Below are positions 1-43,583 of a DNA stretch of 43,583 nt, piece by piece. Position 1 is the stretch's first letter, and every line of letters begins with the position of its first letter. This stretch comes from a virus (Duplodnaviria > Caudoviricetes). Below the pieces are notes generated by a model. That model did not search any database. It had not been told where the DNA came from and saw nothing but the letters and a program-made list of their open reading frames with translations. The DNA lies in the IMG/VR virus record IMGVR_UViG_3300024344_000036, positions 1 to 43,583 of that record; one strand, written 5' to 3'. The position numbers and the translations under genes are program-made.

Positions 1-1
1 A

Positions 2-322
2 CAAAATTTTAGAAGATATACATCAAACGCAGTAGGAACAAGTCCAGCAACTTTAGTTACAGCTAACTCTTATGATACCATTGTTGGTATTTCTGTATCA
101 AATATTTTAGGATCTACAATTCTTGCAGATGTCTACATTAATGATGGAAGTAATGACATTTACTTAGTTAAAAATGCGCCCATCCCTAGCGGCGGTGCTT
201 TACAGGTATTAGCGGGCGGCGCAAAATTTGTTATGCAAGCCAGTGATGTTTTAAAAGTTAAATCAGATACAGCTTCTTCCGCAGATGTGTGGGTTTCAGC
301 AGTTGACGATATAAGTACATAA
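2..322 (+). CDS. 5'-truncated small beta-rich virion protein (not in ORF track)
   Basis: Open frame from the window edge, QNFRRYTSNAVGT...VLKVKSDTASSADVWVSAVDDIST, TAA at 320-322. The C-terminus resembles 8587..8955. Confidence 0.8.
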   Translation, partial: QNFRRYTSNAVGTSPATLVTANSYDTIVGISVSNILGSTILADVYINDGSNDIYLVKNAPIPSGGALQVLAGGAKFVMQASDVLKVKSDTASSADVWVSAVDDIST

Positions 323-332
323 GGAGGATTAA

Positions 333-1340
333 TTGCCCTACGTAGGTAACATACCAGCAGAATCATATGCGGCATTTAATGTACAGCATTTTACAACAAG
401 TGCTACTACTTCTTATACATTAGATCATGCTGTAACAAATGAATTAGATATACGTCTAGTTATTAATAACGTAATTCAACAACCTGGTTCTGGTAAAGCA
501 TACACAGCTTCAGGCACAACTTTAACACTTTCAGCTGCAACAGCTGGCACAGACACAATGTATTGTGTATACACTGGTAAAGCGGTTCAGACTGTAAACC
601 CACCTGCAGGATCAGTTGGAACATCTCAATTAGCTGATTCATCTGTTACTAATGTAAAACTTGGTAGTGATATAAACGCAACTAAGTTAGCAGCAGGTTT
701 AGTTCCAACAGCTAGACTTGGTTCTGGTACAGCTTCTTCAAGCACAGTGTTATATGGAGACCAAACTTTTAAAGCAGAACCTAGTGGTGGATTAACTTTA
801 TTATCTATGATTGATCAAGACTTAGGAACAGCAAATAAAATACAATTTCAACAAGTTTTTTCTTCTGATTATGATTACTACAAAGTAATTGGTAGATTTA
901 ATCTTGGTAGTGCAAGTGTTCACGAGTGTGAGTTTAGGTGGCTTAATTCATCTAATGCTGAACAAACAACAGCTTCTTACAGAACTGTTGCTCAAGGTTG
1001 GCGATATAGCAATAGTGCAGCCGATAGAAGTGATTGGGGTCAATGGGATGCTACAGGAGCACAAATTGGAAATGATATAAAAGGTGGAAGTTACGAAAGA
1101 CCAGTAAATTTAGAAATGACTTTATTTCCTGATGCTTATGGGTCAGTTACTTATAGTAGCATTATGTGGGAAATATCATATACAAAAGACCAAAGTGGCA
1201 CAGAAGCTGTATCAAGAGTTATGGGTTACAATCTTTGGAAACAAACTACTGATTTATCTGGTGGTGGAATGCAATTAGAAGTTCAAAATTCTTATGATTT
1301 TGTAACTATGGGAATATACGGAGTGAAAACAACTACATGA
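333..1340 (+). CDS. Tail fibre/appendage protein, MPYVG N-terminal class
   Basis: TTG start after AGGAGG. T/S/G-rich N-half (VIQQPG..AYT.SGTTL) shared with 2654..3103. Followed by a chaperone. Confidence 0.7.
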   Translation: MPYVGNIPAESYAAFNVQHFTTSATTSYTLDHAVTNELDIRLVINNVIQQPGSGKAYTASGTTLTLSAATAGTDTMYCVYTGKAVQTVNPPAGSVGTSQLADSSVTNVKLGSDINATKLAAGLVPTARLGSGTASSSTVLYGDQTFKAEPSGGLTLLSMIDQDLGTANKIQFQQVFSSDYDYYKVIGRFNLGSASVHECEFRWLNSSNAEQTTASYRTVAQGWRYSNSAADRSDWGQWDATGAQIGNDIKGGSYERPVNLEMTLFPDAYGSVTYSSIMWEISYTKDQSGTEAVSRVMGYNLWKQTTDLSGGGMQLEVQNSYDFVTMGIYGVKTTT

Positions 1341-1666
1341 GTAATAATGGAATATTTGCAGTTAATGTTAAAAATAATACTAAAACTTTTATTGAATACA
1401 CAGATGAAGAACAAGCTATTCAAGATGAAAAAAATGCAAAAACAAAAAGTGCAGAAACTAAACTTCGTTTAATAAAAGAAATTAGAGAAAGTAAATTACG
1501 AGAAACAGATTGGTGGGTATTGCGTGGTAATGTGACAGACGCACAAACTCAATACAGACAAAAGCTAAGAGATATACCTGCTGACTACGATGAAAGCAAA
1601 TATGATGAATTATTGGCAGGTGATGAAAATAATAATTTAACACATTCAGTATGGAGTAAACCTTAA
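1337..1666 (+). CDS. Phage tail-fibre assembly chaperone, copy 1
   Basis: Motif R...L.ETDW...YRQ.LRDIP, ending LTHSVWSKP. ATGA-coupled to the upstream gene. Confidence 0.8.
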   Translation: MSNNGIFAVNVKNNTKTFIEYTDEEQAIQDEKNAKTKSAETKLRLIKEIRESKLRETDWWVLRGNVTDAQTQYRQKLRDIPADYDESKYDELLAGDENNNLTHSVWSKP

Positions 1667-1668
1667 TG
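1638..1668 (+). repeat. 31-bp junction repeat TAACACA-N7-TGGAGTAAACCNTAATG, copy 1 (others 2626-2656, 4083-4113)
   Basis: Read directly. Each copy spans a chaperone 3' end plus a TAATG stop-start. Confidence 0.85.
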
Positions 1669-2337
1669 GCACTAAGTAAAATAGATATTAGTAAAATGAC
1701 TACAGGAACTACTCCTGTAACACAAGGGGGCACAGGATTAACGTCTGGTACTACAGATCAATTCTTAAAGTTTACTGGCACAACTACTTTAGCAAGTGCA
1801 GCAGACAATGCTGGTTCTTTTGTAAAACTTTCAACAGTTGATATTTCTGGTACTCCAACAGAAGTAGCATTTAATAACAGTATTATAACTTCAACTTATA
1901 AACAATATTTATTTGTGTTTACTGATGTAGTAACAACAGCAGATAATACATATTTAAAAATGCAAGAAAGTACAAATAATGGCACTGGTTTTTTAGCTAA
2001 TGATTGTGATTACATAAATCAAATACAATATAACACACAAGGAAATACAGAATATTTACAAGCATCAGACCAAAATGTAACTGATGCTGTTTTAACAAAT
2101 AATAATCTTGGCAATGGATCTAATGAAGGTGTTAGTGGAGAAATATGGTTTTCAAGAAATGGAAGTTTACCATCAAAAGCAAATTGGAGATTGGTAGCTA
2201 CTAACAATTCTTATGTCTATGTCTGGTCTGGTGCATTTTATAGAGATGATAATGGTACAACTAACTATGTAAGATTTCAAATGCAAGGAACATCATTTGC
2301 ATCTGGAAGAATAACTTGCTACGGGATAACAACATAA
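1666..2337 (+). CDS. Tail fibre/appendage protein, MAL N-terminal class
   Basis: TGT.P...GGTG.TS motif shared with 5706..6272. Globular C-domain ending YGITT, like 333 and 3105. Confidence 0.7.
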   Translation: MALSKIDISKMTTGTTPVTQGGTGLTSGTTDQFLKFTGTTTLASAADNAGSFVKLSTVDISGTPTEVAFNNSIITSTYKQYLFVFTDVVTTADNTYLKMQESTNNGTGFLANDCDYINQIQYNTQGNTEYLQASDQNVTDAVLTNNNLGNGSNEGVSGEIWFSRNGSLPSKANWRLVATNNSYVYVWSGAFYRDDNGTTNYVRFQMQGTSFASGRITCYGITT

Positions 2338-2654
2338 TGTTTAAATTAGTAAACGGAATTAAAGTAAATTTAACTGAAAGCGAAATAGCTAAATTTAATG
2401 CAGAAAAAACAGCTTGGGAAAATGCAAGTGCTGATAGAAAACTTGCAGAAATAAAACAAATAAGATTACAAAAACTAATTGAAACAGATTACCTTGCTAA
2501 CACTGATGTAGTAATGGCTGATAACGTTAAAACATGGAGACAATCTTTACGAAACATTCCACAAGATTTTAGCACGGAAGAACAATACGATTTACTCTTG
2601 GCTCGTCATGAAGAAACAGGAGAACTAACACATTCAATTTGGAGTAAACCATAA
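2337..2654 (+). CDS. Tail-fibre assembly chaperone, copy 2
   Basis: ETDY...WRQSLRNIP...LTHSIWSKP. Start moved to the TAATG overlap at 2337. Confidence 0.8.
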   Translation: MFKLVNGIKVNLTESEIAKFNAEKTAWENASADRKLAEIKQIRLQKLIETDYLANTDVVMADNVKTWRQSLRNIPQDFSTEEQYDLLLARHEETGELTHSIWSKP

Positions 2655-3103
2655 TGCCATACGTAGGACGCGATTTAGATATTGGAGCAAGAAAGCTGAT
2701 ACAAGTGAGCGGAAGTTCACCTGCAACATCTTATACACTTCAATCATCATCAGTTAATTATCATCCAAGTGCGGCGCAAAATTTAATTGTGTCAATCGCA
2801 GGAGTTATACAAGCTCCAGGAACAGCATACACAGTATCGGGGGCAACTATTGACTTCGGCGGGGTGAGTGTTGCAAGTGGAGATATCGACTTTATAGTTG
2901 CGATGGGAGAAAACGTAGATGTTGGTACCCCTAGCGACGGAGTTATTACAGCAGGGCAATTGTCTTCTACATTCTATGTAGAAAATAATACAACATACAG
3001 TAGCTTTACAATGGCTTCTAGTAGGAACGCAGTTCTTGCAGGACCTGTAAGTTTTACTGGAACAACAACAATTCCTTCGGGATCAACATTGGTTATAGTA
3101 TAA
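2654..3103 (+). CDS. Short tail appendage/adaptor protein, MPYVG class
   Basis: MPYVG start and GVIQAPGTAYTVSG motif; TAATG-coupled. Confidence 0.65.
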   Translation: MPYVGRDLDIGARKLIQVSGSSPATSYTLQSSSVNYHPSAAQNLIVSIAGVIQAPGTAYTVSGATIDFGGVSVASGDIDFIVAMGENVDVGTPSDGVITAGQLSSTFYVENNTTYSSFTMASSRNAVLAGPVSFTGTTTIPSGSTLVIV

Positions 3104-3104
3104 T

Positions 3105-3779
3105 ATGAGTTTATTAAATGTAAATAAAGTAGACCCAGCAACAGGCACGGGATTAGAATTAGGTAGCTCAGGTGACACTCTAACGGTGCCATCAGGCGTT
3201 ACACTTGACATTGCATCTGGTGCAACATTAGATACTACAGGCGCAACTGTTACAGGTGCTACTGGATCATTGATTAAAATATCAGGAGGTAGTGCAAGTT
3301 CAGCAGCAAACCATGATTTTCAAAGTTTTATGGACACATCAAAATATAATGCATATCAAATTTCGTTTAGTAAGGTCATTGGATTATCAAGTAACACTTT
3401 TGATTTTCAATTTTTAGATGGAAGTTCAGTATCTTCTTCAGGTTATTGGGGTTCTGTTAATGGATATAGAAGTGGAGATTCGGCATATAATGACGCTTAT
3501 GAAAATCAATCACAAGGAAAGTTAGGAACTGCATTAGCCGCTAGTGCTAGTGATGTAGGAGCATATTTATTTTGGATTTATAATAATCCAAATTCAACAA
3601 CTTTTGGCTCTAGTGTTTATGGACATAACTGGGGTTTTCGTTCTGATTTTAGTGATGTGCTTTTTTCAGATTATCACATTTCATTTAATAATAACAATGA
3701 CACAGATGGATTTAGAGTTCATGCATCAGGTAATGATGCAACAACTTTTGATTACACAATTTATGGATTAGCAAAATAA
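3105..3779 (+). CDS. Tail fibre/appendage protein, VDP N-terminal class
   Basis: N-terminus VNKVDP.TGT.LELGSSGDT.TVPSG shared with 4484 and 5093. Ends IYGLAK. Confidence 0.7.
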   Translation: MSLLNVNKVDPATGTGLELGSSGDTLTVPSGVTLDIASGATLDTTGATVTGATGSLIKISGGSASSAANHDFQSFMDTSKYNAYQISFSKVIGLSSNTFDFQFLDGSSVSSSGYWGSVNGYRSGDSAYNDAYENQSQGKLGTALAASASDVGAYLFWIYNNPNSTTFGSSVYGHNWGFRSDFSDVLFSDYHISFNNNNDTDGFRVHASGNDATTFDYTIYGLAK

Positions 3780-4111
3780 TGGTAGATTATAATAATATAA
3801 TAACACCAGAGGGTGTAACAAGAATAGAAATAACTGGTGCAGAAAAAACACAACTAGAAGCTGATAGAGCAGATTTTGCTGCTAAATCAGGAGAAAGAAA
3901 ATTAAAAGTTATTAAACAATTACGATTAGATAGATTAAAAGAAACAGATTTCTATGCACTAGGAGATGTAACGATGAGTGATGCAATGAAAACATATCGT
4001 CAAAACCTAAGGGACATCCCTGCCAACCACACGGATGAGGCAGCATATGATTTGCTTTTAGCAAGAGACGCTTCAGGCAACCTAACACACAGCGTATGGA
4101 GTAAACCGTAA
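3779..4111 (+). CDS. Tail-fibre assembly chaperone, copy 3
   Basis: RLKETDFYAL.D...YRQNLRDIP...LTHSVWSKP. Confidence 0.8.
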   Translation: MVDYNNIITPEGVTRIEITGAEKTQLEADRADFAAKSGERKLKVIKQLRLDRLKETDFYALGDVTMSDAMKTYRQNLRDIPANHTDEAAYDLLLARDASGNLTHSVWSKP

Positions 4112-4138
4112 TGATAACAATTTTAAAAGGAGGTCTAT

Positions 4139-4474
4139 ATGGCAAGTCTATCAACTAAGATTAGTCTTTATTGTATCGCAAACAGCAAAACTGCTGATTT
4201 CGGTCAAGGGGGTAACGTATCTTTACAGGATGACTCTGACGGTAAAGGCCCGTACATAGCAAGCTGGAGCGTTGACGGATTGGCACAGCCATCTGACTCC
4301 GATTTAGCAGCACATGATACGGCTGGAAACACAGAAGAGACAAACAATACTGTAAGGTATACAAGAAAAATGGCTTATGGTGATATTGGCGATCAGCTTG
4401 ATGAGATATTTAAAGATATCGACGCGTGGAAATCACGTATTCAAGGGATCAAAGATGCTAACCCTAAGTCTTAA
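4139..4474 (+). CDS. Tail-associated chaperone-like protein (XkdW-like)
   Basis: LQDDSDGKGPYI..W and R..AY..IGDQLD motifs; RBS AGGAGG. Confidence 0.55.
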   Translation: MASLSTKISLYCIANSKTADFGQGGNVSLQDDSDGKGPYIASWSVDGLAQPSDSDLAAHDTAGNTEETNNTVRYTRKMAYGDIGDQLDEIFKDIDAWKSRIQGIKDANPKS

Positions 4475-4483
4475 AGGAATTAA

Positions 4484-5068
4484 ATGAGTAAATTATTTGT
4501 AGATCAAGTAGATCCAAAGACAGCAACCACGCTAACGCTTGGTACGTCAGGTGATACGGTAAGCATCCCATCAGGGGTGACGATTGCTAACGCTGGTACC
4601 GCTACGGGCTTTGGAGAAGCTAATACTCCTAGTTTTAAAGTAAGATTGTCTGGTGACCAAACTGTTGCAAATCAAACTACAACTAAATTAGCATTCGCTA
4701 CGGAAGATTGGGATACAGATTCAGCGTGGAATACGAGTAACTATAATTTTACAGTTCCGTCAGGAAAGGCGGGGAAGTACTTTTTTTATGGTCATGTACG
4801 AATACTTCAAATTTGGGCGCATGACTCAGATTTATATTTTTCACAAGTATATATTAAAAAAAATAATAGTGATTTAGCAGGACATAGGCTTGTTGATTAT
4901 AGTGCTACGACAAAAGATTTGGATTTACAAGTTAGTGCAACAGTAGATTTGGCAGTTAATGATGTCATTGACTTTAATGTTTATCACAATGGTCAAGGAC
5001 AACAAAATCAAAATATTGCTTCAGCTGCATCTAGTACATTTTTTACAGGATTTAAGGTAATAACATGA
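4484..5068 (+). CDS. Appendage protein, VDP class, C1q-like C-terminal domain
   Basis: FTVP...GKYFF, L...D.I and final FTGFKV are C1q/TNF-fold hallmarks. Confidence 0.65.
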   Translation: MSKLFVDQVDPKTATTLTLGTSGDTVSIPSGVTIANAGTATGFGEANTPSFKVRLSGDQTVANQTTTKLAFATEDWDTDSAWNTSNYNFTVPSGKAGKYFFYGHVRILQIWAHDSDLYFSQVYIKKNNSDLAGHRLVDYSATTKDLDLQVSATVDLAVNDVIDFNVYHNGQGQQNQNIASAASSTFFTGFKVIT

Positions 5069-5092
5069 TAAATATTTTAAAAGGAATTAACA

Positions 5093-5704
5093 ATGGCTAG
5101 TACAATATTAGTAGATAAAGTAGATCCACAAAGCGGAACAGCTTTAGAGATTGGTAGTTCAGGAGATACAATCACGATACCATCAGGGGCAACGCTTAGT
5201 GTTGCAGGATCAGCATCAGGTATAGGTATTACAAACGCTGAACAGCATCATCAAACTGCTACTGTTTCTGTAGCAAGTGCAGATACTTGGACATTATTAA
5301 CTCCTTTTACTCGTTCATCTGGAAGTGGTTTAGGTAATATAGAAACATATGTTTCTTCAAGCAGTGGAATATTTAGTTTTAGTCAAACTGGATATTATTC
5401 TATTGAATTTATTGGTTATCTTAAAAGATCAAATCATTTAGTACAATATGCTGGTACAAGTATTTGGATGACAACAGATGATTCTACTTATAATCAATTA
5501 TCTGAATCTTATACTAATTTACAAGACACCAGTAATGCTTATGGTAATACTTCAAACAAAGTTATTGTAGATATTACTGATACCTCACAATGTAAGGTTA
5601 AGTTTATGGCACAATCTTCTGACGCAGGTGGTTTATCCATGCAAGGTGGTAGTGGATTGCCAATAAAAAACTACGCAACTTTTATACGAATAGGAGACAC
5701 ATAA
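5093..5704 (+). CDS. Appendage protein, VDP class
   Basis: Shared N-terminus; SSGIFSF..TGYY beta-sandwich C-domain. Confidence 0.65.
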   Translation: MASTILVDKVDPQSGTALEIGSSGDTITIPSGATLSVAGSASGIGITNAEQHHQTATVSVASADTWTLLTPFTRSSGSGLGNIETYVSSSSGIFSFSQTGYYSIEFIGYLKRSNHLVQYAGTSIWMTTDDSTYNQLSESYTNLQDTSNAYGNTSNKVIVDITDTSQCKVKFMAQSSDAGGLSMQGGSGLPIKNYATFIRIGDT

Positions 5705-5705
5705 T

Positions 5706-6272
5706 ATGGCACTAACAACAGTAAAAACATCAGCCTTAACTGGCGACATTAATTTAACTAGTCAAGTAACTGGCACACTACCTACTGCTAACGGCGGTAC
5801 AGGTGCTACAAGTTTTACTTCTGGTAAACTTTTACAAACTCAAACAGCTTTATTTACAAGTCAATCTGCACATAACTCAGAAACTTATACAGCTTCCAAT
5901 TATACTGACCAAATAACTCCAAGTGCAACAAATTCAAAAATATTTGTTTGTTTTAATCTTAGAAGTCATATTTATCAAGCTAGTGGCTCAGCAGTTAGAA
6001 GTCAATTAGCTATCTATAGACAAATAAATGGTGGTGGATTTTCTGAATTTTATCCAGCTAATGCCTCAGTTTCTTGGGGTATAGGGGTTAGTAGTGGTGA
6101 AAGAACTTTTTACAATACACCACAAATTACTTTTATGGATACAACACATAATACAACAAATGCTGTTGATTACACATTATACGCAAGAAGAAACACTTCA
6201 TCAACTGGTAGTGTTAATGTTGGAGGTAGTTCTATTCAAGCACAAGTTATACTTATGGAGATTGCGGCATGA
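5706..6272 (+). CDS. Appendage protein, MAL class
   Basis: VTGTLPTANGGTG, GKLLQ, ITPSATNSKI and final LMEIAA. Confidence 0.65.
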   Translation: MALTTVKTSALTGDINLTSQVTGTLPTANGGTGATSFTSGKLLQTQTALFTSQSAHNSETYTASNYTDQITPSATNSKIFVCFNLRSHIYQASGSAVRSQLAIYRQINGGGFSEFYPANASVSWGIGVSSGERTFYNTPQITFMDTTHNTTNAVDYTLYARRNTSSTGSVNVGGSSIQAQVILMEIAA

Positions 6273-6493
6273 TTGATTTAATTAAATTACACAAAGCATT
6301 GGAAGTTTTAAAACCTAATGTTCAATGGACTTTAATAGATGATACAAATGAAACATCATTAACAGAAGATTTATATAATAATATAGGTTGGGTTACTGGA
6401 GAAGATAGTAATGGTATTGCTATCACAACTACAACAAATCCTCATTCAGAAATCACATGGGCAGCAGTCAAAGCTGAGATGGATAAACTCTAA
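6269..6493 (+). CDS. Small tail-associated protein
   Basis: ATGA-coupled 74-aa ORF. Confidence 0.6.
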   Translation: MIDLIKLHKALEVLKPNVQWTLIDDTNETSLTEDLYNNIGWVTGEDSNGIAITTTTNPHSEITWAAVKAEMDKL

Positions 6494-6512
6494 ACAACAG
6501 TAAAGGGGGCAA

Positions 6513-8399
6513 ATGCCACTAGTAGATTTAACGGCCCCTGCAGGAGTAGTAACTGAGATAACAGATTACCAAGCAGGTCTTCGATATACAAGCGCAGATA
6601 AGGTACGCTTTAAGTACGATCAAGCGGAGAAGATAGGTGGCTGGAAGAAAAGAGATTCAAGCACTAGCGCTATGTCTGGTGTACCTAGAAACATTTTCCC
6701 TCATAGAGATAAAGATGGCCGTAAAATGGTACTCTTTGGCACAAGCACTCACGTTTACTGTGAGCAAGGTGGCGTCATTCAAGACGTTACTCCTTACAAA
6801 ACAGCTGATGTAAATTTAACTAATCCTTTTACAACAGGAACAGCTGGTTCATCTACAATTACAGTTACCGATGCAGGTAACACAATAGCACAAACTAGTC
6901 CTCCTTCTCGTATTGTCATATCTTCAATTGCTTCAGGAACATTTGATGGTATAACTATCACAGCTGGAGAATATCTAGCTACATATGTAAGTGCAACTCA
7001 ATACACCTTAACTGCTGTAGCAGGCACAGGAGCTAGTATTTCAGGTACAGCTTCTGCTGGTTCACAAACAGGTGGTGGTGCAGTTGTTCTTAGATATTTA
7101 GTAAGTAATGGACCGTCTGACGGTTTAACAGGTTTCGGATTTGGCGCAGGTCTTTGGTCGAGCAGCACATGGGGCACAGCCAGATCATCATCAGGAGTTG
7201 TATTATCACCACGTGTATGGACAATGGATGCATGGGGTGAAGACATACTCGCAAGTATAGGTGGTGGAGAAGATACATTATATTATTTTGATATAAGTGC
7301 ATTTATCGCCGCACCTTCTACATACAGAGGATCAACTCTAGGACAATATGTTACAAGTGTAGGTGGTGACGCATCTGCTATTCCAACTAAGGTTGGGGTA
7401 GTATTAGTATCTACACCTGATAGACATGTAGTAGTCTTTGGTTCTGATCCAGAAGGTTCAGCAACTTATGATCGTATGACAGTTAGATGGTGTTCACAAG
7501 AAAGTTTATCTGATTGGAATACACAAATAACTAATACAGCAGGGGCAACTAGACTTGGTACAGGAACTAACATAGAAGCCGCAGCAAAAGCTCGTGGTCA
7601 AATGGTACTATGGACAGACGTAGACATGTACAGTATGCAGTTTACAGGTCCTCCATTTACTTTCTCTTTCCAACAGTTGGGTGAAGCATCAGGTACTATA
7701 TCTAAAAACTCACCAGCTATGATTGAAGGTGGTGCATTCTGGATGGGAGTAGATAACTTCTATGCTTACGATGGTGCAGTTAAAACTTTAAAGTGTCCAG
7801 TACTTAATCATGTATTTGATAGCTTTAACCAAACACAAAGAGAAAAAGTATTTAGTGCAGAGATAATTGAGTTCAACGAAATATGGTGGTTCTACCCGTC
7901 TGCAGGACAAACAGAAGTAGATAAGTATGTCATATACAACTACATAGATAACACATGGTCAATAGGTTCTTTATCAAGAACTGCATGGCATGACGCTGGT
8001 ATATTTACATTCCCAATAGCAACAAACTCTACTGGTTTTGTATTCAATCAAGAGAATGGTTTTAATGATGAGACAAGTGCAATTACTGCTTTTATAGAAA
8101 CAGGTTTCTTTACAGGAGATCAAGCTGGTAATAGTATTTACTTTGTAAATAAAATTGTTCCTGATACAACTTTTACAGGTACAGGTACAAAAGAAATAAA
8201 GTTTCAAATGAAATCAAAACTATATCCTAATACATCTGAAACAACTAAAGGACCTTTTACTTTAGCAGAAACAAAAGGTAAATTAAATTTAAGATCTAGA
8301 GGTAGATCATTCCAATCTAAATACTATAGTGACACTACAGATATAGGTTGGCGATTAGGTACATGGCGTATGCAAGCACAAGCTGATGGTATGAGATAA
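6513..8399 (+). CDS. Podovirus tail tube/stabilisation (nozzle-like) protein
   Basis: 628 aa, beta-rich; N-terminal DKVRF...EKIGGW; sits ahead of the internal virion genes. Confidence 0.6.
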   Translation: MPLVDLTAPAGVVTEITDYQAGLRYTSADKVRFKYDQAEKIGGWKKRDSSTSAMSGVPRNIFPHRDKDGRKMVLFGTSTHVYCEQGGVIQDVTPYKTADVNLTNPFTTGTAGSSTITVTDAGNTIAQTSPPSRIVISSIASGTFDGITITAGEYLATYVSATQYTLTAVAGTGASISGTASAGSQTGGGAVVLRYLVSNGPSDGLTGFGFGAGLWSSSTWGTARSSSGVVLSPRVWTMDAWGEDILASIGGGEDTLYYFDISAFIAAPSTYRGSTLGQYVTSVGGDASAIPTKVGVVLVSTPDRHVVVFGSDPEGSATYDRMTVRWCSQESLSDWNTQITNTAGATRLGTGTNIEAAAKARGQMVLWTDVDMYSMQFTGPPFTFSFQQLGEASGTISKNSPAMIEGGAFWMGVDNFYAYDGAVKTLKCPVLNHVFDSFNQTQREKVFSAEIIEFNEIWWFYPSAGQTEVDKYVIYNYIDNTWSIGSLSRTAWHDAGIFTFPIATNSTGFVFNQENGFNDETSAITAFIETGFFTGDQAGNSIYFVNKIVPDTTFTGTGTKEIKFQMKSKLYPNTSETTKGPFTLAETKGKLNLRSRGRSFQSKYYSDTTDIGWRLGTWRMQAQADGMR

Positions 8400-8587
8400 T
8401 GGGACTATATACTAAAGGAGTTTATCCAGAACTTTCATATAGAGAAAGACAAGAGAATACAATTAGTGCAAGAACATATGATGCATTAATAAACATCTTA
8501 CGTTTACGTGATGCAAGTACAACTGAAACACCTGTACGAATTGCAAGCAAAGATGAACAACAATCAATGGAGTGGTTTTTAAGTTAA
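8399..8587 (+). CDS. Hypothetical virion-associated protein
   Basis: TAATG-coupled at both ends. Confidence 0.7.
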   Translation: MGLYTKGVYPELSYRERQENTISARTYDALINILRLRDASTTETPVRIASKDEQQSMEWFLS

Positions 8588-8955
8588 TGGCTATAGAATA
8601 TAAAAACAGTTTAAATAACGTAACATCAACTGGCTCAGATCAAGTAGTATATACTTGTCCAACCAGTACATCATTACTAAAATATATGGCTATTGTTAAA
8701 GGCTTTACTATCTATAATACAACAGGTGGGGCTGGTACAGTAGACATTAAAGTTGTAGATACTAGCGCAGGAGTTACAGCTAGAACAGTTAAACACTTTA
8801 CCGCTTCGGATTTTACTACTAAAGTGACAGTTAATGCTGTATCAGAAGGGCCAATAGTATTAGAATCAGCAGACATATTAAAGATAGATACATCAGTTGC
8901 GGCTAATGTATTGATATCTGTAATGGAAATAAGTGACGAATTGAGGGGAGTATAG
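8587..8955 (+). CDS. Small beta-rich virion protein
   Basis: Start moved to the TAATG overlap. VYTCP and PIVLESADILKI motifs. Confidence 0.65.
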   Translation: MAIEYKNSLNNVTSTGSDQVVYTCPTSTSLLKYMAIVKGFTIYNTTGGAGTVDIKVVDTSAGVTARTVKHFTASDFTTKVTVNAVSEGPIVLESADILKIDTSVAANVLISVMEISDELRGV

Positions 8956-8967
8956 TATTATGCCCCC

Positions 8968-8996
8968 TTTACTTTCAATAATAAATAAGGTATAAT
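8968..8996 (+). promoter_or_regulatory. Sigma70-like promoter for the internal virion genes
   Basis: TTTACT-17 bp-TATAAT in the intergenic gap. Confidence 0.65.
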
Positions 8997-9005
8997 ATAA
9001 AGAAT

Positions 9006-10832
9006 ATGGCATCAGGAGTAGAAATGTTAGGGCAAATGTCCGAGACTGAAGCATTAGCAGGACCAGTATCAGGCGGAAATATGGTTGTAAAACCTAATGA
9101 AGTACCTGTGGGTGGTGCGGCTATGTTAGCAAAAGCTTTACGTGGACAAGCAAACAAAGGTATAGGGGGCATCTATGAGCTACCTAGCCAGAAAGCGCCG
9201 ACACCAGAGTTTATGCAAATGGCAAAAGCAGGATTAAGACAAGGCGATATGCTTAGAGGTATGGGTCCGAGAAAAGGATTAACACCATATGATATTGCTA
9301 ATATGGAAGGAGCAGTTGAACAAGCTGGTGTAATTAATTTCTTAGGTGATCAACCTGAAGTTACTGTTCCAATAAGATCAAAGTCACACGCGGATGCACC
9401 TTCAACACAACTAGCATATATTACAGATGCAGAGAAACAAATGTTACTTAATGCTAACATGCATGGTTCATTAGAAGGCAATCAACCTAACCAAGGCCCA
9501 GGTGGTATACAAAGTTTAGATGACTGGTCTACTTCAACTGACGATAAAGGTAACACCACAGTAAGTGGTGGTAGCACAGCTAACGAAGGAGCTGGTGGTA
9601 ATTATAGTGGTAGCTATGGAGATGATCAAGGAGTAACAATAGACACGTCCACTCAAGCAGGACAAGATAAGAGACAAGAATTTAGAGATAGAACAGGTTC
9701 AGATGTAGTTACTGAAGCTGAGATAGCAGGAAGAGAAGCTTTAGGTAGAGACCCAGCAGATACTTCAGCACCTCCTGGAGGAATTGTAACTACTAATAAA
9801 AAAGATAAAGATGAAGCAACTAAAATTTTAGATGATGCGGCGGCAAGTGGTGATGAAAATGAAATAACTAAAGCATTAAATACTGTAGCAACTATGGGTG
9901 TTGATTTAGCAACTTTAGGATCTAGAGTTGCAAAAGGTACTGTTAATATATTTAAAGATTTAGGATTAGGAGATGTTTTTGGTTTTGGTGATGACGATAA
10001 GAAAGATAAAGATGAAAAAGAAAAAGGTAGTTTTCTAGATAAGATATTATCAGGTGGTGCCTTTGGTACTCTTATGGATAAAATATCTAAACCTACTGAA
10101 GAAAGTTTTACAGATGATAACTACAAAGCTATTATGAAAAACAAATACTTTAATGAGGATGGTACTTTTAAAGGAGACACTGAAAGAGAACGAAATTTAA
10201 TGAAAGATGACTTTGATAGATTTACTAAAGAGTATAGTGATTTACTTCCAGGAGATACAGGTAACCCTAACGAAATGAGAACTATGAAAGATGTAATAAT
10301 GTCAGGTAAAGTTCCTGAAGGTTCTGATTTAGAAAGAAGATTAAATCCTGATAAGTATTGGAGTGAAAACAAACCTGTGTCATCTTTAGACTTTAAAGAT
10401 ATGGCGGAAGCACAAGCTCAAGGTAAACTTGCATTTACTAAAGCTAACACACAAGCTATTCAACAAGGTAGAGAATTACTAGCTCAAGAAAGAGGGGGTA
10501 ATCAAAACAATCGCCCAAGATTCATGCAGGAAACACAAGAAGAAGTTGTTGAAACTCCAGATGGTGTAATAGATGAAGAAGCACAGACTATGAAGTATAC
10601 TAGTCCACGTACAGGTGATAAAGAAATAGATGTGCCATTACAAAGAAGATTTAGAACTGATCCTACTCAAGACGTAGCTCAGTATAGAACAGCCCCTAGA
10701 ACAGAATCAGACATACTTAAGTATATGACAGAGGGCACAACAGGTGAAGGTATTGGATTAGAACCTTTCAGCGAATATCAACGAAGAAGAAGAAAGGCTA
10801 TGGGATTAGATCCTTTAGAATTGTACGGTTAA
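9006..10832 (+). CDS. Probable internal virion/ejection protein
   Basis: 608 aa, G/D/E-rich and low complexity; LAYIT.AE..ML motif; position. Confidence 0.55.
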   Translation: MASGVEMLGQMSETEALAGPVSGGNMVVKPNEVPVGGAAMLAKALRGQANKGIGGIYELPSQKAPTPEFMQMAKAGLRQGDMLRGMGPRKGLTPYDIANMEGAVEQAGVINFLGDQPEVTVPIRSKSHADAPSTQLAYITDAEKQMLLNANMHGSLEGNQPNQGPGGIQSLDDWSTSTDDKGNTTVSGGSTANEGAGGNYSGSYGDDQGVTIDTSTQAGQDKRQEFRDRTGSDVVTEAEIAGREALGRDPADTSAPPGGIVTTNKKDKDEATKILDDAAASGDENEITKALNTVATMGVDLATLGSRVAKGTVNIFKDLGLGDVFGFGDDDKKDKDEKEKGSFLDKILSGGAFGTLMDKISKPTEESFTDDNYKAIMKNKYFNEDGTFKGDTERERNLMKDDFDRFTKEYSDLLPGDTGNPNEMRTMKDVIMSGKVPEGSDLERRLNPDKYWSENKPVSSLDFKDMAEAQAQGKLAFTKANTQAIQQGRELLAQERGGNQNNRPRFMQETQEEVVETPDGVIDEEAQTMKYTSPRTGDKEIDVPLQRRFRTDPTQDVAQYRTAPRTESDILKYMTEGTTGEGIGLEPFSEYQRRRRKAMGLDPLELYG

Positions 10833-10834
10833 TT

Positions 10835-11716
10835 ATGGCACTATTTGATTTTTTATTTAAACCAGGCTCACCAGAAATGATGCCTACGGAGTCAACTCAA
10901 CTACCTGATTACTTAAAGAAAGCAGGAGCAAATATGGTTGGGGCTGCAATGGATGTAGCTGGTGAAGACTATATACCTTATACAGATCCACGTATAGCAG
11001 GCTTTAATCAAGCGCAATTAGATGCTATGCAACAAGGTCTTGGTATGGGTGGCATTAGTACACTCCAAGGACAGCAAGCTTACAACACGGCAACAGGAGC
11101 GGCGGGCGGACCTACTCAAGCGCAAATAACAGGATACATGAATCCTTATATGACGCAAGTAGCAGATATAGCGGCTCAAAAAATGAAAGATGAGTCTGCA
11201 ATACAACAACAAAAACTAGCGGCAAGTGCGGCTCAATCAGGTGGATTAGATTCTACGAGATTTGCTATACAAGAAGCTGAAAGACAAAAGAATTTAACAT
11301 CAGGTATTGGTGACTTGTATGCTAAAGCACAGGCGGAAGCATATAAACAAGGAGTTGATACTTCTAAATTTGCTCAAGAGCAACAGCTAAAGGGGGCAAT
11401 TGGTATGGGCACACTAGCACAGCAACAACAGAACTTAGGTTTTGGTGACGTACAAAATCAATTAGGTATAGGACAGTTGGCTCAAGGTCAAAACCAAAGA
11501 GCATTAGACTTAGCTTATCAGAACTTCCAAGAAGAGAAGATGTATCCTAAAGATCAACTTAACTTCTTAAGTGGTATTCTATCAGCTGATCCAAATCAAA
11601 AAGCAACAACAACTAACACAGCTGTTTCACAACCTAGCTTCTTTGAATCTGCATTAGGATTTGGAGCAAGTGCGGCAAACATTGCGGCTGGCTTAGGCTG
11701 GAAACCTTTCGGATAA
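10835..11716 (+). CDS. Probable DNA-ejection (pilot) protein
   Basis: Q/A/G-rich helical sequence, YMNPY motif, hydrophobic Gly-rich C-terminus. Confidence 0.6.
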   Translation: MALFDFLFKPGSPEMMPTESTQLPDYLKKAGANMVGAAMDVAGEDYIPYTDPRIAGFNQAQLDAMQQGLGMGGISTLQGQQAYNTATGAAGGPTQAQITGYMNPYMTQVADIAAQKMKDESAIQQQKLAASAAQSGGLDSTRFAIQEAERQKNLTSGIGDLYAKAQAEAYKQGVDTSKFAQEQQLKGAIGMGTLAQQQQNLGFGDVQNQLGIGQLAQGQNQRALDLAYQNFQEEKMYPKDQLNFLSGILSADPNQKATTTNTAVSQPSFFESALGFGASAANIAAGLGWKPFG

Positions 11717-11719
11717 TAT

Positions 11720-12769
11720 ATGGCAGATTCAATTATAGATAAATTAGGTATTAAACATAGCAAAGAAAATTGGAAAAATCCAGAAGTTACAGGATCTAAT
11801 CCTTTTCTTTATGCTGATGATTTAAATTTACAAGGTTGGAAGGATTGGTTTAACGAAACTGTAGTAGGTACTGAAAGCTACGAGTACAAAGGTTTACCAG
11901 AAAATGCTACGTATAAAGATTATATGTTTGAATTAGCAAAATCTAGAGAACCTAGTAGATATAATCTAGGTAAAGTAGATGAGTCACAATCTCAAAAAAT
12001 CCTAGCTGATATAGAGAAATTATTTCCTAATCGTGGTAAAGATGATAACGCTAGTATGCGTGGACGTCCTAACATGATGGAAGTTGCTGGTGATAAAGAA
12101 GGTATAGAAAACAAGACAGCTTTAACTCGTGGTTTGTTAACTGCTACAGAAATTGAACAAGCGGAACGAGATAAAAAATTAGAAGAAGAAGCAGCTTTTA
12201 GAGATACACCTAGAGGAAGAATGCAAACTATGTTTAACGACGCAGATAAACGTGACGCTATACTCGGTGGCATTGCTGATGCTATGTTAGAAACTAGAAC
12301 AGGGGCAGATGCATACGGTAATAGATTTGCTAGAGCACAAAGAAATGTTAGAGATAATTTAAAAGTAGCAGAAGCTACAGATATAGCTAGACAAAAAGCC
12401 CAACTCGATGCTATGAAAACTATGGCAGAAACAAACAAATTAATTGATCCAAGACAATATATGACAGACGCACAAGCAGAAGCGTCTAGTATTATCAGAG
12501 CACAAATACGTGCAGGAAAGATTAAAGCGGAAGATTATGATACAGAATACGCTAAAATGTTAAAACAAATTGCGGTTAAAGATTTAACCTCAGCTAAAGC
12601 TAGTTCTATAAGTACATTGTTTACTTATGCACAAGCTTTACAAGCAACTGATCCCGTAACAGCAGGAATATTAATGGATGCAATTAAATCAAACGCAATC
12701 TATTTAGCTGGTGACGGTTCTAGTGGAGAAGTAATAACAGAAGAGATAGACGCAACAACATTAAAATAA
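11720..12769 (+). CDS. Probable internal virion protein
   Basis: 349-aa helical protein between ejection-type genes. Confidence 0.5.
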   Translation: MADSIIDKLGIKHSKENWKNPEVTGSNPFLYADDLNLQGWKDWFNETVVGTESYEYKGLPENATYKDYMFELAKSREPSRYNLGKVDESQSQKILADIEKLFPNRGKDDNASMRGRPNMMEVAGDKEGIENKTALTRGLLTATEIEQAERDKKLEEEAAFRDTPRGRMQTMFNDADKRDAILGGIADAMLETRTGADAYGNRFARAQRNVRDNLKVAEATDIARQKAQLDAMKTMAETNKLIDPRQYMTDAQAEASSIIRAQIRAGKIKAEDYDTEYAKMLKQIAVKDLTSAKASSISTLFTYAQALQATDPVTAGILMDAIKSNAIYLAGDGSSGEVITEEIDATTLK

Positions 12770-12809
12770 CCCTAAGAGTTAACGCTCTGAATACTAAGTA
12801 AGGTAACGA

Positions 12810-15800
12810 ATGACACAAGTAAAGTATATTACATTTGGTGACTCAGGTGCACCACGAATAAAAGTAGACGCTTCATTATCCAATGAAGAAATAAAAGATC
12901 TCCTAAAAAGTGAAAAGATAGAAACCGCTATGGCGGAGAAAGGCTTTGCTTATAAGTTTGGCCTAGACCCTGTCTATTTATTAGACGAAGATAATCTCAA
13001 TGATAATGCATTTGTAGCAGGCGCTAAGTCTTCTATAGATACCTTGAAACAAATAGGTCAAGGTGCTATGGCTACAATCTATGATGCATTCGGTGCAGAG
13101 ACTTTACAACAACAAGCAATAGAAGCAGTCAAGCAATATCAACTAGATCAAACTGCACATCAATGGCGTAGAGGTGCAGGCGGTGAAGTTAAACCTAGAT
13201 TTCAATCTCTCGAACAAGTATTTGAAAGTGAACAAGAGTTCAGTGCATTCTTAGAATGGGCTGGTGCTAAGCTGGGTGAAGGTTTAGTAACAACTATTCC
13301 ATTTGTATTGGCTGGTATAGTAACAGGTGGTGTAGGAGCTGGAGCAATCGGTGCTGGTCTTATAGCAAAACAAGCTGGTACAAGTGCATTACGTCAAGCA
13401 TTTACTCAAGGATTAATTGGACAAACAGGTAAAGGTATAATAGGTGGTGCTCTTAATAGAGCTACTACTATGTCTGGTCTTGGATTCATGGCGGCAGGTT
13501 ACGGCTTTGGTGCTGGTGATACGTATGTAAACCAATTAGCAGAATCAGATGATCCTAATGTAGCAATTGCATTAGCCGCAGGTATACCATACGCGGCGGC
13601 AGAAGGTGCATTCGGTGCTGGTAATTTATTATTAGATACACTGATTAGAAAGACATCACCTACCGCAGTCAAGGGGGCACTTGAAAAGATAATAAAAGAT
13701 GGTGGAAAATATTCAATAAATAAAACAATTAAAGGTGCAGCTAGGGGTGACAGATTAAAAGCTTTAGGTAAAGGCATTGGTGTTTCATCAGCGGGTGAAG
13801 CAACGGCGGAATCAATCCAAGAAGCAGTAACTTCTACAGGTCAAGAGATTGAAAGCGGTAGATCATTAAGTGAGATGTATTCTAGTGCAGATTTTTGGAA
13901 AGGTATTGGAGAAGCGGCGGCGGCTGGTGCTGTAGGTGGTGGTCCGTTTGGTGTAGTGGGTGGTACAGCTCAAGCATTAAGAGTAGGACCTAGCGTAGAT
14001 ATAACTATAGATGCTGGTGGTGAACGTGTTATAGTGCCAATTGTTAATAGTGACATAAGAAATAATGAAAGTTTATATGATAGTTTTGTAGTAGGAGATA
14101 CAGTAACATTAACAGGTGCTCCTGTTTCAGAAATAATAGCTGGCCCAACTCAACAACCAAGTAACGAAAGCTTTGATCAAGGTGATCCTACTAATAATCC
14201 AACGCCTATCTATACTGTAATAGGTGATACTAAAATAGGTAATGAAGAATTTATTTTACTTGAAGGTACTAGTGGTAAAGCAGATGTATTTGTACCAGCG
14301 GGTAGAAAAAACTCTATACTAAGATTAGATAATGGTACTATTAATAATAACAAGTTTAATAACAGTGCAGGATTTAATTATGATCAAGAAGAATCACAAG
14401 ATGTAAACTTAGATGCTAAAGAAGTTCAAGAGTCATGGGCAAAAAATAAAAAATCTTGGAAGCAAAAAGGATACGTAGCTACTGATACTGATAAAGCAGT
14501 TGATGAATACTTAGCTCAAGAAAAAGAAGAATGGGTAGCCGACAATACAGCTACATTAATAAATCAAAGAGAAGAACAAAGAAATCAAGAAACTTTATAT
14601 ACTATATGGGATGAGAATCATAGAGTTAGACAACCTAGATTTGCTATGTTCTATGAAGATGGTGACTGGGAAAATGGAGCAGAGTTACCTAAAGAAGAAG
14701 CAATAGGAACTGTCGATGGATTTTACAGTAAGTATGATGCTATAGCAGATGAAGATTTAAAAGATGCTTTTGAGAATGAAGGTTGGCAACAACAAAGATA
14801 TAATACACTACAAGAATATGTAGAGAATGAAGGTAATCAGTTAACAAAAGATGAGCGAAATGAATTAAATGAACTAGGATACAATGGAGAATTTGGTCAG
14901 TCATATATACAAGACTTAGTAGATGATACTACAGTTATCGGTAATAGTAAATTAACTAGAGGACGTAGAAGATTAGAACAAATACTAAATGATAAAGTTA
15001 GATTTGAAACTGAAACAAAAGGTATAAGAGAACGTAAAGAAAAAATAATAACAGGTGAAAATATTATTGAACCTTTAACACCTGAAGAAAGACAATCTCA
15101 ATTAGGTGAAGGTATCTTTGACACACCAGTAGGTGATAGAGTTAGACAAATAAGAGAGTTATTACATTTACTTGATCCAAAAGGATGGTCTTGGATAACA
15201 GGATTAGAACGTAAACAACTAGCACAATTAAAAAGAGAAAAGTCAGCTTACTTATTATCTAACGATATGACTAAAGCTAATGCTACTCAAAGACAAATTG
15301 ATAGAATTAAAAGAAAAGCTCATGTCATTATGCACAATGGTAAGATTGTAGGTACGTACAGTCCTGTAGCTAGACGTGTAGCGTTAGAAGAAATACAAAG
15401 ATTAACTGACCCTGAGGAAATAGCAATATATGAAACTCATGTATCTAATATAGATAAAGGACGTGTAAGATTAAATGAATTGTTAATGACATTTAATGAA
15501 GAACCCGTGCTATCTACAGAATGGGGTACGTTAACTACAAGAGATGCAAGATTAAAAAGAATTGAAAAGAAAACAAGAAACTTTTCTTTCTCTGAACCTA
15601 CATCATATATACGTAAGTATGAACTATGGGCTAAGAATGCAGGTGAACCTAGGTTACAAGATGACTTTGCTGACAATGCTCCTAAAGTTTTAGAGACTAT
15701 GAAGCAGATTATATCTGGTATGAACTTAGATGTTAAAATAGATTTACTACCTTGGATAGAACAAGATGGTCAAGCATTGGCTGGTAAATTTATCTTGGGC

Positions 15801-18800
15801 GAGAGAGGTGTACAGGTAGCATACAATGCAGTACCACAACTTAGACCTAACTTAAATAGAAATGATTCTCTTAACTACGTGTTACATCATGAGGTTATGC
15901 ACTTACTTAGAACAGAAGGATTCTTTACAAAGAATGAATACTTAGCTTTAGAAGAAGCTGCAAAAGATAGATGGATTAAACAATATAAAATAGCAGAGCG
16001 TCATCCAGAATTAGATAGAGCTACACAAATAGAAGAAGCTATCTCTGATGCTTTTGCTGAATACATGACAGGCAGATACCAAACTGGTGGACCAATCGCT
16101 AAAGCATTTAATAGACTTAAACAATACTTAATAGCATTAGGTAATGCATTAACAGGTAACAGATTTGATACAGCTGCTAATATATTTAACGCAATAGATT
16201 TAGGATTAGTGGGGGCACGTTACGAAAGCATGCAACGTACAACTAATGTATATTTAACAGGCGATAATGCAACAAGTATTATAGTTAAAAATCCGTACAG
16301 TGGAGCAGACATAAGAGGATTCGTTCCTAAGACTAGAGCTTTATTTACAAAACAACCTAACATAACTAATGTTAAACAATTCTTTAAATGGTTTAATAGT
16401 GGTGGCAGACCTAGTGCAATCGTTGACACAAAAGGTGCCCCCTTGATTGTATACCATATCACTCTTGATACAAGAGATTCACAACCCAAACCTGTAAATG
16501 TTAAACTATGGCAGACAGGATTACAAGAATTTTCTAGTGCTGATACTTCAATTAATCAAGTTAGACTTCCTGCAGCTTTTAATAAATTAGCTAGAGAAGA
16601 AGTATGGTTAGATTTTTTTGATGAAGGTGGAATAAACTTTGATATTGGTGGTGGAAGATTTGATAATGCTACAAATTTTTTAGAAGATTATAATGTTACA
16701 AACATTGTATATGATCCTTTTAATAGAAGTGATGAGCATAATAAAAATGCTGTACAAAAAGGAGCTGATGGCAAAGCTGATACTGTAACTATTAATAATG
16801 TATTAAATGTTATACAAGAAGAAGCAAATCAAATGCAAACTTTAGAACAAGCATATAATGCTTTAAAGGTTGGAGGTGTAGCTTACATAAGTGTATACGA
16901 AGGAAACAAAACTGGACAAGGTAAACAAACTTCTAAAGGATGGCAAAATAATAAATCATTAAATGAGTATGTACCTTTAGTTAGAAAAGTATTTGGTAAA
17001 AATAATGTAATAGTAAAGAATGGAATTATAAGAGTAACTAAAACAAATGATAGAGCACCAAGACAACTAGTTCCTTTCACTACTTTTAGAGAAACAGCAG
17101 ACTTTGGTTATCATTTTACTCCTGATCAAAATGTTATAGATTACTTTAAAGAGAACCAATATTCTGGAGGAAATGATTTTGTTTTTAAAGGATTCTTAAA
17201 TATAAAAAATCCGTATCGTATGCCTGATATGTTATCATGGGATGAAAATGATATGATAGCGTATATGCTAGAAGATGGAATAATTTCTGAAAGAGAATCT
17301 ATTACCATGCGATCACAAATAGATAGTATACCTTTTCCGTTTGATGACGAAGGTAATATGATTAGTGAAGTTAGAGAACAACCAAGACAAGCAAGTTATA
17401 ATATTATTCTTAGAAAATTAAAAGATAAAGGTTATGATGGTGTAGTATACAAGAACATAGGTGAAGATAAATATAAAGCTTTAAGAAGTAAAGCACAAAA
17501 AGATAATACTTTACTTACTGATGAAGAAATTAAATTATTATTAGACAATCCTGTACAAGATTCTTTTGTAGCATTTGAACCACAACAATTTAAATCTGTA
17601 TACAATGACGGGACGTATGGTATACGTCAACCGAACATGATGGCTATGAATCAATGGCAACCTGTACCTGGCGAAAAACCAGTTGATAGGTACAAGCCTA
17701 TGAACAGGCAACAAAGACGTGCCCTTAATGCTAAGATGGGCAAGGCTATGGATGAAGAAGTTAAGCTTTATGATAAAGATACTACAACTCTTACACCAAA
17801 TAAACTTAGCAAGTTTAGTAGAATAGCTGGATTTATTAGAGAGTGGGCTAAAGACAATGCATTCTTTGAAAGAGTATGGCGTGTCGTAGAAGACATGACT
17901 ATTAGAGCTAAAAGAATACAAGCTAACTACCAACGTATATTAAATAATTATAATAGAATAATTCAAGATGATGTACTTCGTGAACTTATATATAGAGCAC
18001 AAGCTATCTCTACTTATTATCCTGATCAAAGATTTACAATGGACACAGAAGGTAGAATAATTTTCCGCGCACCTATGGATGCTAGTCCTGCTAACAGCCC
18101 TGAAGGATTAGAAATATCTCCTGGCGAAGTTATTATATTAGAAGGTGATGCGGCTCAAGCTTATATGGATTATCAAAGAGCTATGATGTACATGGCTAAA
18201 GAGCAAGTAAGAGGTATGATAGCTGGTGGTTATGTAGAACAAATAAAATCTGCTATTAATAAATTAAATTTTCACAAAGGTGTAGCCTTATCAGAAGCAT
18301 ATGTACCTAACTTCCCACCTGACATGACTAATGAAATGATTGAGAACATGGAGTATGGTGAAGTAATACAATTAGTAAAAGGTTTAAGAAGATTATTAGA
18401 AAATAGTGATGCAGAATTTGTAGACAGATCAGCATTAACTCCAATTGAAATAGCAGAAATACAAAGTTTATTAGGTATAGATAATAATGAAGTAGTAACT
18501 GACAGAGCACAAGTAGGTTTAGTTAAACTAGCCGCACAACTTAAAAAGTTTGAAGACTTTAAACGAGCAGACTATGTACCTCTTATGAGATACGGTAAAT
18601 TTGTTGTAAGTATTGTAGATAAAAATCAAGAGCAATATAATAAAGCTGAGGCTACAGACAAGGGGGCATTTAAATATAAAGGTAAGTATGTAACTTTAAA
18701 TCCTAAGTACTTGTTACGTCGTCAGCATTACGAAACTAAAAAAGAGGCGGATGAAGCTAGAGCAAGATTTACTAGTCAGTACAGAGAAGATGTAGGTGTA

Positions 18801-20879
18801 GAAGTTCGACCTGTTATGGAATTAAATGAAGATAAATTAAAAGAACAATTAAGACAAGGTGCTATTACTATAGTAGATGTAGCGCAATACTTGAGTGATC
18901 CTAAAGCAGAAATATTTAAAGCTGTTGAAGGTGAGTTAAATGATTTAATTAAAAATAATAAAAACATTGCAGACTTCGATCAGTTCTTTGTACCAAGACA
19001 AAGAGTAGGTGGTGTACCAGGATATAGTCCTGACTTTGCTAGAGCTGCTAATCAGTTTGGTTACATGGGTGCAAGGTATGCATCACGTAGTAGATTTATG
19101 AACGAGGCTGAAGAAAAGAAAAAAGTTTTAGAAGAGTATGTAAAAGAAAGTAATGATAAACAAATGGGTATTGCTTTAGATAAGTGGTGGAACTACAGCA
19201 ATGATCCTCATCAAGAGTTTGCACAGATAAGAAGACTAGGATTCTGGTGGTACTTAGGGGGCAACTTATCATCTGCTTTCTTACAAATATTCTCAGCGGT
19301 ACAATTTACAGGACCTATACTATCACAGTTTACTAGTACAACTCAAGCTGGTACACAGTTAACTAAAGCATTAGCAGATGCTACAGCTATGTTATCATTT
19401 ACAGAGAATGAATACGGTGATGTCTTTATAGATTGGAATAAAACTCCAGAAGATGTTAAGCAAGCTATACTAAATGATATGCCTCATTACATTAAACAAG
19501 GTCAAGCACTGCAAGAAACAGGACAAGATCCGGGTGTAAAAACTTTAGATGAAAAAACTGCATTACGTAATTTTGAAACTATGGTTATTGGAGGACCATT
19601 TAATACAATGGAAGCTATATCTAGATTGACTGCATACATGGCAACATATAGATTAGCACAAGACCCGGAAGTTAGAGACAGATTCTACAAAATGTTTGAA
19701 GGAGATCAAATAGTACAAGGAATGATTAATGATAATGGTGGGGTATTAACACCAGAGATTATAGCACGTACTATGATTGATGATACGTTTGGTGTGTATG
19801 GTAAGATGAATAGACCACAAATTATGCGTGGCTTCATGGCTGTACCTGCCTTATTCCAAACATATATTGGGCAGATGTTTGCCTTAATGAATAGACTATT
19901 AACTAAAGGCAGTACACCAGAACAAAAAGCTGCGGGAAGAAAAGCATTCGCTAAAATTATGTTGATGCTTGTATTGACAGGCGGTATCTTTGGATTACCA
20001 GGATCAGATGATGCAGAAGAAGTAGCTAACTGGATGATTGAAAAAGCACCTATCGTAGGAACAGGATTAAAAACTGATATGCGTGCGGCTATGAGAGAAA
20101 TGTTATATGAAGCAGGCTTTGGCGCAGGATTAATTAATGCAATGGAAAATGGTTTAATAGAAGCTAGTTTAAATATAGATGTACAACGTCGTATATCTTT
20201 AGGTAATGTACCAGGTTCACAACAGATACGTGCAATAGCAGGACTGTTAGGTTTAACCCCGGGCGGTAACCCAGCAGATTTTGCGGGGGCACCTGGCTCT
20301 GTGTTTATGACAGCCATCAGAGAAGGTAGCCAAGCTATACGTGAAGGAGAATCTTTAGTTGATGTAGCATTTAAATCGTCACCTTTATTTGTACGTAACT
20401 TATACAAAGCTTATGATCAATCATTAGGTAAAGGATTTGTTGAAACAAATTACGGTAGTGTATTAGTAGATGACGCAAGTGTATTTGAAACTATGTATCA
20501 AGCTATGGGATTTGGTTCAGCTAGAGCAAAGAGATCACGTGAAGCTTTATACCAAGAGAGATTAAATCAAACTCGTAATAGTAATAAAAGAAAAAAAGTT
20601 AATGCACAAATTACAAATGCATACAGAGATATATTTGTTGGTGCTAAGATAGGTGATAGTAGTCTATCAGCTAAAGGTCAGATAAGATTAAATGAATTGA
20701 CTAGAGATTTGTTTGCATGGAATGCTAAACAAGATATAGAGAATATGATTTTCCCAGACTTAGAAAGACTAGTTGAGTCAGCATTAGAAGCAGTGTATAA
20801 TGATATACGAATTGCTAATCAAAGCGGATTAAATATACAGAAAAATATAACGCAAAGAAAAGCGTTAGGTCTTGAGTAA
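12810..20879 (+). CDS. Giant polyvalent/internal virion protein (HExxH peptidase, ART-PolyVal-like, SAM-MTase, PLxRFG)
   Basis: HHEVMH (~15885-15902); FKWF...IVD..G.PLIVYH, GYHFT, LNIKNP, GYDGV, AFEPQQFKS; DIGGGRFD/YDPFN/NVLNVI; YVPLMRYG (~18573-18596). Confidence 0.75.
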   Translation: MTQVKYITFGDSGAPRIKVDASLSNEEIKDLLKSEKIETAMAEKGFAYKFGLDPVYLLDEDNLNDNAFVAGAKSSIDTLKQIGQGAMATIYDAFGAETLQQQAIEAVKQYQLDQTAHQWRRGAGGEVKPRFQSLEQVFESEQEFSAFLEWAGAKLGEGLVTTIPFVLAGIVTGGVGAGAIGAGLIAKQAGTSALRQAFTQGLIGQTGKGIIGGALNRATTMSGLGFMAAGYGFGAGDTYVNQLAESDDPNVAIALAAGIPYAAAEGAFGAGNLLLDTLIRKTSPTAVKGALEKIIKDGGKYSINKTIKGAARGDRLKALGKGIGVSSAGEATAESIQEAVTSTGQEIESGRSLSEMYSSADFWKGIGEAAAAGAVGGGPFGVVGGTAQALRVGPSVDITIDAGGERVIVPIVNSDIRNNESLYDSFVVGDTVTLTGAPVSEIIAGPTQQPSNESFDQGDPTNNPTPIYTVIGDTKIGNEEFILLEGTSGKADVFVPAGRKNSILRLDNGTINNNKFNNSAGFNYDQEESQDVNLDAKEVQESWAKNKKSWKQKGYVATDTDKAVDEYLAQEKEEWVADNTATLINQREEQRNQETLYTIWDENHRVRQPRFAMFYEDGDWENGAELPKEEAIGTVDGFYSKYDAIADEDLKDAFENEGWQQQRYNTLQEYVENEGNQLTKDERNELNELGYNGEFGQSYIQDLVDDTTVIGNSKLTRGRRRLEQILNDKVRFETETKGIRERKEKIITGENIIEPLTPEERQSQLGEGIFDTPVGDRVRQIRELLHLLDPKGWSWITGLERKQLAQLKREKSAYLLSNDMTKANATQRQIDRIKRKAHVIMHNGKIVGTYSPVARRVALEEIQRLTDPEEIAIYETHVSNIDKGRVRLNELLMTFNEEPVLSTEWGTLTTRDARLKRIEKKTRNFSFSEPTSYIRKYELWAKNAGEPRLQDDFADNAPKVLETMKQIISGMNLDVKIDLLPWIEQDGQALAGKFILGERGVQVAYNAVPQLRPNLNRNDSLNYVLHHEVMHLLRTEGFFTKNEYLALEEAAKDRWIKQYKIAERHPELDRATQIEEAISDAFAEYMTGRYQTGGPIAKAFNRLKQYLIALGNALTGNRFDTAANIFNAIDLGLVGARYESMQRTTNVYLTGDNATSIIVKNPYSGADIRGFVPKTRALFTKQPNITNVKQFFKWFNSGGRPSAIVDTKGAPLIVYHITLDTRDSQPKPVNVKLWQTGLQEFSSADTSINQVRLPAAFNKLAREEVWLDFFDEGGINFDIGGGRFDNATNFLEDYNVTNIVYDPFNRSDEHNKNAVQKGADGKADTVTINNVLNVIQEEANQMQTLEQAYNALKVGGVAYISVYEGNKTGQGKQTSKGWQNNKSLNEYVPLVRKVFGKNNVIVKNGIIRVTKTNDRAPRQLVPFTTFRETADFGYHFTPDQNVIDYFKENQYSGGNDFVFKGFLNIKNPYRMPDMLSWDENDMIAYMLEDGIISERESITMRSQIDSIPFPFDDEGNMISEVREQPRQASYNIILRKLKDKGYDGVVYKNIGEDKYKALRSKAQKDNTLLTDEEIKLLLDNPVQDSFVAFEPQQFKSVYNDGTYGIRQPNMMAMNQWQPVPGEKPVDRYKPMNRQQRRALNAKMGKAMDEEVKLYDKDTTTLTPNKLSKFSRIAGFIREWAKDNAFFERVWRVVEDMTIRAKRIQANYQRILNNYNRIIQDDVLRELIYRAQAISTYYPDQRFTMDTEGRIIFRAPMDASPANSPEGLEISPGEVIILEGDAAQAYMDYQRAMMYMAKEQVRGMIAGGYVEQIKSAINKLNFHKGVALSEAYVPNFPPDMTNEMIENMEYGEVIQLVKGLRRLLENSDAEFVDRSALTPIEIAEIQSLLGIDNNEVVTDRAQVGLVKLAAQLKKFEDFKRADYVPLMRYGKFVVSIVDKNQEQYNKAEATDKGAFKYKGKYVTLNPKYLLRRQHYETKKEADEARARFTSQYREDVGVEVRPVMELNEDKLKEQLRQGAITIVDVAQYLSDPKAEIFKAVEGELNDLIKNNKNIADFDQFFVPRQRVGGVPGYSPDFARAANQFGYMGARYASRSRFMNEAEEKKKVLEEYVKESNDKQMGIALDKWWNYSNDPHQEFAQIRRLGFWWYLGGNLSSAFLQIFSAVQFTGPILSQFTSTTQAGTQLTKALADATAMLSFTENEYGDVFIDWNKTPEDVKQAILNDMPHYIKQGQALQETGQDPGVKTLDEKTALRNFETMVIGGPFNTMEAISRLTAYMATYRLAQDPEVRDRFYKMFEGDQIVQGMINDNGGVLTPEIIARTMIDDTFGVYGKMNRPQIMRGFMAVPALFQTYIGQMFALMNRLLTKGSTPEQKAAGRKAFAKIMLMLVLTGGIFGLPGSDDAEEVANWMIEKAPIVGTGLKTDMRAAMREMLYEAGFGAGLINAMENGLIEASLNIDVQRRISLGNVPGSQQIRAIAGLLGLTPGGNPADFAGAPGSVFMTAIREGSQAIREGESLVDVAFKSSPLFVRNLYKAYDQSLGKGFVETNYGSVLVDDASVFETMYQAMGFGSARAKRSREALYQERLNQTRNSNKRKKVNAQITNAYRDIFVGAKIGDSSLSAKGQIRLNELTRDLFAWNAKQDIENMIFPDLERLVESALEAVYNDIRIANQSGLNIQKNITQRKALGLE

Positions 20880-21317
20880 TTATCTTTTAACTAAGCTACC
20901 ACCAAAGTAAAGTCCAACAATCGCACTCATCAAGTGAGTATCTAATGGTGTAATAATTAAACCATTAAATGTTTTATCCATTACTACTTCTTTACTTTCA
21001 ATTAAAAATAAAAAACCTCTAGTAAATTCTGTCCACGTTAATACAACAGTGGTATCAAAAAATACTGGGGCAATCTTAGGCCATACAATGATAGCGCCGA
21101 CGGCAGATAATGCTATTATTCTTCTTGTAAATGTAAATCCTTTATCAGTAAAAGAACGAGCCTTATCAATATGTTTCATCTGATTATCAGCTCTCGCTAA
21201 TAACATTTTTTGTTCGTCTTGTTTCGCTTTAATACTTTGCGACCATATTGACATGAACCCACCTAATAAAGATGAGCCTAACATCGTAATCATTTCTACT
21301 GGTAATCCACCTAGCAT
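20880..21317 (-). CDS. Membrane protein, holin candidate (3TM type)
   Basis: Three hydrophobic segments, C-terminal IVGLYFGG, near a lysozyme-like gene. Confidence 0.5.
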   Translation of the reverse strand: MLGGLPVEMITMLGSSLLGGFMSIWSQSIKAKQDEQKMLLARADNQMKHIDKARSFTDKGFTFTRRIIALSAVGAIIVWPKIAPVFFDTTVVLTWTEFTRGFLFLIESKEVVMDKTFNGLIITPLDTHLMSAIVGLYFGGSLVKR

Positions 21318-21333
21318 ATTATCTCCTTAAGTA

Positions 21334-21351
21334 ATGCCCCCGAAGGGGCAT
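21334..21351 (-). terminator. Stable hairpin, probable terminator
   Basis: Minus strand ATGCCCC-TTCG-GGGGCAT followed by TACTT (weak U tract). Confidence 0.6.
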
Positions 21352-21361
21352 CGGTTAGTTG

Positions 21362-21505
21362 TTATGGTGACGGAGGTCCGCCTGCTGTCATGTTATAAAC
21401 AATGAATAAAACAATTGCGCAAATGATACCAGCTTTTAGCCAGTCCTTCATTCCCCATTCGTTCCATTCTTTAATCCATGACCACGTATCTTTTAAAAGT
21501 TTCAT
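21362..21505 (-). CDS. 47-aa single-TM protein (not in ORF track)
   Basis: MKLLKDTWSWIKEWNEWGMKDWLKAGIICAIVLFIVYNMTAGGPPSP; fills the gap between genes. Confidence 0.7.
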   Translation of the reverse strand: MKLLKDTWSWIKEWNEWGMKDWLKAGIICAIVLFIVYNMTAGGPPSP

Positions 21506-21506
21506 G

Positions 21507-22010
21507 TTAACCTTTCATTAAAAGTTCACGAGCTTCATCCAAGGATATCCCTGCATCAAAGCTCATTTGAGCAAGTTCTAGACCTTCATTAATTATTGAA
21601 TCATCTAGATATTGTGCCGCAATTTCAGGTTTGTTTTCCATTTTTATTATAGCCCTTACTACTGCGCCCAAATCGTTCTCTGTTATAGTATCAGAGCCAA
21701 CTTGATCTCTAACATATTCATAATAGTTGTTTGTATCATTCTCATTATCAGGTGCGAATTGATTAATGATAGAAAATAAATCTCCATCAAATCTTTTTAT
21801 CTTTGTCTTAAGATCTCTCCCAAGAGCACGCACTCCCATCTGAGGTGAATCAAATACAGCAAATCTATCTGCATATGTATCTCCAGTTTCTCCTGCATAA
21901 CCCTGACCAATCTCTATGTTGCCTGGGTTATTAAACATTGTAGGTTGTTCAGCTTCATCATTATCTCTAGTCCAGAGATTAGCTATACCACCTATTATAT
22001 CTTTAAGCAT
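21507..22010 (-). CDS. NNPGNI-type lysozyme-like protein
   Basis: NNPGNI, FAVF...G.RA, FAP..ENDT..Y and AI.KME motifs. Start reassigned to ATG 22010. Confidence 0.65.
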   Translation of the reverse strand: MLKDIIGGIANLWTRDNDEAEQPTMFNNPGNIEIGQGYAGETGDTYADRFAVFDSPQMGVRALGRDLKTKIKRFDGDLFSIINQFAPDNENDTNNYYEYVRDQVGSDTITENDLGAVVRAIIKMENKPEIAAQYLDDSIINEGLELAQMSFDAGISLDEARELLMKG

Positions 22011-22110
22011 TATCTGATTTGTGCTCGCAGTTGCAACATTCGCACTGCCCACCACAACAAGAGCCACCGCTACTGCAATGACATTCATGACCACAATTAA
22101 TACAAGGCAT
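22003..22110 (-). CDS. 35-aa Cys/His-rich metallothionein-like peptide (not in ORF track)
   Basis: MPCINCGHECHCSSGGSCCGGQCECCNCEHKSDNA; overlaps both neighbouring genes at their ends. Confidence 0.75.
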   Translation of the reverse strand: MPCINCGHECHCSSGGSCCGGQCECCNCEHKSDNA

Positions 22111-22289
22111 TACTTAAATCCTTTTAAAGTTTTTGCAAAGCGTGCTCGTTGTCCTAATTTGCCAGGAGCTTTAGCCGCTTTGTTTAATTTTGATGCAGGT
22201 ATTTTCTGACCTGCTTTAATACCTAATGCTTTACGTAATGCACCAGGTTTTTTAATAGCTTTCTTTATGTTAAGCTTTTTTTTCTTCAT
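22110..22289 (-). CDS. Small highly basic K/A-rich protein
   Basis: IKKAIKKPGALRKALG...GKLGQRARFAKTL; no acidic residues. Confidence 0.75.
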   Translation of the reverse strand: MKKKKLNIKKAIKKPGALRKALGIKAGQKIPASKLNKAAKAPGKLGQRARFAKTLKGFK

Positions 22290-22395
22290 TATCTTCTTTA
22301 GGTTCTTCAACCTTTACAGCGTCTCCGCCTACTTTTACTATCCCTAATTCAAACTCAACGTTTGGTGTTAAAGGATTTTTAATTTCATTTTCCAT
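22270..22395 (-). CDS. 41-aa acidic peptide (not in ORF track)
   Basis: MENEIKNPLTPNVEFELGIVKVGGDAVKVEEPKEDNEEKKA; RBS AAGGAG. Confidence 0.65.
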   Translation of the reverse strand: MENEIKNPLTPNVEFELGIVKVGGDAVKVEEPKEDNEEKKA

Positions 22396-22417
22396 GTCTA
22401 CTCCTTAGTAATCTACT

Positions 22418-22446
22418 AGTATACCATAACAAGGGGGCAAATGCAA
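22418..22446 (-). promoter_or_regulatory. Sigma70-like promoter
   Basis: TTGCAT-17 bp-TATACT with an extended TG. The spacer contains TGCCCCC. Confidence 0.65.
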
Positions 22447-22450
22447 CCCC

Positions 22451-23677
22451 TTACTTACCCCAAGATACCCACGATTCTGTAGGTTTTTTAGATATATGTG
22501 GCTCACTTTGTACAGGTACTTGGAAAGTTATACCATATGTAGGGTGTGTAAACCATAAAGCTTGTTGTGGTTTTTCATAGGCAAACCTACCAGATAAAGC
22601 GTACTCATCATACCCTTTGATTGAGCCATTTACTATAGCATCTTTCAAAGATATATACTGGTGGAAGTGACCCATCAACACGTAGTCAATAGGTTTCTTT
22701 TGATTAGCATATTCCGCCTTGACTTTCTGCACACCTCGTGCTATAGGTCCGAGCATCCCCACAATACCAGAGCCACCACGTACACCTAGTCTGTCACCAT
22801 GTGTAAGTAAGTAACTAGTATTGTAAAGTTTATAGTATGCGTCATATGATGTAGGTATTAAGAATGTAACTCTCTTATCATTAGAGAAATACTTATCCAA
22901 CATATTATATAACAACCAATCAAAGCTACTCTCAACTGCTTGCTTATGTCTGTATTGTTTATACATGCGACTGTGATTACCTATAACACATGGTACAAAT
23001 ACATTACCGAATACATTAGCTAGTTCTGTAATGCCCGAGGCTAATACATCTACTAACTCAATGACATGTTCTATACTTGTTCCGTCATTAGTCTCCACTA
23101 ACTCATCATGTATACTACCACTTATCATATCCCCACCAAGAGGCACAACTATGCCAGGATACTTAGGGTTAACCATATGATTAGTACACAAGTCGATGGC
23201 AGAATTAATTGTAAACTCTACACGCTTACGTCCTATCTTGCGGTCGTATTCATTTAAGTTATTGACGTTTGATTTAGTTACTACCTCACCCCAATGAAAG
23301 TCCGATATAAATAACGTTGGGATTCCAGGTGCCCCCTTTGCTGGTGTGGATTTATGTATCCACTTAGGTGGCTTGGGTGAATGCTCACCTAATCCAAACA
23401 CATGCTTACGTATAGCAGTGGCTGTTATATTTTCTCTAGCTAACTCATCTACTTGTTGCTTGAGTTCTTTTATCTGAAGATCATACGTAATCTTCTGTTC
23501 AGTTAAAGCTGCCTCAGTACCTGGTGCATTGACCGTTGGCTTTATGTTATTAAGTTTAGCTTTCTCAAGTCTACTGTTTAACGTAGGTCTTGGTAAACCT
23601 AAAGCCCTTGAGGCTTCGGATATATTTCCTTTAGCTAGAACTAGGGCGTTGACTGCGTCCTGTAATATGTCCGTCAT
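22451..23677 (-). CDS. Fis-type HTH + calcineurin-like metallophosphoesterase
   Basis: GNISEASRALGLPRPTL; SDFHWG, GGDMISG, GNH, THGD, GHFH. Confidence 0.8.
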   Translation of the reverse strand: MTDILQDAVNALVLAKGNISEASRALGLPRPTLNSRLEKAKLNNIKPTVNAPGTEAALTEQKITYDLQIKELKQQVDELARENITATAIRKHVFGLGEHSPKPPKWIHKSTPAKGAPGIPTLFISDFHWGEVVTKSNVNNLNEYDRKIGRKRVEFTINSAIDLCTNHMVNPKYPGIVVPLGGDMISGSIHDELVETNDGTSIEHVIELVDVLASGITELANVFGNVFVPCVIGNHSRMYKQYRHKQAVESSFDWLLYNMLDKYFSNDKRVTFLIPTSYDAYYKLYNTSYLLTHGDRLGVRGGSGIVGMLGPIARGVQKVKAEYANQKKPIDYVLMGHFHQYISLKDAIVNGSIKGYDEYALSGRFAYEKPQQALWFTHPTYGITFQVPVQSEPHISKKPTESWVSWGK

Positions 23678-23909
23678 GTATTATCTCCTGTAATAATATG
23701 TTACTCGTGTCGCCGAATGCGCACTTGAATCCCATATTTAATTCTCTCTCTATTGCAATAGGATGAAAGTAGTTTACAAAGCTTTGCTTTGCTACCATAC
23801 ATTGCTCCTTCGTCTCAAATTTTAGTGGTATTGCTGCTGGCATGCATAGATCTGGTGCATCGTTTGGTAACGATAGAAAGCATACTAATACAGCTATTGT
23901 CCATGTCAT
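23631..23909 (-). CDS. Small exported Cys-containing protein
   Basis: Start at the ATGA overlap; hydrophobic N-terminus MTWTIAVLVCFLSL; four Cys. Confidence 0.55.
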   Translation of the reverse strand: MTWTIAVLVCFLSLPNDAPDLCMPAAIPLKFETKEQCMVAKQSFVNYFHPIAIERELNMGFKCAFGDTSNILLQEIIHDGHITGRSQRPSSS

Positions 23910-24088
23910 AAATCTTCCTTGTGTATTTGGGCAAGACCTCGCCAATAGTCTTTGTCCTTTAGTTTAAGGTTCTTCCAGAATGGTTGAGCCTTTTTGTGTG
24001 TTGGCTTAGCTTTTCTATATAAGAACTGAGCCAGCCCGTCGTATTTAGTTTTCACTGGATACTCTGGATGTTTCTTTAGTCTCATCAA
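23906..24088 (-). CDS. Hypothetical basic protein
   Basis: Fits the operon tiling. Confidence 0.6.
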   Translation of the reverse strand: MMRLKKHPEYPVKTKYDGLAQFLYRKAKPTHKKAQPFWKNLKLKDKDYWRGLAQIHKEDL

Positions 24089-24386
24089 TTATCCTCCCGA
24101 AATTATCAACAAGCTTATTAATACGAGTCTTGTCACCTGATGCAACAATTCGTCTTGAACCTATAAAGGTTCCGTCTGGTAAATCATTATACAACCATGT
24201 GTCATGGTTTAATTTATAGTTAATATTGTTAATCATAGATGCTGCATCTTTTGCTTCTCGGATTGCTCCCTTCACATCTACTTCGCCTCGTGATCTAGAC
24301 CGCCTAGTTGCATCACGTTGAATCGCACGGTACTTATCTAAGTACGCTTTCAATTCTTTCTCTGTAAATTTATTAATCTTTTTCAT
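24045..24386 (-). CDS. Hypothetical protein
   Basis: RBS AAGGAGAG; first gene after a promoter. Confidence 0.7.
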   Translation of the reverse strand: MKKINKFTEKELKAYLDKYRAIQRDATRRSRSRGEVDVKGAIREAKDAASMINNINYKLNHDTWLYNDLPDGTFIGSRRIVASGDKTRINKLVDNFGRIIDETKETSRVSSEN

Positions 24387-24399
24387 ACTCTCTCCTTAA

Positions 24400-24472
24400 A
24401 AGCGAAAGGCTGAACAACCCCCTTCAGAATTACTCAGCCTTATCTGCCCCCTTAAAACTATTGCTAGTTTCA
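24400..24472 (-). ncRNA. Candidate structured leader/small RNA (two hairpins)
   Basis: AAACUA-GCAA-UAGUUU hairpin, then a 16-bp stem with five G-U pairs, directly after a promoter. Confidence 0.4.
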
Positions 24473-24478
24473 TTTATA

Positions 24479-24507
24479 ATACTACCACAGTTTGGCTCTC
24501 GTGTCAA
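24479..24507 (-). promoter_or_regulatory. Sigma70-like promoter
   Basis: TTGACA-17 bp-TAGTAT. Confidence 0.7.
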
Positions 24508-24519
24508 TACTTTTTTTAA

Positions 24520-25479
24520 TTAAAATGCATCATCCCAAGTACCAGTAAGTGCGCCTTTTGCGTACTCAGTGCTACGATTCTCAAAGAAGTTGGTGTGTTC
24601 TACACCCCCTACTATCCAATCGACCCACTCTAATGGGTTATCTTTAACCCCGTAGTTAGGCTTCAAGCCTAGCTGTAAGAGTCTTCTGTCCGCAATATGT
24701 CTTATGTATTGCTTAACTTCATCTGGTGTTAGTCCTTCTACTGGACCCATATCAAAAGCTAGATCAATAAACTTATCCTCTAACTCTACCATCTCTCTGC
24801 AGATCTGGTATAGTGTAGCTTTAAAGTCATCATGCCATACGTGAGGCATCTCATCTAGTACACAGTGCAGTAGCTTAATCATATTCTCTACGTGGTGTGA
24901 CTCATCACGAATAGACCATGCGACAATTTGTCCCATGCCTTTCATCTTACCAAACCTTTGAAAGTTTAACAGCATAACAAAGCTAGCAAACAACTGAAGC
25001 CCTTCACCGAATGCTGAGAACACTGCCATATCTCTGACAATCTTCTCCTCTTCTGTGCCCCCTTTGTTTTTCCACAAGTACTCATGCTTATCATTCATAG
25101 CTGTAATCTCTTGGAACGCACGGTAGTCTCTGTCATCCATGCCTACTGTATCATTAAGTAATGAATAACTATGAGCATGATTAGCTTCACTTGTAGCTAT
25201 AGATGATAGCATCATTCTAATTTCTGGTTGTTTAAACATTGGCATGTATACATCCATGTATGCTTGCGCTATGTCTACGTCTCCTTGTGTAAAGAATGTT
25301 AGTATCTGTTTAACTAAATTCTTTTCCCCATCATTCATGCGATGGTTCCAATCATTTACATCTTCGTGTAATGGCACCTCACTTGGTAGCCAATGCATCT
25401 TCTGTTGCATATCATAGGCTTCAAATGCCCACTCATATTTAAATGGTTTGTAGTAGTCTCGCGAATTAAATACACTCAT
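24520..25479 (-). CDS. nrdB: Ribonucleotide reductase class I beta subunit
   Basis: FFTQGD, EANH..SY, FGEG..LF and RDESHH di-metal/tyrosyl motifs; NFFE tail. Confidence 0.95.
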   Translation of the reverse strand: MSVFNSRDYYKPFKYEWAFEAYDMQQKMHWLPSEVPLHEDVNDWNHRMNDGEKNLVKQILTFFTQGDVDIAQAYMDVYMPMFKQPEIRMMLSSIATSEANHAHSYSLLNDTVGMDDRDYRAFQEITAMNDKHEYLWKNKGGTEEEKIVRDMAVFSAFGEGLQLFASFVMLLNFQRFGKMKGMGQIVAWSIRDESHHVENMIKLLHCVLDEMPHVWHDDFKATLYQICREMVELEDKFIDLAFDMGPVEGLTPDEVKQYIRHIADRRLLQLGLKPNYGVKDNPLEWVDWIVGGVEHTNFFENRSTEYAKGALTGTWDDAF

Positions 25480-25562
25480 TGTATCCCCGCTGCTTGTAAT
25501 AGTAGTCCACCTGTAATCGTTATTACATAAGCGGTGACTACAATATCTAAACCTATTATCAT
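25476..25562 (-). CDS. 28-aa hydrophobic peptide (not in ORF track)
   Basis: MIIGLDIVVTAYVITITGGLLLQAAGIQ; ATGA overlaps at both ends; RBS GAGG. Confidence 0.6.
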   Translation of the reverse strand: MIIGLDIVVTAYVITITGGLLLQAAGIQ

Positions 25563-26557
25563 AATACCTCCTCTAAAATTGAATGCCCTATTGCGTAAGG
25601 TATAGCGGGCACTAAACTATTACCTAGTCCTTTAAGTCTGTCCACCCTTTTGGGTATCCCATTAGCCACTCGACCCACGTTGGGTTCAAACTCCCACCAG
25701 CGCTCCCAGCTAGACGTCCCTTTTGTCTTGCCTTCTCGTAATTCACGTTCGGTCCCGAGTCCTTGTAGTCTCTGGCTGTCGGTGTCGGTAGCTTCTGCCA
25801 TAAGCGAGGCTCCCTCACTTGATCCATTAGTCTGACTTGAATTGGTTGACCACTGGGTCTCTTCAGATGTCCCTGATCCAATGCTATCTTTATACCAGGT
25901 AGATTCGATCCTCCTGCCATATTGTCTGGAGTCCTCCATAGCATAACTGTGTTCGGATCTACTTGCTCTCGCAGATTCCCTGGCTTTGTTCTCCCTTTGC
26001 GTGTAGTTGTTGCCTGTTTCATCAATGACTCTTGACTCCGCTGTGGAAGATGATCCATTGTGTTCGGAGTAGCCCACAGTCCAGACTCTTTCTCTTTGAT
26101 GGTTTGCGCCGACGCTCGAAGCTGAAATACTAAACGCCCTAACGGTGTAACCTTCACTCTCCAAGTCCTGTAGTACGGTGTCGAGACCGAGTTTAATGTG
26201 TCCACTAACGTTTTCTCCAATGACCCAAGTCGGTTTACATTCTTTGATAATCCTAAACATGTCTGGCCAGAGGTGTCTCTTATCTTTTTCACCACGTTGG
26301 CTACCTGCGACGGAGAATGGTTGGCAAGGATATCCTCCCGTGATAATGTCAATGGGGGCAAGCGTGTCTTCTTTGATTTGCTCATACGTTAACTCCTTTA
26401 TATCTTTATATTGTTTTATATTAGGCCAGTGTTGTTTTAAAACTTTACGTGAGAATTTTTCTATATCACAGAACGCTACTGTTTCAAATCCTCCCGTTGC
26501 CTCAAGTCCTAAACTAAATCCACCGAGCCCACTAAATAAATCTAAGTGCCTAAGCAT
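25559..26557 (-). CDS. C5-cytosine DNA methyltransferase, catalytic polypeptide
   Basis: DLFSGLGG (I), GYPCQPFS (IV), ENV (VI), QRERVW (VIII), LGNSLVP (X). Start at the TAATG overlap with nrdA. Confidence 0.92.
   Translation of the reverse strand: MLRHLDLFSGLGGFSLGLEATGGFETVAFCDIEKFSRKVLKQHWPNIKQYKDIKELTYEQIKEDTLAPIDIITGGYPCQPFSVAGSQRGEKDKRHLWPDMFRIIKECKPTWVIGENVSGHIKLGLDTVLQDLESEGYTVRAFSISASSVGANHQRERVWTVGYSEHNGSSSTAESRVIDETGNNYTQRENKARESARASRSEHSYAMEDSRQYGRRIESTWYKDSIGSGTSEETQWSTNSSQTNGSSEGASLMAEATDTDSQRLQGLGTERELREGKTKGTSSWERWWEFEPNVGRVANGIPKRVDRLKGLGNSLVPAIPYAIGHSILEEVL
25624..26385 (-). CDS. Overlapping-frame MTase partner polypeptide (motif IX-like + TP repeats)
   Basis: 253 stop-free codons nested in the MTase gene; LWATP/LWRTP/LPTP repeats; LNPTWVEWLMGYPKGWT. 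Confidence 0.7.
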   Translation of the reverse strand: MSKSKKTRLPPLTLSREDILANHSPSQVANVVKKIRDTSGQTCLGLSKNVNRLGSLEKTLVDTLNSVSTPYYRTWRVKVTPLGRLVFQLRASAQTIKEKESGLWATPNTMDHLPQRSQESLMKQATTTRKGRTKPGNLREQVDPNTVMLWRTPDNMAGGSNLPGIKIALDQGHLKRPSGQPIQVRLMDQVREPRLWQKLPTPTARDYKDSGPNVNYEKARQKGRLAGSAGGSLNPTWVEWLMGYPKGWTDLKD

Positions 26558-28320
26558 TATGCTTGACACATTACACATGACTCTTCGTCTTCCATGCTAT
26601 CCTCTCTGACTTTACGCTCTACTTTAACAGAGATATTTTCTGCCCTCTTAATCGCCTCACTGCGACAGTAGTATAGAGTCTTTAGTCCTTTTTCCCACGC
26701 ACGTTTATGTATGTTATTTAATCTTCTAACATTTACATCTGGTGGGAAGAATAAGTTTAATGATTGCGCTTGACAAATATATTTTTGACGTTCGCCAGCC
26801 AAGTCCACAATCCACGATTGGTCAATCTCGATGGCTGTTTTAAATAAATTTTTCTCTTGCGACGTGAGGAACTCGAGCGCATCGACAGATCCTCTATTAG
26901 AAATAATAGTCTTCCAAACATCTTTAGTATTCTTTCCTTTTGATTCAAGCAATTCTTCTAAGTATTTATTCTTAACTAAGAAAGAACCACTCATAGTTTT
27001 TTGTGTAAAGGCGTTGGCTCTTAAAGGTTCTATGCTAGGAGATACACCACCGCATATAATAGAGCTACTTGCATTTGGTGCAATAGCTAACATGTGTGCA
27101 AATCTTTTACCACTGCCCTTCATGTCACTTGGCTCGCCTCTTGTCTTACCTAATGATAGATTAGATTCTAATGCTTTATCATGTAAGTGTTTAAATATAT
27201 TTTTATTAATACCAAAAGACATAGGGCTATTGAAAGCTATACCTTTTCTTTGTAGGTATGAATGGAAACCCATAGCACCTAAGCCAACAGATCGTTCTGC
27301 TTTTGCTGAGGCTACTGCTCTCCATAAATGAGAGGGGGCATTCTTAATAAAATATGTAAGTACGTTATCTAACATACGCATGATGTCATCAATGAATTGT
27401 GTATTATCTTTCCACTCATCATAGTATTCCAGGTTAACAGATGATAAACAACATACTGCAGTACGTTCATCGTTGGTTGGCAGGGTAATCTCACTACATA
27501 AGTTAGAGTGATGTACCTTTAAACCTTTGTCTTTTAATTCTTTTGGTAACCCTTTATTAACTGTATCACTAAACATAATGTATGGCTCACCTGTTGATAC
27601 TCTTGTCTCTAGTATCTTAATCCATAGTTGTCTAGCTTTAACTTCTCTTATAACTTTTTTATTATGTGGGTCAATCAGTTTCCACATCTCATCTTTCTCT
27701 AATGCTTTCATGAATTTATCTGGTACGTTTATTCCATGATGTAGATTAAGATTCTTTCTATTCACATCACCACCACTAGGCTTACGCATTTCAATGAACT
27801 CTATTATCTCTGGGTGAGATATGTCCATGTAGCTGGCATAGCTCCCACGTCTTGTTGCCCCCTGGTTAAACGCAACCATCTGACTATCAACTACATGCAT
27901 GAAAGGTATAACTCCTGTTGTCTTATTACCTTTACTAGTAGATTGATCCTGCGACCTTATGTCACCCCAGTATCCACCGATACCACCTCCTGAACTTGAC
28001 AACCAAATATTTTCTGCGTAGTGTTCTGATAAACCTTCACGAGAATCGGGTACATAATTTAAGAAGCATGAGATAGGTAGTCCTCTATCTGTACCACCAT
28101 TTGATAGCACGGGTGTAGCAAACATGAACCATAGCTTAGATGAATAATCATATAGTCTTTTAGCATGGGCATCTGAGTCTGCAAAAGCTGCGGCTGTTCT
28201 AGCTAGTGCTTCCTGGGGAGATTTTTCTTTGGGTAACATGTATCTATCTTTTAAAACTTCTTTACCGAATACAGTAAGAAGGTCGTCTCGTGCGAGATCA
28301 ATCGTTGGTTTGTCAGTCAT
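26557..28320 (-). CDS. nrdA: Ribonucleotide reductase class I alpha subunit, no ATP cone
   Basis: ATP.L.N, SCF, SNLCSEI, CCLSS, APNAS, TLYY and C-terminal CVMC. Confidence 0.95.
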   Translation of the reverse strand: MTDKPTIDLARDDLLTVFGKEVLKDRYMLPKEKSPQEALARTAAAFADSDAHAKRLYDYSSKLWFMFATPVLSNGGTDRGLPISCFLNYVPDSREGLSEHYAENIWLSSSGGGIGGYWGDIRSQDQSTSKGNKTTGVIPFMHVVDSQMVAFNQGATRRGSYASYMDISHPEIIEFIEMRKPSGGDVNRKNLNLHHGINVPDKFMKALEKDEMWKLIDPHNKKVIREVKARQLWIKILETRVSTGEPYIMFSDTVNKGLPKELKDKGLKVHHSNLCSEITLPTNDERTAVCCLSSVNLEYYDEWKDNTQFIDDIMRMLDNVLTYFIKNAPSHLWRAVASAKAERSVGLGAMGFHSYLQRKGIAFNSPMSFGINKNIFKHLHDKALESNLSLGKTRGEPSDMKGSGKRFAHMLAIAPNASSSIICGGVSPSIEPLRANAFTQKTMSGSFLVKNKYLEELLESKGKNTKDVWKTIISNRGSVDALEFLTSQEKNLFKTAIEIDQSWIVDLAGERQKYICQAQSLNLFFPPDVNVRRLNNIHKRAWEKGLKTLYYCRSEAIKRAENISVKVERKVREDSMEDEESCVMCQA

Positions 28321-28355
28321 TTCGTCTTCCTTATTTGTGTTGTGTGAAAGCTCCT

Positions 28356-28384
28356 AGTATACCACACTATGAAGCCGTTGTCTA
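28356..28384 (-). promoter_or_regulatory. Sigma70-like promoter for the nrd operon
   Basis: TAGACA-17 bp-TATACT with an extended TG. Confidence 0.65.
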
Positions 28385-28390
28385 TATCAA

Positions 28391-28882
28391 TCATGTTAAG
28401 TTCCTTAAAAATAATGTCGAGTATTCAAACTTTTGCTCTTGACAAAAGACATCATCTAGTGTCTCAACTAAATCTAACTTTAAATTTTTATCCAGGTTCT
28501 TTACTACCTGCACCATTCTGATTTCTACCTGTGGATAAATCCTTTCAAGTATAGGACGATACAAATAATTAAGTTGAACCCATGCTTTCCTAGTTGCTTT
28601 AAGCTTACACTCTAGAACCAGGATAAATTTGCGGCTGCTATTAGGCAGAACTATAATGTCAGGCTGACACCATCCAAGCCCACGTCTGTCCTCGTACTCA
28701 TACCATTGTCCATGTAGTACTTCTTCCCCATATAAAGCCTTGATGTAGTTAGCTATCCTATTCTCATAGATGAGCCCAGCTCTCTGGATACCCTTGATTC
28801 TTGGAGAGGAGATGAATCTAGGTTTACCCTCGAGAGCCTTCGCCCAACGTAGACCTCGGATTATATTGCGTCTTTTCTGCAT
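28391..28882 (-). CDS. PD-(D/E)XK nuclease (resolvase-like)
   Basis: G..YE, QPDIIV, VLECK and QL..LY motifs. Confidence 0.7.
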   Translation of the reverse strand: MQKRRNIIRGLRWAKALEGKPRFISSPRIKGIQRAGLIYENRIANYIKALYGEEVLHGQWYEYEDRRGLGWCQPDIIVLPNSSRKFILVLECKLKATRKAWVQLNYLYRPILERIYPQVEIRMVQVVKNLDKNLKLDLVETLDDVFCQEQKFEYSTLFLRNLT

Positions 28883-30126
28883 AGGAATACCAATTCAGAT
28901 TCGACACGGATATAACCAGAGTCTTCCATAGCTTGGATGTACTGTGTAATCTCCCCGGGTGCCATAGTCTTGTTCAAAAGTTGCCGTTTAAACAGCTTCA
29001 GACGCACGTGAGAGCGGTTATTGTTAAACACAGTAGTCTCCAACCAACCTTTCATATCATGAGCAATTTTACCAGTCTTACTCATGCCAAAACCTTCTAA
29101 TGCCTTAGGCATATTCTTCTCTACATCAAACATAATCTCTTTAGTAAGAGCCCAATCACTAGCTGTAATTACCCTTGTTCCTCTACGTGAGGCAGATATA
29201 GACATAGCTACCTTGATAAAGTGGGATACTCTACGTTGATTGTACTCGATCATGTTAGGATCGGTAGGTTCTGGTTGTATATATTCTTGAAAATCTTTCT
29301 CGACTTCTTCATGTACCTCTGCATCAAAGACAAATTGCCCGTGCATTTTAGCTATCATACTGAGGTCATGTGTTAAGTCTTCGGCTATACTATCATCAAT
29401 TCTTTTCTGATGTAAGCTTTGTGCTATCCTATGTCCTTCATGATAGATAGGTAGTATCCTAGATAACAACCCTTGTGAAGCCGCATCCTCTGGTAAGTTA
29501 TCCACAAACTGTTGAGGTGTGGCACATGCTATCCAGTTAAGACAAGGACCTTTAATAAATTGTGATGAGCCTGTTTTAATTTGGTGACTGTAAGAATCCT
29601 TACTATCCCACATGTCAGTCATAAACATCTGTAAGTAGTTATGATTTCTATTCATGAACGTACCGAACTCTGATGTACATAATGTAAGTGATGAGTCATA
29701 GAACATATCTTCTTTAGGTGTAGCACAACGTAAGTCTAGTCGTGTAACCTTAGACATTTCTACTGCTAATTTTTCTGGTGTAATTCTATCTTGTATAATA
29801 TGTAATGGGTAATTCTTTAAACCATATCTTGTTAAGCCACTGTTAAATTCATCATGATCTTCTTCTGTACCTACAGGTGTAGTAAGTTTAGCAAAGACTT
29901 TTGAGAACGGCAAGATGAGCGAGACAGATTTGTTTCTACCTGGTGGTGCAACTAGTACAACAAACATGTTAGGTCTGATATCATAGTTAGTCATAGACAA
30001 CCAACACTTACGACCGAGTGCTCCAGCCACAGCAGAAATTGCTGTCCATGTAGAGAACCTATCTGGTATCGGACTACCTGTTGTAGCCTTTACACATGCC
30101 TTAATAAAATCTGTATTCTTACGCAT
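28861..30126 (-). CDS. DUF3987-like P-loop ATPase (probable helicase)
   Basis: PNMFVVLVAPPGRNKS (Walker A-like), TPEKL, SEFG, WD, GLLSR. Confidence 0.7.
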   Translation of the reverse strand: MRKNTDFIKACVKATTGSPIPDRFSTWTAISAVAGALGRKCWLSMTNYDIRPNMFVVLVAPPGRNKSVSLILPFSKVFAKLTTPVGTEEDHDEFNSGLTRYGLKNYPLHIIQDRITPEKLAVEMSKVTRLDLRCATPKEDMFYDSSLTLCTSEFGTFMNRNHNYLQMFMTDMWDSKDSYSHQIKTGSSQFIKGPCLNWIACATPQQFVDNLPEDAASQGLLSRILPIYHEGHRIAQSLHQKRIDDSIAEDLTHDLSMIAKMHGQFVFDAEVHEEVEKDFQEYIQPEPTDPNMIEYNQRRVSHFIKVAMSISASRRGTRVITASDWALTKEIMFDVEKNMPKALEGFGMSKTGKIAHDMKGWLETTVFNNNRSHVRLKLFKRQLLNKTMAPGEITQYIQAMEDSGYIRVESELVFLCRKDAI

Positions 30127-31666
30127 TGGCTACCCATTTCTTTAAGTTTTTCCAAGAGTCCCCTACCTCTGCATCAGAAGGTATTATCATACTTCTTCCT
30201 TTAACATCAATAGGATTTTCTAAACAATCAATTACCTTAGGAATTAAATAGTCTACCTTATCATTAGGACATTGACCTAAGACTGCGTCATGCACCTGTC
30301 CTAATATTTCTACACCTTCTTGGAACAACTCAGACCATACTCTATATAATCCTTTGTTAAGTAAGTCACCGATAGTAGATTGCGGAAGATAGGCTATAGC
30401 TTTTCTTGCATAGTGTTCATCATCTAACCTACCCCAGAATTGTCTGCGTCTACCGAATGGTGTAACTAAGTTACCTGTTGATTGTAGTTCTTTAATAACT
30501 TCTGTGTGCCATGTTCTTATTCCAGGAAATGCCCCAGCTACACGCACAAGTACTTGCGTGCCCGATCCAATCTTCTCTCCTAGTTCCATGAGTTCGTCGA
30601 AGCCCCCTTTCTTATCCTGTTTATGCCAACGTTCTAACGAGGCTAGTGGTACAACACCACCAAAGTATAAGAGTTGGAATCTTGTAGCATGTGCTACTTT
30701 AATCTTTGTATGTCTTGCTACTGTATTAGCTGACGCACCGTAGTTAGTACCATGACCAGCCCTCTTACATACATCACGATAAGAAAAGTTTCCATAGTAA
30801 GGTCGCTCGGCTAGTGTTCTATTCTGTGCATTGTCTTCTGTCCAACCCATGTTAGGCCAAACCATTTTAGCTACCTCAGTGTGTAGGTCTGATGATTCAA
30901 CAGCGTTGATATAACCTTCATCACCTGAGAGGTATGCCGTTGCCCTGGATTCAGCTGCTTGTAAGTCGGCATAGAACATGGTACGTCCTCTGTCTGGTAT
31001 GAACATAGCCCGCAAGTCCTTTGTAATATTCTGTAAGTTTGTACCTGTTCTCCAGGGACTTTCTGATGATGACCACCTGCCAGTCTCAGTACCCGCTACA
31101 TTATATGAGCAACGGATACGACCGTCTTCATCACGTTTAGAAGCTAAGACTGATAACTGTTTATCTATATCACGCAATGCAATAATAGTTTTACAGAAAG
31201 GACGAGCACGAGGATACTCTTCTATCATATGTTCTAAAGCTTCACGATCAGTAGAAACTTTCTGTTTCCCTTTGTCGTATTTAATTTGTACTGGAAGATT
31301 CAAGTACTCATAGAGCATGGACTTGAGTTGTGTTGGACTGTTATGGTTAAGGTCTTTATCCCATACAGCATTAGCAAATAGACTTAACATCCTAGCTAAT
31401 TGTAATCTTTTCTTTTGTAAGGGGGCACGAATAATTGTGACTGCCCTTTCATCTACGCGTAAGCCACGTAGTACCATAGAGATTGCAGGTCCTAAGCTTG
31501 CTCTCTCAAATTCGTATGTCGATTTAGTAAAGTTGTCTAGTTGTGGGGAAAGTTTATTCCAAATTTCTGTAGTAAGTGTACAATCTAATCCACAATAAAC
31601 CCATAGAGTTTGTTCTTCATTAAGTTTTAAATTCTTAATCTCTGTGTTCTTTATTATCCTCGCCAT
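30119..31666 (-). CDS. polA: Family A DNA polymerase, C-terminal part (ExoIII + polymerase)
   Basis: YCGLD, TETGRWSS, NLQNI, ADLQAAESR (A), R...KRAGHGTNYG (B), QVHD (C); has its own RBS. Confidence 0.92.
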   Translation of the reverse strand: MARIIKNTEIKNLKLNEEQTLWVYCGLDCTLTTEIWNKLSPQLDNFTKSTYEFERASLGPAISMVLRGLRVDERAVTIIRAPLQKKRLQLARMLSLFANAVWDKDLNHNSPTQLKSMLYEYLNLPVQIKYDKGKQKVSTDREALEHMIEEYPRARPFCKTIIALRDIDKQLSVLASKRDEDGRIRCSYNVAGTETGRWSSSESPWRTGTNLQNITKDLRAMFIPDRGRTMFYADLQAAESRATAYLSGDEGYINAVESSDLHTEVAKMVWPNMGWTEDNAQNRTLAERPYYGNFSYRDVCKRAGHGTNYGASANTVARHTKIKVAHATRFQLLYFGGVVPLASLERWHKQDKKGGFDELMELGEKIGSGTQVLVRVAGAFPGIRTWHTEVIKELQSTGNLVTPFGRRRQFWGRLDDEHYARKAIAYLPQSTIGDLLNKGLYRVWSELFQEGVEILGQVHDAVLGQCPNDKVDYLIPKVIDCLENPIDVKGRSMIIPSDAEVGDSWKNLKKWVANA

Positions 31667-31976
31667 TATCTCTCTCCAATTGTTTCTTATGTAAGTCTTC
31701 CACTCGTTCTCCTATTTCACGAGCGATCGCCATGTAAGCTGAAGCATCCAGGTATGTATCCTCTGTTCGAGATCCTTGCTTCAGTCTTGCTATCTTTAAT
31801 AGACACATCATAACTGCTACGTCATGTGGGTTTATTTGAAAGTTAGTATATGCTGACCATAAATTTGCTATGTTAACATGGTTAATTAATTTGTCTCCGT
31901 AATCTACTTGCCTGTCTCCACTGACAAGTTCACTTGCTTTTTTTAGTAACTCTGAACTTCTCCCTGTTGTTGTCAT
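31635..31976 (-). CDS. DUF6378-like phage protein
   Basis: GDRQ.DYG, IANLWSAY, DVA.MM.LLKIAR, DTYLD..AY. Confidence 0.7.
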   Translation of the reverse strand: MTTTGRSSELLKKASELVSGDRQVDYGDKLINHVNIANLWSAYTNFQINPHDVAVMMCLLKIARLKQGSRTEDTYLDASAYMAIAREIGERVEDLHKKQLERDNGEDNKEHRD

Positions 31977-32244
31977 ATTCTCCCTCCTTATATTTGTCAA
32001 ACTCTTTTCTTGCTCGTTGATGGTCTACTGCTGCTAAGTCACATACGAATTTAAACTCGTCGTACTTATACTTCAACCACTTCTCGACTTCTTCTTTGTA
32101 CTTCAAACCATCTTTGGACTTGCCTTTGTATGCATAGTCTTGAACAGCTTGATCTAATACGGCTCGCCATAAGTTGTAATGGTTTGCTATATCTACTGAA
32201 TCCTCTGGCATTGGCTTTACCGAGAATAACTCTGATCGTTTCAT
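31930..32244 (-). CDS. Conserved-looking phage hypothetical protein
   Basis: LWRAVLDQAVQD...W...F..VCDLA motif. Confidence 0.7.
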   Translation of the reverse strand: MKRSELFSVKPMPEDSVDIANHYNLWRAVLDQAVQDYAYKGKSKDGLKYKEEVEKWLKYKYDEFKFVCDLAAVDHQRARKEFDKYKEGEYDNNREKFRVTKKSK

Positions 32245-32246
32245 GT

Positions 32247-33350
32247 TTACTCATCTGCTTTGGTACTCTTTGAAAACTTGGCTAGTGTTTTCCAAGCACT
32301 CTCATTGGTGTATATCGAGCCTAAGAAACCTAAACCTTTTTCTTGTTCTGGTTGCAGTGAATGTTGTGCGTGCATGGTATCATGTATGATACCTTTAACA
32401 TGTATCTTTTGTTTGTGTGCTAACCATGACACGTCGTATAATTGATTCTGTGCAACCTTAACTATCTTATCGTTCTCAAGAATATCTTTAACCCATTTCC
32501 AGGCAGTGATCTCATCAGCTGCATTCCAATAGTTTTGAGTGTCCGTATTCTTATCACGAAAAGGTACTACGATTGTAGTGTTAGGTGTAGGTGCAAAGCC
32601 TATGCATACGATAGAGCCTTCTGCTGTTTCAATATCGAATGCGAGAGGGTTGTTATGATTTGCTTCACTAATATATTTATTATAGAATACATCTAAGTCT
32701 TCGATGGTAGGTTCTATCCATACCTCTCTGACTGTGTGTTCTAGTTTTTTAGTTAGAGATTCTTGCTTAGCTTTCTGTAAATCAGCTACAACATGAGGTC
32801 TCCACTTGAAATTTTTAACGACAGAAACAGGACTGTATGTTGGTAGTACTTTATAAGGTGTAGGTAGAAGCTCAGTTATCAACGTGGCTCCTCTGTTCTT
32901 ACCAATCTTAGCTAGTCCTGTTACTGCCCACAAAGATACTGAACCCATTGCGATAATGATATTTGGATTGGCTTCTTCTATTTCTTTGTGTAACCTTTGA
33001 ATGTCTTGCTCATATTCTTGCTTAAGATATCCTTCACTTGTTGGGGCGTAAGGTGAACGCCACTCGGTTGTCTTGCATAATCTTTTGTATTCACTTCTCT
33101 TATGAAAGAAGTATTGTGCTGTGTTCTGGTGGGGTTTTAATTGTATAGTGTGGGTGAGTAAACAGTTGTCGAGGTTGATACCTGCAATGTCACAGAGTTC
33201 GGCAAATACTTTTCCCGTGCCCCCACGCAGGATTGTATTAGCGATTGTTTCACTGTTGGTAGGGTACTCGAATACGAACGCAATCTTACAAGCCTCGGCT
33301 GATTGAGGCTTGCGTGATGATACTCGTTTGTATACTGCATACTCACCCAT
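32247..33350 (-). CDS. UDG-like domain fused to a partial 3'-5' exonuclease (N-terminal part of the polymerase)
   Basis: AFVFEYP...E, G.TG, EI...NPNIIIAMG, PTYSP; then AFDIET (ExoI), QNQLYD (ExoII), HDTM. Start reassigned to ATG 33350. Confidence 0.8.
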   Translation of the reverse strand: MGEYAVYKRVSSRKPQSAEACKIAFVFEYPTNSETIANTILRGGTGKVFAELCDIAGINLDNCLLTHTIQLKPHQNTAQYFFHKRSEYKRLCKTTEWRSPYAPTSEGYLKQEYEQDIQRLHKEIEEANPNIIIAMGSVSLWAVTGLAKIGKNRGATLITELLPTPYKVLPTYSPVSVVKNFKWRPHVVADLQKAKQESLTKKLEHTVREVWIEPTIEDLDVFYNKYISEANHNNPLAFDIETAEGSIVCIGFAPTPNTTIVVPFRDKNTDTQNYWNAADEITAWKWVKDILENDKIVKVAQNQLYDVSWLAHKQKIHVKGIIHDTMHAQHSLQPEQEKGLGFLGSIYTNESAWKTLAKFSKSTKADE

Positions 33351-33354
33351 AGGA

Positions 33355-33795
33355 CTACTTCTTAATAATCCTTTTGATGGATGCTTGAAGTATGTCCTTG
33401 TTTCTGCCAACCATTTCATGCTTGACAATACCACTAAAGGTCTGACCGATTGCTTGTTCAAGCAACTCACTGAACGACGAACCGTCATCCATTTCCAATC
33501 CCTTTAATAGAAAGGCTTTCAATGACAAAGCTGGATTGCTTTGTTGCATTGCTTTTGGTGTAGCCCAGAACTCAATACGAGTTGGCTCGGCATTTACCAA
33601 ATCCGAATCTGCTAAATCAGATTGGATCACACCAACGGCTTTACAATTCATGCGTACCAATGGTGTTTGATTTTCCCCCACCTTATCCGAACGATAAGAA
33701 GTGATAGTGAAATCGTAGCTACCCTCAGGCAACGTTACGGATTCAGGTATTTCACCTGGGGTCATGTTTAAAAAGTCTAAAACATCTGACATCAT
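33355..33795 (-). CDS. Probable single-stranded DNA-binding protein (DUF669-like)
   Basis: LPEGSYDFTI motif; follows a Sak4-like ATPase. Confidence 0.55.
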   Translation of the reverse strand: MMSDVLDFLNMTPGEIPESVTLPEGSYDFTITSYRSDKVGENQTPLVRMNCKAVGVIQSDLADSDLVNAEPTRIEFWATPKAMQQSNPALSLKAFLLKGLEMDDGSSFSELLEQAIGQTFSGIVKHEMVGRNKDILQASIKRIIKK

Positions 33796-34589
33796 TTACC
33801 TCCTGTGTCTTTGTTCAATTTACTTTGAGCATTCTTTTGAATAGAATCAAATAGCTTAGCTAAATCACATTCGGTGTTAGCTTCAACACGACTAGGTGCT
33901 GTCACTTTCAAATCCATTTTGTGATCTGATACTGTTCTAAGGGTTCGCTCCGTTCCCTTACTTGAAGACCGTGTGTCAATCCTACATACACAGTTAAAGT
34001 ATCTTCCTATTTTGGTGGATAGTTTAGATCCTACACTGGTTGGGTATGCTTTGGATACACCTAAGTCCCCCTCCATGTACTGCATGTGTGTAGTTACTAC
34101 TACATTACATGGTACTTCTGAACCTGTTATATATTGTATGATATGTTGTACATCCCTTGCGGCTGTACCCCATTCTGGTTGACTAGGTTGGTCGGTTGGT
34201 TTCTTATTATTAAAAACCAGGGCACCACGTAATGCTGCCTCGCCCATCAAAGTCAAGCTGTCTATAACAAGTACATCTTTATTAGTCCAGTTCTTAACTG
34301 AACCAAAGTCTTCGTCGCCATCCTTCCAGTTAGTAATCATTTGTACACCCTTACGGAAAGCTGTCGCTTGTCCTAAAGAATCTTTACAAGTAACAAAGGA
34401 TACATTTTTAACTGCGTCCTTGTTTAAAAACTCTGGAAGAATAGATAGACCGTCATCAAAGTCTAGGATACGTAAGTTGTATCCAGCATTTGCAAGCGAG
34501 GCTAGTGCTGTGGTTTTACCCGAACCACTATCCCCTACCAACATAAGCTTTGTATACTCTGCTGACTTGTGTGTTTTAATGTTTGCCAT
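33792..34589 (-). CDS. AAA_24/Sak4-like ATPase
   Basis: GDSGSGKT Walker A, LVIDSLT Walker B, NVVVTTH; RBS AGGAG before ATG 34589. Confidence 0.8.
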   Translation of the reverse strand: MANIKTHKSAEYTKLMLVGDSGSGKTTALASLANAGYNLRILDFDDGLSILPEFLNKDAVKNVSFVTCKDSLGQATAFRKGVQMITNWKDGDEDFGSVKNWTNKDVLVIDSLTLMGEAALRGALVFNNKKPTDQPSQPEWGTAARDVQHIIQYITGSEVPCNVVVTTHMQYMEGDLGVSKAYPTSVGSKLSTKIGRYFNCVCRIDTRSSSKGTERTLRTVSDHKMDLKVTAPSRVEANTECDLAKLFDSIQKNAQSKLNKDTGGK

Positions 34590-34611
34590 TTTTATCTCCT
34601 GTGAAGTTAAC

Positions 34612-34640
34612 ATACTAACATGAATTGCCTTTCGTGTCAA
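34612..34640 (-). promoter_or_regulatory. Sigma70-like promoter for the replication operon
   Basis: TTGACA-17 bp-TAGTAT; shares GTATTGACACGA with the promoter at 24507. Confidence 0.7.
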
Positions 34641-34643
34641 TAC

Positions 34644-34745
34644 TTATTTTATTCTTTCATCAATAATTTTACCAATTACAAATACCATAAGTGTAATGAG
34701 TAATAAATCTGCTAGGATTAATCCCAACAAAATGTTGACGATCAT
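34644..34745 (-). CDS. 33-aa single-TM peptide
   Basis: MIVNILLGLILADLLLITLMVFVIGKIIDERIK; ATGA-coupled. Confidence 0.6.
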   Translation of the reverse strand: MIVNILLGLILADLLLITLMVFVIGKIIDERIK

Positions 34746-34876
34746 GTTATCCACCTTAAGTACCAACCAACTACATCTATTATACTTAATACTATTATAA
34801 TATTTAATAGAGTGGTGGTATTGGAATACCATTTATCTCTTTGATATTTATTCTTTTTATTATACTGCTTCTGCAT
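34742..34876 (-). CDS. 44-aa single-TM peptide (not in ORF track)
   Basis: MQKQYNKKNKYQRDKWYSNTTTLLNIIIVLSIIDVVGWYLRWIT; RBS GGAGG. Confidence 0.6.
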   Translation of the reverse strand: MQKQYNKKNKYQRDKWYSNTTTLLNIIIVLSIIDVVGWYLRWIT

Positions 34877-35789
34877 AAGCCTCCACTAAATCTGGATGAG
34901 GTTGTTTATCGAAATCATTATCCAGGAAAAGATTGCGACGATCAGGTGAAGCTGAACAGACTTCTTTAAATCGACAGCCACCATAGTTGTTACAAGCAGT
35001 GAAATCTGCTGGGTAATATTGTTTATTAAAATAATTTGTTGATGTATCTAATGTATGCATCGCATCTTTATACCATTCCATTATTAAATCTGTTGGTACA
35101 TTGTATACACTACGATCAAACCTAGTGAAGTGCACACCTGTTTGCACAGCATCAATAATAAATCCTGCTACGTCCAGACCTAGTACTTCCCTGGCAGCCC
35201 ATAGATAACTGAACACTTGATTGTTCGGCATAAAGTTACCAAAGTAATTAGAGTTAAGTGTTGTCTTAGTTGTCTTAACATCACATAAATATAACTTACC
35301 TTCTAGTTGTACTACCTTATCAATACGACCAGAGAATCTGTACTCTCCATTACCGAATGGTACTTCGAACCTTTGCTCAAGGCAAGGCTCTCCATTTGGC
35401 ATGGTAGCTATTTCAAATAGGTCTTCCCAAAATTCTTCTGCTCTCCAGGTAACAGCTCGTAAAGCTGCAGTCAACCCCCGTGCCTTATCTTCTGATAAGT
35501 TTAAAGCCTCGCCAAATTCCAGGAGCACGTGCTTTATAGCTGCTACCACAGCTTCATCCTTTGTTGCCCCCTTGAATTTCTGAATGTCAAGGACTTCAAG
35601 TCCTTCGTGTACAGCAGAACCAAAGCCTGTTGCCATACCATATGTCTTAGACTTATACCCTTGTAGGTTAGTCCAGTTGTACATACGGGGGCATGATAGG
35701 AATGAGGATAGACTTGATGTATCCCATATCTTTTGAATAGGGTTACCGTCTTGTAATATAAACTTCTTTAGTCTATCTGGTTGTTCCAT
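34860..35789 (-). CDS. PD-(D/E)XK exonuclease, Cas4/AddB-like
   Basis: S.LSSFLSCPR, FGSAVH, GRID, DVKT, Q...Y and C-terminal C.....C.F...C (1+3 Cys pattern). Confidence 0.85.
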   Translation of the reverse strand: MEQPDRLKKFILQDGNPIQKIWDTSSLSSFLSCPRMYNWTNLQGYKSKTYGMATGFGSAVHEGLEVLDIQKFKGATKDEAVVAAIKHVLLEFGEALNLSEDKARGLTAALRAVTWRAEEFWEDLFEIATMPNGEPCLEQRFEVPFGNGEYRFSGRIDKVVQLEGKLYLCDVKTTKTTLNSNYFGNFMPNNQVFSYLWAAREVLGLDVAGFIIDAVQTGVHFTRFDRSVYNVPTDLIMEWYKDAMHTLDTSTNYFNKQYYPADFTACNNYGGCRFKEVCSASPDRRNLFLDNDFDKQPHPDLVEAYAEAV

Positions 35790-36031
35790 TATGCCTCCTT
35801 AACTAGCATGTCCAATACATTTGTTTCGTATTGTTTAGGTTTAGTTCTTGCTGATTTACTGGTGATACGTTTACCTGCCTTCTCTGTTGCTCGGATGTTT
35901 TCCCTGGTAGCACGCAAGTAAGTAACAATAGTTTGTATATCTTCCTCACTCTCTGCTAATTCCAATGGGTCTTTATCCAACAAGTCGACAGGTATAACTA
36001 ACTCATCTTCTTGCTTTACTTCATCAGTCAT
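35789..36031 (-). CDS. Hypothetical protein
   Basis: TAATG-coupled; RBS GGAGAG. Confidence 0.7.
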   Translation of the reverse strand: MTDEVKQEDELVIPVDLLDKDPLELAESEEDIQTIVTYLRATRENIRATEKAGKRITSKSARTKPKQYETNVLDMLVKEA

Positions 36032-36284
36032 TACTCTCTCCTAGCTTTGTAAATTGTGGTTCGTTTTGACCAGGTACTACGTTGATGGCACGTAACTCTG
36101 CATCTGGAATAGTAACTAATCCTTGTAACACATATGGTATAGGGTATCTACATACATACTTACGTAGTTCCTTGCTCCATTCTATTTTACATTTCTTAAA
36201 GATTTCTTCGGCGTGTTCTTTAGAGTCAGCCTCAACTAACCAATGTTGTGTATTCATATGTGATGTTGTAATATCGTATTGCAT
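36024..36284 (-). CDS. Hypothetical protein
   Basis: RBS AAGGAGAG; VEADS.E.A motif resembles 38586..38846. Confidence 0.7.
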   Translation of the reverse strand: MQYDITTSHMNTQHWLVEADSKEHAEEIFKKCKIEWSKELRKYVCRYPIPYVLQGLVTIPDAELRAINVVPGQNEPQFTKLGESND

Positions 36285-36306
36285 ATCTCTCCTTATTTAA
36301 TTATTA

Positions 36307-36334
36307 ATAGTATCACAGATAGAAAAAATGTCAA
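36307..36334 (-). promoter_or_regulatory. Sigma70-like promoter
   Basis: TTGACA-16 bp-TACTAT. Confidence 0.5.
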
Positions 36335-36335
36335 G

Positions 36336-36593
36336 CTAAAAGTTTAACAAAATTCCTACTGCAAATATAAACATGGCTATTGCATTGACTGTCATCAATG
36401 CTCGGTCGTGCCACATATAACCGACAATAAACCAACCAGTTACTCCACCTAAATGGAAGAACAAATTGAGTGGGCTTATCTCTACTGCTGTTAACACCAT
36501 GCCTATGATGATGATAATAGAAGCTGTCCATTTAATATACCAGGATTTGCCATGGCCCGGTGTTATCTTCTTAAAAGTTTGGTTCATACTCAT
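36336..36593 (-). CDS. Three-TM membrane protein
   Basis: WYIKW.AS...P.NL...GW..VG..WHDRAL...N; start uncertain. Confidence 0.7.
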   Translation of the reverse strand: MSMNQTFKKITPGHGKSWYIKWTASIIIIIGMVLTAVEISPLNLFFHLGGVTGWFIVGYMWHDRALMTVNAIAMFIFAVGILLNF

Positions 36594-36816
36594 GCCCCCT
36601 TTCATGTAGTTCTTTATAGTATTCATACAACTTTTTATATTCGTGGTATGCTCTCCACCTATCTTCAAACTCTGCATTGTACATTTCATCTTCCCAATGT
36701 TTCATTCGTGTAGGTACATGTACTATTCTTTCGTTCTTTTGTCGTACTGATTCACGATAACTATGGTCTAATATCTCTTGTTCTTTTTTCATGTTGTCAT
36801 AAAAATCTTCACTCAT
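36571..36816 (-). CDS. Hypothetical protein
   Basis: RBS AAGGAGAG. Confidence 0.7.
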   Translation of the reverse strand: MSEDFYDNMKKEQEILDHSYRESVRQKNERIVHVPTRMKHWEDEMYNAEFEDRWRAYHEYKKLYEYYKELHERGHEYEPNF

Positions 36817-36837
36817 ATTCTCTCCTTAAATTTTTCT

Positions 36838-36936
36838 TTATTGAATACATCCTTGACATATTGTATTTGCAATTGCCATTGTTATTACATACAATATCCA
36901 CATTGTTACTATTAATATTATTATTCGTATTATCAC
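36838..36936 (-). CDS. 32-aa single-TM peptide (not in ORF track)
   Basis: GTG start overlapping the upstream TAG; MIIRIIILIVTMWILYVITMAIANTICQGCIQ. Confidence 0.5.
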   Translation of the reverse strand: MIIRIIILIVTMWILYVITMAIANTICQGCIQ

Positions 36937-37232
36937 TAATGTAATGTTGGTTTAATTAGAGTACCATTCTCTAACCAATCTACCTCGTCAAGTTCATTGT
37001 CTTTACCGAATGTCTCAACCAATGGACCTTTCTCCAGGATTGTAGCAACGGCGCTGCTAAACATATGCAAGGTACTTGTTGTACCTGTTCTCATAAGTAA
37101 CATACGTAAACCTAACTCTAACATAGCACTGTTAATAATATCCACAGGATATTTCTTTGACAGTTCTGTTATAGGCTCACGCATTTCTTCTATACATTTA
37201 GTGAACATATCTTCTAGTCTATCTTTCTTCAT
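36936..37232 (-). CDS. Hypothetical protein
   Basis: ATGA-coupled; RBS AAGGAG. Confidence 0.7.
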   Translation of the reverse strand: MKKDRLEDMFTKCIEEMREPITELSKKYPVDIINSAMLELGLRMLLMRTGTTSTLHMFSSAVATILEKGPLVETFGKDNELDEVDWLENGTLIKPTLH

Positions 37233-37549
37233 AGTATATCTCCTTCCCCTGTCATTAATGTTAAGGGTTGTTGTTCGAGTGATGAGGTAATTATTACCTC
37301 GTCATCTGTAGACACTACTTTCAAATGATTATATTTATTCTCATCTACATTATCGTTACCTACCATTTGTAATTTATATGCTTTCATAAATTTATACATA
37401 CGCATACGCAACGCAAAAGCATTGTCATTTTTTATTATAATCTTAGGCTCATCTAATTCAGATGTGTCTAAATATTCTATTGCTTTATCTAATGCGTCTG
37501 AAATATCTGTCAACTGCAATAGGTTCTGCGTCGTCGGATTCCATGCCAT
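37229..37549 (-). CDS. Hypothetical protein
   Basis: Likely start MAWNP after GAGG. Confidence 0.65.
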   Translation of the reverse strand: MAWNPTTQNLLQLTDISDALDKAIEYLDTSELDEPKIIIKNDNAFALRMRMYKFMKAYKLQMVGNDNVDENKYNHLKVVSTDDEVIITSSLEQQPLTLMTGEGDIL

Positions 37550-37751
37550 TGGTAGCCTCCTCTTGTTGTAGTTCATAGTCGTCTTGGTCTAAAGTCAAAT
37601 CATCTACATCTATTCTTGATTGACCAGTTGGTATCTGTACTGAGTAGCCATCCATTACAAAGTCTCCTTCTTCCAGGATATCTTCATCTCTTGGTGTTGC
37701 CTCCCGTAAGCCCACACCTTTACTCCATTTACTTTTCTTTTTCTTTTTCAT
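37485..37751 (-). CDS. Hypothetical protein, basic N-terminus and acidic body
   Basis: RBS AAGGA; fits the operon tiling. Confidence 0.6.
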   Translation of the reverse strand: MKKKKKSKWSKGVGLREATPRDEDILEEGDFVMDGYSVQIPTGQSRIDVDDLTLDQDDYELQQEEATNGMESDDAEPIAVDRYFRRIR

Positions 37752-37896
37752 AATCTTTTTTCCTTACAAATATATAAACTGTGAAACATAGAAAACCTAA
37801 TGTTACTATGTTGGGGGCAAAGAAGAAACTCAAAGCTCCCATAATATAAAATCCATACACACATATGTATGTTACCACGCCACCGAGTGTTGCCAT
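37729..37896 (-). CDS. 55-aa two-TM protein (not in ORF track)
   Basis: MATLGGVVTYICVYGFYIMGALSFFFAPNIVTLGFLCFTVYIFVRKKDYEKEKEK. Confidence 0.6.
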   Translation of the reverse strand: MATLGGVVTYICVYGFYIMGALSFFFAPNIVTLGFLCFTVYIFVRKKDYEKEKEK

Positions 37897-38330
37897 TCTT
37901 GGTATCCTTTCTCCTCAATGATATTGTTTAGTGATAACTGTGAATCAATCACAGCACCACGATTACAGTTAACAAACATCAATGCATTAGTGATGTTGCC
38001 TTCTTCATTAATAACATCTGCTATGTGAGGTGTGTAGTTTGCATTGGTTTCCATTTGATTAATACATTCCATTGCCCTTACATCACACTCATACAGGTGT
38101 CCTTTGATAGACTTACCTTCTGCTTGTCCGTAATCAAAGAACACAATAGGGAATGCGTTAGCATAATCTCTCATCTGAAAGATAGAATGCAAAGTAAAGT
38201 ATTCCCCCATATAATCAGACCGTTTGGTTAGTTCATCCAGTCTGCCCCCTTTTTTTAATGTACCATATGTAAAAAGCCTAGTCTTATAAGCCTCTTGCAA
38301 CAGTGGGTTTGCCATTTTCGTACTGCTCAA
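37872..38330 (-). CDS. Gamma-glutamylcyclotransferase (AIG2/GGACT-like)
   Basis: LFTYGTLKKG, FP, IKG.LYE and ME motifs. Confidence 0.85.
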   Translation of the reverse strand: MSSTKMANPLLQEAYKTRLFTYGTLKKGGRLDELTKRSDYMGEYFTLHSIFQMRDYANAFPIVFFDYGQAEGKSIKGHLYECDVRAMECINQMETNANYTPHIADVINEEGNITNALMFVNCNRGAVIDSQLSLNNIIEEKGYQEWQHSVAW

Positions 38331-38583
38331 TTCTTCCTCCCTCTAGATATTGAATCTCAGTTATACAATTAGTAGGGATAACTGCACCCCCACCACCTGT
38401 CTTACTCTCCTCATCATAAGATGAGATAGTTACAATCTTACCACCGAAGTCAGTGAGTATCCAACCCACAGTTTCGACAGGTCTTAATTGTTGTTGTCTT
38501 AATTCAGACAACTCTTGCCATGTATTATCATCTGACATTGCGTCAAGCCATTTGATTTTTACTAAGTCCATTATGTTTAACAT
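38284..38583 (-). CDS. Phage hypothetical protein
   Basis: VKIKWLDA...W...ETVGW...IP..CI motif. Confidence 0.7.
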   Translation of the reverse strand: MLNIMDLVKIKWLDAMSDDNTWQELSELRQQQLRPVETVGWILTDFGGKIVTISSYDEESKTGGGGAVIPTNCITEIQYLEGGRIEQYENGKPTVARGL

Positions 38584-38585
38584 AA

Positions 38586-38846
38586 TTATTTCTCCTTGTC
38601 AATCGGTTTCTTTTTCATTATCTCTAAGACCTTTGTCTTAAAGTCTACTACATTACCAGGAAACTCTGGTGATGAGTCAGGGAACTTGGGTTCCACTATG
38701 TAAGAGCCGTTCTCTTTCCATGTCCTACTTGTTTGCTTACCCTCGTTGTCAAGCACCCGTTCCCAGGCATCATCCTTGCTGGTTGCTTCTACTTCGTAGG
38801 TACACTCAAGTGTTTCCCAAGTTGTTACATTATACTTCATAGTCAT
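38586..38846 (-). CDS. Hypothetical protein
   Basis: YEVEATS...AW motif. Confidence 0.65.
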   Translation of the reverse strand: MTMKYNVTTWETLECTYEVEATSKDDAWERVLDNEGKQTSRTWKENGSYIVEPKFPDSSPEFPGNVVDFKTKVLEIMKKKPIDKEK

Positions 38847-39315
38847 TCCTTTCTTCTCGTCTTTGTCTTTCCCATTCTAATTCAAAAGGTTCCCAGGTAT
38901 TATTTTCATCACCTGCAGCTTGCGGCAGCTCGGCTGTAATCCTGGATGCTCGTCTTCTTTGAGCCTCTACTCTGCGTCTAGCCTTATCTCTTTTCGCTAT
39001 AAAGTTAGGGTCGATACTAAACAGCACTCGTCTGCCTATCTTACTAACCTTAACACGATAAGGCTCAGCGTCTACCAGTTGGTCGTTGAGCCACCTCTCC
39101 CACCTACGCTTATGTTCTTTGGCGTGTACTGGGTAGCGAAGTCGGTAATATCTGGGCTTGCCGTCAGCATTGACAGGTCTGATGAATGTATTAACCACAT
39201 CAGTACCACTTCGTATGCACTCCTCGTCTATGACATTATCATCTTCATCATAGACAGGGTCGTATAGTGGGGATTGATACCTAATTTGTTCTGCCCCCTT
39301 GATTAGTGGATTCAT
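38830..39315 (-). CDS. Hypothetical Arg-rich protein
   Basis: RBS AAGGAG. Confidence 0.7.
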   Translation of the reverse strand: MNPLIKGAEQIRYQSPLYDPVYDEDDNVIDEECIRSGTDVVNTFIRPVNADGKPRYYRLRYPVHAKEHKRRWERWLNDQLVDAEPYRVKVSKIGRRVLFSIDPNFIAKRDKARRRVEAQRRRASRITAELPQAAGDENNTWEPFELEWERQRREERNDYEV

Positions 39316-39316
39316 C

Positions 39317-39436
39317 TTAGTCTCCTTTTGCTTTGCGTTCTAGTGTCATGCGTACATCATGTACGATAACGAAAGTCCAATAAAATAATGGTAGTGAAAT
39401 CACTCCACTCAAATAAATAATAATAGATAGTAACAT
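39317..39436 (-). CDS. 39-aa single-TM peptide (not in ORF track)
   Basis: MLLSIIIYLSGVISLPLFYWTFVIVHDVRMTLERKAKGD; RBS GAGGAG. Confidence 0.65.
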   Translation of the reverse strand: MLLSIIIYLSGVISLPLFYWTFVIVHDVRMTLERKAKGD

Positions 39437-39465
39437 AACTTTGTCTCCTCGTCAATAGTTTTCTT

Positions 39466-39679
39466 CGAATAACCTCGATAGAGTTCGATAGAGTACGAGG
39501 GTTACCATTTTTGGCGAACAGGCACACCCCTCTCTAATATACGATTTAAAATATATATATATTTTTATATATACTATATATAGTATAAGGGTAGTGTACC
39601 CTACACAAGACGACCTCGTGCCACCTCATTGTAATATTGGTAACCCTCGAGTTCTTTCGAGTACTGTCGGAGTTATTCG
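39466..39679. repeat. 42-bp imperfect inverted repeat around AT-rich palindromes; candidate replication origin
   Basis: Arms 39466-39507 and 39638-39679 match at 32/42 positions. Perfect 18-bp palindromes at 39548-39565 and 39570-39587. Confidence 0.75.
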
Positions 39680-39728
39680 GTTATATCCTGCAACCTCATG
39701 TTGCCTGGATAATCCAGGGGAAGAGCAG

Positions 39729-40379
39729 CTACGCTGCCGCATCAACTCTTTCCTGGATAATGTTTCTCCATAGTGGGTTTATCATGTCGTGATGTTCCCA
39801 CCATGTATGTGCTGTTGCCCCCTCATTAAAGATTTGATGGTGTTGATTGAGACTTAATCTCATAGCTTTGACAGGGTGTGGTTGATAGTACATAGGTCTA
39901 CCTAATGTATTCCCATTACCTTGCATGTTCCATGTAGGAAATTTTCTGTGGCTTTCATATCTGAATGTGCCATGTGAATCGGGATTAGCTTTGACCAAAT
40001 CAAATGTACCATTGTCTTGATAAGACTTGCATAGACTAGGGTATGATTGCCAGAATGTAGCACCATACCGATAGAATAGTTTGTTGACTAGACTATTCAC
40101 TTTTCCTTTGCTATCTGATATTACATTATCGTAGTCCTCTTGCGTTAGTTCAGTACCTTTGATAGCTATACCATAGTCATTGTCGGTGTATAGTGAGAAA
40201 GGTTTTCGGCGAAACGAAGTTTTCTCTGGGTCAAAGGGGTGTTGACACACCCCAAATTGTACATCTTTTAAATAGACTTGTCTAATTAGTGTTGTCCACT
40301 TTAACTTATTAGACCCACCACTTCTGGTAGTTATCTCATAAAAGTTTTTAGTTTCTAAATCAAATCTAAATATAGTCAT
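39729..40379 (-). CDS. Hypothetical protein
   Basis: 216-aa ORF directly downstream of the GATase. Confidence 0.75.
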   Translation of the reverse strand: MTIFRFDLETKNFYEITTRSGGSNKLKWTTLIRQVYLKDVQFGVCQHPFDPEKTSFRRKPFSLYTDNDYGIAIKGTELTQEDYDNVISDSKGKVNSLVNKLFYRYGATFWQSYPSLCKSYQDNGTFDLVKANPDSHGTFRYESHRKFPTWNMQGNGNTLGRPMYYQPHPVKAMRLSLNQHHQIFNEGATAHTWWEHHDMINPLWRNIIQERVDAAA

Positions 40380-40380
40380 G

Positions 40381-41301
40381 CTACTTCCCTTCCTTTACTT
40401 CCATGTTGTATACTAAGTCGTTAACCCACTTAGCTGTACCTGTTGGATTCTCTATGATGAGGTCATAGATTTCTTCTGCTGTCAGACCATAAAAATCATT
40501 CTCATCTATATCAGTTCCATTTTCATGTATGTCTCTTGGTGGATTGACATAGTTCTTGGTAGTGTTGTTACTCTCTATACCTCTACGATATATTGGTGTA
40601 CCAGAATAATGACCCATGCCACCATAACCCCAATCATCATCTTCATAAGTCCACTTGTTCTCTATCTTTTTTAGAGTGTCAGTATCTTCATCATACTTGT
40701 AATCTCTAGACAAAGCATAGTTACCTCGTGGCTCTAATGAGTATGTGTTTGACAACCACATATCATCTGTGGTCTTGCCTTGTTCCTCGTTGATGATAGT
40801 AAACTCCTCTGTCTTACTATCCAGGAATAAGAGCTTGTCGCTACCAATCATATCAGACAACATCTCTTGCCAATCTGGATTGTATAGTAACTCTGGCTCA
40901 TTGAGTAGTTGTGGTCTGAGTACCCACTTGACAAACTGATGAGTGTCAGATTTGTTACTGTCAATCATAGGTGTAGGTAACTGAGGTCCGTTGTGCATGA
41001 GCCATATATCTCTGTTACTCTCCTCTTTAGTTAGTACTTGGTAAGGGTGCGACATAGCTTTGCTTGACTCCCCATTGGTATTGAATCTGAAATGTAAACC
41101 CATAGGCACATCTAGATTTTTGTAGCTATCCCATAGCTTGTTGATAGATTTGAATGACTTTGGCTTACCCAATTTGTGAACATGGACTTTGCCTTTGTTG
41201 GCAAACATAAGTCCAAACCCATCATCATTATTTAAGTATGCACAGTTCATCATATTCTCTGTGATAACTTCTGGTTTTGTAGCTTGTATAATTAAGCACA
41301 T
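40381..41301 (-). CDS. Class II (Ntn) glutamine amidotransferase
   Basis: N-terminal MC, N.DGFG, HFR..T, HPY, MHNG, SDT. Confidence 0.9.
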   Translation of the reverse strand: MCLIIQATKPEVITENMMNCAYLNNDDGFGLMFANKGKVHVHKLGKPKSFKSINKLWDSYKNLDVPMGLHFRFNTNGESSKAMSHPYQVLTKEESNRDIWLMHNGPQLPTPMIDSNKSDTHQFVKWVLRPQLLNEPELLYNPDWQEMLSDMIGSDKLLFLDSKTEEFTIINEEQGKTTDDMWLSNTYSLEPRGNYALSRDYKYDEDTDTLKKIENKWTYEDDDWGYGGMGHYSGTPIYRRGIESNNTTKNYVNPPRDIHENGTDIDENDFYGLTAEEIYDLIIENPTGTAKWVNDLVYNMEVKEGK

Positions 41302-41319
41302 AATATAACTCCTTTTCAG

Positions 41320-42528
41320 TTAAGCTATTTCTTTTAGATTGTTCTGCTCATCAGACCAATCAACACTACGACTTGGCTTACCTATGCAATAGGATTTTCT
41401 TGTTAGCCAACCATAGAATATCTTATACTCACTTCTATTTTGTGGTAACTCCATGTATCTTATGAAGTCTTTATAAGATAGTTTTGTCATGCTCGTAGTC
41501 TTACTAAACCCTACTAAAGCATGGACAAATTCCATTACTCTAAACAAACCTTGCTTTGCAAGATTGCCCTTGAATATTCTAAACTCTATTGTATGTCGGT
41601 GCGACATATTGACAGCCTCATATTTCTCAGATGAATTGACAGCATCAGAAATCTTTTTGCTAGATTTCTTTGCCCATTGGTCTGAATTGCGACCTGCAAT
41701 ATGATTCACAAACTCCTCATTTTTGTAGTCATTGATAAAGACAAGTAGCTTACCAATATCAAGCTGTGTTAAATGATTTCTTGATATGTGTATGTGCATA
41801 CCTGTTGTATCAGTATTCCAGGATTTGAGGTGCTTGATTGCAGCTCCATTTAAAAATGTATCCCAATTCTCTCTATGAGCATTGAGTGTGGCTGGTGCTG
41901 TAACAATCTCAAAGCCATTGGATAGTGAGCCATCAGATTTCATAATAGCAAACTGACCTGTCTTACCATTGTAAAAATCATTGTGTGTCATTTCTCCAAT
42001 CTCATAAGGACAATTATTTCTCCTCTCAACTTCTAACTCTACACCCATATAGAGAGGGTATAGTTCTGTCCTGTCCTTGTCTGATACTTGGTAACTACAA
42101 TGCGACATTACATCTTCATTGTATTCATAGATATAATCATCATGCTGTGATTCAGATTCCTCATCATAATAATCATCTTCGCTTACATAGGTATCTCTAT
42201 TTTCTGAGTATATGTAATTGTCAATACAACTAGAGCATATTGGATTATCCTCATAAGCCCACCTTATATCATCTTCATATTCCCAAGCACCACAATCCTC
42301 ACACTTATAGAATCTGTCAATGACATCACCAAAAAGATTAGTGAGCCTTCTGTATCTTGTCATATCATTTCTTATGAAATATCTTGATAACATTCTATCA
42401 ACATCATTAAGTAAATCAACTTCAATATCATACTCATCAAGTCTATCCTCATATTTTAAGCCATATAAATATGAGTATATAGTTTCATTGTTATACTCGG
42501 TACTTCTTAGTTCTGATAGTAAAGTCAT
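41320..42528 (-). CDS. COOH-NH2 ligase (amidoligase) with N-terminal CxxC..CxxC
   Basis: GVELEVE, DGSL, GFEIVT.P, GMHIH, Y.AVN, TIEFRIF. Start at the ATGA overlap. Confidence 0.88.
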   Translation of the reverse strand: MTLLSELRSTEYNNETIYSYLYGLKYEDRLDEYDIEVDLLNDVDRMLSRYFIRNDMTRYRRLTNLFGDVIDRFYKCEDCGAWEYEDDIRWAYEDNPICSSCIDNYIYSENRDTYVSEDDYYDEESESQHDDYIYEYNEDVMSHCSYQVSDKDRTELYPLYMGVELEVERRNNCPYEIGEMTHNDFYNGKTGQFAIMKSDGSLSNGFEIVTAPATLNAHRENWDTFLNGAAIKHLKSWNTDTTGMHIHISRNHLTQLDIGKLLVFINDYKNEEFVNHIAGRNSDQWAKKSSKKISDAVNSSEKYEAVNMSHRHTIEFRIFKGNLAKQGLFRVMEFVHALVGFSKTTSMTKLSYKDFIRYMELPQNRSEYKIFYGWLTRKSYCIGKPSRSVDWSDEQNNLKEIA

Positions 42529-42692
42529 TTTGTACCCCACTTGTTTAATAGTTCGTTAGTGATTGCCTGTTCCTCTTGAATAGACAACTCATCAATATCT
42601 GAGTCCAGGATTTGTTCGTCTAACATTTCCTGCTGTTCTAAAACCCAGTCAGTAAAGCTCATAGTTCTTTTAGTATCTGATTTAATAGGCAT
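42525..42692 (-). CDS. 55-aa acidic protein (not in ORF track)
   Basis: MPIKSDTKRTMSFTDWVLEQQEMLDEQILDSDIDELSIQEEQAITNELLNKWGTK; RBS AAGGAG. Confidence 0.7.
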   Translation of the reverse strand: MPIKSDTKRTMSFTDWVLEQQEMLDEQILDSDIDELSIQEEQAITNELLNKWGTK

Positions 42693-42694
42693 AA

Positions 42695-42994
42695 TTAAAC
42701 TCCTTGTATTATCAGATTATCAGTATCAAATTCTACTGACACCATGTCAGTATTAAATGTTGCCGACAGTTTACGATTATTAATATCTATAATCGGTCTT
42801 TTTTCAGTACCATTTATTTTATGTGTACCAAACTCATCAAACTCTATCATAATATAATTCTTTGCATAACTTATATTATATCTCTTATCACATATAAAAG
42901 AATTGTCAAGTAATCTTTTACCCTCTATCCACAATCTTTTATTACCTCTATGCGTTCCTAGTTTATACTTAAATACTGTTGCCATATACACCAA
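42695..42994 (-). CDS. Hypothetical protein, possibly AbrB-like fold
   Basis: RLWIEG..L and RPIIDIN beta motifs; the fold is a guess. Confidence 0.6.
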   Translation of the reverse strand: MVYMATVFKYKLGTHRGNKRLWIEGKRLLDNSFICDKRYNISYAKNYIMIEFDEFGTHKINGTEKRPIIDINNRKLSATFNTDMVSVEFDTDNLIIQGV

Positions 42995-43172
42995 CCTCTA
43001 TGTAGTTTCTGAATCTTTGCTCATCAAATCTCTTATTAGATTCTTTAGCAATATAACAATAGTTATCAATTTGATGACCTACTGTCATTAATTCAATAGT
43101 ATTTCTTTTACAGTTCTTACTTAATTGTATAAATTCATTTGCTCTTTTTGTAAAGTCTTTTCTAGTCAGCAT
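42969..43172 (-). CDS. Hypothetical early protein
   Basis: MLTRKDF...N.RFD..RF motif; RBS AGGAG. Confidence 0.7.
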   Translation of the reverse strand: MLTRKDFTKRANEFIQLSKNCKRNTIELMTVGHQIDNYCYIAKESNKRFDEQRFRNYIEVGVYGNSI

Positions 43173-43185
43173 ATTAATTCTCCTG

Positions 43186-43401
43186 TTAGTTTATATATAT
43201 TATATTTTCTTTAGTGTCATAACCAAATTTGCTTAAATCAAAATCACAATCTAGTAAATTGCTCATCAAATCAGTTTTTTGCAATTTGATATATTTTCCA
43301 TCATGTTCATTGAGCATAACCCAACCATAGACATAGTAGCAATTTCTTAATAGTCTTGTTAGTGTTTTTCTGTCTTTAATATCAACTATATTATTATTCA
43401 T
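43186..43401 (-). CDS. Hypothetical early protein
   Basis: First ORF of the minus arm in this window. Confidence 0.6.
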   Translation of the reverse strand: MNNNIVDIKDRKTLTRLLRNCYYVYGWVMLNEHDGKYIKLQKTDLMSNLLDCDFDLSKFGYDTKENIIYIN

Positions 43402-43583
43402 TTTAACCTACTTTCATTTAACTTACTTTTATATTATTAAACTTGCTTGTCAAGTCTTTTTTTTAAGCATATCTACACTTATTACTTTTACCTCCCATCA
43501 TTGAAAAACCTCTATAAGCACTTGATATTGGGTAGTGTATTCGCTTGTCAAGGTCTTTAAAACTTTCCTCTTTGTAGTCAACT

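Follow-up and report, generated by a model that had tools for sequence, protein, structure and literature searches.

The window analysed here is the whole 43,583-nucleotide stretch of a Caudoviricetes virus (IMG/VR record IMGVR_UViG_3300024344_000036). Two genes on its minus strand together encode one family A polymerase, a UDG-exonuclease gene (33350-32247) followed by a Pol gene (31666-30119). The genes of the locus are listed below.

32247..33350, minus strand: N-half gene, 367 aa (Pfam, PHROG, homologue alignment, AF2 model, fold matches)
31930..32244, minus strand: gene for a 104-aa protein with the pattern WRAVLDQ...F.xVC..A, found in the gap across the whole marine subclade and also in its three nearest sister loci
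31635..31976, minus strand: DUF6378 gene (Pfam E 6e-27), likely starting at ATG 31976 and overlapping the Pol start
30119..31666, minus strand: C-half (Pol) gene, 515 aa, with the ExoIII helix and the family A polymerase domain (Pfam, PHROG, Klenow alignment)
28861..30126, minus strand: DUF3987 primase/helicase-like gene, downstream of Pol, as it also is in single-chain relatives

The N-half consists of a family-4-UDG-like domain (about residues 20-200) and most of a 3'-5' exonuclease domain, including ExoI and ExoII, and the protein terminates in WKTLAKFSKSTKADE. Pfam detects UDG (E 2e-5) and DNA_pol_A_exo1 (E 7e-10) in this ORF and DNA_pol_A (PF00476; E 8e-40, 137 bits against a cut-off of 34) in the C-half ORF. 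On PHROG 17, the two ORFs match consecutive stretches (profile positions 472-788, then 794-1236). A fold search with the AF2 model of the N-half (pLDDT 92) returned family-4 UDGs, the phiLo polymerase 9QHS and Klenow. The Pol protein aligns to Klenow, and the family A hallmarks D234, R297/K301/Y309 and H459-D460 are conserved. His305 occupies the PolA-762 position; nothing relevant was found among the PolA-762 papers listed. The longest ORF for the N-half opens at 33488 and overlaps the upstream 146-aa gene. This start was rejected, and ATG 33350 is the likely start because homologues begin with M-G/S-E-Y and are about 367 aa long. The N-half stop ends at 32247, and 580 nt with two genes (the 104-aa and DUF6378 ORFs) separate it from ATG 31666 of Pol. 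The initial annotation had assigned Pol a ribosome-binding site of its own, and GGAG is indeed found 7 nt before this ATG. Scanning the locus for promoters and terminators gave nothing exceeding shuffles.

The exonuclease motifs lie as follows.

32625..32639, minus strand: ExoI FDIET, with D239 and E241 of the N-half
32433..32450, minus strand: ExoII QNQLYD, with N302 and D306 of the N-half
31583..31597, minus strand: ExoIII YCGLD, with Y24 and D28 of the Pol gene, 23 residues preceding the Tyr

In profile alignments these motifs fall on ExoI, ExoII and YAAED (ExoIII) of Klenow. All three acidic motifs of a DEDDy (DnaQ-like) exonuclease are thus present, but spread over two genes instead of one polypeptide. 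This agrees with the initial annotation, in which PolA was split inside its proofreading site, with ExoI and ExoII in a UDG-fused ORF stopping at 32247 and ExoIII (31597-31583) in the Pol ORF.

A survey of the split point in relatives, proposed with that annotation, revealed the same cut in 210 of 315 exonuclease-bearing loci; these are redundant, and thinning leaves 73 split rows. The first ExoIII pattern overlooked many fused loci, which were reclassified afterwards. Gaps range from -4 to 1463 nt, the two genes are directly adjacent in 22 loci, and in 208 of the 210 split loci the Pol start and the ExoIII Tyr are 20-25 residues apart. None of a set of 80 loci is fused, and all that reach the Pol start have the identical cut; the split is therefore neither an assembly error nor chance. 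The best 150 representatives at 50% identity all stop 5-21 residues past a conserved Trp, none with ExoIII, and a weak search for longer N-half forms in the 90% database gave just 4 matches. The same two-gene layout is found in the cultured Caulobacter phage Kuura, whose two genes are gp29 and gp26. Sister phages retain a single chain of about 800 aa, and 70 of 76 loci collected with a single-chain query are fused across the loop where others are cut. From Trp to ExoIII, 32 of the 44 fused proteins count 19 residues, and split proteins about 37 (15 + 22). Identity with HTVC023P-type pelagiphages was rejected, as the replication module differs and structural genes match at merely 30-34%.

An ancestral single-chain UDG-exo-Pol would have undergone fission, and the gap would afterwards have turned into a landing site for small genes. 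Judged from the sequence trees, the loop before ExoIII appears to have been cut independently at least four times, in one case with an HNH gene occupying the gap. A single origin of all splits was rejected (AU p 2e-38, with groups named after the first tree was seen). The trees are FastTree and LG+G4 quick trees, which are less reliable on long branches. An endonuclease gene is present between the halves in locus L279 and, from a scan of 80 gap proteins, in 8 main-clade loci, of which 7 have an HNH type and 1 an endonuclease-VII-like type. Pfam and PHROG detected no homing endonuclease gene between the halves in the window.

It is highly probable that the two chains, cut before the ExoIII helix, fold as one replicase with a proofreading site drawn from both. 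The UDG-exo protein would supply the ExoI and ExoII acids, and the Pol protein the ExoIII Tyr and Asp. All 158 complete split pairs retain the DxE, NxxxD and YxxxD residues. Purifying selection acts on both halves, with dN/dS of 0.07-0.16 for UDG, 0.05-0.17 for exo and 0.06-0.09 for pol in 7 pairwise comparisons. Structure prediction of the two halves together, another check suggested with the initial annotation, passed with a score of 0.88 against 0.02 for the best control; among 157 solved and 215 mismatched pairs, 116 and 2, respectively, reach the pass mark. Runs share at least 91% of their contacts, and partner pLDDT is at least 88. The predicted interface comprises residues 237-242 of chain 1 and residues 16-40 and 1-8 of chain 2, and the ExoIII helix is docked on the ExoI sheet. 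Because the cut runs through the middle of the proofreading domain, proofreading likely works only with both proteins docked. The heterodimer with an exonuclease site assembled in trans, as first proposed, is supported by the invariant residues, purifying selection, the complex model and the lack of an intron or intein signal; this predicted complex is compatible with every test run. Split-gene halves can also pass such modelling because they resemble single chains of solved structure (Klenow, phiLo 9QHS), and the pass may stem from this.

The cut has created new termini.

31643..31666, minus strand: new Pol N-terminal peptide MARIIKNT (homologue alignment, complex model)
32712..32738, minus strand: N-half residues 205-213 (strand E209-W211), the predicted partner of the Pol N-terminus (model contact 1:210 with 2:5)
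32247..32294, minus strand: new C-terminal tail of the N-half, W353 to the stop, with dN near 0

The pattern [KR]-I-I-x-T at the Pol start is conserved in the split clade and absent from single-chain relatives. Pol may have gained a short strand, which is predicted to pair as a latch with the partner strand at about 205-215. Both the latch and a charge change at 209/213 trace to a single clade-level event. On the other side of the cut, pLDDT of the N-half tail is low from residue 360, and residues 357-367 lie outside the confident interface. The conserved terminal K-R-D of the N-half (Arg being AGG in 38 of 72 cases) was considered as a purely protein latch. This was weakened by that position and by its codons, which form a ribosome-binding site; K-R-D is weak latch evidence since the ribosome-binding site of the next gene partly explains it.

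The initial annotation regarded the two genes in the gap as ordinary. That there are two holds, with the qualification that the 104-aa gene is fixed in all 112 split loci whose UDG lacks the motif-B His. By sequence comparison, this gene is a fixed gap resident of the marine subclade and not a casual passenger. The second slot is swappable, being filled by the DUF6378 family in 38 loci and by a phrog_236-type protein in 37. Across 186 loci, gaps are 95% coding (median) and hold 83 unrelated gene clusters. The marine enzyme might even be three-subunit, with the 104-aa protein as a processivity or assembly accessory perhaps linked to the changed UDG, though we consider this doubtful. By motif pattern, the gene occurs in 112 of 112 His-less but 0 of 83 His-keeping split loci. 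Among the best 80 of 228 relatives of the protein, 74 represent new loci, all in the gap (both flanks are present in 67, and contig ends truncate the other 7), and the protein has 11 invariant columns at a mean identity of 46%. Nevertheless, the gene is also present in three His-keeping sister loci (L222, L180 and L211) and thus predates UDG decay, and its correlation with His loss amounts to one inheritance event. The gene is absent from most split relatives, among them Kuura. Pfam, PHROG, NCBIfam, PDB and cultured phages gave no match to the protein, and the Atlas gave unnamed viral clusters only. A third subunit would add to the two-chain explanation rather than exclude it.

The UDG domain of the window phage has two degenerate motifs.

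33249..33272, minus strand: degenerate motif A, FEYPTNSE (family-4 UDG alignments)
32829..32840, minus strand: degenerate motif B, TYSP, with S173 at the H155 equivalent

Profile matches with E below 1e-20 to 1L9G and 1UI0 confirmed a family-4 UDG fold N-terminal to the exonuclease; in alignments with family-4 UDG structures, FEYP corresponds to GEGP and TYSP to FHP. Relative to T. thermophilus UDG, motif A has F27 for G40 but keeps E41 (E28) and E47 (E34). F54 and N80, the Phe and Asn of the uracil pocket, are replaced by L41 and H67, and the Fe-S cysteine C84 by L71. The set that marks active family-4 UDGs (GE in motif A, pocket Phe/Asn, motif-B His, Fe-S cysteines) is not intact, and the TIGR00758 score of the N-half is 42.7 bits, under the 125-bit cut-off. 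Nothing was found in the literature for His155. Motif A Glu and motif B His are catalytic in the phiLo UDG-PolA (PMC13697223). The window phage has lost key residues, and its UDG is likely inactive. The degenerate motifs pointed out at first hold for the window and for the 77 of 158 split pairs without the motif-B His, which make up its marine subclade, but not for split enzymes at large, 68 of the 158 retaining the full GE/E/F/N/H set. By these motif counts, degeneration is limited to the marine subclade, the majority of the remaining split relatives having complete motifs, and is not tied to the split itself.

The marine domain may serve as a non-catalytic DNA-gripping or structural module, which is likely because purifying selection persists despite the lost pocket residues. 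The role of the dead UDG is drawn from this selection and from analogy with N4-like polymerases. It is rather improbable that the domain is retuned instead of dead, N-to-H/Y and H-to-S having created a new specificity for bases or a pocket for sensing them. In favour of this, E28 (or D) and E34 are retained, replacements are consistent over 77 loci, and dN/dS is about 0.1. On the other hand, the equivalents of F54, N80 and H155 and the Fe-S cysteine are all replaced, the replacements themselves vary (H/Y; S/N/T; L/M), and thymidylate synthase, Thy1 and dUTPase were found in none of 5 related records, a weak result as these are 68-92% complete.

It is unlikely that the halves act apart or meet only transiently, the UDG-exo protein being a free repair nuclease whose acidic tail replaces ExoIII, and Pol lacking proofreading. 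The N-half folds confidently alone (pLDDT 92), its tail finishes in conserved acids, and over 1.4 kb can come to separate the two genes. However, the Pol protein carries an invariant ExoIII Tyr and Asp, which would be hard to explain in the absence of a partner site; the tail is modelled with low confidence, and the model buries the ExoIII helix on the ExoI sheet with about 245 contacts.

We find it very improbable that the split exists in DNA only and that RNA splicing, protein trans-splicing, a frameshift or a ribosomal hop restores one polypeptide. Group I introns are frequent in phage PolA genes (PMC10580990), relatives L004 and L237 are broken inside the pol domain, and a frameshift is conceivable in 18 of 210 loci with -4 or -1 overlaps. 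Against this, Rfam gave no gathering-score match in the window and, within 31300-32700, nothing beyond 3 chance matches at E up to 10, by which an intron was rejected, and gaps are largely coding, with unrelated genes. Neither gene end has space for an intein domain, only 15 residues following the conserved Trp and 23 preceding the ExoIII Tyr, and no intein Pfam match was found. An intein reading of 'IIKN-T' was rejected: an N-intein is missing, and Asn is followed by different residues (Val in some relatives). Contigs from RNA libraries run across both gene ends unspliced, with no joint skipping the gap; this is weak evidence, coming from 4 of 23 listed sequencing runs that may include DNA. 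A GGAG/GAGG/AGGA site precedes Pol in 134 of 188 gapped loci.

If true, the two-chain enzyme would offer a natural case of a family A polymerase in which two proteins share the proofreading site. No fewer than 150 protein clusters, often labelled merely 'uracil-DNA glycosylase', would be half of a replicase. A surface loop tolerating repeated chain breaks would be useful for gene-fission studies and for the design of split or switchable polymerases. The clade offers a direct test of the role of UDG after lost catalysis because intact and disarmed UDG share one scaffold, and cultured Kuura makes the heterodimer testable now. More speculatively, and with little confidence in the whole, this could be a widespread lineage of two-chain PolA that proofreads only when docked, held by a strand latch and fissioned in the loop at least four times, with a marine branch whose three-part replicase uses a disarmed UDG and a dedicated 104-aa subunit to grip DNA and tunes proofreading by subunit supply.

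Among known systems, single-chain UDG-PolAs (N4-like cluster 17, SPO1/SP-10, SP15-like phiLo/YerA41) share the order UDG(family 4)-exo-pol. Those of SPO1, SP15 and N4 type are single polypeptides, whereas the window encodes two genes. UDG is described as inactive and as a suggested processivity module in N4-like cluster 17 (PMC10201439), and as active in SP15-like phiLo/YerA41 (PMC13697223; PDB 9QHS); 'split' occurs 0 times in the text of PMC13697223. The nearest single-chain kin found are proteins of about 800 aa, e.g., from Microcystis phage Mel-JY34 and Desulfofustis phage LS06 (about 27% identity). No description of a cut before ExoIII was found in the literature, although the supplements of PMC10201439 and PMC9959647 could mention such genes; Nasko 2018 (PMC6302109) mentions neither 'uracil' nor 'split'.

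Essential enzymes formed from two polypeptides without splicing and with new terminal tails have been described in phages. NrdA-a/NrdA-b of Aeh1 is split by mobE and its new tails are essential (PMC3045599), and gp43A/gp43B of T4-like phages co-purify and are active (PMC2988022, PMC2677866). In some of these cases a free-standing endonuclease lies in the gap, as in L279 and the 8 main-clade loci, whereas the window gap has none. NrdA is an RNR and gp43 a family B polymerase, unlike the family A enzyme here, and tail function is shown for NrdA but only predicted here.

The closest parallel is S-SBP1-like T7-like cyanophages (Czernecki et al. 2023, PMC10201439), where a family A phage polymerase became two genes by fission and a heterodimer matching the single chain is predicted. 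This one published split PolA is cut at a domain boundary: the S-SBP1 exo gene (gp15) retains ExoIII, ending YCIQD...SGSR, so that its active site lies in one chain, in contrast to the cut before ExoIII found here. S-SBP1 is T7-like, with overlapping genes and no UDG, whereas the present genes belong to a UDG-PolA lineage and can be separated by other genes. With respect to T7-like cluster 5, the group of the S-SBP1-like split PolA, the best 60 of 1466 Pol matches contain no T7-like phage. In CCPol-MP, from the same study, the Pol chain likewise keeps the helices at the C-terminal end of the exo domain, and its predicted contact with a partner runs through these helices. There, the rest of the exo domain is lost and the partner is unrelated, whereas the present Pol has the genuine exo core as partner, with all catalytic acids kept.

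In the virus record (43.6 kb), the structural arm is podovirus-like and the replication arm, on the minus strand, runs in the order PD-(D/E)xK exonuclease, Sak4-like ATPase, 146-aa gene, UDG-exo, two small genes, Pol, DUF3987 primase-like gene, RNR and C5 methylase. The initial annotation had placed the proofreading motifs in two ORFs, with two genes between them and a ribosome-binding site of Pol's own. Recomputation returned the same positions, and both the small genes and the binding site are present:

32639-32625, minus strand: ExoI FDIET, in the UDG-exo ORF
32450-32433, minus strand: ExoII QNQLYD, in the UDG-exo ORF
32247, minus strand: stop of the UDG-exo ORF
31666, minus strand: start of the Pol ORF, with GGAG 7 nt upstream
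31597-31583, minus strand: ExoIII YCGLD, in the Pol ORF

Family profile alignments match these motifs to ExoI, ExoII and YAAED of the Klenow fragment, whose residues are D355/E357, D424 and Y497/D501. PHROG 17 is spanned by the two ORFs one after the other (profile 472-788, then 794-1236). The three-motif rule of proofreading exonucleases also holds for family A; the available text of one source sets out the motifs, with metal-binding aspartates, for family B (PMC6153641).

Relatives were collected by scans with the window protein, two distant-relative alignments and one single-chain-relative alignment. Among 315 loci with an exo-profile match, 210 have the same cut (both gene ends readable), 46 fit a strict pattern for fusion, and 59 were set aside as truncated, without a Pol start in range, or with an ExoIII spelling missed by the pattern. 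The Pol start and the ExoIII Tyr are 20-25 residues apart in 208 of the 210 split loci, and the stop-to-start gaps of the split loci range from -4 to 1463 nt (580 in the window; 22 loci directly adjacent). When the 76 loci from the single-chain query were re-examined, 70 proved fused and 3 split; of the others, 2 were truncated and 1 lacked exo. The locus set as a whole is redundant; 73 split and 44 fused rows remained once it was thinned. Independently, a profile search covered 1.84 billion 50%-identity representatives; every one of the best 150 matches listed ends 5-21 residues past a conserved Trp, and none contains ExoIII. The cultured Caulobacter phage Kuura shows this arrangement too, with its N-half annotated as hypothetical; its paper, in the text available, names just a DNA polymerase (PMC9959647).

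Intein joining of the halves was rejected, as intein domains have no room at either end. A spliced product, which the initial annotation had named as fatal to its reading, did not appear: an Rfam search of the window gave no intron match, and the 186 gaps of at least 100 nt are a median 95% coding, with 284 ORFs in 83 clusters. Contigs from four RNA-library runs read colinearly through the exo stop (X2, 32036-32375) and through the Pol start (X1, 30509-32050; X2, 31600-31752), and no joint in them skips the gap, the sole one listed falling elsewhere; this evidence is weak because the contigs may derive from DNA and drop rare forms. Separately, three Pol genes (L229:9405-11753, L234:10481-12838 and P0124), about 280 residues over the usual length and excluded from alignments, likely contain inteins.

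The fission, which cuts a phage UDG-PolA within the proofreading domain, is real, old and widespread, and the product is most likely, in our judgement with good confidence, a heterodimer with a composite proofreading active site, as had been proposed. DxE, NxxxD and YxxxD are retained in all 158 complete split pairs and all 53 fused proteins. Measured against seven relatives, dN/dS lies at 0.07-0.16 in the UDG domain, 0.05-0.17 in exo and 0.06-0.09 in pol, and the tail gives 0-0.03. Modelled alone, the N-half reaches pLDDT 92, with low values confined to the stretch from residue 360 on, and its fold matches family-4 UDGs, the phiLo polymerase (9QHS) and Klenow. The two-chain model scored 0.88 vs 0.02 for the best control, with partner pLDDT of at least 88 and at least 91% of contacts shared between runs. 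The predicted interface holds ExoI (237-242) and the ExoIII helix (16-40), with contacts 237-29 and 239-29. The pass mark of this score was reached by 116/157 solved and 2/215 mismatched pairs, counts that are only rough for this case. Since halves of a split gene may pass through likeness to solved single chains, the model supports binding and is no demonstration of it.

The cut came with new termini. The conserved Trp and the ExoIII Tyr are 19 residues apart in 32/44 fused proteins, against about 15 + 22 in the split proteins. The added Pol start carries a conserved [KR]-I-I-x-T (a looser form in 64/66), and in the two-chain model Pol residues 1-8 lie in the interface, with contact 210-5 to N-half strand 205-215. 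Position 213 of this strand is Glu in 56/68 split and Arg in 39/44 fused proteins. Tails hold fragmented Aeh1 NrdA together, according to the text available (PMC3045599), and the new Pol N-terminus, as predicted from a single evolutionary event, would resemble them. The C-terminal K-R-D-x of the N-half serves in part as ribosome-binding site of the gene that follows and lies outside the confident modelled interface.

Trees were built for each half by FastTree (117 rows) and for the Pol half by IQ-TREE LG+G4 quick (39 rows, with three further single-chain phage rows). The window falls within one split clade of 68/117 rows, supported at 99 by the Pol tree and at 83 by the N-half tree, and the starred branches require at least 4-5 changes of state. 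For groups named post hoc, once a tree had been viewed, AU tests rejected a single clade of all splits (p 2e-38), this main clade with loci L236/L238 (p 2e-4) and with L279 (p 6e-34); grouping of L271 with L273, which have the same new termini, was not rejected (p 0.053). The single chain is the ancestral state for PolA. On that premise, these results would mean that a single loop underwent fission at least four times. In L279, an otherwise single-chain lineage, a free-standing HNH endonuclease ORF (PHROG E 1e-35) fills the whole gap in the exo loop (L279:7028-7438) and overlaps both halves; this is likely a recent fracture, a snapshot of one fission route. Eight main-clade loci also have an endonuclease gene within the gap. 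The splits of L236:7932-10872, L238:7941-10653, L271 and L273, further independent cases in the same loop, have shorter new ends, 9-11 residues ahead of the ExoIII Tyr. Two other loci (L004:3995-7129, L237:7968-11259) keep the exo loop fused and have the pol domain broken just past the NLQN motif, where other ORFs separate the pieces.

The 104-aa gene is fixed in the gap, where it occurs in 112/112 loci lacking the UDG motif-B His vs 0/83 keeping it, among pattern-matched loci; it is found in 3 of 15 unmatched loci and in sister loci L222, L180 and L211, which retain His. Among the best 80 of 228 relatives of its product, which matches no known family, all 74 new loci sit in the same gap. The protein may be an accessory subunit, or a mere long-inherited neighbour. 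The second slot is variable, with DUF6378 in 38 loci and a phrog_236-type protein in 37. Gaps of L201, L233, L234, L235 and L067 often hold nucleotide-metabolism genes (dCMP deaminase, nucleoside deoxyribosyltransferase, pyrophosphatase, polynucleotide kinase).

The UDG motifs had been described as degenerate, and alignment with T. thermophilus UDG bears this out: F27, L41, H67, L71 and S173 replace G40, F54, N80, C84 and H155, while E28 and E34 stand for E41 and E47. F54 and N80 belong to the uracil pocket. For phiLo, the Glu of motif A and the His of motif B are named as catalytic (PMC13697223). The full family-4 set is present in 68 of 158 split pairs, 33 of 53 fused proteins and 100 of the 150 best-matching representatives; His is kept in 81 split pairs and absent from 77, a marine, low-GC subclade, and from 14 fused proteins. 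As the full set is common in split pairs and His loss also occurs in fused proteins, UDG decay, judged from residues, postdates the split and recurs, as in N4-like polymerases, for which the text available proposes a processivity role (PMC10201439). Glycosylase activity has likely been lost in the window, and ongoing selection suggests a DNA-gripping role for the decayed domain.

Pol His305 (30752-30754) occupies the PolA-762 position, Phe in Klenow, and is His in 148/158 split and 45/53 fused proteins; the types named previously are Phe, Tyr and Leu (PMC6302109). Elsewhere in the window, a 2689-aa virion/ejection-type protein (12810-20879) carries an ART-PolyVal domain (E 3e-7) and weakly matches a methyltransferase. 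The C5 cytosine methyltransferase gene (25559-26578) contains a nested 253-aa ORF (25624-26385; same strand, other frame) with WATP/WRTP/LPTPTARD repeats, resembling the overlapping second-subunit gene of some phage methylases. A 163-aa ORF directly after the primase-like gene (28391-28882) has a PD-(D/E)xK-like pattern (PD...ECK) and no family match in Pfam, PHROGs or NCBIfam; an amidoligase-like gene (41320-42540) lies with two unannotated neighbours in 39729-42540.

A UDG-exo/ExoIII-Pol split was not described in the literature searched, which consisted of main texts of mostly open-access papers. A chimallivirus split polymerase is reportedly the subject of a preprint (PMC13648687). A split T7-like cyanophage polymerase is mentioned in bioRxiv 10.1101/325100, the cut site being absent from the text available, and MEP401-type phages are cut inside the pol domain, according to the part available (PMC10580990). 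The first split PolA was described, as far as the accessible text goes, in S-SBP1-like phages (Czernecki 2023). Translated S-SBP1 gp15 contains ExoIII, so the cut in those phages leaves the active site whole, in the single chain of the exo gene, whereas in the window the cut runs through the proofreading domain and ExoIII is on Pol. The window enzyme is therefore outside the S-SBP1 split type. It works like UDG-PolA and genes-in-pieces enzymes, with a UDG that is probably not an active family-4 enzyme.
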